Shown piece by piece: positions 1 to 64,000 of a DNA stretch of 64,000 nucleotides. The translations under genes were made by a program, and so were the position numbers. Position 1 is the first letter of the stretch. Every line of letters starts with the position of its first letter. Origin of the DNA: Macrostomum lignano (Eukaryota); contig NIVC01001735.1 in NCBI GenBank assembly GCA_002269645.1, positions 1 to 64,000 on the forward strand, in the 5' to 3' direction. Below the pieces are notes generated by a model that was not told the origin of the DNA, made no database searches, and was given only the letters and a program-made list of their open reading frames with translations.

Positions 1-3000
1 AATTGAAAGGGACAATTAGGACGCGACCGACTTCAATTTTAATTCATGCTCCAGAAGAAGAATATAGAATTCATGCACAGTAGCCATTAAGAAGTACAAG
101 AAGTCCGCTATACTAAAAATGAATTGTGGATATCTAGATATTATTTTCCTTAAGAAAGAACAATAGTGACTGTACAAGGTCAGAAGCTATTTAAACTATT
201 TTATTCATTTCTTTGTTGCTTCCACATTGGGAGGGAGCGCAGATTGCTAGTGGACTACTATAGTGGGACTTTACATAGTGGGCCGTAGGCCGTAACCATG
301 TGGTCTAGCGCAAGGCTCTCATGTACAGCGGCCCAGGCTCGATTCCAAGTGCAGTCAGATATTAATTCGGGGCTAAATTGGAATCTCGGCTTGGCTCTGC
401 TCGTGCAATCAACGCCCTTGAGGGGCCAGCCCCCAAGGCACAGTGAAGTGTACATGCCTAGCGATAAATAAAGTTAGGGCCGCTGTACAGTCCCTGTGTG
501 AGTGTGTGCCTGTGCGTATGACTGCGTACGTATCCGCGCGCTTGTGTGCCTGCTCAGGGGAGTCGGTGGAATGGCAGTAATGCCTCTCGCCGGTTGTGTG
601 ACAATGTCGCTTAAAGTGCGCCAGGTTGCACGCAGCTCCATGTCTTTAATAATAAATGGGTGGCACAGAAGTTTTCATCGTCAAAACGATTTAATCGCAC
701 AGAATGGCAACTATCTTTTAAAACTGTTTAGAGCTTATATTACAGTTGAAAACTACTTTCTCTGAGCTTGCTTGATTGCTATCCCAAAAATATATAGTTC
801 GCCTTTCTGCATTGGAAAAGGCTTGAAAAATTCCCGGAAAGCTTCGCTTCTGTGAAATAAAATCAGACTGATGTCAAGCATGCGGACTTCGTAGAGCTTT
901 TTCGAATTTAGAGAAGTCAATTTAATTCCTGGAATGTCTATCCAACAAAAAGTTTTGTACTCCCCAATGTTATATTCATGTGTTCCCTATCCGTACCTGG
1001 GCTAGGCATCATTATTTGAGCGAAATCCACATCCGGTGGTGAAACTCAAATAAGAAATCAACATGTGGCAGCCATCATGCCTCATCGGTACTTGCGAGTG
1101 TTTGCTTCCGGCATCGGGTTGGTGCGACATGTAAGCATTTATCTTGGCAACTGCAAACTCTGATATTCAACACCAATCCAGACGGGGCTCAACTAAAAGT
1201 TTGCCCAGCGCGTTCAGTTTTTTGTGGATGCAGAAAAAATGAGGATCTGTCTTATACTGAAATTAAAGTTGTCAGCTAAATCTTTAACCATATTTTTAGC
1301 AAATTAATTACTGATTTGTCAGTCTATTAGCGCTTGATATTCTGGACCCAGCGAAATGCTGTGGCTCATGTGGGAAATTACTGAGATATCAAGACTCATG
1401 AGGGGATTGCTAAAATGCTGTGGCTCATAGGGGGGGGGGGTTCTCAGAGTTGTTTGTAGGCCAGGCATCAAAGGGAGAGTTATAGGGCTTTGGTGCCACA
1501 GCCCACAATTCGTAGGGGGGCGATAATTTTTTGCTTTAGACATCATTTTCCTTAGGATACTGAACTCGTAGACTGCACAAGGTCAAAACCTACATGTAGT
1601 TTGTTAAAAAAATTTATTCCTTTCTCTGTTTCCTCCGCAAGACTTTTATTGCCATAAACGGAGAACCTTCAATCTTGCAAATGCATTTTTCAGCCTAAAC
1701 CCATTTTACTTGAGTTGTCTATGGTCCAGACATCAGCAAGCGTGACAAGCGGCAAGCAAAAATCACCAACAACCTACTAACCGTAGCCTTGAAAAGATGA
1801 CGCCTCCGCTAGCCAAGCTGTTACTATTGAGGAGAGATCTTCCAGCTTCTATTGTCAATAGCTAGCTATCCTGAGCAAATATTGCTCAAGCTGGTTTAAT
1901 CCATTGCATTCAACGCACCCACCGCACCGGATTCATGCCGCCTTAAGTCCATACAGGCGCACGTAAAAACTGAGCAAATAGTGCAAAAAATGAAAACATC
2001 TGAAAAGCTGAGAGGCACGTTCTTGAAACGCGATAGTCCCAACGGGGGTGAGGCATATTTCTGGCAGGAATGTGTTCCCAATGCGAGCTAGATGTTCAAG
2101 AATACGATTAAACCATACTAAAGGAAACGACTGCCCAGGATGGCCAAAGTATGTAGGTTTACAGTAGGAATACCGTCAGCCGTAAGGTTGCTTGAGAGGC
2201 TAGTTGAGGATGTCCAGCAGTCAAGGTTTGCCCACTGTCCACTGGCATGGTCAGCGATATCGGACCTAGACAGAAACAGGATGTCCATAGTTACCTGCTG
2301 CCAACTGTTGAAGGTCCAGAAGCTCCACCCGGGAGAAGACCAGTGACTACCGAAGTCAGGGCTGATGCAGACACACGTAGTCGACGTTGCTGGTTAAATC
2401 TGGAGGCTTGGCAAGGCTTATAAGAAAATCCGTCCCTCTGGAAGAATCGTTGAATATCTGGAGGTTTGGTGACTTGATTCTTGTTTGAGAAGGTGTGCAA
2501 GAACAGATGTTATTTAATTCTTGAATTCCGTGTACCTGCATTGCTCCGTTGTAGAGCAGCTAAAAAACAGTTCCACCAGCATGCACAAAAATAGGTCTCG
2601 GGCTTGTCGGATGATTCGACCCCACAGGTTGTACATCCTGTGTGAGTTTGTGTCTGCGTACGTATCTGCGTGCGTTTTAAAGGGTCAGTTGAGTGGGCAA
2701 TGGACATGGCTGCTGGTCACCTGTAATAGCAACCTTTTTTTACACTTCAAAGATTTTTTTCGAAGCAATGGTAACAAATCGGAGGTCAGAAACCACTGAT
2801 AGACAGCCGACTACCAATTTTGATTGTTTATTAAAAAACCACTGGTTCGTTGATAAACTTCCGGTAGTCCACGCTTCATTGAACTGGCCTCATAAACTCG
2901 ATGCAACTTGAAACCACGTTGTTAAGATTTTTCTATAGCTCTTAGTTACCAAATTGGTTGTGTAGTTTAACAAAGTTCCCAAGAAGAGGAATCCGAGACT

Positions 3001-3216
3001 AGTAAAAACTACCAGAAACGAGAAACGAGAAGCTTCCGAGGATCAGAAATTCCATTAACGCAATTTGACAAGCCGGAACACGACAAATAAAAAACATCAA
3101 CCGAGCCTCGAAAACTTTTCGTCCCCACGGCTAAAATTTTAGCGGCAGCTAAGTTGGGATATTTGGATTTCAGCAGCCAGTAAAACTGTAATCATTCATT
3201 GCCCAAAGCCTCATCA

Positions 3217-4095
3217 TCAGCAGACGCCGTCCATCGCGCGGATCTCCTCAGCGGTCATCGCCCGTTTTACTATGGCGAAGCACTGGAACACTCCGTTGAA
3301 CGTGTTGCCCTCGGCAATAGCGTAGCCCAGCCGAATGGCGTCCGGCGTGTAAGCCGAGGTTCCCCGCGCGTTGGAAGTGACCTCCTGCTCAGCGCCGGAC
3401 ACGAACAGCCTGGCTCCGTTGCAGCCGTTCAGCACGAAAGCGAGCGACACCGACTGCTCGCTAGTGCCAATGGGCATCACGCTCTCTTTAGAACGGAACG
3501 AGCAGGGCCAGACGAAGTAGAAGTGCACAAATCCGGTTTTCTCGTAGAAGAAACCGGGTCGATCGACCGACGGCCCCTTGGCTAAGTTGTAGACGCTGAA
3601 GAACGCCCGGTTGTTGCTAGCTGAGTCCGGGTAGGCTCGCTGCACCTTGACAAAGAAGGTCAGGTTCTGCGGCGGAGCGGCCAGAAAGGTGCCCAGACCG
3701 AGCAAGTCAATGTAAGAGCTGAACTTGCCGAGAAAATTCAGCCCGACGCCGTCGATCTGATCTACGCCGACGTACTTCACATCCGTTGAATTGGTGATCG
3801 AGTGGCCTGTTAGAAATCGTTGGTCAAAGCCGAGCAGCAGCTGCGTGTCCCCGTCGTCCACGGCCAGCTTGAGGTGGCTGACGGCACCGGGCTGGGCGAC
3901 CCAGCCGGCAGACCAGGCTGTCGAGTTGCCCAGCCAGCAGTGCGGCGCGACGTGTTGAGCCACCCGACAGTCCGGGTCGGCGGCGCACTCGACCTGGCAG
4001 CTGGCCGGGGCTGACGCGCCCGTCATCAGACGGACGCCGGCAGTGGCGTTGCGGACAGCGGCTGGCAGCGCGGTCGGCACGGCTCGGAAGGACAC
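3217..4095 (-). CDS. PAN/apple-like + LamG/ConA-like beta-sandwich protein (5' end unresolved)
   Basis: 292-codon GC-rich ORF. N-terminal apple-like Cys spacing (SCQVECAADPDCRVAQHVAPHCWLG); C-terminal LamG-like motifs (LTFFVKV, ARLFVSG, IRLG...FNGVFQCFAIVKRAMTAEEI). Starts at GTG with an in-frame TAA upstream, so the true start is probably supplied by splicing. Confidence 0.6.
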   Translation of the reverse strand: MSFRAVPTALPAAVRNATAGVRLMTGASAPASCQVECAADPDCRVAQHVAPHCWLGNSTAWSAGWVAQPGAVSHLKLAVDDGDTQLLLGFDQRFLTGHSITNSTDVKYVGVDQIDGVGLNFLGKFSSYIDLLGLGTFLAAPPQNLTFFVKVQRAYPDSASNNRAFFSVYNLAKGPSVDRPGFFYEKTGFVHFYFVWPCSFRSKESVMPIGTSEQSVSLAFVLNGCNGARLFVSGAEQEVTSNARGTSAYTPDAIRLGYAIAEGNTFNGVFQCFAIVKRAMTAEEIRAMDGVC

Positions 4096-4430
4096 CCGCT
4101 GGCTGCTGGCTGCTACAAGCTCCCTCTGAGCGAAGCTGCATGGTTGGGGATAGCGGAGACGTTTGGATGAAGAGCCATATTATTGTTGTCTACCACTTAG
4201 CCCAAAGCCCACTATAGGGAGGTGCTCTGCTGACGTTGCGCGCATTCGGCGCATCCGCACGGCTCGGAAGGACACCCGCTGGCTGCTGGCTGCTACAAGC
4301 TCCCTCTGAGCGAAGCTGCATGGTTGGGGATCGCGGAGACGTTTGGATGAAGAGCCATATTATTGTTGTCTACCACTTAGCCCAAAGCCCACTATAGGGA
4401 GGTGCTCTGCTGACGTTGCGCGCATTCGGC
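4077..4430. repeat. 180-bp tandem duplication over the 5' end of the PAN-LamG gene
   Basis: 4081-4250 equals 4261-4430 except one substitution (4152 a vs 4332 c). Confidence 0.9.
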
Positions 4431-4644
4431 GTTTCTTCGACTGCCTGCTGGCTAACACCGGACACCGGTTCCCCAAGGGCTCAACACTATGAGCCTATGA
4501 TAGGAGTCGCCAAGAGTCAAGTGCTATGAGTCAAGAGTGTCCTAATTCAAGAGCGGCTTGTGTGTCCTATGAGCAAGGGAAGGCAGCTCGGAGCGCCTGC
4601 AAAGTCGAGTCGAGTCTGTTGCGCAATTTTCTAAGAAAATTGAG

Positions 4645-4870
4645 AGTGAGATTCTGTGAGATTCTGTGAGATTCCGTGAGATTCCGTGAGATTTTGTGAG
4701 GTTCTGAGAGATTCTGTGAGATTCTGTGAGATTCTGTGAGATTCTGTGAGATTCTGTGAGGTTCTGTGAGATTCCGTGAGATTCCGTGAGATTCCGTGAA
4801 ATTCTATGAGAATCTACGAGATTATTTGAGGTTCTGTGAGGTTTGTGAGATTCTGTAAGATTGAGATTCT
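4645..4870. repeat. 10-bp minisatellite (GAGATTCTGT)n
   Basis: Direct reading. Confidence 0.9.
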
Positions 4871-5654
4871 GAGTGACGATCAACTCTTATCGGATTCTTC
4901 AGAGCACCTTTCATTTTCACAACTTCACAGTATTGAAAAAGTATTTGTAGGAAATTCCGGTTGTCACTTAATTGCAGGTCATAGTTTCATAGTTCCTACA
5001 TGGCTTGACTCCCCCCACCAACTGTCATGAGCTCGTTCCTTAAGAACTTGGCAGTATAAATATTTAGCAGTTTAGCTGCATTATAATGTCACGCTATTAT
5101 GAGTATACTGAGAGTTAAGCATAGGGACTAGTTATACCGAATCATTACTGTAACTTATCGCACTAAGTGCCATGTCTTCGATAATTTTCATTAAAACAAA
5201 ATTTTCTGCCAATAGCTAGCATGCATCAAAGCCAACTCATTAATGGTCGTTAATGCAACAAAGAGGCCTGCCACAAGGAATCCCCCCAGGGCGAGTCCTC
5301 TCTAGCAGAGTCATCTGTTTGAATAGCAAATGTGAACTCAAGAAGCGACTCAGCTGGATTGTTGCCCGAGGCCTCCCGTTGATGGTTGAGTGCAAGCAAT
5401 GAAATAAGATACCCAGCTGCCTGCTCCAGTGGCTAGTGCTTTGTTTGACTTCGATTTCTAGATACTTTGTCAATATTTACATATTTCCGCTGCTACCATT
5501 GCGAAATACTGTAAGTTCCTTCACTAAAAGAGAGAATTGCTCAGAAATGCCGAGTGTTTGAAGCCAATAGTTGCCTACAAATTCCTTCCATGTGCGTCAA
5601 TCAGACACCTAGTTTTGCATTCTGCATCTTCTATACTCATCAGAGTCTAGAATG

Positions 5655-6300
5655 GGGAGATTCGGAGTAGGAAGATTCGGAGTGGAAAGATTGGGAATCG
5701 GGAGATTCGGGGTGGGGAGATTCGGGATGGGGAGATTCGGAGTGGGGAATCTCCATCTCCATAGGGAATCACCAAGATTCGGTGGCGAGATTCGGAGTGG
5801 GAAATCTTCATGGGGGATCACCAAGATTTGGTGTGGGGAGATTCGGAGTGAGAAGATTCTGAGTGGGAAGATTCGGAGTGTGGAGATTCGGAGTGTGGAG
5901 ATTCGGAATGGGAGATTCGGTGGGGGAGATTCGGTGGGGGAGATTCGGTGGGGGAGATTCGGTGGGGGAGATTCGGTGGGGAGATTCGGTGGAGGAGATT
6001 CGCAGTGGGAGATTCGTGTGGGGAGATTCGGAGTGGGGAGATTTGGAATTTGAGATTCGGAATGAGAAGATTCGGAGTGGGAAGATTCGGAGTGGGAAGA
6101 TTCGGAGTGGGAAGATTCGGAGTGGGAAGATTCGGAGTGGGAAGATTCGGAGAAGGAAGATTCGGAATAGGGAGATTCGGGTGTGGTGATTTGGAGTGGG
6201 GAAATTCGGAATTTGAGATTCAAAGTGGGAAGATTCGGAATTTGATATTCAAAGTGGGAAGATTCGGTGGGGGAGATTCGGAGTGGGAGATTCGGAGTGA
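5655..6300. repeat. Degenerate ~15-bp array (GGGAAGATTCGGAGT)n
   Basis: Direct reading. Resembles one arm of a foldback element, but no inverted partner seen in the window. Confidence 0.8.
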
Positions 6301-6934
6301 GCTCAGAAGTTAGAGTGAGCTCCAGAAAGTCAACTCAAAATACCGAAAGCATGAATGACTTACAACAAAAAACTGTAGACCACTTGGCACAGAAGCATTG
6401 CTGAGGAGAATTCGTCTCGGGATTCCAACAAGCGCCAAGGCTGGACAGTTTTTATGCCAGGTGAGCACGCCAACCTGCAAATAATGACTGTGATATGCGA
6501 ATTGAGCACAGCCAATCAGCCTCGCTGCTGTGCCTATTTAAGCTATTGTTGTTGCCATTTGTATGGAAATGCTATGATAAGAGGCACCTTACCCCACCCC
6601 CCATGCGTTATCTTCTGGATGAAGCTTGGTATTTGATTGGCCTAGGCCATAAAAGGATTTATGTAGGTCAGTTGAAATATACGAGCTAAATTACACTAAA
6701 ATGGTATAGAGATATATGGTTAGGCCAAGCTTTTAGTAACCCAAGCCCATTAACCACTTAACTGTCTGTGGTCCAACTTCCTGCTAGAGCGATGTTCAAT
6801 GCCACTGGTGGTATAAAGACTGAAATTAGAAATATCTAGCTTAAAATGTTTCAGAATGAACAATAACAACTTCAGACTTGCTTGCGTGGCACCATAAATT
6901 CAGGTCAGTGCCAGTCAGATCCCAGCCCAACAAA

Positions 6935-9900
6935 ATGGCAGTAGCCAATGGCGGAACCGTAACAGCGGCTGGAGATAGTCGGGACCAGTTGAAGGCGAAC
7001 TGCTCACCTGAGAAGCCGACAATTCTGTCGCTGCCCTACCAACTGGCTGGTCGGAGCGCGCTGTTCCGCTGCACCTACGAAGACCAGGTTGGCTACACAG
7101 TGGCCCTGCGGCAGCAAGTCGCCTCCGGCACTGTTGTAGGCATGAATGCAAACGCGTGAGTCTGCGGCTGAGACGATTGAATCTTTGATTTCTGTAGTTT
7201 AATTTCTATATTAGATCAATATTTGCAAGATGAGAGCCTAGTTACGGCCCTCACACTGTAACTGGTAATGGTGAAAAACTAAATAAGATCTTGCTTAGAT
7301 TTTTTGGGCCATAGTACACTCGTACGAGTGTTTGGTGGGATTGGTGATGGTCCTCAGTGTGTGATTGGGGGCTGGTGATAGTCCTCAGTGTGTGTTTGGG
7401 GGCTGGCGATAGTCCTCAGTGTGTGTTTGGGGGCTGGCGATAGTCCTCAGTGTGTGACTGGAGCTGGTGATTGTCCTCAGTGTGTGACTGGAGCTGGTGA
7501 TAGTCCTCAGTGTGTGATTGGGGGCTGCTGGCGATAGTCCTCAGTGTGTGACTGGAGCTGGTGATAGTCCTCAGTGTGTGACTGGGGCTGGTGATAGTCC
7601 TCAGTGTGTGACTGGAGCTGGTGATAGTCCTCAGTGTGTGATTGGGGGCTGGCGATAGTCCTCAGTGTGTGATTGGATTGTGTGCATGTGTGTGATTGTG
7701 TGACTGGAGCTGGTGATAGTCCTCAGTGTGTGACTGGGGCTGGTGATAGTCCTCAGTGTGTGACTGGAGCTGGTGATAGTCCTCAGTGTGTGATTGGGGG
7801 CTGGCGATAGTCCTCAGTGTGTGATTGGGGGCTGGCGATAGTCCTCAGTGTGTGATTGGGGGCTGGCGATAGTCCTCAGTGTGTGTTTGGGGGCTGGCGA
7901 TAGTCCTCAGTGTGTGACTGGAGCTGGTGATAGTCCTCAGTGTGTGAATGGGGCTGGTGATTGTCCTCAGTGTGTGACTGGAGCTGGTGATTGTCCTCAA
8001 TATGTGACTGGGGCTGGTGATAGTCCTCAGTGTGTGACTGGAGCTGGTGATTGTCCTCAGTGTGTGACTGGAGCTGGTGATAGTCCTCAGTGTGTGAATG
8101 GGGCTGGCGATAGTCCTCAGTGTGTGTTTGGGGGCTGGCGATAGTCCTCAGTGTGTGACTGGAGCTGGTGATAGTCCTCAGTGTGTGACTGGGGCTGGTG
8201 ATAGTCCTCAGTGTGTGACTGGAGCTGGTGATAGTCCTCAGTGTGTGAATGGGGCTGGTGATAGTCCTCAGTGTGTGACTGGAGCTGGTGATTGTCCTCA
8301 ATGTGTGACTGGGGCTGGTGATAGTCCTCAGTGTGTGACTGGAGCTGGTGATTGTCCTCAGTGTGTGACTAGAGCTGGTGATTGTCCTCAGTGTGTGACT
8401 GGAGCTGGTGATTGTCCTCAGTGTGTGATTGGGGGCTGGCGATAGTCCTCAGTGTGTGATTGGGGGCTGCTGGCGATAGTCCTCAGTGTGTGACTGGAGC
8501 TGGTGATAGTCCTCAGTGTGTGACTGGAGCTGGTGATTGTCCTCAGTGTGTGACTGGAGTTGGTGATAGTCCTCAGTGTGTGACTGGACACAGATGAGAG
8601 CCTAGTTACGGCCCTCACACTGTAACTGGTAATGGTGAAAAACTAAATAAGATCTTGCTTAGATTTTTTGGGCCATAGTACACTCGTACGAGTGTTTGGT
8701 GGGATTGGTGATGGTCCTCAGTGTGTGATTGGGGGCTGGTGATAGTCCTCAGTGTGTGTTTGGGGGCTGGCGATAGTCCTCAGTGTGTGTTTGGGGGCTG
8801 GCGATAGTCCTCAGTGTGTGACTGGAGCTGGTGATTGTCCTCAGTGTGTGACTGGAGCTGGTGATTGTCCTCAGTGTGTGATTGGGGGCTGGCGATAGTC
8901 CTCAGTGTGTGATTGGGGGCTGCTGGCGATAGTCCTCAGTGTGTGACTGGAGCTGGTGATAGTCCTCAGTGTGTGACTGGGGCTGGTGATAGTCCTCAGT
9001 GTGTGACTGGAGCTGGTGATAGTCCTCAGTGTGTGATTGGGGGCTGGCGATAGTCCTCAGTGTGTGATTGGGGGCTGGCGATAGTCCTCAGTGTGTGATT
9101 GGGGGCTGGCGATAGTACTCAGTGTGTGTTTGGGGGCTGGCGATAGTCCTCAGTGTGTGACTGGAGCTGGTGATAGTCCTCAGTGTGTGAATGGGGCTGG
9201 TGATTGTCCTCAGTGTGTGACTGGAGCTGGTGATTGTCCTCAATATGTGACTGGGGCTGGTGATAGTCCTCAGTGTGTGACTGGAGCTGGTGATTGTCCT
9301 CAGTGTGTGACTGGAGCTGGTGATAGTCCTCAGTGTGTGAATGGGGCTGGCGATAGTCCTCAGTGTGTGTTTGGGGGCTGGCGATAGTCCTCAGTGTGTG
9401 ACTGGAGCTGGTGATAGTCCTCAGTGTGTGACTGGAGCTGGTGATAGTCCTCAGTGTGTGACTGGAGCTGGTGATAGTCCTCAGTGTGTGAATGGGGCTG
9501 GTGATAGTCCTCAGTGTGTGACTGGAGCTGGTGATTGTCCTCAATGTGTGACTGGGGCTGGTGATAGTCCTCAGTGTGTGACTGGAGCTGGTGATTGTCC
9601 TCAGTGTGTGACTAGAGCTGGTGATTGTCCTCAGTGTGTGACTGGAGCTGGTGATTGTCCTCAGTGTGTGATTGGGGGCTGGCGATAGTCCTCAGTGTGT
9701 GATTGGGGGCTGCTGGCGATAGTCCTCAGTGTGTGACTGGAGCTGGTGATAGTCCTCAGTGTGTGACTGGAGCTGGTGATTGTCCTCAGTGTGTGACTGG
9801 AGTTGGTGATAGTCCTCAGTGTGTGACTGGAGCTCCTCAGTCACAAAGGACTATCAGTCACAAACACTGATTGTCCTCAGTGTTTGACTGGAGCTGGTGA

Positions 9901-12900
9901 TTGTCCTCAGTGTTTGACTGGAGCTGGTGATTGTCCTCAGTGTGTGACTGGAGCTGGTGATTGTCCTCAGTGTGTGACTGGAGCTGGTGATTGTCCTCAG
10001 TGTGTTACTGGAGCTGGTGATTGTCCTCAGTGTTTGACTGGAGCTGGTGATTGTCCTCAGTGTGTGACTGGAGCTGGTGATTGTCCTCAGTGTGTGACTG
10101 GAGCTGGTGATTGTCCTCAGTGTGTGACTGGAGCTGGTGATAGTCCTCAGTGTGTGACTGGGGCTGGTGATAGTCCTCAGTGTGTGACTGGAGCTGGTGA
10201 TAGTCCTCAGTGTGTGACTGGGGCTGGTGATAGTCCTCAGTGTGTGACTGGAGCTGGTGAGCGGGTCTATGAAATTTGCTAGCAGGAAATCTGCTAGACG
10301 AAATCTGCTAGCCGAAATCCGCTAGCCGAAATCTGCTAGACGAAATCTGCTAGCCGAAATCCGCTAGCCGAAATCTGCTAGCAGGAATTTTGCTAACCAA
10401 AACCGGCGAGCAGCAATTTACGAAGTTGCAATTTGCTAGAGACAATTCTTCTTGTCCGATTTCGCAAGAAACTTTGCAGGACGTATTAATGCCGGACAAA
10501 TAAATTTGCGTTTAATTGCTCTAATTACTTTACTTTAGAGTTTTTACTATGTACAGTGTACCGTAATCGATGGAAAATATCTACATGTATACATTTACGA
10601 TACATACAGCTATAGTAAATTGTACTTTGGACATACATGTATCTAGCTATAGATACTGTACACCAACTGTGTGTTACTGTATGCTAAAGTACTTGGAAAT
10701 CGACAAAATCATTTAAAAATTTTTTCTTACCTCATATTTTATAGAAGCATAAAATACATTTAAAGAATACACATGTAATTGCTGTTTTTGATGCTGACTT
10801 TCCAGCTGTGTTCCCAGCAAAGTTTATCTAGTTGAATTAGCTGTGCATGATTACATGCAATATGCAAATTAAATTTTTATGTAATATTTTTACGCATTCA
10901 GTGATATGTGATTCGTGGTAACAGTGAAAACTGTGCTTTCGTAGATAATCTTTTTTAGACATTGATAATGTTTTAGCGCTAAAAGCAGGTAGTTCACGTA
11001 GTTAAATTTAAACATATCTACGAACAACTTTCAGTCTAAATAGCTTGCAGTGGCAGTATAAGTTATATATTTACTCGTACAAATCAAAGGCTAGCAGATT
11101 TCGGCTAGCAGATTTCGGCAAGCGAATTCCGGCTAGCAAATTTCGTCTAGCAGATTTCGTCTAGCAGATTTCGTCTAGCAGATTTCGTCTAGCAGATTTC
11201 GTCTAGCAGATTTCGTCTAGCAGATTTCGTCTAGCAGATTTCGTCTAGCAGATTTCGTCTAGCAGATTTCGTCTAGCAGATTTCGTCTAGCAGATTTCGT
11301 CTAGCAGATTTCGTCTAGCAGATTTCGGCTAGCAAACTTCGGCTAGCAGATTTCGTCTAGCAGATTTCGTCTAGCAGATTTCGTCTAGCAGATTTCGTCT
11401 AGCAGATTTCGTCTAGCAGATTTCGGCTAGCAGATTTCGGCTAGCAAACTTCGGCTAGCAGATTTCCTGCTAGCAGATCTCGTACTCCCCTGGTGAGCCT
11501 GTCCTGAGTAAAGGTGAGGCACTCACAAATGAAGTGAGGGACGGGAACCTGCAGCGCGGGACTTCCGGCAGTGGGGGTCGGTTAGAATAACCCAGATCGT
11601 TTTTTGGGTTGGTTATAGATCGGTACAAATGACTACATGTAAGTGAATTTGTACAGCAAAAGCTTCCCGCCCTACTCCCGCAGAATTCATAAACCCATTG
11701 AATGTCTCGGCTTCAAAAAAATCCAAGAGAACATCGCGGACGCAAAGATTGCTGCAAATGGGCGAAAGCTGAGCATTCTTATTACCAGTACAGGAAACAG
11801 CCACCCCCTGCTATGTGAGTGGCTCTTCCTTCTGTCTCGATCTCAGCTGGTGTCCCAACTACCTGATCCAGCCTTGCACCTGTCCCTCTCCGCTATCAGC
11901 TGGTGTCCTAACTACCTGATCCAGCCTTGCACCTGTCCCTCTTCGCTATCAGCTGGTGTCCCAACTACCTGACCCAGCCTCGCACCTGTCCCTCTCCGCT
12001 ATCAGCTGGTGTCCCAACTACTTGACCCAGCCTCGCACCTGTCCATTTTCGCTATCAGCTGATGTCCCAACTACCTGACCCAGCCTCGCACCTGTCCCTC
12101 TCCGCTATCAGCTGGTGTCCCAACTACTTGACTCAGCCTCGCACCTGTCCCTCTCCGCCATCAGACGGTCCAAGCTACCTGACACTCCGGCCGTACACCA
12201 ACCGGATGTACCAGATGTGCAGCAAGTGGCGCCTGGTGATCTCATTGCGCCACGCAGAGGAACAAATGCGACAGCGGGGCACCAGCTTCCTCACTGGATC
12301 CGGTGCCGTCTTCAGCCACGAGGAGTTCACGCCGTTTACAGTTTGCATGGCAAATCCGAATCTGGAGTCTGTGCTAGGTAATCAAGGCTCGCAGGACTCG
12401 GCACTTTATTTCTGTTTAGCGCGGCCCTACTTTTGAGGAAAAAGTATTAAGATCATAGAACAATTATTGTAATATTGTTCAGAAAAGAAAGAATACTTCA
12501 CAGCTCTCAATATTTGCTACCATTCTTCTGCATGAGTGCTCTCAACACTCGTTATTTACATTTCAGCCGTTCATCCAGGCAGATATCTGGCTAAACCAGT
12601 CGGGTAAGAGCCCTGTCGTTATTCACGTTCCCAGCGAACTAAACATTTTGTCACAAAAAACTCTGCTAAGCATGCTTCTGACTTGAGTAGTTGGCAATTT
12701 TTTCCATGATGCTTTTGCAAACTGGCTGAGGGCAAGTAAAAAATCCTCAACGGGAGCTGGGGCACTTTAGTGGATTAGTTACGCTCGTATTTGGCTTTAG
12801 TGCAGCGTTTGGGTGCAGTAGACACGCACTTATCGGCAGCACTGCCCGCCTCTAAGCACCAAGCCTGAATCTGATAAAGCATCCAAGTCACGAGAGTTTG

Positions 12901-14624
12901 CGCTCTACCCGTGGCTAAGCGCCGTCAATTTCAGCGGCAGCATGGGCGACAAGATGCAGCTGGTTAAGATCAGACGGGACCACGTCCGGGAAGACCTGCT
13001 CAACTTTTTGACCAACAGCGAGTTTCAGAAGATGTCCAGCGCTCAGGTTATTATGCAGCAGTACATTGAGCGGCCGCTGGTGGCCGACAAGCGCAAGTTC
13101 GACCTGAGAGTCTACATGCTGGTGGTCAATCCCAAGCGGGCCAGGACCGATCCATCTGGCTGCACTGAGGGTGAGTGCTGAGTGCCCAGTCTGTAGTCTC
13201 TATCTTTTAGCGTTAAAATGCTCCTGAAATTTCATTGCCATCCTACTGTGTGTCTGCCATGGTAGAAATTTACTGGCCTGTTCCGCACAGAAAATATATT
13301 GGTTGTTGGATTGGCATTAATCTGTGAGACGCTCATTAGGTTAAGTGCTGGGTATTTTTTAACCGACTCTATATTTTTAGTCTGTACTTCCCTCAAGGCT
13401 GATGATGAGACCAGAGATACTTTCGGAATGGATGCGAACTCGCGTTCACACCGTCATCAATTGAGCCATCAAAAAGCGCATGATTGATTTACAAAGGGAC
13501 GAAAGTACATGTACGTATGTACATCACGCAAAATCAACCTTATACGAGCTATTTAAATGGTGTGAATGGGACTTAAATTTTTGGAGCAAAATATCGAAAA
13601 ATTTTGTGGAGTTTCGTGTGCATGCACTCAAAGGGCGTCGCCATGCACCGAGGGCAGGGGGGACGGACATGCCAGTGCTTTGTCCCCCCCCACCAAACCT
13701 CGTGACCCATTATGGAAATCAATAACTTTGCTTCAGGGCGACAAAATATAGTGCCTGTGGCGCCAAAATGAGTGTCTGCGGCGCCAAATGAGCGCTGACA
13801 ACGCCTTATTCTGGAAATAATGTACACCACCAAAAAATCTATGGCGACGCCCCCGCATGCACTGCTGAGCTGTGTAAACTCGGATTGTATCGTTTCGAGA
13901 AATCTCGATACACTGCAAAGTAGATTCTGTAGCATTACCGATGAATTTAACTACGAACGTATTTGCATTGCATGCACCTTGAAACCAATGATCGCTTTGT
14001 AAATAACTTTTTGCAGACTGCGAGATGGGCTACTTTGTGTTCATGCACCCGGGCTTCGTGCGGCTCAGCTCGCTGCCCTACAATGCCGCCTCGCCGGACC
14101 TGGCCGTCCACCTCACCAACCAGAGCGTGCAGGCCAAGCAGACAAGGACGTTCGGCCAGCTCAAGGAAGTCACCACCTGGTTTCCGGACGAGCTCAATGA
14201 CTACTTCAACAAGCGGCACCGGCTGCGGGATCGTGACTGGGCCAAGCGGGAGCTGTACCCGAAGATCGGCGCCCTGCTGGGCTACGTGTCGGCCGTGTTC
14301 CGCTACTTCCTCGACGATCGCGACTGTCCGAGCAACGCGTTTCGCATCCTCGGCGTCGACTTTCTGATTGACGACGAGCTCCGAGTCTACCTGCTGGAGT
14401 TCAACGCCTACCCGGCCTGGGGCTGCCAGACCTCCGTGCTTGCCGCGCTGAAGCCCAGCCTGTGGCGCGAGGCCGTCTGCCTGTCCAGCGAGGTGGCGAT
14501 TCGCTTCCGGAGCCGCCTGCCGGTGGCCGAGCAGCACCTGGTCACCAGGCAGGACTTCGGCCTGGTGTTCAGCTCCGAGGAGCCGGAACTGGCCCGGCGA
14601 AATATTGCTAAGATTTACAAATGA
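6935..14624 (+). CDS. TTLL10: Tubulin-tyrosine ligase-like protein, TTLL10-like (tubulin glycylase), 6 exons, ~481 aa
   Basis: Exons 6935-7155, 11684-11814, 12165-12377, 12567-12603, 12935-13170, 14017-14624; all GT-AG, phases consistent, 1446 nt total. TTL motifs: YLAKPVGGSMG, QQYIERPL, KFDLRVY, HLTNQ, FRILGVDFLIDDELRVYLLEFNAYP. The C-terminal half best resembles TTLL10; subfamily call is from memory of the family. Confidence 0.82.
7345..10260. repeat. 30-bp minisatellite (ACTGGAGCTGGTGATAGTCCTCAGTGTGTG)n in TTLL10 intron 1, within a ~1.3-kb higher-order tandem duplication
   Basis: The unique spacer at 7228-7345 recurs at 8592-8710 (offset 1364), each copy followed by a near-identical array. 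Confidence 0.92.
10263..11489. mobile_element. Non-autonomous Mutator-like/foldback DNA transposon with 9-bp TSD
   Basis: TSD CTGGTGAGC at 10254-10262 and 11490-11498. GGG termini. Inverted arms built of a 14-bp repeat (GAAATCTGCTAGAC left, GTCTAGCAGATTTC right). AT-rich non-coding core. Confidence 0.85.
11838..12164. repeat. 53-bp tandem array in TTLL10 intron 2; each unit ends in a polypyrimidine tract + ATCAG
   Basis: Unit CTGGTGTCCCAACTACCTGACCCAGCCTCGCACCTGTCCCTCTCCGCTATCAG, ~6 copies. The last copy is the real acceptor. Confidence 0.85.
13629..13855. mobile_element. hAT-like MITE (227 bp) in TTLL10 intron 5
   Basis: 8-bp TSD CATGCACT (13621-13628, 13856-13863); TIR core GGGCGTCGCCAT / ATGGCGACGCCC. 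Confidence 0.75.
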
Positions 14625-16423
14625 GATAAAGAAACGAATTTTATTTATTACCGCATCCATGGCGTGCCTTTCATTTAAATTGATTTGAAAATGACTTTTA
14701 ATATCCTCAGACGCCAGCTTTTACAGTTTGGAGCAATGCAAGCTGCATGAAATGCCGAGAATGTTTTTGCAAGTCGCCTTGATGTCAATTTTGTGGTGCA
14801 GTGAATAACTGTAGAGCTGTAAAAATTGTATTATTGGTAAGACTCTGAAATACTAATTTATGATCCACTTTTTGGATACTGCGTTGAATACACATATGTA
14901 ATAATTTGTATTGAACACATGTACTCACATGCAGTACTGAATGTATGCAAGCAGAATATTTTTGTCTCTCAATTTTGTCAACTAAAAACCTGTAATATAT
15001 ACGGCCTTACTGTAGTAGCTAAACTTTAAGCTAAAACGAGATGCTTTCGGACATCGTCTTAACTCTTAATCAATCAATATACGAGCGTATATATGATTTT
15101 GTTATGTCAGCAGTGATTTGCATGATTCTCTACAAGAAGTAGCTCGTATAAAGAGCAGTGCGCTGTTTGGTTAATACGCTCGTATAGCTAATAAGCGTTG
15201 CTTAACCATTCACGGACTGTGTCGTTTATGTGTCGTCACTGAAAGTTACAAGTCACACTAAGAATATACGTAGTGTACTACGCGGTAATAATTGGAGAGA
15301 GAAGGCTCCGCATCTTAGCCCTTATGGCAAGTACATAAACTACAAGTGTACATGTACATTAGGATTAAACTAAGAAAAAACATGTATTTTACGGCTCTCA
15401 TTACATTTACACTCCGATGCTACTTTAACTGTATGGCGCGCATTAAGCGGCTAGAGCGACTTATAGATGCATGAAAAAACACACTACTACAACAAGTACA
15501 TGAGTGTACATGCAAAATCTTATCAACAGTGTATGGATCAGTATACATATGTAGTATCGTGGCGGTGAGAAACAGTGAAGTCAGTTTTTTGGTAGAGCAG
15601 TGAATGAATGCGTCTTAATTATTCCGGATGGGAGCCTAGTCGGGGCCCAAAACATGTAAAAAATTACTACTGATGGCCCGCGAACTGAGGGTGCAGCATC
15701 TAAGTGACACTTACACAGTGCAAAAATATCCCTCCTGAGAGAGAAATTAGGGGCAGGCGGCCAGCTGGCTGTGGGACCCGCGGGCCAGTGGCCTAACTTT
15801 TAGGGCTCTCTGGAGGATGCACCGATGAAGCAATAGGGTCCAAAACCGGCTTCCGCAACTCCGACGGCGCGAGGCTCGGAGGCTGTAGAAGCGTATAGGC
15901 CTCTCTGGCAGAAGTTATCGGAAAGACTAAAATTACTGAAAATAGTTTCTGGTTATTTTCTTTTTTAAACTGGTAGAAACAAAGTTCAGGCGGTGGCACT
16001 TAAAATTTTTTTTAAAACCTATTAGTTTTGAACGTTTTTTTTTTTGAAAGTAAGCTTTTGTGCAATTTTAATTTAAAGAACTTCTGATATTTTTGAGCTG
16101 ATCGATCGATCATGCTCTATTTGTAAATTTGCCGACAGCTTTACGTGGGTACGTCGTCACGATGCCAAGTTGCAGGGCTAGGGCAATCTGGCTCTGGCAT
16201 GTCTGGTTTTTATGCTATACAATAGGCCCCTAGACCTTGCCAAAGCCTAGTATTGTGTTAATGTGTTAAAGCCAGATGTGTTAATAATTAAGCCAGGACT
16301 AAGAAGGACTGAAAGCTGGGTTTTTTTTTTCGCCAGAGATAAGGTGCGAAATCGCACCTTGTGCTAAATTTCAAGGTGCGATTTTAAGGCTCAGAGTGCA
16401 ATTTCTCTTGAGTCTTGTTTAGA

Positions 16424-18910
16424 ATGTGAGGGTTTCACAAGAGATATTCAGACAGACATTCGAAACGATCGTCTGGAACTTTAAACAAAATTGACCCGCT
16501 TCAACCATCTTTTTGGCAAATACTTACGCAAGTGTTGGGCGTCGAATAAGCTTTAATTTATTAACTGAAGTAAAAATCCTTCTGACATACATTGATTTAA
16601 AAATTGCTTAGCAACACTAGCTCTGATTAGAAATCGCTTTACTGTTGACTAAAATTGTTTTGATCGTAGCAGCCTAAAAGCAGATACTGGATTTAAAAAT
16701 GCTTCGATTTACTCTATACGCATGTCTCAGCTTTAAAATGACACCTCAGGCGTCACAAAAGACAGCTTTGATGCTGAGATATTCGACACTAAACATGCAT
16801 TGCTTTGCGCAATCTCACATTCAGAAATTTCACTGATTTTTTGTCGATATTTGTGCAGTTGCCGTGTCCTTGTTTTTCATCAGAAACTTGTCAAATTCTA
16901 GTCATGTCCAGTTTAAACCTGGACTTCTCTTAAACTGTCTTAAGTATTTGATTTTTAATGATTCCTGCCTTTATATTGCATAGATTGTACCTGAGTCAGT
17001 GAGTCTGTGAGTGTACATTTGTACATATGGCAACCAATCATGACTTTTTCACCGCTTTGCGGTTCAAATAAATATACGAGTGTACGAGAAACATGTTCCA
17101 ACTGTTATTGAGAGAAATTGACGTCGCGTTTATTAACAGTCAGTGGCAATTAATATGAAGCAAATAGTTTATTGTTATGTTTTTACTTTTTTTGCGTGGC
17201 AATTCTGCTATCCAAATCGGAATGAGGTAAGCGGTGGGAATAAAATAAAAAGGAAGAATTTTTTCTACTGTTGTTGCAACCCAATAGCTATATGTACTTC
17301 AAACTTTTTAGATTGAACTGGCGATTTCTAATGTACTGCTAAGCTTTCCAATCCCTACGGACTACAGTAGCAGTTCTTAACTTTTTTTCTGTCTTGACTT
17401 CTAGACTCGGAATTCGGAACAACCTAAGGAGCCGCATGAAAATATTTAATTGGATAAAGATATTTTCTATAAACAGCTCAAGTCGTGACACATCTTCTTC
17501 TCACCTCAGTCCATCAACTGCTGCTCCTTCTGAGACCAAAGCGATCGTGAAAGTAAAACAGATCAGTTTAGATCCCATGGCCATGAATACAACCATTTCA
17601 ATTGTGAACCTGCTTCGCTTACAAGTACGAGCACTAGCCTTCCATTTGATGCCATTAGCTCACTTAACTCTGAAATAGTTCAAGGACGGTTCCAAATGTT
17701 GAGATCTGACATAGAAGCAGTCCAATTTGTGGAAATTTATCAACTGGACTCCATGAATCACTCCAATGAAAGGCGGCGAATAGCTGCAGAATGCGTAAAC
17801 AAGTTTAAGTGAGTCACAAAAACCCCATTTACTGTAACTACATACACTTGTACGTTAGCAAGGCTCCATGCGATGGTTAATAAATGGAGAAGTAGACAAG
17901 CATCTGAACAAATATTGAATAAAAATCAGTGAAGTTTCCGAATGTGAGTTTGAGCAAAGCAATGTTTAGTGTCGAATATCTCAGCATCAAAGCTGTCTTT
18001 TGCAATGCCTGAGGTGTCATTTTAAAGCTGAGACATGCGTATAGACATGACTAGAATTTGACAAGATTCTGATGAAAAACAAGGACATGGCAACTGCACA
18101 AATATCGACAAAAAATCAGTGAAATTTCTGAATGTGAGATTGCGCAAAGCAATGCATGTTTAGTGTCGAATATCTCAGCATCAAAGCTGTCTTTTGCGAC
18201 GCCTGAGGTGTCATTTTAAAGCTGAGACATGCGTATAGAGTAAATCGAAGCATTTTTAAATCCAGTATCTGCTTTTAGACTGCTACGATCAAAACAATTT
18301 TAGTCAACAGTAAAGCGATTTCTAATCAGAGCTAGTGTTGCTAAGCAATTTTTAAATCAATGTATGTCAGAAGGATTTTTACTTCAGTTAATAAATTAAA
18401 GCTTATTCGACGCCCAACACTTGCGTAAGTATTTGCCAAAAAGATGGTTGAAGCGGGTCAATTTTGTTTGAAGTTACAGACAATCATTTTGAATGTCTGT
18501 CTGAATGGGTCTCCCTAAAACACGCCCCGCACCGCCCTGCAGCGCTACACATTAAAACAAATTGGACTATAACTAAAGATACTTCAGAATGCGTTTTCTG
18601 TTAAGCTTCAAGTTTTTATTAAATTTAGTTTTTTTACTTTGAAATATAAAATTCGGTGAACAATAAGTGATATTAATAATAATATTAATAAAATAATAAT
18701 ATTATAATTTAATAATGAAAACGAGAATATAAAAAATAATAATATTTAAAAAAATAAATAAAGATATTTATTCCATTACTATTTTAACTTTTCCTTGCAA
18801 TCAAATACTGCATTGACAAAAAATGTTATAATGTGTAGCAGTTCGGGGCCCGGTGTGGGGCGTGTTTTAGGGAGCCTTTGTCTGAATATCTCTCGTGAAA
18901 CCCTCACATT
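16424..18910. repeat. ~480-bp inverted repeat arms inside the hAT-like element
   Basis: 16424-16907 is the reverse complement of 18043-18506 + 18888-18910. The right arm is split by a later insertion and has a partial inner duplicate at ~17925-18043. Confidence 0.88.
18507..18878. mobile_element. Mutator-like MITE (372 bp) nested in the right inverted arm
   Basis: 9-bp TSD TGTCTGAAT (18498-18506, 18879-18887); the left arm preserves the empty site. TIR CTCCCTAAAACACGCCCC / GGGGCGTGTTTTAGGGAG; very AT-rich core. Confidence 0.85.
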
Positions 18911-19821
18911 GCTCACATTTCAGACAACTGGGAATGTATATTTTAATATCTTACATAAGGCTATAGCTATAGGCTATATCGCCTATATGACTTAATAGGA
19001 TTTAAAGAGTTATTTTGTTTCATATTTTAAGGCAGTGCATAAAAAATAGCTTAAGCATGGTTAAGCCTTTAAAGAAAAATGGTTATAAGACCGCACCTAA
19101 ACCGCACCTACTTTTTTAATTTCAGGGTGCGATTTTAAAATTTAGGGTGCATACGCACACTCTGCGCACAAAAAAAAACCCTGACTGAAAGAGAGGAATA
19201 ATTTTTTATCATCTTCAAGTAATAGGCCTAGCTGTCCTCAATCAAAACTGGTGTGGTACCGCTCAGTTAAATACAACAAGATACGCAGCAAAAAGTAGGG
19301 TAGGCCTTGCCCCAAGGCCAAAATAGCATAACTAGCTACATAAGGGGATAACGAGTACAGTGATAACAGTCCATTGACTAGGTCTATAGCTAGCTATAGG
19401 TCTAGGCTAGGCCTACTATTTGCTAGGCCCTATGTCAATGACAGTGGCACACAAAGATAGGCCCCTAGTTCGTCATAAGCCATAAGCCATACTCCATAGT
19501 CTCCACAGACCATACCTTAGCGATAGACCTAAGAATAGAGCCATAGGCATAGAGTCAAGGATGTAGCATAGTCTCTAGGCTTAGCACTAATTGCCAAATA
19601 TAAGGCCTAAGCAGAGAAGCATCTGGATTTTTTGCTAGTGCTAAAATGCAAAATTGCATTCAGGGTCTAATTTCAAGATATGATTTGGAAACTGGAAAGT
19701 TAGGATATTATATAGGCCCCTAGCATCTCTAGGCTAGGCCTAGTAGTGGTAGTACTATAATATAGCCTGGGGTTTTTTTGCTGGCACTAAGATAGGATAC
19801 AAAATTGTATTAAGGTCTAAT

Positions 19822-20000
19822 CAGGGACTACTCAAACACCGGGACAGGAAACTAAAATTTTTTACGAGGCTGGCTGGCAATTATTTGCATTAGAGAGATG
19901 CTGTGTTACTTTGTTGTCTATGGTTATTTTCTACTGCTGATAAAAGACCAGCCTTGTAAAAAAATCCTAGTTTCCCATCCTGGTGTTTGAGTAGTCCCTG
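19822..20000. mobile_element. hAT MITE (179 bp)
   Basis: TIR CAGGGACTACTCAAACACC / GGTGTTTGAGTAGTCCCTG; 8-bp TSD GGTCTAAT (19814-19821, 20001-20008). Confidence 0.9.
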
Positions 20001-20065
20001 GGTCTAATTTAAAGATGCAATTTTAAAATATTAGACCCTAGCTATCACAATTCTATATATAATAT

Positions 20066-20885
20066 TGGCATTCTTTCATCTTACGATGCCCAAAATTGTA
20101 TCTGTTTCGTCTTATGATGCCCATGTTAAATAAGCAAGAAGGCTTTAAAAATATATACTTTATGACAGAAGAGTGCAGTGTTTCAGAGGTCTTAAATTCA
20201 GTCACATAGTTGGTTTGTACTTCTGACTGTATTTCCATGGAAATGTCACAACTCATGCACTTTAACATTGTGTCCACCCTCATTAGCAACTGAAGCTGTT
20301 GAGCCATTATAATCCGTTTCGTTTTACGATACCTTATGAATAATTACAACATCTGGGGCATTGCGAAACGAAATGGATATAATAGCTGGCTAGTAAATAT
20401 TGAGCAACACAGAAGTCAATGAGTTTTGTAATTTGTAATGCTTGAAAAGAACAGTCAAGTAAGTTCAACAGACTCCCAATCAATGTTGAACAATTAGGCA
20501 TCAGACGTTGACGGCACTCTTTGACTCAAACTCATACATTACATAAAGAGTCCTTGTGAATTGATAAAGAAGAGGAGACAAAAGCAGTAAACCAATTTAA
20601 GGACCCGAAGTAACCTCCCCTCACTTTCATTTTGCAATGCCCATAATGGACTGAATTACACCAAAGGCATTGTAAAACAAAACGGAATATATAGCTTGCC
20701 TTTCATTAATGAACAACAATCCGTCAAGTATACAAAATACAAAATACATGTATAGCCATAAAACGAAAATTATTCAGAAACTACACTATCACGCCTATAC
20801 CATATGCTTTTTATAGGCATCGTAAAATGAACGGGGGCCATCCCATTGAAATGCATAGCAGGCATCGTAAGACAAAAGAATGCCA
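20066..20885. mobile_element. Non-autonomous TIR element (820 bp) with apparent 6-bp TSD; superfamily unclear
   Basis: 25-bp TIR TGGCATTCTTT(CA/TG)TCTTACGATGCC (23/25 match); flanking TAATAT at 20060-20065 and 20886-20891. Confidence 0.65.
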
Positions 20886-22770
20886 TAATATTTTCTATTA
20901 AATATATATAAAGGCAACTGCCAACTAAGAAAAGAACTATATTATAGCTTTCTATTATATATTATTATTATTTGTAGCTTATATTTAGAAGCAGAAAGTA
21001 TTTCTTAATTGCTTAAATTTAACTATCTCATCTATATCTAAGAATAATATATTAGTAGCCTAGGTCCCTATCCTTTAATAACTTTGATATCAGAGCTTCT
21101 AGGCCTACATGCTTAAGCGCAACCTAGGGATTCACCCGTCTATTTCTATTGGCAACACATACATATAAGTCGCTATTGGACAGAATAGTAGTCATATGAC
21201 TGCTCTCAGCCCATAGCCACTTATATATGTATATACTATATTTCCAATAGAAATGGCAAAGTGATTCCTAGGGTTGCACATGTATATAGGCCTATATTTA
21301 ATTTTAACCATAGCTGGTCTAATCTTATTTCATAAGATTATGGCCTTGCATGCCAAAAGTAAGTGTACAAAGTTAGTATATATCATTCCTAAGAAAATAG
21401 TGTAAGTATATACATGGTATGCACTTCAAAGAATCATACGGAAAAGTTATTGTAAAGTAGAAAAAAAGGATGAAAATGGGTTCATTTTAAGCATAAATTT
21501 CTAGGCTTCCAGGTTTTTAAGCTTGTAATAAAGCATTTAAACAAATCTTTGCATATATTAATTTTCCACTATAAATGGTATTGTCAAAAAAGCAGAAAAA
21601 TGAACCAAATCATTTGCCAAAAAGCTTTATTATGCAATTCAAAAAAGGTCATTTATTGTCACAGTGTAAAAAGGTCATTTATTGTTGCAATACTGGCGTA
21701 GTTTTGAAAATAGGCATATACATAATTTATTTTCAGCATGCATTTGTAATTATTCAATTTTTGTTCAGGCATGCATCTAGGCCTAGCATGATCTGGACTA
21801 TGGTATTAGGGTTGATAGTCATTTTATCTAATGACAATTTGTTTGCTACTAAATATTAAATTTAAAGTCAATGTTATAATATTATAATAAGATAGTAATT
21901 AAATAACAAAATCATTTTTAATAGTTGTGATAACTGACAACTAATGTTAGGCTATTAGAGATATGACATAAGCATATATAAAATAATAATTCCTCTATTT
22001 TTTATTTATATTCAACTAATAATTACCTATCTATTTGTTTATCATTTATAGAATATTATAATAGATAAACTATAAATCATAAATCATCCTGACTAAAAGA
22101 CAGTTAAATTAAAATTAAAATCTTTTTCTTATTAGATATTTAAATATTATATAATATAGGTTATCATATTTCTCTAAAATATTATAACAAACAAAGTTAC
22201 AGATACAAAATGTTATCTCACCATAAAGTTTTATTTGACTTATAGATCTCATGAAAAAAAGCTTTATAATATATGCAGCTAAATTTAAATTTTTTAAAGT
22301 TTTTTTGCTAGCAGACAAAATGACTATGCGCTTGCATTGGTATACATTTGGATATTGCCTGGCAAAGGTAATATGCTATGGTATAGAATAGCTTGATAAT
22401 ATAAAATTTAGCATGATAGTAAGACATGTCTTAAAGCATGGCATGGGATATTATAATTCTATATTATATAACATACCATAGTTTTTGAAAATAGTTATTG
22501 TTGTAAGTTATCTACTTTATCATATTTATTTTATTGCTACATAAAAAATATTTTTGTGTCAAAAATATTTTAATATATTATGCATATGGTTATAATAAAT
22601 TTTAAAACTTCTTTTTTCTTGTGCATTTTTTAAACAATGTTGCTTATATTTTTAGCTTTTGTTCATTTTGTAAATTATTGTCAATATAAAAACTTATAGA
22701 AAAAGGAAAACAATAGTATGCATAGTGTATAGTTGGCAAGCATAGTGTGCAGTAGGTGTGCAGACAAAAC

Positions 22771-23375
22771 CTCTCAGCAACTCCCCCATAAGCTTAGGCA
22801 TCTCAGCAACTCCCCCATAAGCTTAGGCATCTCAGCAACTCCCCCATAAGCTTAGGCATCTCAGCAACTCCCCCCATAAGCTTAGGCATCTCAGCAACTC
22901 CCCCATAAGCTTAGGCATTTCAGCAACTCCCCTATAAGCTTAGGCATCTCAGCAACTCCCCCATAAGCTTAGGCATCTCAGCAACTCCCCCATAAGCTTA
23001 GGCATCTCAGCAACTCCCCCATAAACTTAGGCATCTCAGCAACTCCCCTATAAGCTTAGGCATCTCAGCAACTCCCCCATAAGCTTAGGCATCTCAGCAA
23101 CTCCCCTATAAGCTTAGGCATCTCAGCAACTCCCCTATAAGCTTAGGCATCTCAGCAACTCCCCTATAAGCTTAGGCATCTCAGCAACTCCCCCATAAGC
23201 TTAGGCATCTTAGCAACCCCATAAGGTTTAAGGTTAGGCATCTCAGCAACTCCCCTATAAGCTTAGGCATCTCAGCAACTCCCCATAAGCTTAGGCATCT
23301 CAGCAACCCCATAAGCTTAGGCATCTCAGCAACCCCATAAGCCTAGCCATCTCAGCAACTCCCCCATAAGCTTAG
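22771..23375. repeat. 29-bp minisatellite (TCTCAGCAACTCCCCCATAAGCTTAGGCA)n upstream of GTF2F2
   Basis: Direct reading. Confidence 0.92.
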
Positions 23376-23599
23376 ATATCACTTCCATGAGCCTCGGCAT
23401 CTCAGCAGCTCCCTCGTGACAACTCATAACTTTGTAAAATAGTATGTAGCGTAAGATTATATCTATCCTATACAATGTTTCTCTTCTAATAAATTTATTG
23501 TTTTGAATACTCGTACATAAATTTAGATCTCTATGCATGTAAATAAACTATATTCATGCAGTGTATTGAAGTTAAAGCAATAATCCCTCAGCCTCAAAA

Positions 23600-23614
23600 A
23601 TGCAGCAACAACAA

Positions 23615-23650
<36 letters not shown>

Positions 23651-26600
23651 GCACAGCCTGTGCTCACCCGCTACCAACTCTCAGAGCAAGTAGACTTAGT
23701 AGACTCCTACAATCTGAAGGATGTAGATCTAAGCAAGGCTAAACAGCCTCTTTGGCTAGTCAAGGTGCCAAAATATCTTGACGAACTGTGGCGTCGGGCT
23801 CGCGACAAACAGGAAGTTGGTTATTTAGTTACTAGCGACGGCGGCGGCGACAGCGCCGGTTCCAGCAGCGCCGGCGGCACCGGCAAAGGCGTCAGCCTGA
23901 GGCCGTCCGAGGCGGCTCTGGCCATGGCGGAGCGGCCAGACCTTATACCGCGCGATCACTCCTTTATTATTGAACCGTCTGGTGGAGGGCGAAATCAGCA
24001 GACGCTGCTTGTGCTCCAGGTAGGCCATGGCTGTACTGCTAGAGCTGAAAGTTAAGCAGGATTGGTTATGGTTAGTACGCAGTTGAATAATGTCAACCCC
24101 CCTAAGGCAGTCACGGCAATCAACCGTAACACACCATGAGAATCGCCCCCAACACAGCTATGAGAATCGCCCCCAACACAGCCATGAGAATCGCCCCCAA
24201 CACAGCTATGAGAATCGCCCCCAACACAGCCATGAGAATCGCCCCCAACACAGCCATGAGAATCGCCCCTAACACACAAAAGCTGATGCCTATCTGCTCA
24301 CTCAGGAAGAGTTCAGCCGGCGGCCGGGACAGCCAGACGGCCAGCTGGAGTCGAAGGCATCCCTTTACGGCACTGTTAAACGCCGTGTGGAATGCCGGCC
24401 GCAGAATCCGGCCGCTCATATGCGCTTGAAGCGGCACCAGATGGAGCAGAATCGCAGCTCTAAGTTTCAGGCTTCTCAGCTAGAAACGCGGGTAGGAAAT
24501 TGGAGTAATAAATATAAGCTCGTAAAAACAGTACGCTCGTTGTCGTCTGTCCACAGAAAACTTAATTAGATAGATAAAATACACGAGATACGTAGATGGG
24601 ATAGATGGGTACGGATACGTTTGCATAACAAAATATAGGGCACAGACAGAGGACAGATAAAAAGACACGTAGCTTGATAACGGGAAATAGGTAGGTAGAA
24701 ATTTAAAGAAGGGTCTGAATAATATACATCCAGACACAGAGGAAAGATAGGCAGACACAGAGGTATACATCCAGACACAGAGATAGACATCCAGACACAG
24801 AGATAGACATCCAGACACAGATAGACATCCAGACACAGATAGGCAGATACAGTGAGTAGACAGGCAGACACAGAGATAGACATGCACAGTTGATATGGAC
24901 CACAGACACAGAGAGATAGACAAGCAGACAGAGATAGGCATCCAGACACAAGAGATAGACATACGCAGTTGATATGGACCACAGACACAGAGATAGACAT
25001 ACGCAGTTGATATGGACCACAGACACAGAGAGATAGACAAGCAGACAGAGATAGGCATCCAGACACAAGAGATAGACATACGCAGTTGATATGGACCACA
25101 GACACAGAGATAGACATACGCAGTTGATATGACCACGGACACAGAGATAGACATACGCAGTTGATATGGACCACAGACACAGAGATAGACATACGCAGTT
25201 GATATGGACCACAGACACAGAGATAGACATACGCAGTTGATATGGACCACAGACACAGAGAGATAGACAAGCAGACAGAGATAGGCATCCAGACACAAGA
25301 GATAGACATACGCAGTTGATATGGACCACAGACACAGAGATAGACATACGCAGTTGATATGGACCACAGACACAGAGAGATAGACATACGCAGTTGATAT
25401 GGACCACAGACACAGAGAGATAGACATACGCAGTTGATATGGACCACAGACACAGAGAGATAGACATACGCAGTTGATATGGACCACAGACACAGAGAGA
25501 TAGACATACGCAGTTGATATGGACCACAGACACAGAGATAGACATACGCAGTTGATTTGGACCACAGACACAGAGAGATAGACAAGCAGACAGAGATAGG
25601 CATCCAGACACAAGAGATAGACATACGCAGTTGATATGGACCACAGACACAGAGATAGACATACGCAGTTGATATGGACCACAGACACAGAGAGATAGAC
25701 ATACGCAGTTGATATGGACCACAGACACAGAGAGATAGACATACGCAGTTGATATGGACCACAGACACAGAGAGATAGACATACGCAGTTGATATGGACC
25801 ACAGACACAGAGAGATAGACATACGCAGTTGATATGGACCACAGACACAGAGATAGACATACGCAGTTGATTTGGACCACAGACACAGAGAGATAGACAA
25901 GCAGACAGAGATAGGCATCCAGACACAAGAGATAGACATACGCAGTTGATATGGACCACAGACACAGAGATAGACATACGCAGTTGATATGGACCACAGA
26001 CACAGAGAGATAGACATACGCAGTTGATATGGACCACAGACACAGAGAGATAGACATACGCAGTTGATATGGACCACAGACACAGAGAGATAGACATACG
26101 CAGTTGATATGGACCACAGACACAGAGAGATAGACATACGCAGTTGATATGGACCACAGACACAGAGAGATAGACATACGCAGTTGATATGGACCACAGA
26201 CACAGAGATAGACATACGCAGTTGATATGGACTGCAGACACAGAGAGATAGGCAGACATGTTGGCTGGCAGCTCCAGCTGCTCCACCACCTCCCCTCCCG
26301 ACACCCCCGTTGTCAGGTGCAGCCGCGCAAGCCCATGGAATCTCACGCCGGCATTGACAAAATGAAGCGGATGCGCAAAGATGAAGGCAAGAAGCTGCGC
26401 AACACGCCTGAAGAAGTCCAGGCCAGGCTATTTGTGGCGTTCGAGAAGCACCAGTACTACACCGTGCGAGATCTGGTGGACATCACCAAGCAGCCGCTGC
26501 CATTCCTTAAAGAGATTCTCAAAGAGATTGCCGTGCATAACAATCAGGGACCGCACAAGAATATGTGGGAGCTCAAACCGGAGTACAGGCACTACAAGCG

Positions 26601-26721
26601 GAAGCAGTCTATTGAAGATGCTGACGCTAAAATCGGCGGCGCTGCCGGCAACGCGTCCACATCGATGGACGATGGAGATGGCGATGCCGCTGACGGCACT
26701 GACGATTTGCAAGTGGTCTGA
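23600..26721 (+). CDS. GTF2F2: General transcription factor IIF subunit 2 (TFIIF-beta/RAP30), 3 exons, ~336 aa, N-terminal Q16
   Basis: Exons 23600-24019, 24306-24491, 26317-26721 (1011 nt). Motifs LWLVKVPKYL, RRVECRP...MRLKR, LFVAFEKHQYY..DLVDITKQP..FLKEILKEIA....GPHKNMWELKPEYRHY. Confidence 0.93.
24135..24275. repeat. 24-bp minisatellite in GTF2F2 intron 1
   Basis: (ATGAGAATCGCCCCCAACACAGCY)n, ~6 copies. Confidence 0.9.
24728..26250. repeat. 38-40-bp minisatellite in GTF2F2 intron 2
   Basis: (GACATACGCAGTTGATATGGACCACAGACACAGAGAGATA)n with higher-order blocks. Confidence 0.92.
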
Positions 26722-26789
26722 TTGGGCCTAATTACAATCAGGACTACAGTTATTAGTAATAATTAGCATTTTCACATTATGACCGAAGT

Positions 26790-27050
26790 GGAATTCATCC
26801 AGCAATCCACCCTATGACCGAAGTGGAATCCACCCAGCAATCCGACTCTATGACCGAAGTAGAATCCACCCACCAATCCACCCTATGACCGAAGTGGAAT
26901 CACCCTATGACCGAAGTAGAATCCACCCACCAATCCACCCTATGACCGAAGTGGAATCACCCTATGACCGAAGTGGAATCACCCTATGACCGAGGTGTAA
27001 TCACCCCATGACCGAAGTGGAATCCAGCCGGCAATCCACCCTATGATCTC
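26790..27050. repeat. Degenerate repeat (CTATGACCGAAGTGGAATCCACC...)n in the GTF2F2 3' region
   Basis: Direct reading. Confidence 0.8.
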
Positions 27051-27609
27051 TAACCAACGGCCATATGAAAAGTTGTTAATAGCAGTTGTTGCTTCGAAAA
27101 TTATTGAAACCTAGCAGACACGAAGTTTATCCATAGCACAATTTAATAAGTTATGACTCCCTGCACTCGTGTCTGTTTCTGATCTTTAAGACTAACGGAC
27201 TGAATGTAAAGATCTTAACAGCTTAGCAATTTGCACATTAAAGTGTACTATGAACAGTTTTTGGGTCTTTCAATTATTCTGACTGCAAAGACGCGAAATT
27301 AACTTGTCCAATTTTAGTAACGTACTTAGTACAGCAATTCACAGTATTTAAATATTATATTAATGTACTGTTGTTTGCTTATAGCTACACGTGCACCCAA
27401 CCCGATTGATGTATGCTTTTCATCAAATCAGTACTAGTGGTTAATAGACTCTTATAGTTATCATTGCTCGTATTTGTTTAATATTAATGAAGTAATAGTA
27501 TACATAAATAAACATAGGCGTTTCTTGTTGCTGTTTCATGAAAATTCACACTTTGGTTTTGTGGGATTCACAGTGAGGTTAAGTTCGGACAATTGTCTAA
27601 GATTCATGG

Positions 27610-29690
27610 TGGGTGTGGGATCTGAGTCTAAAGCAGTGTGGGATCTGAGTGTAATACAGTGTGGGATCTGAGTGTAATATAGTGTGGGATCTGAGTGTAA
27701 TATAGTGTGGGATCTGAGTGTAATACAGTGTGGGATCTGAGTGTAATATAGTGTGGGATCTGAGTGTAATACAGTGTGGGATCTGAGTGAAATATAGTGT
27801 GGGATCTGAGTGTAATATAGTGTGGGATCTGAGTGAAATATAGTGTGGGATCTGAGTGTAATACAGTGTGGGATCTGAGTGAAATACAGTGTGGGATCTG
27901 AGTGTAATACAGTGTGGGATCTGAGTGAAATACAGTGTGGGATCTGAGTGTAATACAGTGTGGGATCTGAGTGTAATACAGTGTGGGATCTGAGTGTAAT
28001 ACAGTGTGGGATCTGAGTGTAATATAGTGTGGGATCTGAGTGTAATATAGTGTGGGATCTGAGTGTAATACAGTGTGGGATCTGAGTGTAATATAGTGTG
28101 GGATCTGAGTGTAATACAGTGTGGGATCTGAGTGAAATACAGTGTGGGATCTGAGTGTAATACAGTGTGGGATCTGAGTGAAATACAGTGTGGGATCTGA
28201 GTGTAATACAGTGTGGGATCTGAGTGTAATACAGTGTGGGATCTGAGTGTAATACAGTGTGGGATCTGAGTGTAATACAGTGTGGGATCTGAGTGTAATA
28301 CAGTGTGGGATCTGAGTGAAATACAGTGGGATCTGAGTGAATACAGTGTGGGATCTGAGTGAAATACAGTGTGGGATCTGAGTATAATACAGTGTGGGAT
28401 CTGAGTATAATACAGTGTGGGATCTGAGTGAAATACAGTGTGGGATCTGAGTGAAATACAGTGTGGGATCTGAGTGTAATACAGTGTGGGATCTGAGTGA
28501 AATACAGTGTGGGATCTGAGTGTAATACAGTGTGGGATCTGAGTGAAATACAGTGTGGGATCTGAGTGTAATACAGTGTGGGATCTGAGTGTAATACAGT
28601 GTGGGATCTGAGTGTAATACAGTGTGGGATCTGAGTGTAATATAGTGTGGGATCTGAGTGTAATATAGTGTGGGATCTGAGTGTAATACAGTGTGGGATC
28701 TGAGTGTAATATAGTGTGGGATCTGAGTGTAATACAGTGTGGGATCTGAGTGAAATACAGTGTGGGATCTGAGTGTAATACAGTGTGGGATCTGAGTGAA
28801 ATACAGTGTGGGATCTGAGTGTAATACAGTGTGGGATCTGAGTGTAATACAGTGTGGGATCTGAGTGTAATACAGTGTGGGATCTGAGTGTAATACAGTG
28901 TGGGATCTGAGTGTAATACAGTGTGGGATCTGAGTGAAATACAGTGGGATCTGAGTGAATACAGTGTGGGATCTGAGTGAAATACAGTGTGGGATCTGAG
29001 TATAATACAGTGTGGGATCTGAGTATAATACAGTGTGGGATCTGAGTGAAATACAGTGTGGGATCTGAGTGAAATACAGTGTGGGATCTGAGTGAAATAC
29101 AGTGTGGGATCTGAGTATAATACAGTGTGGGATCTGAGTGAAATACAGTGTGGGATCTGAGTGAAATACAGTGTGGGATCTGAGTGAAATATAGTGTGGG
29201 ATCTGAGTGTAATACAGTGTGGGATCTGAGTGAAATACAGTGTGGGATCTGAGTGAAATACAGTGTGGGATCTGAGTGTAATACAGTGTGGGATCTGAGT
29301 GTAATACAGTGTGGGATCTGAGTGTAATACAGTGTGGGATCTGAGTGTAATATAGTGTGGGATCTGAGTGTAATATAGTGTGGGATCTGAGTGTAATATA
29401 GTGTGGGATCTGAGTGTAATATAGTGTGGGATCTGAGTGTAATACAGTGTGGGATCTGAGTGAAATACAGTGTGGGATCTGAGTATAATACAGTGTGGGA
29501 TCTGAGTGAAATACAGTGTGGGATCTGAGTATAATACAGTGTGGGATCTGAGTGAAATACAGTGTGGGATCTGAGTGTAATACAGTGTGGGATCTGAGTG
29601 AAATACAGTGTGGGATCTGAGTGTAATACAGTGTGGGATCTGAGTGTAATACAGTGTGGGATCTGAGTGAAATACAGTGTGGGATATACA
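27610..29690. repeat. 23-bp minisatellite (GTGTGGGATCTGAGTGTAATACA)n, ~90 copies, between GTF2F2 and PCM1
   Basis: Direct reading; source of the spurious ~700-aa ORFs. Confidence 0.95.
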
Positions 29691-29794
29691 ATTCGCAAGT
29701 AGAATGTACACAACGATGCACAATACAACCAGCTACCCATCAAACAAACCTGCAGCTCATCTCTGAGCTAATTCGCGAAAACAACATCAAAATC

Positions 29795-30417
29795 ATGCTG
29801 CGCTCGGAAACCAAGCGTCGGGAGGCGGCGGTCAACGGCTCCGCCAATTCCGACGTAGACGGCTACGCGTCCGATATTAAAAGCCTGTCGGCCCGGCTGC
29901 AGCAGATCCGGCACTACCTGCGGCAGGCCGCTCAGCTTCGCCGATCTGTCGGCGGCCGGCAGGGCCGCAATCTGGACAGTCTGATGCAGCAGTTGGCCGC
30001 GCAGGAACGGCACTGCTCCGCGGCGCTCGAAGACCGACTCCGACGCCATGCTGGCATTGACATGGCGGCGGATCAACAGTCCGACGGCGAGAGGGACAGC
30101 GAGGACGTCGGAGATCAGGACGACGCTGATGAAGATGGAGACGCAGACGAGGATGTCGAAGTGGAGAGCAAGGGCCGACCGACCATCGAGTCGAAGCTTG
30201 GCCGGCACCCGGACACGGCTGACACTTCCCAGTGCGGCGAAGATGACAGCGAACGGGGCGTTGATGTTGACAGTGGCGAGGAGCTGGAGGCTCTGCGGAA
30301 TCAGCGCGACCTGCTGCGGCGGATGTTGCAGGTAGTTTGTCTGTCTGTCCGTCTCTGTCCGTCTGTGTCTGTCTGTCTGTCCGTCTGTGTCTGTCTGTCT
30401 GTCTGTCTGTCTGTCTG

Positions 30418-30450
<33 letters not shown>

Positions 30451-30475
30451 AGTGTCTGTCTGTCTGTCTGTCTGC

Positions 30476-30508
<33 letters not shown>

Positions 30509-30510
30509 AG

Positions 30511-30541
<31 letters not shown>

Positions 30542-30562
30542 GTCTGTCTGTCTGTCTGTCAG

Positions 30563-30598
<36 letters not shown>

Positions 30599-30600
30599 AG

Positions 30601-30648
<48 letters not shown>

Positions 30649-31495
30649 AGTGTCTGTCTGTCTGTCTGTCTGTCTTAGTGTCTACTTGTCTGTTTATCTG
30701 TCTGTGTCTGTCTGTCTGATGCCCAAACGTCACCCTCCTTTCATCCGTAGCCCGCAGGCAGTCAGCAGCCGCAGCAGCATCGCCAGCTGCCAGCACTTCC
30801 AGCAAGCAATCAGCAAGTCGCCAGTGCCGGCGCACCATCTGAAGACGCCCTGGTCAAGCGCCTAATGGATCTGGAATCGCGCCGAGCCCGCCTAGACCAG
30901 ACCCTAGAGGAGCTGGCCGACTTGCGTGCCGACGCGTCCACAACCAGCACGGAGGTGCAGGCGGCGGCCGGTTCGTTCAGCGCCAGACAGACGGCGGGCG
31001 AAGCCGCCCAGCTGCTGGGAGCCATGGAGACGATGCAGGCCCGCCTGGACCGCCTCCGCTCCGTCCGCGATCGTTTGGAAAGCGTTCGCCAACTGGCTGA
31101 CGACTATCGACGATCGGGGACCTCGCTGTCGACTAACCAGTCTGGCGGCGGCGGCGGCCAGAATGGCGATGACGATGGTGATGGAGGCAACGCGGAAGCT
31201 TCGGCTGCCGAGCGGGAGCTGCGCCAGCTGGTGCTGGAGCGACAGCGCCTGGTGGATCTGCAAACCCAGCTGGAGCTGCTGCACTCTGCCGCTGGTCGAG
31301 ACGCTGCGGCGGCGGCGGCCGCTCTTGCCGCTGCCGAACAAGAAGACAACGACGAGGAGGCCGCGGGCCAGCAAGAGGAAGAAGAAGAGGAACAGGCCGA
31401 TGCTGACGATGACGAAGACGATGAAGACGGCGATGATGACGCTTACAACGATGGCGACTCGGCGACGTTCCCGGCTGGCCTGGAGGCGCGAGAGC

Positions 31496-31535
<40 letters not shown>

Positions 31536-33954
31536 ATCTCAGATTTCAGCGGAGCAGTTGGGATCGGCCGAGTTCGGCGCCGGAGCGGCCCAGATTGCCG
31601 TGTGCCTGCAGCAGTGCTGCGCCTTGCTGTCCGCCCAGCAGCAGCAGCTGCACCGCCTCACGCAGCAGGTGAACGACCTGCAGCAGAGACAGCAGCAACA
31701 GCAGCCGGCTGCATTGTATCAGAGCTATCCCGGATATTGGTGGGGATTCTGGGGCCAGCATCATCCTTATCAGCAGCAGCAGCAGCAGCAGGTGCCGTGC
31801 TGCTCATGCGCTGACACGGCAGCTCAGAGACAGGCGGCCATGTCTACAACTCGAGCCACCATCGGCTCCCAGACTGACCTGGCTCAGCAGTCTGCATTCT
31901 CAGCCGCCGAGTCCGAGACGGACAACTCCGAAGCCCATAGCCAGCAGGGATTCGATCGGCTACGCAGCAGCATCTACTCCGAGGTGGCCGCCGTGATCTC
32001 TCAGAACGAGTCGCGGCCGCACTACCTGATTGAGCTGTTCCGCGAACTGCAGCTGCTGTCTACTGACAGGCTTCGACAGCGGGCTCTGCAGCAGCTGCAG
32101 CGATTGGTGAACGGCTATCTGGCTTCCCGGCCGCCTTGGCTGCGAGATAGCGACGATGGCGACGGCGAGGGCGACTACGATAGAGGCGCCGTAGCTGTAG
32201 TTGTCGACGTCGAACAAACTCCATCGGAAAGCTACGCAACAACGACAACATCGGCGGCCGCAGAGGAGGCGACTGCCGAAGCGCCTTTCGCTCGGGACTC
32301 TCTTGGCGACACTGCTATTAATCTGGACCGGGCGATGCGCCAGGTCCGTCAGCATCAGCAGCAGCAGCGTCAGCACCTTCTATCATCGTCATCTTCGGGC
32401 GGACGGGCCGCCGTCGCTGCCGGAGCTTCGGCCAGCGGTAGAATCGATGCCGAACAATTGGACCGCCAGGTGAAGTCCGTGGTGCGGCATCTTATACCGG
32501 CTCTGCGGGCGCGCGCCCAGGAGGTGGCCACACCGCAACTGCTGAAATGGGTGGCTGATTTGGCTCTGCAACGGGTTAAATTGATCCTGGTGAGTGCGTG
32601 TGCCAGCTGTAACCGTTTCCAGCTCTAGTGCCCCACTTGGTCATTCAGTGCCTCATTTGGTCATTCAGTGCCCCACTTGGTCATTCAGTGCCCCACTTGG
32701 TCATTCAGTGCCCCATTTTGGTCATTCAGTGCCCCACTTGGTCATTCAGTGCCCCACTTGGTCATTCAGTGCCCCACTTGGTCATTCAGTGCCCCACTTG
32801 GTCATCCAGTGCCCCACTTGGTCATCCAGTGCCCCTCTCAATCTTCCAGTGCCTCACTCAATCAACACTTTTCTTAGGATCCTTCCGCCACCGGCGACGA
32901 AGCCGGCAGCAGCGCCGCGTCCACAGCCTCGGCGGCATCGAAGGACAGCGAATTCGATCAGTTCTTTGCCCGCCAGCTGTCCAGCCTGCTGGCCGACTCT
33001 CTGGCCAGATTTCGCGGTCATCGTTTGGCCGACTGCACCGAGGACATGCTGGTGGATCTGAGCGAACTGCTGTTCAACGAATTGGCCTTCTTTAGATTAG
33101 TCAACAATCTGGACATTAGTAACGATGATGTACCGGCCGCTGCCGGCGGCGATACGGACAGCGTAGCCACCGAAGATGTCGCTGCCAACAAAGCTGAAAA
33201 TGAAGACGCCGGTCAAGATGAAGAAGAGCCAGACAATGGAGAAGAAACCGAAGGCGGAGATGAAGAAGAATCGGAAGCTGAAACGGCGTCGGCGAAGGCT
33301 GTGGAAGATTACGCCGACGACTTTGAGGAGGCTGCGACTAGTAGCGACGCGGAGGCGGCGGGCGCTGCTGTTCAGAACCACGAGAAGGAGGTGAGAGTGG
33401 AAGTGCTGAACTATTCTGGTAATGTTACAAGTGGATAGCGGCAACCCATTGGTAAAAGACTGGAGGGTAGCGGCAACCCATTGATAAAGACCGGAGGGTA
33501 GCGACAACCCATTGATAAAGACCGGAGGGTAGCGACAACCCATTGATAAAGACCGGAGGGTAGCGGCAACCCATTGATAAAGACCGGAGGGTAGCGACAA
33601 CCCATTGATAAAGACCGGAGGGTAGCGACAACCCATTGATAAAGACCGGAGGGTAGCGGCAACCCATTGATAAAGACCGGAGGGTAGCGGCAACCCATTG
33701 ATAAAAGACTAGATGGTAGTGGCAACCCATTAATAAAAGAGTGGCAACCCATTGATAAAAATGCAGACCAGTCTTATATAATACTTTAGTACAAACAAAA
33801 TCATTAAACGCTACTACAAGTATTGACATTCGCGTGTTAACAACTTGCATGCGAGGTTTCGCCTAATTCCGCACAAGCCGATGTGAATTCGCGCGAGCAG
33901 CAGTCGAACGGCGAAATTGTCGCCGATGAAGAAGTGAAGGCAGATGACAGCTAA
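29795..33954 (+). CDS. PCM1: Pericentriolar material 1-like centriolar satellite scaffold, 4 exons, ~995 aa
   Basis: Exons 29795-30331, 30751-32589, 32878-33390, ~33856-33954 (2988 nt). PCM1 hallmarks: [74 protein letters not shown]...[25 protein letters not shown]-terminal RLQQIRHYL. Last acceptor uncertain. Confidence 0.88.
30335..30717. repeat. (CTGT)n microsatellite filling PCM1 intron 1
   Basis: Direct reading. Confidence 0.95.
32626..32860. repeat. 20-bp minisatellite (CCCCACTTGGTCATTCAGTG)n in PCM1 intron 2
   Basis: Direct reading. Confidence 0.92.
33435..33760. repeat. 31-bp minisatellite (GATAAAGACCGGAGGGTAGCGGCAACCCATT)n in PCM1 intron 3
   Basis: Direct reading. Confidence 0.92.
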
Positions 33955-34689
33955 TTGTTTTGCTATAAATTGATTTATCAAGCTCTAACCACAATGCCTA
34001 TATAGAAATGTGTAGAAAATGACTCTACTGAGACTGAACTAAGACCTTTTCCTATAGAATCAGTTTTGATAAAGAAGTAAATTGTGTACATTTTTATTCT
34101 GGTTTAGTTCGTCACTGCACCGGGCTTTTTTAATTTTCTTTCGTAAAGCGGAATTCCGTCCTGATTTTTATTAAACATTCATTCAATCTTTCCTTCTCAG
34201 TGTCCTTACACAGTTTTGCCCCATCATTACAAACTCTTTTTTTACTTGTAAACAACTTTCTGGAAGTAGGTCCAAAAAGGGTCTGCTAGTCAGCCTGTGC
34301 CTTCATTCATTCTTATTTAGCCTATAATTTAATAAAATATAGTTAAGTTTTTTAACAGCTCTTTTTCACAGCTGCATCTGTGTTGCGAGATTGCTACATT
34401 CCAATTTTATGGTCACTTTATATTTTATTTACGCTATTTCTGACTGTATATCTATTATATCAACCTATATACATATATAAATATGTTGCAGGTAGTGTTC
34501 TAAGTAACCTTATCTACGAGTAAATAAGTTTTCCCCGACGAGTTCCTTTTTAAATATTCTTCTATGCCACTAAACATATTAAGTTGTTTTTTAAAATATT
34601 TTGTGATGAATTGTGATGGCGTCTTTGAGTAGTTAAAATGTACTCAATGACGCACTACTTTCAGCTTACACCGGCTTCACACACCCATA

Positions 34690-34935
34690 ATTTAATCGAC
34701 TTTCGGATTCAATTACTATACCCAATGTACGCACCACCTCGCCAACTTCTCCTAATGTGCGCACCATCTGGCCAACTCCTGCCCCCAATGTACATACCAT
34801 CTCGCCAACTCCTGCCCCCAATGTGTACGCACCATCTCGCCAACTCCTGCCCCCAATGTGTACGCACCATCTCGCCAACTCCTGCCCCCAATGTACACAG
34901 CAACTCGCCAACTCCTGCCCCCAATGTACACACAA
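34690..34935. repeat. ~38-bp minisatellite (CCATCTCGCCAACTCCTGCCCCCAATGTGTACGCA)n
   Basis: Direct reading. Confidence 0.85.
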
Positions 34936-35469
34936 TACCATCTTGTCAAATTCTACCCTAATATACACAAAGACGAATATCTTAGCGAAAGCCTTTATTC
35001 ACACGATTTACGGTCTTAGTGCACGTTTCCAGATAGAATAGAATTATCAAGTAGATCGGTAAATATTGACTGATGTGTTTCCACCACGTTTTCACACAAA
35101 ATCGATCGAATATTTTGTCTCACAGGGAACTTTTTCAATGAAACTCTTCCTCTGTCATTTTTACGCTTTCTCCAAATTGTCTTGCTTGCACAGCCGATAG
35201 GTGTATCTTGGTAACAAATTGAACAAAAATAATGTGCTTCGCGAGTCGCGACCGATTCTGTTCCCTTTTAATTAAACCGCATCGTTGCACGCTTTATTTA
35301 CCTCGTAAATGTGTAAGAACGTACCAGGTATCTTATTTTTTCTCTATTGAGTGTAGCTTTTTACTAGGTACTTTTGGTTGACTAGCTGCTAGGCACTGCT
35401 AAATCAGGACAGTTAGATGGTTTAAAGGTTTTAGTTAAACAGGTTAGTTAATGAATAAGCATAAAGTTT

Positions 35470-35745
35470 AATTTAGGCCATAGACACTTTATGTCATAGA
35501 CTGTTTAGGTCAAATACTGTTTGGGTTAGGTCATAGACAGTTTAGTTTGTTTAAGCCATAGACAGTTTAGGCTATATACAGTTTAGATCATAGACAGTTT
35601 AGCCCATAGACACTTTATGTCATAGACTGTTTAGGTCAAATACTGTTTAGGTTAGGTCATAGACAGTTTACACCATAGACAGTTTAGGCCATAGACAGTT
35701 TAGGTCATAGACAGCTTAGTTCATAGACAGTTTGGGGCATAGGAA
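35470..35745. repeat. Degenerate ~16-bp array (GTCATAGACAGTTTAG)n upstream of the BRCT-AMZ gene
   Basis: Direct reading; same core as the array at 37700-38480. Confidence 0.85.
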
Positions 35746-35892
35746 TTAAATAGGCATTTGTGCGACAGCACAATCTATACAGCTAAGCACTGTCAGTAAT
35801 TTTTTCATATTTATCGCGTCAATTTTTGATGAAAAGCCGCCGCTCCGCAGCTGGCGCCAGTCGTCGCCACCGTCAAGCGGAGCCATGGGGCC

Positions 35893-38800
35893 ATGCCGGC
35901 CAAACGCAGAGGCCAAACGGCCACCACCCACGTATTCTCCGGCATGAGCTTCGCTTTATCGAAGCACGAACCGCGCCGCGCCCGCCTTGCCGACTGTATT
36001 CGCCGACATGGCGGAGCTGTGGTCGCTGTCAACAATTTTAGCCGTCGTTGCCAGTCCGACCCGCCTAATATAGACTTTTTTGTGCAGAGCTACAATTGCG
36101 AATTCGATGACAAATTCAACGAGGCAATTGGCGCGCGCTCGGACAACACGGTGCCGGCCGACTATGTGCTGCAGTGCGCCGCTAGAGGCCGCCTGCTCGA
36201 TGTCCGACTTCACGCGCTTGGGTGGCTGGGCGAAGACGGAGATGACCGGTGAGAGAAGGAGAGAGTGGCAGAGAGACTGGGGGAGGGTAGCAGCCCCCTG
36301 GCCCTGAGAGACTGGGGGGGGTCTGGGGAGTAGCAGCCACCCTGAGAGACTGGCGGAGGGTGGGGGGAGTAGCAGCCACCCTGAGATACTGGCGGAGGGT
36401 GGGGGGAGTAGCAGCCACCCTGAGAGACTGGCGGAGGGTGGGGGGAGTAGCAGCCACCCTGAGAGACTGGCGGAGGGTGGGGGGAGTAGCAGCCACCCTG
36501 AGATACTGGCGGAGGGTGGGGGGAGTAGCAGCCACCCTGAGAGACTGGCGGAGGGTGGGGGAGTAGCAGCTACCCTGAGAGACTGGCGGAGGGTGGGGGG
36601 AGTAGCAGCCCCTGAGAGACTGGCGGAGGGTGGTGGGAGTAGCAGCCCCCTGAGATACTGGCGGAGGGTGGGGGGAGTAGCAGCTCCCTGAGATACTGGG
36701 GGAGGGTGGTGGGAGTAGCAGCCCCCTGAGATACTGGGGGGGAGGGTGGTGGGAGTAGCAGCCCCCTGAGATACTGGGGGGAGGGTGGTGGTAGTAGCAG
36801 CCCCCTGAGATACTGGGGGGAGGGTGGTGGGAGTAGCAGCTCCCTGAGATACTGGCGGAGGGTGGGGGAGTAGCAGCTCCCTGAGATACTGGGGGAGGGT
36901 GGTGGGAGTAGCAGCCCCCTGAGATACTGGGGGGGAGGGTGGTGGGAGTAGCAGCCCCCTGAGATACTGGGGGGAGGGTGGTGGGAGTAGCAGCCCCCTG
37001 AGATACTGGGGGGAGGGTGGTGGGAGTAGCAGCCCCCTGAGATACTGGGGGAGGCTGGTGGGAGTAGCAGCCCCCTGAGATACTGGGGGGAGGGTGGTGG
37101 GAGTAGCAGCCACCCTGAGAGACTGGCGGAGGGTGGTGGGAGTAGCAGCCCCCTGAGATACTGGGGGGGAGGGTGGTGGGAGTAGCAGCCCCCTGAGATA
37201 CGAGACTGGGGGGAGGTTGGGTAGAGTAGCAGCTCTAATCTGCCTAATCTCCACCCGCATCGGGCAGCAGTGAAGACTCGGCCCTAGCGGCCTGTCTGGC
37301 CTCTCTCCTACCGGCCTGGCCCCGGCCGCTTCCCAACCTGCTGGAGTCGCAGTGCCAGCCGCAGTGCTACGCCGAGTTTCTCGACTTTCCCGACCGATTT
37401 CAACGAGGAGAATCGCCCTCGGTGCTGCGACTGATTCGCATCCGACAACTGGGGGAGAGCGGGCAGGTGGCCGCGAACAGCGATTTGGTTGAATTCCTTC
37501 GCGCCTCCACTGGCTGTAGCGTTGTTTTTGGCTCTGGCTCCGGCAGCAGCGGCCGCGATTGCCTCCTGACTTGGCGGCCGGCTGGAAAGTCTTTGGCCCG
37601 GCTTCGCGTAGGGCAGTACGACTACGATATTGGACTGCGCAGGCGGGGCGGTCGAGCCTATCTGGAGGTCAGATGCTCTGATTTGTACCGTTGGAAGTTT
37701 GGGTTGGGTCATGGACAGTTTGGGTCATGGCAGTCATGACAACCTGAGTCATATAGTTTGGGTCATAGACAGTTTGATTGAATCATAGACAGTTTGGGTC
37801 ATAGACAGTTTAAATCATAGACAGTTGGGTCATGAACAGTTTGGATCATAGGCAGTTTGGTTCATAGGCAGTTTGGTTCATAGACAGTGTGGGTCATAGA
37901 CAGTTTGGGTCATAGACAGTTTGGGTCATAGACAACTTGGGTCATAGACAGTTTGGATCATAGGCAGTTTGGTTCATAGACAGTGTGGGTCATAGACAGT
38001 TTGGGTCATAGACAGTTTGGGTCATAGACAACTTCGGTCATAGACAGTTTGGGTCATAGACAGTTTGGGTCATAGACAACTTGGGTCATATACAGTTTGG
38101 GTCATAGACAGTTTGGGTCATAGACAGTTTGGGTCATAGACAGTTTGGGTCATAGACAACTTGGGTCATATACAGTTTAGGTCATAGACAGTTTGGGTCA
38201 TAGACAGTTTAAATCATAGACAGTTGGGTCATGAACAGTTTGGGTCATAGACAGTTTGGGTCATAGACAGTTTGGGTCATAGACAGTTTGGGTCATAGAC
38301 AGTTTGGGTCATAGACAGTTTAAATCATAGACAGTTGGGTCATGAACAGTTTGGGTCATAGACAGTTTGGGTCATGAACAGTTTGGGTCATAGACAGTTT
38401 GGGTCATAGACAGTTTGGGTCATAGACAGTTTAAATCATAGACAGTTGGGTCATGAACAGTTTGGGTCATAGACAGTTCGCTACGCGACAGTTTCGGTCG
38501 TGGAAAGTTCGCTACGCGTTGATGAATTCTATGTAATTCATTGAAAACATATTTTTCCTATCTTCTATCACCAATTCAACAAGCCATCTAGATGCCAGTC
38601 TAAATTATGGGGCATAGTAGATCGAGTCACAGCCTGAGTATGTGTACTTCGAATTTGTGCAAAATTGCAGCTATATGTAGATCAAAGAGTCCTTGCCCAA
38701 AGACACATCAGTAGCTTTTTAATAATAAAAAGTCATAGACATTCCTACTCTACTGTTAGTAAAAATGTAAGCAATTAGCTAATAAAATTATAGTAAGCAT

Positions 38801-39466
38801 TTTTATATATTAAACTAGCTACTGAAAGTAAAAATAAGAGTTTTTTAAGTTGCAAAATAACGAGTAAAACACGCACACACACAAGTCCTATGATTCGCCC
38901 CTCGCTCGCGTACACAGGCCATGGACCTCATAGCGGCTCTGTCAGACGCTGTGCACAATCCGTCTACTGAATCCGTCACCGTGGCTCTGCTTTCTAACGG
39001 CCTGTTCGAGCGTGGAATCTCCGAGCCAATCTACGGCCGCGGCACCGGGGACCGCTGCTGCGTAGTTTCAACCGCATCAGCAGCCTCCTTGGACTCGGCC
39101 GTGGACCCGATGATGTCCCGGCACCACCTGTTGGGCACATCGCTGCACGAACTGCTGCACTGCTTCGGTCTGGATCATTGTCCCTACGCCAGCTGCGTGT
39201 TGAATGCCTACAGCGACGACAGCGGCTTGCTCGACGAAGCCTCTCTGCCTGCCCTGCTGATCTGCCCGGTAGATCTGCGGAAGCTGTGCTCAATAGTCAG
39301 TCCGGATTCTGCTAATACTGTCCTGTTGTCCGGCCGCCGGCTGCCTGAGTATTTCGATAGGTTAGCGGCTCTGCTCAGCCGCCTGCGGCTGGGTGCCAAT
39401 GTCAGCCTGGCTGAGGCTATGCGAGATCGAGCTGTAGCTGCTTTAGAAGCAATTGGAGAGCCATAG
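35893..39466 (+). CDS. BRCT-domain + archaemetzincin (peptidase M54-like) zinc metalloprotease fusion, 3 exons, ~433 aa
   Basis: Exons 35893-36248, 37271-37667, 38918-39466 (1302 nt; phases 2 and 0 match). Exon 1 is BRCT-like (FSGMSFAL...RLADCIRRHGGAVV...VPADYVLQCAARGRLL). Exon 2 resembles the AMZ N-terminus (PQCYAEFL...IRIRQLG...LVEFL). Exon 3 has HELLHCFGLDHCPYASCVLN and LLICPVDLRKL. Confidence 0.8.
36275..37225. repeat. G-rich ~38-bp minisatellite in BRCT-AMZ intron 1
   Basis: (GAGACTGGCGGAGGGTGGGGGGAGTAGCAGCCACCCTG)n. Confidence 0.92.
37700..38480. repeat. 16-bp minisatellite (GGGTCATAGACAGTTT)n in BRCT-AMZ intron 2
   Basis: Direct reading. Confidence 0.92.
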
Positions 39467-39859
39467 CAGCTCGGCTGTAAACGTGTCTGTAGTATCTTGC
39501 GCCAGGGCCCTCTGGTTGGATTCTGGGCATTCATTATGGTGCATAGAATTGGCCATGGGGCTGTCGTGCGGCTCTCAGCCATGAGGGCCAAACCCCAAAG
39601 CACGTATGTGTGCGTGCCTGCGTATTATATTGGCGCGCTTGTATGTGTGTGCTCAAGAGAGTGCTCACCGGAATGGGCAGATTTCGGTCATGGATTCGGC
39701 TAACGAACAGTTTTTCTGCATCAGTACGAGCGTACAAAACCCCTCTGTGATAATGCGTGTGCGTTCTTGTTTTTAGGTGCCTTGTTAATAAATAAATCTG
39801 ATCATTTATTTTATAATTTATCTTTTTTATAAATCTTTTTAATTGTCTCTTTTTTGTCC

Positions 39860-41700
39860 AATTTGACTGACTGACTAACTGACTCCCTCATTGACTGACT
39901 CCCTCATTGACTCACTGACTCACTCATTGACTGACTCCCTCATTGACTCACTGACTCACTCATTGACTGACTCCCTCATTGACTGACTCCCTCATTGACT
40001 GACTCCCTCATTGACTGACTCCCTCATTGACTGACTCCCTCATTGACTGACTCCCTCATTGACTGACTCCCACATTGACTGACTCCCTCATTGACTGACT
40101 CCCTCATTGACTCACTGACTCACTCATTGACTGACTCCCTCATTGACTGACTCCCTCATTGACTGACTCCCTCATTGACTGACTCCCTCATTGACTCACT
40201 GACTCACTCATTGACTCACTGACTCACTCATTGACTCACTGACTCACTCATTGACTCACTGACTCACTCATTGACTCACTGACTCCCTCATTGACTCACT
40301 GACTCACTCATTGACTCACTGACTCACTCATTGACTGACTCCCTCATTGACTGACTCCCTCATTGACTGACTCCCTTATTGACTGACTCCCTCATTGACT
40401 GACTCCCTCATTGACTCACTGACTCCCTCATTGACTGACTCCCTCATTGACTGACTCCCTCATTGACTCCCTCATTGACTGACTGACTCCCTCATTGACT
40501 CACTGACTCACTCATTGACTGACTCCCTCATTGACTAACTCCCTCATTGACTGACTCCCTCATTGACTGACTCCCTCATTGACTGACTCCCTCATTGACT
40601 GACTCCCTCATTGACTGACTCCCTCATTGACTCACTGACTCACTCATTGACTGACTCCCTCATTGACTGACTCCCTCATTGACTGACTCCCTCATTGACT
40701 CCCTCATTGACTGACTGACTCCCTCATTGACTCACTGACTCACTCATTGACTGACTCCCTCATTGACTGGCTCCCTCATTGACTGACTCCCTCATTGACT
40801 CCCTCATTGACTGACTCCCTCATTGACTGGCTCCCTCATTGACTCCCTCATTGACTGACTCCCTCATTGACTGGCTCCCTCATTGACTGACTCCCTCATT
40901 GACTCCCTCATTGACTGACTGACTGACTCACTCACTCATTGACTGACTAACTGACTCACTCGTTGACTCACAGACTCACTCATTGAATCACTCATTGACT
41001 GACTCACTTACTCACTGACTCACTGACTGACTCACTTACTCACTGACTCACTGACTGACTCACTGACTGACTTGAGTGAGTGGGTGACTGACTCACTGAC
41101 TGACTTGAGTGAGTGGGTGACTGACTCACTGACTGACTCACAGACTCACTGACTCACTGACTGACTGAGTCACCGACTGACTCACTGACTGACTCGCTGA
41201 CTGACTTAAGTGAGTGGGTGACTGACTCACTGACTGACTTAAGTGAGTGGGTGACTGACTCACTGACTGATTCAATGACTCACGGACTGACTGACTCACT
41301 GACTCACTGACTCACTGACTCACTGACTGACTCACTGACTGACTTGAGTGAGGGGGTGACTGACTGACTCACAGACTCACTTACTCACTGACTCACTGAC
41401 TGACTGAGTCACCGACTGACTCACTGACTGAGTCACCGACTGACTCACTGACTGACTCACTGACTGACTTAAGTGAGTGGGTGACTGACTCAATGACTCA
41501 CGGACTGACTGACTCACTGACTCACTGTCTCACGGACTGACTGACTCACTGACTGACTCACTGACTCACTGACTGACTCACTGACTGACTGACTCACCGA
41601 CTGACTCACTGACTGACTCACTGACTCACGGACAGACTGACTCACTGACTGACTTGAGTGAGGGGTGACTGACTGACTCACTGACTCATGGACTGTGTCT
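39860..41700. repeat. Compound array: 16-bp (CTGACTCCCTCATTGA)n grading into (GACTGACTCACT)n
   Basis: Direct reading; lies between BRCT-AMZ and SMAD4. Confidence 0.92.
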
Positions 41701-41862
41701 GAACGAAACCGCAGCATGCTTGACGACAGACTGCTGCCAGTAATAAATCCAGCTTGTTAATAAATTTCCAGCCGCCAGCGCTGAGCGCGGTGTCATATTT
41801 CAACAACCGAAGAAGCTTCTGTCAAAAAAGATTATTCGCCTCTATAAAAGACTTCCCAGTCA

Positions 41863-44800
41863 ATGCTGTCCCTAAACATGAACAGCAGCAATCCGCCTGC
41901 GGTCTGCAATCCGCCCGCGGCGGCGCCGTCTCCCGCCTATTCGGCCGCCAGCAGCAGCGCCGCCATGGCAATGCAGCACCCGCCTCAGTCGCCCGCCTCA
42001 GTTGGCGCCGCCTCCTCCGTCACGTCCTCCGACGCTTGCCTGTCAATTGTGCACTCGCTGATGTGCCACAGGCAGGGCGGCGAGTCCGAGGGGTTCAGCA
42101 AGAAGGCTATCGAGTCGCTGGTCAAGAAGCTGAAAGATAAGCGCGACGAATTGGACGCGCTGATTCAAGCTGTGACCAGCAACGGTAATCAGCCTACAAA
42201 GTGCGTCACCATACCCAGGACTCTTGACGGCCGGCTGCAGGTAATAACTGGCGCTTTGATTTTGATTGATACCGTGTAATCCCACCGTTTGTCACCCTGT
42301 GCTCCCACCGTTTGTCACCCTGTGATCCCACCGTTTGTCACCCTGTGATTCCACCGTTTGTCACCCTGTGATTCCACTGTTTGTCACCCTGTGATTCCAC
42401 TGTTTGTCACCCTGTGATCCCACCGTTTGTCACCCTGTGATTCCACTGTTTGTCACCCTGTGATTCCACTGTTTGTCACCCTGTGATCCCACCGTTTGTC
42501 ACCCTGTGATTCCACTGTTTGTCACCCTGTGATTCCACTGTTTGTCACCCTGTGATTCCACTGTTTGTCATCTTGTAATCCCACAGTTTGTCACTCTGGG
42601 ATCCCACCGATTGTCACCCTGGGATCCCACTGTTTGTCATCTTGTAATCCCACAGTTTGTCACTCTGGGATCCCACCGATTGTCACCCTGGGATCCCACT
42701 GTTTGTCATCTTGTAATCCCACTATTGCCACTCTCTGATCCCACTATTATCACCCTCTGATCCCATATTACCACTCTCTGATCCAACTATTATCAGCCTG
42801 TGATCCCACTATCATCACCCTCTGATCCCACTATTATTACCCTCTGATCCAACTATTATCAGCCTGTGATCCCCAAACACTCCAGGTGGCCGGTCGTAAA
42901 GGCTTTCCCCACGTGGTGTACGCGAAGATCTGGCGCTGGCCGGACCTGCACAAGAACGAGCTCAAGCACACCCGCCAGTGCCAGTACGCGTTCGAGCTCA
43001 AGCAGGACGCCGTCTGCGTCAATCCGTATCATTACGAGCGCGTGGTCAGCCCCGGCTTGGAGTTCTCCACTCTCAGCCTTGGCGATGATGACGACGCCAC
43101 CTCTCAGCCTGATTATGCTTCCCCTATGCTGCACCAGCAGCAGCACCTTCAGCACCAGCCTCAGTCTCAGCTGCATCCGCACCAGCTGCATCCTGGCCAG
43201 CATCAGCAGCAGCAACAGCAGCCGCCGCCGCAGCATCATCTGCATCATCACAACCAGCAGCAGCAGCAGCAGCAACAGCATCACGGAAGCTGGGGAGCTC
43301 AAGCCATGCCGCCGCCTCCGCCCATTCATCATCAGCAGCTGCAGCATCACCAGCTGCCGCCATTGTCAGTGGCCACTCCCTGGGTTGATCGCAGCGTCTC
43401 TTGTCAGCAGCCGCTAACCAGGCAGCCTCACCCGGTGCACTGGTGCACCATCACCTACTATGAGCAAGCCGAGCAGGTTGGCGAAATGTTCAAGGTGCCC
43501 TACCAGCAATCCAAGGTGATCATTGACGGCTACACTGACCCTTCGTCCAGTCATCGCTTCTGCCTCGGCCAGTTGAGCAACGTTCACCGCAGCGAGGTCT
43601 CCGAGCGAGCCAGGCTGCACATCGGCAAAGGCGTCAAGCTGACTATGCGAGACGAGGGCAACGTGTGGCTGGAAGTGCTCTCCGACCACTCCGTCTTTGT
43701 TGGCACCTTCTATCTGGACCGGGAGGCTGGCCGCCCGCCCGGCGATGTTGTGCACAAAATCTATCCGGGAACTCATATTAAGGTGAATCTGGGTGAAAAT
43801 CTAGATGTGAGGATCAGATCAAGGTGACCCTCTGTAGATATGAGGATCAGATCAAGGTGACCCTCTGTAGATATGAGGATCAGATCAAGGTGACCATCTG
43901 TAGATGCGAGGATCAGATCAAGGTGACCCTCTGTAGATATGAGGATCAGATCAAGGTGACCATCTGTAGATGCGAGGATCAGATCAAGGTGACTAGAGTC
44001 TGTAGATGTGAGGATCAGATCAAGGTGACTAGAGTCTGTAGATGTGAGGATCGGATCAAGGTGACTCCAGTCTGTAGATGTGAGGATCGGATCAAGGTAG
44101 GAGTCAGTAGATGTGATGATCAGATCAAGGTGACCATCTGTAGATGTGATGATCAGATCAAGGGGACCATCTGTAGATGTGAGGATCAGATCAAGGTGAC
44201 CATCTGTAGATGTGATGATCAGATCAAGGGGACCATCTGTAGATGTGATGATCAGATCAAGGTGACCATCTGTAGATGTGAGGATTAGATCAAGGTGACT
44301 AGAGTCTGTAGATGTGAGGATCGGATCAAGGTAGTAGTCAGTAGATGTGAGGCTATATACTAGTAGTATTTCAAGTACAGAAATGCCCATGTAGAATGAG
44401 CATCACTCATCTCTTTCTTCGAAATGACAATTTGTGTCTTAATAATTAAATATTTACTCTAAAAATCTATCGTTTATTTTTAAGAATCGGTTATTTACTT
44501 CTAAGAATATTTTGTTCATTTCTATAAATCGGTTATTTATTTCTAGAATCCTTTATTCATTTCTAGGAATCGGTTTTTTTAAGAATCGGTTTTTTTCTAC
44601 GAATCTTTTATTCATTTCTAATAACCGGTTTTTTATTTCTAAGAATCATTTATTCATTTCTAAGAATCGGTTCTTTTTTCTACGAAACTTTCATTTATTT
44701 CTAAGAATCGGTTTTTTATTTATAATAATATTTTATTCGTTACTAAGAAACAGTTATTCTCTCTCCCCCTCTCTCTTGTGAAGGTGTTTGACATCCTGCA

Positions 44801-45284
44801 GTGCCACCGGGACATGCGGGCCCAGGCCATCCAGGCGCAGCACACAGCCACAGCCACGGCTGCCGTTGTGGCCGGCGGCCCGGCCCCGGCCGCCGCCATC
44901 CCGTCGGCGAATCCCATCGCCCTGCAGGCCGGCGCCGGCATCGGCGTCGACGAACTGCGCCGCCTGTGCGTCCTGCGGATGAGCTTCGTGAAAGGCTGGG
45001 GGCCGGACTATCCGCGCAAGACCATCAAGGAGACGCCCTGCTGGGTTGAGGTTCAGCTGCACCGGCCGCTGCAGCTGCTTGACGAAGTGTTGCAGAGTCT
45101 GCCATTGAATGATTTGAAGCCTACGCGACACTTTCTGCAGCAGGGCGGCAGCGGCGGCGCCTCCGCCAGCCCGAAGCTTCCCAGCCAGCAACCGCCGCCC
45201 CCGCAGCAGCAGCCACAGCAGCAGCAGCAGGTGCCACCCGCTGCGGCACCGCCTCTATCGCAGCAGTCTGGCATTCATCACTAA
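41863..45284 (+). CDS. SMAD4: SMAD4/Medea co-Smad, 3 exons, ~591 aa
   Basis: Exons 41863-42240, 42886-43782, 44784-45284 (1776 nt). MH1: [61 protein letters not shown]2 with the SMAD4-specific insert and [27 protein letters not shown]. No C-terminal SSxS. Confidence 0.96.
42280..42870. repeat. 23-bp minisatellite (GTGATTCCACTGTTTGTCACCCT)n in SMAD4 intron 1
   Basis: Direct reading. Confidence 0.92.
43800..44355. repeat. 33/36-bp minisatellite (GATCAGATCAAGGTGACCATCTGTAGATGTGAG)n in SMAD4 intron 2
   Basis: Direct reading; a second degenerate AAGAATCGGTTTT array follows at ~44460-44750. Confidence 0.92.
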
Positions 45285-46404
45285 ACTCTGCAGACTCTAC
45301 ATTATACTATCCCTAATACCATAGCTATCCCTCCCGCTCTGCCCATTGGTTCTATTTGCAATACCTTTTTAATTTCTCTCTCTCTTGACAGTTTTCCTGT
45401 TTTGAGCAAAATTTAGCCTTGTTACAGTCATATAATCCTGTTTACAGGTTCCTCAATTGCGCTAATCTGATGTTGATTGTTTAATAATCTGTATTAGCAG
45501 GTCCACCTGTTTCAGGGGTGACGTCATACATTTGTACAAAAACTCGCGTATTTCCTTGTTTTTTAGCCGTTTTTTCATGTTAAAAATAAATGCATCAAAA
45601 GTGCGCATTGTACAACAACTTACAGTTGCAAATGAGAATTGAAAACTTGATTAATTGCATACAATTTCTACCGCTTACTGATATATGTTGCTTTCTTCTG
45701 CAAATGTAGAGCAGAACAATTTTTATATTTCATAGCAGCTAAATGAAAGCCTTTCTTTAAACCAATCGCCTGACGTTTTATTGCTAATTCTTATTGGTAA
45801 GCTATATAAGCAAGCTTTAATTTGTTGATGCCTTAATTACGCCTGTGTATTACAGTGTCTCCGCGTACATTCTACTTGCTATAAATGTATTGTTTTTGCG
45901 ATTTTTATTAGCTGACGATCTCTTATGAGTGCTTGCATTGTACACTGTACATATGCTGTAAGGCATAGTTTATAAGTTATTACTCGAATAATAATGCTTC
46001 TATTTCTCATGACCATGGATTTTCTAAACATGCCAAGCAAGGACACCTAGATCTAGAATCTGGATTAGAAACTTCGACCCAAATTTGAATTGCTTATTAT
46101 TTGGTTAGTAGCGCAGATACTAGAATAACTACTAGATACATGTACGAGTGTCACTCGCAAAATGCGTTTATCGACTCTTTTATTCAGTAGCACAATTAGC
46201 GTTTTTGCCTTTAATAATAACAAATTTTAAATTTTACAAAATATTTTCGTTTTTGAAGCTGCAACAATCGCCTCTGCATGGATTTCTATAAGCAGGCCCA
46301 TTAAATTAGCATTCCCACCCTGTTTAAAGCTGCGCCCAAATCTAGTGAGTGTTCATAGCCAGCCAGACCAGTAAACAGTTTGACTTTCCTCTTGCCCGCT
46401 TGTG

Positions 46405-46715
46405 ACTGATTTTGACCTCTCGCCTTCCTGCTCTCTCATTGGCTGAGCTAGATTTGGCCTGCCCCTCCTCCCCAGGCAGAGTTTCGTCCGCCTCACTTTG
46501 ACCTCTCTCCTTACTGCTCTCTCATTGGCTGAGCTAGATTAGGCCTGCCCCCTAGCCAGAGTTTCGTCCGCCTCACTTTGACCTCTCTCCTTACAGCTCT
46601 CTCATTGGCTGAGCTAGATTAGGCCTGCCCCCTAGCCAGAGTTTCGTCCGTCTGACTTTGACCTCTCTTCTTACTGCTCTCTCATTGGCTGAGCTAGATT
46701 AGGCTAGCCTGTTCC
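46405..46715. repeat. Four ~80-bp tandem copies, each containing ATTGG (reverse CCAAT box)
   Basis: Core CTCTCTCATTGGCTGAGCTAGATT repeated at ~80-bp spacing. Confidence 0.85.
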
Positions 46716-47569
46716 CTAGGCTGAAGTTTCGTTCATCTTGCGTTTACTTGTCTTATATTGAATTAAATGCTTGTTTTTAATTCTGAACTCCATGTACCCC
46801 TGAGACCGCTAACCCCGAGGAAGGAAGGAAAGTTAGCTGCCACATTAAATTTAGGTGACACTTCGCGTATAAACTACTGATAAACTGCACGCTCTACTTT
46901 TTCACAACTTTAATTGCGAGTGACATATCTACTGGTTACTCTAGTATCTGTCTGGTCAGGAGGAGTAGCCACTGCAGATTTGAGATGGATAGAAGATTGC
47001 GCTTATTTCGCTCGTAGACATGCTTGAGCCGGCAGGAATCAATTTTCAACTATTTAGAATTTAAAAAAGCGTTCTGCTTTTCTAAATTCACTTTATATAT
47101 AACATAACCAGTAGTACTAAAGTACATTGTGACTCATTTATACGCTTTGTAAAATTGAAAGACTCTATCCCTCTCTCGGACTAGCTCTTGTATTGTTTGC
47201 TTTTTATATAAATACAATTTATAATAATTGGCTGCTGCAGGTGCCAAACTGAATAAGCCGAAAGCTGCGACTTTTTGCCTGCAACAATAACATGCTGAAT
47301 AGTTGAATTTAATGTAAAGGTTTATTTATCTTGTAGTCTGGGCAGAGCAGGTGTTTGCTTTTACTCAAAACTAATTAGAACTGAGATTTATCAGACTTGT
47401 CTGAATACCGTATAATTAGGAAATATAAACAAAAATGTATTTTACGTAGTATAGTTAATCAGAGATTACACTTGTAATTTTAAATTTATGAGTAATTCTT
47501 AACCTTTTGCAATTTCTGCGAATATATACCGTTAATTATTGCGAAATAACTTTCGCAAGAGAGTGCTTG

Positions 47570-47900
47570 TTTGTCTGCTCCCAGCACTCTCTCAGGTTTG
47601 TCTGCTCCCAGCACTCTCTCAGGTTTGTCTGCTCCCAGCACTCTCTCAGGTTTGTCTGCTCCCAGCACTCTCTCAGGTTTGTCTGCTCCCAGCACTCTCT
47701 CAGGTTTGTCTGCTCCCAGCACTCTCTCAGGTTTGTCTGCTCCCAGCACTCTCTCAGGTCTGCCTCAGCTCCCAGCACTCTCTCAGGTCTGCCTCAGCTC
47801 CCAGCACTCTCTCAGGTCTGCCTCAGCTCCCAGCACTCTCTCAGGTCTGCCTCAGCTCCCAGCACTCTCTCAGGTCTGGCTCAGCTCCCAGCACTCTCTC
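47570..47900. repeat. 27-bp minisatellite overlapping the DEG/ENaC stop codon
   Basis: (CTCCCAGCACTCTCTCAGGTTTGTCTG)n grading into (CTCCCAGCACTCTCTCAGGTCTGCCTCAG)n. Confidence 0.9.
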
Positions 47901-50055
47901 ACGTCTATCTCGTCAGTATACTGTCTTTCATCATCAGCAGCAGGGTTAGCGCTGCTGGCTGTTTGCGCAGTTCGATTATCCCCTCGCTCAGCTGCAGTCG
48001 TCAGAGCCCTGAGTCGCAGCCGCGCGAATTTCATCAGCAGGTGCACCGACTGCAGCAGGTCGATGATGCTGGCAACGCTCCAGCCCAGGTAGAGTCCAAC
48101 TAGGCCGCCAATGCTGCTCAACAAGCTCAGCACACTGTCCTTGTAGTTCTCCTCCGATACCTGCACCTTGTTGGAAGCCTGGCGCACCTGCAGCTTAACA
48201 AAGTTTGAGCCAATCACTCTGGATAGCTTGGACAGCAGGCTCAGCTGTGTTGCGTTGAGTTCAGTGCTCAAGGAACCGATCTGGTCGTTCAGCGACATGA
48301 TGTAGCTCAGGCCAATTATCTTCATTCCATAGAGTTTCTGCACCTCCGCCTGCCTCTTTGGCAGTAGAGAGCGGACCATGGCCTGAGTGTTGGTCTCGAG
48401 GGGCCACTTAGTGCCAGACACTTTCACTTGGTAGTAGCGCTTGCTGCATGGCTCCTGACAGTGCTCAGTGCTCACGTTGAGGTATTCTAGCGACTGAAAA
48501 CACTGACTGGTCTTGGTGTAGTTTGGACTGCTCAAGTTCATGCACACGGGCAGCTGAGATCTCTGCTCGTCAACCGGCAGAATCGGGTCACGACAGCTGC
48601 AGCTGTTCTGCAGAAAGTCCATGCGAGCCTGAATAATGCAGTCTGATTTGGTGAAGCTGAACTCCTGCCATTCGGGAACATAGTCAGCGAGTGCGCTGCT
48701 TCTGTTGGTTGAGTTGTCGACTCGTTTGTAAACCAGATATCGGATGGTCTCGCTGCTTTTTGAGCAGGGGCTGGATGCCTTGCTGATGAACTGGTCAGAA
48801 TGCTCAGCATATGTCAGCACAGTGCTCTGGCCACTGCTCACCATTATCTTGTAGGTTTCGTGCAAATATTGGTCTGCAAAGTGCGTAGTGAGTCTAAATG
48901 TATATAGAATGTTCTATAGCAAGGATCGGCAAACTGTTCACCTCAAGGGCCAGATAGAGAACCCAGCGCACGACAGAGGAGGGGGGAGAGGAGAGGGAAT
49001 AGAAAAAAAGCTCGTACATTAGGAGAAAGGAGAAGAGAGGAGAGATGAAATAGGAGAGGAGGGAGGAGGAAGGGAGAAGCGAACTGAGAGGAAAAAGAGA
49101 TGAGAAAAGGCGCAAACATCAAGTGGACCCGGATTGCTATTGTGAAGTTTCAAAGACCCGAGGGCCGGATAGAGAGGCTTTGCGGGCCGGAGTTCGCCGA
49201 CCCCTGTTCTATAGGATTCCGTAGGCAATGAACGAGATATGGGGATCTATTCGAATCATGTATGGAAGCATAATGGAAGTCTCATTTATTGATCAACTCA
49301 CCTCGATGCTTCACATAAAGAGCCACGCCAGACGATTTGTCGAACTCCAGAGCCCCGCTAAGACTAAGGGCAGACAGCGGAAATTTGTGGTCAAATTTTG
49401 CATTCAAATCGCTCGAACCGATCAAACTCTCTCCGAATAGGACAAATATGGCGTCAACTATTGCGGACTTCGGAACGAATCTGTAGCAGTTCAGATACTC
49501 AACACTGTCCACGTGCTCAAAATGGGAATTAGTGCCGCAGTCTCTGTCATTTGGCAGCTGGCAGCTGAACAGCAGCGTCTCGGCCCAGATGCCCAGCGCC
49601 TTTTTCAGCACTTGGCGGCCCAGCGTATGCAGCACAGGCCCAATCCGGCTTATAGCACCCGTGCTGGAGCTGCTGAGGTTGGTGCTGATATCTCCGCCAA
49701 TGCTGCTGGTTACATATTCAGCCGGTATTTTGCTCATCGCTGAATTGAAATATGCCTGTCTGTAGTCGGCTGTGGTGTAGCTTAATGGCACGTTGCTGCA
49801 GAAGACCAGATCGGGAAACTGCGCCTGTCGATCACTCTGGACAGTGAGCACCGTTGGATACTCGAGGTATTTTTGCACCGTGATCACAATCTGGACGCCT
49901 GTGAAGCAAGCCAGGCCGAGGCACACCAAGAGGCAGAACGATTGCAGCCGCAGTGGCTTGTCCGACATCGGCAGGTGCGCCATCAGGCCGACGTCTGACT
50001 GAGGCGGCGAGGAAGTGGACGGTTGCGAGTCAGACGTCGTCGGTTTGATCTTCAT
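47870..50055 (-). CDS. Divergent DEG/ENaC/ASIC-family ion channel subunit, 2 exons, ~585 aa
   Basis: Exons 50055-49302 and 48873-47870 (phase 1, 1758 nt). TM1, then KYLEYPT, FPDLVFC, YLNCY.F, Cys-rich thumb (CIIQARMDFLQNSCSC...C...C...C..PC), TM2 LLSSIGGLVGLYLGWSVASIID. Confidence 0.88.
48920..49206. mobile_element. hAT (Charlie-type) MITE (287 bp) in the DEG/ENaC intron
   Basis: TIR CAAGGATCGGCAAACT vs CAGGGGTCGGCGAACT (reverse complement of right end); 8-bp TSD TTCTATAG (48912-48919, 49207-49214). Confidence 0.85.
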
Positions 50056-50884
50056 TATTTCGCTGGAGCAGAAGCGAGGGGCAGCTTAGCAGTTAATCAC
50101 TGAGGGGTTTATCTATCTATACGCGTGGCTTCACTTCCTCAGCTGAGACCGCATTGGCTGTGACTTTAGCAAACAGATGCCATTTTCGGATTGTTTTAGG
50201 CAGAGTGGAATAGCGCAGGAATAGCCCGAGAATGCTGTGCTATGAGCTGCTGCCTGGCTGCCGAGATGCCCGCTGAATCCATTGTTACTTTTAGACAATG
50301 AAGCCGGGCAGCCATAGTCAGCATCCCAGTTCAAGGCCCCTACCCATTGGCTACTGCTATTGGCTATCGTCACATATTCCAAGCTATATAGTTGACCGTG
50401 TTACTAACCGAGCAAAAAGGATACTGGCTGCTGGTCAAATGCTCAGCATATTTGCATCAATTATGAGTATAGCCAGTCATTGTGTTGACAGCTCCAGTCC
50501 TAGAGTGTCTGAAGTTTCGGCGCTGCAGCGGTCCCATAACCGTTTACTGAGGCAGCGTAATTACAGTGATGGATGAACGTTCACTGGATGAACGTACAGC
50601 GAGAAGTATGCCAAGAGCTTCACAGGGTTCTTGTGGTGGATGCAGCTATTGTCAAGCACGAAAGCACCTGCGCTGAAGCACCATAAACGACAGTACATTT
50701 GGACTTGTAAAAAACATTAATAAAAGACAAGCGCTGAGCTGGCCATGCCAAGTAAAATTGGGATTGGGATTTTCAAGCGATCTTAGCCCGGGACAGGCCT
50801 TGGGAAGCCGGGACAACTCGTTCAATTAACGAACTAGCAGAAACTGTATCAAAGTTCTTTGTATGCTACACTGAACGAGAAATA

Positions 50885-51180
50885 GGGGGTGGTAGCCTAG
50901 TGGTCAGAACGTCGGACTCGGACTGAACGGTCGGGGTTCGATTCTCGACCCACGGAACAATTTGTGTCCTTGAGCAAGACACTTAACTCCGCATTGCTTC
51001 AGTTCACCCAGCTGTAAAATGGGTGCCAGCATTAGCTGGGGTAATTGAGGGTGTGAGTGGCGACCCCCAGTCCTTGGACTGAGCAGCCGTACGCAGCCTT
51101 CAGATGCGCCGTGCACAGCGGCTGAGCTGTCGATTGCACATCTGGCCATTAGAGCTGGTGTAATCAATTGTTATTATTAT
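50885..51180 (+). mobile_element. tRNA-derived SINE with CORE-like central domain
   Basis: A box TAGCCTAGTGG, B box GGTTCGATTC; central TGTGTCCTTGAGCAAGACACTTAAC...CTGTAAAATGGG resembles the MIR CORE; (TTA)n tail; second copy at 62221-62531. Confidence 0.85.
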
Positions 51181-53358
51181 TTGTTTCCTACAGTAAATGG
51201 AGTAAGTGAAGCGTCAGATACGACTATAATAAGGGAATAATAAAAAAATTATTTACATGCAAACAAACTAAATGATTTTGGCCAGGATTCCAATCGAATC
51301 TCTGGACAGGCCCGGGCCCTAGCCGAGACAATTATTATTTTTAAAGTTCTGAAGTAGCGTGCGTCATTCTTACAATATTCGTAAACGTGCCCTATTCGGG
51401 GTGACGGGGTGCAAAGATACTTTGCTGAAAATAACCGCATGATTCTTATTATAGCTCGTATTAGGATTTCGACGTTGTGCAATTTCGAGCTTAAGAAAGC
51501 ACCATCCCGTTTTAAGGCCTTCTCGCGTTGATTTAGGTCACCTTGTCTGTTTGCGCGGAGTCAATTTTTTAAATTTTGTGTAGTCTCATTTAAATCTTGT
51601 TGGTCGCTTTTTCACTCATGGAAATCAAGACATTTCGCGCCAGTGAATCTATATTGGATTTCCTGGTTGCTGGTTGTTTAACTAGCTAGACAGACGGGAA
51701 CCTGCCAGAGTAGCAGCTGTATCATCCGCCCGGATTTCAGCCTAGACTGTCCTACAGATAAACACCGGAATTAGTAGCTATCCCGAAAGCGGAAGGTAAA
51801 TGTAGGAACTCATCAGCTCCACACCATATTTGCATTCAATCGCAATCAGTATTAGCATGCATTGTTGTGTTTGAGCGTCCACAGTCTAAATCAATAAGAT
51901 GAGTTTAAATGCAGTAGAAATATGATCGAGCTACCATCTACCAGCTTATCGTGGTGCATGGGAGCACACATCAATAAAATGGTATGGGACACGCCCACTA
52001 AGCCAAGCATAAGTTCGCAAATTAACTAACCAGCAAATTGCAGAGGCTGGTCTTGCCTAGGCAAATCACTGTGTTTACTATTCTTGAAAGTTGGTGGTGC
52101 AAATTGCTACTATAAAATAGGACTATAAAATACAAGCACAAGGTTACTTTACCTACGTCTCGACTAGCAGCAAAAGCATCATCGGCCACGAGACAACAAC
52201 TGTTCGTGAGAATACCAATGCTGCAGTGTTCTCCAACTGCCAGTTCGCAAATTGCACGATAATATCAATAAGTAGTACGAATACGTGACAGGGCAATAAC
52301 ATCTGTGTTCACAATGTTTTGTTGTACTAACATGAGTCGTAGTTGTTTCGCTTTTTGCTGAACGCGTAATACGAGCCAATAAATATTAGACCATAGTCTA
52401 TGGTCGAAATATCTGCTCTAGCGTGTGACAATCAGAAGCGTTGCTAGCAGGCTTGATCTATTTGACAATGGCAACAAGCCATTCGCCAAATCTCTTTTTA
52501 TTTTATTTGGTATTATGAAAATTATAAAAAATATTATTCCATACAATTTAGTAGATCATGTGTAAAAGTAAGAATTCTGGATAAGTGGCCATAAGTGGCC
52601 AAATTCAAGCATGTGCTCGTTAATTTTCAAATTTAACAATAAATTAACAAACAAATGTGGTATAACAAATTTCTGATTTCAAAATTCAACACAATTCTAA
52701 GTTAGGATTGCAAGTTTAAATCACCTTGCTATCCTAAACAACAAGAAGATGGGTCACTGAGCTTTGAATGAACGAACGGCACTGCTACAGCTTTTGTGAG
52801 CCTATCTGAGAATACGCTGCCTGCGAGGGGCCTTGGCTGCGTCTTGCCTCAGTTTATGGGTCATGGACTGCAAAGGCAAAGCAAAGTGATAAAAAGCCAC
52901 GCACACCGAGAATTGATCGCTTTCTCTCTTGTCTTTCCCAGCTCTCTCCAGCCCCTCCGGGCTCAACCCTCCTTCCTTGACCCCTGCTTCTCTAACACCA
53001 GCGCCAAGTTACAAATAAATAAATTACACGATTTTCACTTAGGCTGTCAAAGGCTGTGTAATTATCTTGCACAGAAAGGTAAACAGACTGCTGAATCACA
53101 CTTTGATGCAGGTCAGTTCGACTGCATGTTGATTTCCTGGAGGCAACAGCGCAGCATACTAGCGGAATGGGGAGTCCGTTATCAGTCATATCTGCTATGC
53201 ATGTATTGCATGTGTGTATCAGAGTCAGTTTCGTTGTTTGCAAAATGCTCATCAGTTATTAAATTCGAAGAGTCGGCGTTAGAACTGAGTGCGTGGCCAA
53301 TCTTGTTACTATTTTAAGCCTTCGATAACAACTATTGAATCTGCCGCATCCCCTTCAT

Positions 53359-54231
53359 CTACTGCCGAGCCACCGCAGCCTCCAGCTCGGCCATGAGCCG
53401 CAGGCAGGCCTCATCCCGCCAGGGCAGGGCCGCGCACTGCACGCTGACTGGCAGGCCGTCCGAGCCGGCGTCGTGCATGGCGGCCACGGACCGGTGCCAG
53501 GCGGACTTGCCGGCCGGGTAGGCGGCGGCCGCCTCGGCCAGGTCCTCCGCCGTCACCCGGGTCACCGGCACCGTGCCGGCCGGGCAATTCAGCGTGTTGA
53601 ACAAATTGAAATACGACAGAGCGCCCGTGAAGCTGCCGCTGGTTGGCGCCAGGTGGACAGCCGGACAGGCGCCAGCCGGACAGATCAGGCCGTCCAGGCC
53701 GGCCTGGCGCCAGGCGAAACAGAATTGGCGCCTGGCGTCGGCCAGCCGCTGCGCCAAATGCCACACGCCGCCGCCGTCGGCATCGGCGCCAAGCGACGCT
53801 TCCAACCAGACGGCGGCCTCTCGACGGCCGGAGGCGGCGGCGGCCCGGGCTCGAGCCCGGCGCAGCCAGCGCGGAGTGCGGGCAGTGTCCAGGCTGTGCC
53901 GAACCGCCGGCGAGAGCTCGTCTCCGTCCAGCAGATCAACAAGCCGACGCCCACCGTCAGAGAAGACGCAGCGCAGGTACAGCTCGAAATACGGAGCGTC
54001 GGGAAGCCGCCAGGCTACGAGGCGGTGGCCGCGGGACTCCAAGGCCGACTTGGCCAGCTGGACGGCGCGACGCATGCAGGGCAGGGCGTCGAACAGGTGC
54101 GGCGATTCGTCCACGAAGTAGCCAATGACCAGCGGCCGCTGGCTGCGGGGAGGGGCGGGGGCGATGCTGAGACTGCTCAATTATTTGACTTTGAAAAGGG
54201 TTTGCTAACTGTGCAGGCTTAGAGGCAGACG

Positions 54232-54262
<31 letters not shown>

Positions 54263-54270
54263 ACACAGAA

Positions 54271-54329
<59 letters not shown>

Positions 54330-54352
54330 AAGACAGACAGACAGACAGACAG

Positions 54353-54383
<31 letters not shown>

Positions 54384-54494
54384 CACAGAAAGACAGACAG
54401 ACAGACAGACAGACAGAAAGACAGACAGACAGACAGACAGACAGAAAGACAGACAGACAGACAGACAGACAGACGGACAGACAGACACACAGAA

Positions 54495-54573
<79 letters not shown>

Positions 54574-54596
54574 AAGACAGACAGACAGACAGACAG

Positions 54597-54627
<31 letters not shown>

Positions 54628-54634
54628 CACAGAA

Positions 54635-54677
<43 letters not shown>

Positions 54678-55713
54678 AAGACAGACAGACAGAAAGACAG
54701 ACAGACAGACAGACAGACAGACGGACACACCCGTCGCAGTCGTCGCCAGCCCAGTCCAGAGGGGGCAGCTCCGGGTCCAGCCGGTATTGGTGCCCAGGCC
54801 GGGCTGAGCACATCGCCGACATCAGCAAGGCCACCCCGCCAACGTCGGGAGCCAGAGGCCCCCAGGTGCCCGGCACCAGCCGCTGGGCCCCGGCAGCGGC
54901 GGCGCCGAAGCCCTGGCTGGTGAGCCGGCCGTTGGTCGGCTTGAAGCCGACGCAGCCGCACCACGCGGCAGGCAGCCGAACGCTGCCGCCGAGGTCGGTG
55001 CCGAGGCCCAGCGGGGAGCCGCCGCCGGCCACCAGGGCGGCCTCGCCGCTGCTGCTGCCGCCGGGGCTTCGACCGGTCGCGCTCGGATGCCTGACTGTCC
55101 CATCGATAGGATTCGAGCTCAGGACCGACATCATCGATTGCGGCACGGCGGTGCGGACGAAAGGAACGCCGCCGAGAGCCTTCAGGGCGGCCACCGGCGA
55201 GCAGTCGGCTTCGGCCGGCCGGCCGATCAGGGCCGAGCAGCCCACGCAGGAGTCGCGGCCGGCCAGGCAGAAATTCTCCTTCAAGCTGACGGGCAGGCCG
55301 GCCAGCGGCCCGTCCAGATCGACGCCCGCCCAGTCCGGCGCCAGGAACTCCACAGCGCAGTTGGTGCGGCTGTCCACCTCGATTGCCCGGCGCTGGTAGG
55401 CTAGCAGGACTCTGCGGTGGTCTAGAGTTCGAGCCCGCAGCCGGCCGACCAGCTCGACGGTTGGCAGGGCAAGGATTTCGGCCTCCTCGGCTGGCGACAG
55501 TCCGGCCCGCTCCGTGGCCGCCTTCACCGACTCGACGAAGCGCGCCTTGGCCTCGGCTAAATCGGCGCGCCGGCGCTGGCGCCGGAAACTCAGGTCGGCG
55601 GCGCGGACTGACCGGCGACGCCAGCCGTAGAGCAGCGAGGCGAGGCCGCTGGCTGCCGCTGCGATGGCGGCAGACGCGATCAGGGCCAGCGCCACGGACT
55701 GCCGCCTGCCCAT
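53359..55713 (-). CDS. FAAH: Fatty acid amide hydrolase-like (amidase signature family), 2 exons, ~588 aa
   Basis: Exons 55713-54731 and 54142-53359 (phase 2, 1767 nt). N-terminal TM helix; Lys-Ser-Ser triad motifs [34 protein letters not shown]; C-terminal [20 protein letters not shown]. Confidence 0.92.
54228..54728. repeat. (GACA)n microsatellite filling the FAAH intron ((CTGT)n on the sense strand)
   Basis: Direct reading. Confidence 0.95.
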
Positions 55714-55761
55714 GGAGACCGGCTTGAAGTCCGCCTGCGGGACGGGTGGTTCTCGACATCT

Positions 55762-56045
55762 GAGTCTACTCAGTCCTCGAGTCCATCATCAGAAACTAAT
55801 TCCCCTCGAGTCTACTCAGTCCTAGAGTCCATCATTAGAAACTAATTCCCCCCGAGTCTACTCAGTCCTAGAATCCATCATCAAAAACTAATTCCCCCCG
55901 AGTCTACTCAGTCCTAGAGTCCATCATTAGAAACTAATTCCCCCCGTCTACTCAGTCCTAGAGTCCATCATCAAAAACTAATTCCCCCCGAGTCTACTCA
56001 GTCCTAGAGTGCATCTTTAGAAATTAATTCCCTCCCCAAGTCTAC
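55762..56045. repeat. ~46-bp minisatellite immediately upstream of FAAH
   Basis: (GAGTCTACTCAGTCCTAGAGTCCATCATTAGAAACTAATTCCCCCC)n, ~6 copies. Confidence 0.9.
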
Positions 56046-56361
56046 GTAGAGTTGCTTATCATTTGAAGTGCATCCTCAGAATTTAGACATCAAGCCCATA
56101 GTACAATACATGTACCTATTGAAAGATTTCAGCCACCGTTTGTTATCAATGCATGAGGCATACGTTTTGTATTCTACGCAATGAAAGCTTTCCTCGCGAG
56201 TTTTTCGCCTGAATTCTATTTTCATATTCTATCCAGAGTCCATATAGTCTATCCTTATATTTCACTGCTGAAAGTATATTATTTTCAGATTTTTTCCTAT
56301 TTATTATATCCTACCACAAGTGAGTCCATACCCATACTTTGTTCGACCAGTATATGTTATG

Positions 56362-56683
56362 AGTAGTAGGAGGAAAATGGTACGGTCTGGCGCACGTCGC
56401 TGATTCGCTAGTCAATCAGCGAGGGGGAGCCAATCAGCGAGGGGGAGCCAATCAGCGAGGGGGAGCCAATCAGCGATGAGGAGCCAATCAGCGAGGGGGA
56501 GCCAATCAGCGAGGGGGAGCCAATCATCGAGGGGGAGCCAATCAGCGAGGGGGAGCTAATCAGCGAGGGGGAGCCAATCAGCGATGAGGAGGCCCCGGAG
56601 GCGGGGCGGGGCAGGCCGGAGGAAGGGGTGGGGCAAGCCAATCAGCGACGTGCGCCAGACCGTACCATTTTCCTACTACTACT
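56362..56683. mobile_element. Miniature TIR element with Polinton/Maverick-type AGTAGT...ACTACT termini, 6-bp TSD and internal CCAAT array
   Basis: 44-bp TIR (43/44 identical) AGTAGTAGGAGGAAAATGGTACGGTCTGGCGCACGTCGCTGATT; TSD GTTATG (56356-56361, 56684-56689); ~10 copies of 18-bp GCCAATCAGCGAGGGGGA and a GGGGCGGGG box. Confidence 0.75.
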
Positions 56684-56924
56684 GTTATGAATTTCCAAAT
56701 CAATAAATCAAAACAGATTTCCAAAATAGAAAAAAACATTTGCAGACGAATTAATAAAGCAACTATAATTAGCTCAGTAAATCACAATAACAGCAATACA
56801 AAGTGGAGCAACCCCAATAGATAATTATATTTATTTAGCTAGGAGTCAGCAACAGAAATGCTTTGAGCTTTAACAGCCTAAGTACACAATGACAAAATAG
56901 GGACTAAAAAGCGTTACTAACTAC

Positions 56925-57668
56925 TCAGTGCAGCTTCCTGCTAAACAGCAGAGTCACCAGCACTTGTTGATTCTCTGCCGCCGAGCGGAGCTCCGCTTCG
57001 ATGCGCGCCACCTCAACTGTCAGGCGGTCCAACTCGGCGCCGAGGTTGGCGGCGGCGCGGGCGCTCGCCAGCCGGCTGGGGAAATCGGCGACAAGCCCGC
57101 CAGCGCTGGTCAGCAGGTCGGCCAGCCGCTGCTCGGATTCGGCGCCCAGCTCCAGCCAGCCGCCGCTGTCCTCTTGGCGACCCGGCGAGAGCGCCGCCAC
57201 CACCGCTGGCTGGACGGCGGTCAGGAGTCGCGCCAGGCTTGTCAGCTCGCGCAGTCGGCTTGTCAGACGGCGCAGCCGGTCGCGCGACAGCACGGGCAGG
57301 TAGGGCGAGCGGGCGCTGCGGCGGTGCATTGACCAGGACTCCTGCAGGACCTCGTCGGCCAGGCGACAGGCAGCCAGCAACTGCTCGGCCTCAGCCTCGG
57401 CGTTGTCGGCCTCAACTTCCCTGCCAGCAGCGGATGGAGGCGGAGTCTCGCCAAAGGCGGACTCGTAGGCGGCCAGAATGGCGCGGCAGCGAACGGCGGA
57501 TGGCTGCGCCTCCGACTGCCAAGGATTCGAGCCCGAGCCTCCACCGCCGCTGGACGAGTAGTCTGCACTAGGATTCGAACCCGCAACGCTAACGCTGCCA
57601 AGGACATCGTCGGCGGCTTGAGCGGCGGCAGCGGTGGCGGCTGACGGCGAGGACGAGTCATCAGCCAT
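56925..57668 (-). CDS. HAUS2: HAUS augmin-like complex subunit 2-like coiled-coil protein, single exon, 247 aa
   Basis: GC-rich intronless ORF. NPW motif near the N-terminus and C-terminal pattern (LELGAESEQRLADLL...LVADFPSRLASAR...LDRLTVEVARIEAEL) resemble HAUS2. Divergent, so identity is tentative. Confidence 0.55.
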   Translation of the reverse strand: MADDSSSPSAATAAAAQAADDVLGSVSVAGSNPSADYSSSGGGGSGSNPWQSEAQPSAVRCRAILAAYESAFGETPPPSAAGREVEADNAEAEAEQLLAACRLADEVLQESWSMHRRSARSPYLPVLSRDRLRRLTSRLRELTSLARLLTAVQPAVVAALSPGRQEDSGGWLELGAESEQRLADLLTSAGGLVADFPSRLASARAAANLGAELDRLTVEVARIEAELRSAAENQQVLVTLLFSRKLH

Positions 57669-57809
57669 CAGGGTGGAGGAGAGCCAGTTGGACCGCCGTT
57701 TGAACTCCTGCCAGTTCGTCGTTAAATCAGGTGGGAAACTTTTCTGGGATTTTTCCTAACAAGCCACCTAATAGAAAGATTGGTAGCTTTAAAAATGAGG
57801 GGGTAGGCA

Positions 57810-58990
57810 GATTCAAGGACTGAGGGGGGTGGCAGATTCAAAGACTGAGGGGACAGAGGCAGATTCAAGGACTGAGGGGACAGAGGCAGATTCAAGGACT
57901 GAGGGGACAGAGGCAGATTCAAGGACTGAGGGGACAGAGGCAGATTCAAGGACTGAGGGGACAGAGGCAGATTCAAGGACTGAGGGGACAGGCAGATTCA
58001 AGGACTGAGGGGACAGAGGCAGATTCAAGGACTGAGGGGACAGAGGCAGATTCAAGGACTGAGGGGGGAGGCAGATTCAAGGACTGAGGCGACAGAGGCA
58101 GATTCAAGGACTGAGGGGACAGAGGCAGATTCAAGGACTGAGGGGGCGAGAGGCAGATTCAAGGACTGAGGGGGGAGGCAGATTCAAGGACTGAGGGGGG
58201 AGGCAGATTCAAGGACTGAGGGGGGAGGCAGATTCAAGGACTGAGGCGACAGAGGCAGATTCAAGGACTGAGGGGACAGAGGCAGATTCAAGGACTGAGG
58301 GGACAGAGGCAGATTCAAGGACTGAGGGGGCGAGAGGCAGATTCAAGGACTGAGGGGGGAGGCAGATTCAAGGACTGAGGGGGCGAGAGGCAGATTCAAG
58401 GACTGAGGGGGGAGGCAGATTCAAGGACTGAGGGGGGGAGGCAGATTCAAGGACTGATGGGACAGAGGCAGATTCAAGGACTGAGGGGGCGAGAGGCAGA
58501 TTCAAGGGACTGAGGGGGCGAGAGGCAGATTCAAGAACGGAGGGGGCGAGAGGCAGATTCAAGAACGGAGGGGGCGAGAGGCAGATTCAAGAACGGAGGG
58601 GGGCGAGAGGCAGATTCAAGGACGGAGGGGGGCGAGAGGCAGATTCAAGGACGGAGGGGGGCGAGAGGCAGATTCAAGGACGGAGGGGGCGAGAGGCAGA
58701 TTCAAGGACGGAGGGGGGCGAGAGGCAGATTCAAGGACGGAGGGGGGCGAGAGGCAGATTCAAGGACGGAGGGGGGCGAGAGGCAGATTCAAGGACTGAG
58801 GGGGCGAGAGGCAGATTCAAGAACGGAGGGGGGCGAGAGGCAGATTCAAGGACGGAGGGGGGCGAGAGGCAGATCCAAGGACTGAGGGGGGCGAGAGGCA
58901 GATTCAAGGACGGAGGGGGGCGGGAGGCAGATTCAAGGACGGAGGGGGGCGAGAGGCAGATTCAAGGACTGACAGCGGGTGGAGAGGCAG
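57810..58990. repeat. 27-28-bp minisatellite (GAGGCAGATTCAAGGACTGAGGGGACA)n between NDUFS7 and HAUS2-like
   Basis: Direct reading; variant units grade along the array. Confidence 0.93.
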
Positions 58991-59565
58991 ATTGAACCTC
59001 TGAGAGAGAGCTGAGAGACCGAGAGACAGAGAGCTGAGATGCTGATATTCTGAGCTCAAAATGAGTGCAAATAATTCACGGTGATGTTAAAAGGAACCAA
59101 CAAGTTTTTCATAAATAAATGACTACTTGAATAGCAGTTCAAGCTACTTCAAGTAGAATTGAAGCTAGGATTGATGAGTGAAGCTAAACCCACTTCAAGA
59201 CTGCATTTTATTTATCGTTAGCATAGATCTGTGCCGGCTATACAGACAAGCTAAAATCCCAATGCATGCAGGATCTACACTGGATAAGGTGGAACAAAAA
59301 GGATCGAAAAAACACAGAGTTCCCAAAGTCAAAGCAAGATAGAAAAAATCCAGGACTGTTTCTCTAACTATGAATGACGCCATTAAAGTCATATTTTTAT
59401 TATGAACAAAACCCTGACATCCCGTAACGAAATTAGTAGACAACAAAGAAAAACACTTTCGTATGATAATAACATTAGACTGCTTCCCTACAAACTCTAT
59501 ATCTACATTGATGAAGGATAACTGAAATTTGTCTGTTTATTAAAACTGTCACACAGTTGCGTCTC

Positions 59566-60231
59566 TCATTTCCTGTACCACATCTGGGCCCGTTTAATCC
59601 GCTTAATCTTCTTCTGCAGTTGGAGCACGCCATACAGCAGGGCCTCGGCGGATGGCGGGCAGCCGGGCACGTAGATGTCAACAGGTATGATTCTGTCGCA
59701 GCCGCGCACAACGCTATAAGAATAATGATAATAGCCGCCGCCGTTGGCGCAGCTGCCCATGCTGATCACCCATTTCGGGTCGGGCATCTGGTCGTACACT
59801 TTGCGCAACGCCGGCGCCATCTTGTTAGTGACGGTGCCGGCTACCAGAATGCAGTCGGCCTGTCGGGGCGAGGCGCGGAACACCACGCCGAACCGGTCCA
59901 TATCGTAGCGCGGCGCGGCCATGTGCATCATCTCCACTGCGCAGCAGGCCAAACCGAACGTGAGCGGCCAAAGCGAGTTCTTGCGCGACCAGTTCAAGAG
60001 GTCGTCTAGGCGGGCCAAGGCGAACTCCTGCTTGCTGGTGGCGCCGCGGAATGGCGAATAGGGCCCGAATTTTTGCGCGTCGTGCGGCACCGGAGCGCCT
60101 GACGACGAGGCGACGGATTTGTCGCTTTGGTGCCGCTTCGACACGAGCGGAACCGCCATCGAGGCCGGGCCGGACGGTGGAGAGGCGAGGCGAGCGGCTA
60201 AGCCGAGCCTGCTGATGCAGCTTTGCAGCAT
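59566..60231 (-). CDS. NDUFS7: NADH:ubiquinone oxidoreductase PSST subunit (complex I, N2 cluster), intronless, 221 aa
   Basis: [79 protein letters not shown] at 60231 follows CTCTTCCAG and begins a transit-peptide-like Arg/Leu/Ser-rich segment. Confidence 0.97.
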
Positions 60232-60289
60232 CTGGAAGAGGGGCGGAACTGTTACATTGCACACACAGTTTTAATTCAGTTGAATTGTT

Positions 60290-61435
60290 TGTAAATGGGT
60301 CGCTAACTATGCCTCTGAATGAGTCGCTAATTGTGCCTCTGAATGAGTCGCTAACTGTGCCTCTGAATGAGTCGCTAACTGTGCCTCTGAATGAGTCGCT
60401 AACTGTGCCTCTGAATGAGTCACTAACTGTGCCTCTGAATGAGTCGCTAACTGTGCCTCTGAATGAGTCGCTAACTGTGCCTCTGAATGAGTCGCTAACT
60501 GTGCCTCTGAATGAGTCGCTAATTGCCTCTGAATGAGTCGCTAATTGCCTCTGAATGAGTCGCTAATTGCCTCTGAATGAGTCGCTAATTGCCTCTGAAT
60601 GAGTCGCTAATTCCCTCTGAATGAGTCGCTAATTGTGCCTCTGAATGAGTCGCTAACTGTGCCTCTGAATGAGTCGCTAACTGTGCCTCTGAATGAGTCG
60701 CTAATTGCCTCTGAATGAGTCGCTAATTGCCTCTGAATAAGTCGCTAATTGCCTCTGAATGAGTCGCTAATTCCCTCTGAATGAGTCGCTAACTGTGCCT
60801 CTGAATGAGTCGCTAATTGCCTCTGAATGAGTCGCTAATTCCCTCTGAATGAGTCGCTAATTGTGCCTCTGAATGAGTCGCTAACTGTGCCTCTGAATGA
60901 GTCGCTAACTGTGCCTCTGAATGAGTCGCTAATTGTGCCTCTGAATGAGTCGCTAACTGTGCCTCTGAATGAGTCGCTAACTGTGCCTCTGAATGAGTCG
61001 CTAATTGCCTCTGAATGAGTCGCTAATTGCCTCTGAATAAGTCGCTAATTGCCTCTGAATGAGTCGCTAATTGCCTCTGAATGAGTCGCTAATTGCCTCT
61101 GAATGAGTCGCTAATTGCCTCTGAATGAGTCGCTAATTCCCTCTGAATGAGTCGCTAATTGAGCCTCTGAATGAGTCGCTAACTGTGCCTCTGAATGAGT
61201 CGCTAACTGTGCCTCTGAATGAGTCGCTAACTGTGCCTCTGAATGAGTCGCTAACTGTGCCTCTGAATGAGTCGCTAATTCCCTCTGAATGAGTCGCTAA
61301 TTGTGCCTCTGAATGAGTCGCTAACTGTGCCTCTGAATGAGTCGCTAACTGTGCCTCTGAATGAGTCGCTAATTGCCTCTGAATAAGTCGCTAATTGCCT
61401 CTGAATGGGTCGCAAATTTTGTCTGAATGAGCTGC
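60290..61435. repeat. 22-24-bp minisatellite (GCCTCTGAATGAGTCGCTAACTGT)n between PDCD6 and NDUFS7
   Basis: Direct reading. Confidence 0.93.
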
Positions 61436-61879
61436 TAATTGATACTGGAATGCCGCTAAGGGAATTTAAAATTTAAGTAGCCACAAATCTAGACACAGTA
61501 AATTAAGAATTGAAATAAACAACACTTACTGACCTGTTTAGGAGCTATCGTAATATTGAATATTGAATATATAATTATAAAAGGATTAATTGATTTTGGT
61601 TAGATAAAAACAGTGTTAAAACTTTATAATGGAAGGAGATATAAAATACGCTATTTAACTGTCATAAATAGAAACGGTACCCGGGGATCACAGGCGCTGG
61701 AGTTACAGATGAGACAGCAATAAAAATTTAAATAATGACGAACAGAAATCATATGGTTCTTGGGTACACCGCAAATTCTCTAGATTCAATCTCGATCAAC
61801 ATTGTATAAAATATTTTTACCAAATAAAGTAAAACTGAAAACATTAATCGATAGCCGATACAGACGTCAGGGAATACCC

Positions 61880-63790
<1,911 letters not shown>

Positions 63791-64000
63791 ATCTCTGTGG
63801 ATCCGTAGTTACACCCGGTTCTAGCATGACACTCTGGGGAATATTTAGGCCAGTAATTATCGATGCAATATAACAGTAGGTGGCAAAATATTTTGAAGAC
63901 GATGTATAATTCTGAACACAATGCTAAGCTGAAAATACGCTTGTAGTAAACCTTGTATCAGCTGAGTGTAGAAGCTGAGATAAATATTTAACTTCTAGCA

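Follow-up and report, generated by a model that had tools for sequence, protein, structure and literature searches.

A BRCT domain joined to an archaemetzincin-type metalloprotease domain in the flatworm Macrostomum lignano and in several protist lineages

The question raised by this locus is whether a single gene of the flatworm Macrostomum lignano encodes a BRCT domain joined to an archaemetzincin, and what a protein of this kind might do. We analyzed a window of 64,000 nt that corresponds to bases 1-64000 of scaffold NIVC01001735.1, with the same coordinates. We found that the region from 35893 to 39466 is one cis-spliced M. lignano gene of three exons, with a two-domain product of 434 amino acids.

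All features of the gene are on the + strand. Exon 1 (35893..36248) starts with the ATG at 35893 and encodes amino acids 1-118 and two nucleotides of codon 119. Its translation is a short basic N-terminal tail, MPAKRRG, followed by the entire BRCT domain. Intron 1 (36249..37267; GTGAGA...CAG) consists almost entirely of a 39-bp minisatellite (36302-37201, 23 copies), and its donor fits the M. lignano consensus GT[G/A]AG (PMC8629364). Exon 2 (37268..37667) encodes a linker helix and, at 37344-37385, a conserved E..PQ..EF motif, together with the beta-sheet portion that makes up the N-terminal half of the protease domain. Intron 2 (37668..38917; GTCAGA...CAG) holds a 16-bp satellite (37755-38478, 45 copies) that is related to an array upstream of the gene (35472-35742). 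Exon 3 (38918..39466) encodes the backing helix, the remaining strands, the active-site helix, a Cys-rich segment and the C-terminal helices, and ends with the TAG stop codon at 39464-39466.

The acceptor of exon 2 is a NAGNAG site (CAG/CAG, 37265-37270). In the public model of this locus the upstream CAG is chosen, so that exon 2 begins at 37268 and the product, with an extra Ser, has 434 amino acids. The downstream CAG, chosen in the model of a paralogue, gives the alternative start at 37271 and a joined coding sequence of 1302 nt, or 433 amino acids and a stop codon. Splice sites, frame and translation all confirmed the in-frame join of three exons (CG/GTGAGA...CAG/T and GAG/GTCAGA...CAG/GCC) that had been proposed in a sequence-only reading of this DNA. 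The translated model matches GenBank PAA64602.1 and UniProt A0A1I8HLM7 of M. lignano at 100% identity; the gene at this locus is named BOX15_Mlig026686g2 in GenBank, and the deposited product is labeled 'hypothetical protein' or 'BRCT domain-containing protein'. An in-frame open stretch upstream of the ATG (35833..35892, +) lies inside the 5'-partial GenBank coding sequence. A candidate spliced-leader acceptor, the CAG at 35848-35850, would place the leader AUG in frame, 15 codons upstream.

Trans-splicing could in principle separate the two domains. The locus would then make a BRCT-only product, from transcripts that retain intron 1 and stop at 36250, and a separate trans-spliced archaemetzincin mRNA, and the fusion would be an annotation artefact. 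About 30% of M. lignano genes are trans-spliced and polycistronic precursors make up about 7% of the assembled transcripts (PMC5730564; PMC8629364), and a TGA directly after the exon-1 donor (36250-36252) ends any read-through from exon 1 into intron 1. Nonetheless, we consider two separate products highly improbable. The M. lignano gene models come from RNA-seq assemblies in which transcripts were cut at experimentally mapped spliced-leader sites (PMC5730564), and the deposited coding sequence still joins the exons. Because the deposited models were built from RNA-seq, the splice from BRCT to protease has transcript support. Two paralogous models also join the exons, using either NAG of the acceptor. 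The M. lignano spliced leader ends in ATG (PMC8629364), and a leader AUG at either exon-2 acceptor does meet a TGA within two codons (ATG-TGA or ATG-CAG-TGA), as the sequence-only reading had stated. A scan of exon 2 found no in-frame ATG; the next Met after exon 1 is amino acid 254, and a start there would remove half of the protease fold. Lastly, about 20 homologous clusters are collinear fusions, and some of these are encoded in single uninterrupted open reading frames. The preference of that reading for cis-splicing of the BRCT exon to the archaemetzincin exons is thus backed both by RNA-seq-derived annotation and by collinear homologues.

The core of the BRCT domain, supported by Pfam BRCT_2, a profile comparison with the PDB and Foldseek, covers amino acids 14-104 (35932..36204, +). 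It carries the family signature FVQSY-x-[DE]-rich-(K/R)(L/F), a GG turn (HGGAV) and an aromatic-x3-Cys motif (YVLQC). The latter two are conserved in the family, and the predicted secondary structure fits the beta-alpha-beta-beta-alpha-beta-alpha fold of BRCT domains. Pfam BRCT_2 (PF16589; gathering threshold 27.3 bits) matched above its cut-off both with the whole protein (28.1 bits) and with exon 1 alone (32.1 bits). Foldseek matches to BRCT domains had a probability of 1.0 and a target-normalised TM of approximately 0.7, for AF2 models of the flatworm protein and of a homologue from Acrasis. With BRCT_2 over threshold and a model that matches solved BRCT structures, exon 1 encodes a single N-terminal BRCT domain, as originally assigned.

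A more particular likeness, to the BRCT of Rap1/TERF2IP, did not hold up. Both proteins have a single N-terminal BRCT, and that of yeast RAP1 (2l42) was the third-best PDB match of the family BRCT profile (2.6e-7). However, TopBP1 (3e-8) and Mdb1 (3.5e-8) scored better, PARP4 followed at 2e-6, and human TERF2IP reached only 1.3e-3. The likeness is not specific, yeast RAP1 being near-equal to TopBP1, Mdb1, Dpb11, PARP4 and REV1. By fold, Rap1 ranked eighth for the flatworm model and was absent from the top 50 Foldseek matches for the Acrasis model. Pfam detected only BRCT and metallopeptidase families in the flatworm protein, and no Myb or Rap1 C-terminal (RCT) domain.

The C-terminal part of the protein is an archaemetzincin-type (MEROPS M54) metzincin domain that keeps the three zinc-binding His, the catalytic Glu and three of the four zinc-finger Cys. 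The HExxHxxGxxH motif is intact, as described previously: HELLHCFGLDH, at 39146-39178 (amino acids 329-339 of the 434-residue form), is followed by C340-x4-C345-V-L347, the whole segment spanning 39146..39202 (+). The H, E, H, D, H, C and C of this segment are invariant in family alignments. The Cys4 zinc finger of archaemetzincins has the form C-x4-C ... C-x-x-C and lies directly after the third His (PMC3427221). Its second half in the flatworm protein is CPVD (39263..39274, +); C340, C345 and C368 are retained and the fourth position is Asp. This form, CxxD, is the commonest among the eukaryotic matches, and we therefore regard the Asp as a trait of the subfamily. CPVD lies 20 residues past the Met-turn position, compared with 16 in most relatives. 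The Met-turn position is L347 (C-V-L) in all M. lignano copies, and the Met is missing in only 3 of approximately 140 related sequences.

Pfam Peptidase_M54 (PF07998; gathering threshold 24.4 bits) gave the flatworm protein 16.5 bits, below threshold; three homologues (P0009, P0010 and P0019) reached 24.5-25.9 bits. With phmmer, the flatworm protein matched a PDB archaemetzincin (2x7m) at 4.9e-4, and the family profile matched AfAmzA (3zvs) at 3.8e-8. For the AF2 model of the flatworm protein (pLDDT 76.6, pTM 0.82), the best four Foldseek matches were the AmzA structures 2x7m, 3zvs, 4axq and 3lmc, followed by BRCT domains. The model of the Acrasis homologue (pLDDT 86.5, pTM 0.88, no low-confidence linker) likewise matched AmzA and then BRCT. 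AmzA structures were the top four to five PDB matches for both models, with E values of 6e-6 to 1e-3 and target-normalised TM of 0.55-0.75. The earlier description of the domain as a 'complete' archaemetzincin-like domain holds for HExxHxxGxxH but needs qualification, given Leu for the Met-turn Met, Asp for the fourth Cys and the sub-threshold Pfam M54 score.

Might these departures indicate that catalysis has been lost? The domain would then be a zinc-stabilised binding module, as in Myxococcus xanthus CarG, and the protein a BRCT adaptor, which we think unlikely. The Leu at the Met-turn in all flatworm copies, the Asp in place of the fourth Cys, the longer spacer and the sub-threshold M54 score are all consistent with such a loss. 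There are also precedents: neither AfAmzA nor MkAmzA shows activity in vitro, the third His is missing from AMZ1, and CarG has no catalytic function (PMC3427221). In CarG the archaemetzincin fold has been recruited to DNA-linked regulation, together with a transcription factor, but CarG has Gln for the catalytic Glu, is inactive and has no BRCT, whereas the flatworm protein keeps HExxH (PMC3427221). Known inactive homologues have lost the catalytic Glu or one of the His ligands; in the flatworm protein, all four of these residues are present, and the family, at only about 25-30% identity, shows no variation in them. Most eukaryotic relatives have CxxD, so the Asp is not damage peculiar to the flatworm. 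In metzincins, replacing the Met-turn Met is known to lower stability without abolishing activity. The archaemetzincin AMZ-tk is catalytically active (PMC4681839). From its sequence, the metzincin domain is predicted to be a zinc-dependent peptidase.

The flatworm protein is a member of a subfamily of eukaryotic archaemetzincins that carries a BRCT and had not been described before. An exhaustive HMMER search returned 131 matches, the best of which were full-length proteins with both domains. The collinear proteins formed approximately 20 clusters, in Thecamonas, Manchomonas, Acrasis, Mastigamoeba, Bolivina and environmental eukaryotes; the lineages represented besides the flatworm are apusomonads, Heterolobosea, Archamoebae and Foraminifera. 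Pfam confirmed members of the family, which a scan with the BRCT profile also supported, and one homologue (P0008) is a single uninterrupted open reading frame. A single collinear BLASTP alignment with a protein of Acrasis kona (amino acids 8-375, pairwise E 2e-35) crossed both exon junctions of the flatworm gene. The subfamily signature consists of an N-terminal BRCT with FVQSY..DDD.(K/R)L, an E..PQ..EF linker, LLGRATGD, and HExxHxxGxDHC...C.(M)...CPx(C/D)LRKL. The flatworm protein has this collinear signature, with LLGRATGD diverged to IYGRGTGD. Invariant positions in the family alignment are H, E, H, D, H, C, C and C, the GR of LLGRATGD, and E145 and Q151 of the linker motif.

The architecture is thus no flatworm invention. 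The sequence-only reading had not recognised it from described proteins, and our literature search found no paper linking BRCT with archaemetzincin, so that it is undescribed in the searchable literature. It is not new to databases: the flatworm model is deposited, about 20 protist clusters exist, and the Acrasis kona protein, which is over both Pfam thresholds, is already named 'archaemetzincin'.

The distribution of the family raises the question of how the gene came to be in a flatworm. One answer is that it is not ancestral to animals, being a contaminant or a horizontal transfer from a protist into the Macrostomum lineage. We excluded contamination: the gene has spliceosomal introns with M. 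lignano-type satellites and is flanked by a PCM1-like gene and a SMAD gene on the 183-kb scaffold NIVC01001735.1, and the same arrangement is found on a second scaffold of 529 kb. Transfer fits several observations. No other animal was identified among the 131 matches, the best named relatives are all protists, and the flatworm protein lies on a long branch beside Mastigamoeba in an unsupported NJ tree. However, most of the matches without names carry no taxonomy, so absence from other animals is not established, and an origin outside the animal line seems to us distinctly unlikely. The data fit both transfer and vertical descent followed by loss. If the gene was transferred, its presence in a flatworm would say little about archaemetzincin biology in animals. 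Two sequence types of the flatworm protein are recorded, under both GenBank and UniProt accessions. Between the paralogues, 4 codons differ synonymously and 6 non-synonymously, and unique intron and UTR sequence is conserved to the same degree as the exons; the comparison provided no evidence of purifying selection.

Among known archaemetzincins, archaeal AmzA (2x7m, 3zvs/4axq, 3lmc) provides the best structural and sequence-profile matches to the C-terminal two-thirds of the protein. AmzA consists of 160-195 amino acids, stands alone and has a Cys4 zinc finger and a Met-turn, whereas the eukaryotic domain has approximately 270 amino acids, beta-hairpin insertions, extra C-terminal helices and the N-terminal BRCT. 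With vertebrate and fungal AMZ1/AMZ2 (MEROPS M54, PF07998), for which aminopeptidase activity but no clear biological role has been reported (PMC3427221, PMC4681839), the flatworm protein shares the metzincin motif HExxHxxGxxH-C-x4-C-x-(M) and a following C-x-x-(C/D). Before the protease domain, it has a proline-glutamine motif, QCQPQCYAEF, at the place where fungal-type matches (one labeled Archaemetzincin-2) have YPPQS..W, and CPVD also occurs in many fungal-type archaemetzincin matches. In contrast, canonical AMZs have no BRCT, and in the fungal type a short segment, C-x-H...TFPAPLVLPGD, forms the N-terminus. The flatworm protein further differs from them by its Leu at the Met-turn and its longer spacer.

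Several enzymes carry a single BRCT as a docking module on a catalytic domain (PARP1, PARP4, DNA ligase III/IV, LigA, REV1, TdT/Pol lambda and ECT2), and the BRCTs of PARP4, REV1, LigA, XRCC1 and TopBP1 were among the closest matches here. The catalytic partners in these enzymes do not include a protease. We know of no BRCT-protease fusion that has been described, and literature searches found no description of one. The DNA-protein-crosslink metalloproteases SPRTN and Wss1 offer a functional analogy only, as HExxH zinc proteases brought to chromatin by appended modules; their SprT-like fold is unrelated to the metzincin fold, their targeting modules are SHP, PIP, UBZ and SIM, and we detected no homology to the flatworm protein.

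Taken as a whole, the best explanation is a fused BRCT-archaemetzincin: a zinc peptidase that is targeted or switched by its BRCT, probably in the nucleus. We give this explanation roughly an even chance. The BRCT, joined to the protease domain by a conserved helical linker with the E..PQ..EF motif, would be the targeting or switching module of the putative peptidase. It would dock the enzyme on a partner, which may be another BRCT or phospho-protein, poly(ADP-ribose), or a DNA end. A nuclear partner is the most probable, because BRCT proteins are overwhelmingly nuclear genome-maintenance factors and because several family members have NLS-like basic tails just before the BRCT (MPKRKRAKKK, KRARKRAR, KKKKAKATQKAK and SPKKGKATPAKSGKG; MPAKRRG in the flatworm). 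The models predict rigid packing of the BRCT against the protease, for which pTM is indirect evidence only. Because archaeal AmzA crystal structures have self-occluded, inactive clefts (PMC3427221), a ligand of a BRCT packed in this way may also open the active site.

The BRCT could instead be a generic protein-protein or intramolecular regulator, or could target the enzyme to ribosome biogenesis, vaults or the cytoskeleton; the protein might then be a cytoplasmic protease like the reported AMZ1/AMZ2 aminopeptidases. This too we judge improbable. Besides repair proteins, the vault PARP (PARP4), pescadillo, ECT2 and Chs5 have some of the nearest BRCT folds, and the last three, which are not nuclear DNA-damage factors, were also among the PDB matches of the family profile. 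The high pTM of the models would suggest a BRCT packed on the protease and not free. The canonical phosphate pocket (Ser/Thr-Gly following strand 1 and Thr-x-Lys within helix 2), whose residues we take to be those of BRCA1 and MDC1, is only partly present. Ser is usual, but the next residue is Lys, His or Asn instead of Gly; the pocket Lys of Mdb1 has a conserved Lys/Arg as its counterpart in the alignment, with an acidic run in front of it and not Thr. Many family members have no basic tail. On the other side, NLS-like tails lie immediately N-terminal to the BRCT in at least five independent members, and most of the top sequence matches are genome-maintenance BRCTs (TopBP1, Mdb1, RAP1, Dpb11, Rad4, Crb2, LigA and REV1). 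These points favor the nuclear, BRCT-docked peptidase. The chromatin or DNA-damage role suggested earlier is plausible, from the type of domain only. More speculatively, and with little likelihood in our view, BRCT-archaemetzincins may be an ancient, hitherto unrecognised class of nuclear genome-maintenance zinc proteases that are recruited or switched on at damaged or replicating chromatin, where they might remove trapped or modified proteins, the BRCT-less AMZ1/AMZ2 being derived.

Archaemetzincins have been without a convincing biological function since they were first described, and doubts have been raised about the aminopeptidase activity reported for human AMZ1/AMZ2 (PMC3427221). By association, the conserved fusion to a BRCT offers a clue to their role. 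Because it persists across several eukaryotic supergroups, the fusion is probably functional and not accidental, and because the BRCT is the domain by which DNA-damage, replication and PARP/ligase proteins characteristically dock, it points to a regulated, probably nuclear role. M. lignano has RNAi and irradiation-sensitive stem cells. Since transgenesis is also established in this animal (PMC5730564), the hypothesis is directly testable there. If the protease proves to be gated by its BRCT, it would be a new enzyme class among BRCT-tethered activities, and if the genome-maintenance reading is true, it would give the archaemetzincin family its first real lead on function.

The flatworm gene BOX15_Mlig026686g2 consists of three plus-strand exons that join a BRCT domain to an archaemetzincin (AMZ) domain in a coding sequence of 1302 nt (433 aa). 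Exon 1 (35893-36248) ends in CG/GTGAGA, exon 2 runs from a tandem acceptor (CAG/CAG, 37265-37270) to 37667 and ends in GAG/GTCAGA, and exon 3 begins at 38918 and closes with a TAG stop (39464-39466). The exon ends, GT-AG sites and joined product proposed from the sequence-only reading were correct. The translated model is 100% identical to PAA64602.1 (BOX15_Mlig026686g2, labelled 5' partial) and to UniProt A0A1I8HLM7, a 434-aa M. lignano entry named 'BRCT domain-containing protein'; the deposited protein identifying the gene came from a word-indexed homology search. Coordinates in the window, which is the initial 64 kb of NIVC01001735.1 in assembly Mlig_3_7, are identical to those of the contig. 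The locus model uses the upstream CAG of the NAGNAG at 37265-37270 (...GDDR-S-EDS..., 1305 nt, 434 aa with one additional Ser), and the model of the paralogue g4 uses the downstream CAG (...GDDR-EDS...). Because the paralogous models differ in the NAG chosen, this site suggests a one-codon alternative splice.

Both transcript-derived annotation and homology bear on the junction between the BRCT and AMZ exons. GenBank annotation of M. lignano was not predicted ab initio: it was built from RNA-seq by genome-guided assembly (StringTie/TACO) together with a de novo transcriptome, and the assemblies were subsequently cut at the spliced-leader and poly(A) sites that experiments had mapped (PMC5730564). 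Because the annotation is RNA-seq-derived, the deposited model counts as transcript support for the junction. Homology backs the fusion independently: BLASTP aligned aa 8-375 with the Acrasis kona protein in one piece, across both exon junctions, and the closest relative, P0008, has one uninterrupted open reading frame. That the locus instead makes two separate products is barely credible. Reading through the first donor meets an immediate stop (TGA at 36250), and an additional intron-retaining, BRCT-only isoform may exist. The M. lignano spliced leader ends in ...TTGCATG (PMC8629364), and joining it to either exon-2 acceptor gives ATG-TGA or ATG-CAG-TGA, bearing out the earlier argument that a trans-spliced AUG would meet TGA within two codons. 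The 133 residues of exon 2 include no Met, and a start at the next Met (aa 254) would drop half of the protease fold. We consider the fused gene model and its domain composition to be near certain.

The 5' end is less well defined. The GenBank CDS is 5'-partial and the frame is open from 35833; the ATG at 35893 opens a full BRCT. Just upstream, an out-of-frame ATG in strong context (GCCATGG) at 35885 begins a 20-codon reading frame that overlaps the main ATG. A candidate leader acceptor, CAG at 35848-35850, would bring the AUG of a trans-spliced leader into frame and add MLAPVVATVKRSHGA. The choice of start codon is ambiguous.

Exon 1 encodes a genuine BRCT domain that is not specifically of the Rap1 type. 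It scored 32.1 bits on Pfam BRCT_2 (cut-off 27.3), and BRCT folds were among the structural matches described below, so that the N-terminal BRCT of the sequence-only reading stands. Its suggested resemblance to Rap1/TERF2IP does not. A profile of the family BRCT segment matched TopBP1 (3e-8) and S. pombe Mdb1 (3.5e-8) in the PDB ahead of yeast RAP1 (2.6e-7), with further matches to Dpb11, PARP4, Rad4, Crb2, LigA and REV1. Because the profile matches many BRCTs of known structure, and human TERF2IP at only 1.3e-3, we dropped the Rap1-specific interpretation, and fold searches of both AF2 models led to the same result. The flatworm protein is not a Rap1 relative.

The C-terminal part is recognizable as an archaemetzincin, with several departures from the canonical form. 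Its Pfam M54 score was weak (16.5 bits, cut-off 24.4), phmmer matched it to the archaemetzincin structure 2x7m (4.9e-4), and the family profile matched AfAmzA at 3.8e-8. Archaemetzincins are marked by HExxHxxGxxH-C-x4-C-x-M-x(16-17)-C-x-x-C, with a structural zinc finger made up of the four Cys (PMC3427221); the flatworm counterpart is HELLHCFGLDH-C-PYAS-C-V-L-x20-C-P-V-D. The ligands of the catalytic zinc are all unaltered, as is the Glu; of the four zinc-finger Cys, three are kept and Asp takes the place of the fourth, Leu replaces the Met of the Met-turn, and the spacer after that position is four residues longer. In a comparison of ~140 related sequences, CxxD was the majority state among eukaryotes and is therefore a subfamily trait; the Met-turn Met was lost in only three sequences, specific to the flatworm copies. 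The domain described earlier as complete thus has the catalytic motif and the AmzA fold, and falls short in its Pfam score, fourth Cys and Met-turn Met. The protein fits best into a BRCT-bearing subfamily of archaemetzincins, where it is a divergent member, and its motifs and predicted fold suggest that it would work like an archaemetzincin. The Leu at the Met-turn, together with the precedent of CarG, would also fit a pseudo-protease or adaptor, a reading that we regard as unlikely given that HExxH...H is invariant.

We determined the distribution of the family from a single exhaustive HMMER run against 1.84 billion cluster representatives and two name look-ups. There were 131 matches below 1e-3. 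The top non-self matches (E from 6e-24 to ~1e-10, 28-35% identity, mostly 370-470 aa) were covered from the BRCT through the protease, and Pfam together with the family BRCT profile confirmed both domains in ~20 clusters. Named members are from the apusomonads Thecamonas trahens (XP_013754807) and Manchomonas bermudensis, the heterolobosean Acrasis kona (KAL0479352, annotated 'archaemetzincin' and clearing the Pfam thresholds of BRCT and M54 alike), Mastigamoeba balamuthi (Archamoebae) and Bolivina argentea (Foraminifera); the remaining clusters are Logan, ENA and JGI contigs. Word-indexed homology searches yielded little besides flatworm proteins or the queries and did not extend the family beyond the flatworm. 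Blocks conserved throughout the family include FVQSY..DDD.(K/R)L in the BRCT, E..PQ..EF in the linker, LLGRATGD and the zinc motifs. A rough neighbor-joining tree, computed on the catalytic region, grouped the BRCT-bearing sequences, with the flatworm on a long branch next to Mastigamoeba, and placed fungal-type AMZs, one labelled Archaemetzincin-2, in a separate group. The latter have a proline-glutamine motif and CPVD, as in the flatworm protein, but their N-termini are short and not BRCTs; we rejected the idea that these ~60-80 aa are degenerate BRCTs, as their conserved pattern differs. A scan of prokaryote genomes gave catalytic-domain relatives only, with no BRCT coverage. These bacterial relatives, from Omnitrophota, Planctomycetales and Myxococcales MAGs (L004, L005 and L006), have a eukaryote-like H..GxDHC and span only query residues ~209-355. 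Judged by these comparisons, BRCT-AMZ is a family in which the fusion is deeply conserved, and not a flatworm oddity.

Gene calls at two relatives were incomplete. At P0008 (L002 1544-2812, Logan SRR26493809), the closest non-flatworm relative, the call is 21 codons short; extension to the ATG at 1544 adds MTSPKKGKATPAKSGKGLFQNL, an SPKK-type basic tail and the first BRCT strand. At the P0034 locus (L007 382-1990, Logan SRR23287151), the caller split a 113-aa BRCT fragment (382-723) from a 433-aa AMZ (689-1990). This is probably a further fusion masked by an intron or frameshift, so that the architecture is more frequent than database counts indicate.

The gene is clearly a resident of the flatworm genome. 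It lies between a PCM1-like gene (986 aa, PCM1_C domain, 29771-33438, plus strand) and a SMAD gene (591 aa, MH1 and MH2, 41863-45284, plus strand), the same order recurs on a second scaffold (NIVC01000677.1), its introns carry host satellites, and the protein is on record as two sequence types, under GenBank as well as UniProt accessions. We rejected contamination on the basis of the flanking genes and the repeated arrangement. Among the matches with taxonomy, which most of the 131 lack, M. lignano was the only animal. Such a distribution and the branch next to Mastigamoeba could point to transfer of the gene from a protist; we think this origin quite improbable, and it would leave the proposed mechanism unchanged.

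Both introns are largely minisatellite (36302-37201, 23 copies of a 39-bp unit; 37755-38478, 45 copies of a 16-bp unit), and the 16-bp GGTCATAGACAGTTT family occurs within intron 2 and just upstream of the gene (35472-35742). Minisatellite density across the window is very high: Tandem Repeats Finder gave 31 rows at score ≥400, some representing the same array, with periods of 12-53 bp and up to ~150 copies (for example 7342-10260, 27613-29685, 39864-41686 and 57805-58993, in addition to the intronic arrays). An Rfam scan of the window gave no matches. The arrays are the least conserved parts of the paralogous loci (~91%, vs 97-99% for unique sequence). Exons at 98-100% against introns at ~91% at first resembled purifying selection; we dropped this argument because unique intron and UTR segments are equally conserved (97-99%) and coding differences comprise 4 synonymous vs 6 non-synonymous codons.

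The other copies differ in integrity. Paralogue Mlig026686g4 (L003 ~10060-10070, NIVC01000677.1) has an 8-bp insertion directly after the equivalent ATG (ATG CCG GCG ATG TAA), with no upstream ATG in the BRCT frame; UniProt A0A1I8G8J8 and A0A1I8G903 have the same N-terminus. Of 11 exonic differences between the copies, 7 fall in the BRCT exon. The g4 copy may use a different start or be decaying. P0004 (PAA56316.1, Mlig026686g3; 239 aa) has a frameshift within exon 2 and an out-of-frame tail, and P0003 (PAA55682.1, Mlig031006g1), a 118-aa model on another scaffold, is limited to the C-terminal portion, beginning at MMSRHH. Both models represent either pseudogenised duplicates or misassembly of the partly duplicated genome.

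Structure predictions recovered both domains. For the flatworm protein, AF2 run with the family alignment gave a model (pLDDT 76.6, pTM 0.82) whose best matches were four AmzA entries and 3lmc, followed by the BRCTs of XRCC1, PARP4, RAP1 (rank 8), REV1 and TopBP1-6. The Acrasis homologue gave a better model (pLDDT 86.5, pTM 0.88), in which the linker, too, was predicted with confidence; its matches followed the same pattern, led by PARP4 among the BRCTs and with ADAMTS/ADAM metzincins lower. For a chain of two domains these pTM values are high, and they indirectly suggest that the BRCT is packed against the protease and not free-floating.

BRCT domains serve for docking and occur as fusions with PARPs, ligases and polymerases. 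In the PDB profile search, the closest BRCTs are mostly those of genome-maintenance proteins, and NLS-like basic tracts directly precede the BRCT in at least five members (MPKRKRAKKK, KRARKRAR, KKKKAKATQKAK, SPKKGKATPAKSGKG and, in the flatworm, MPAKRRG). We infer that the metzincin domain would act as a zinc peptidase that the BRCT would target and possibly activate. Archaeal AmzA structures have self-occluded clefts, suggesting a triggered onset of activity (PMC3427221), and the BRCT, if packed on the protease, could supply this trigger. Such packing would also suit a purely intramolecular, or a non-nuclear, role for the BRCT, which we find doubtful beside the NLS-like tracts. Our results establish one polypeptide with a BRCT and an M54-type metzincin domain whose catalytic residues are intact; an active, BRCT-targeted, probably nuclear peptidase is a mechanism to which we give roughly even chances.

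Literature searches found no paper pairing BRCT with archaemetzincin, metzincin or M54 and no mention of the gene; a search of full texts and supplements for Mlig026686 yielded no match and no expression data. The sequencing-run accessions of relatives likewise had no match in the literature. Individual BRCT-AMZ proteins are already in public databases, so that an architecture first thought unfamiliar proves to be deposited in ~20 clusters, under uninformative names and with no literature description found. The architecture is thus only in part common and already annotated. What the domain fusion does is still wholly a matter of inference, and the fusion is a concrete, testable lead into archaemetzincin biology.
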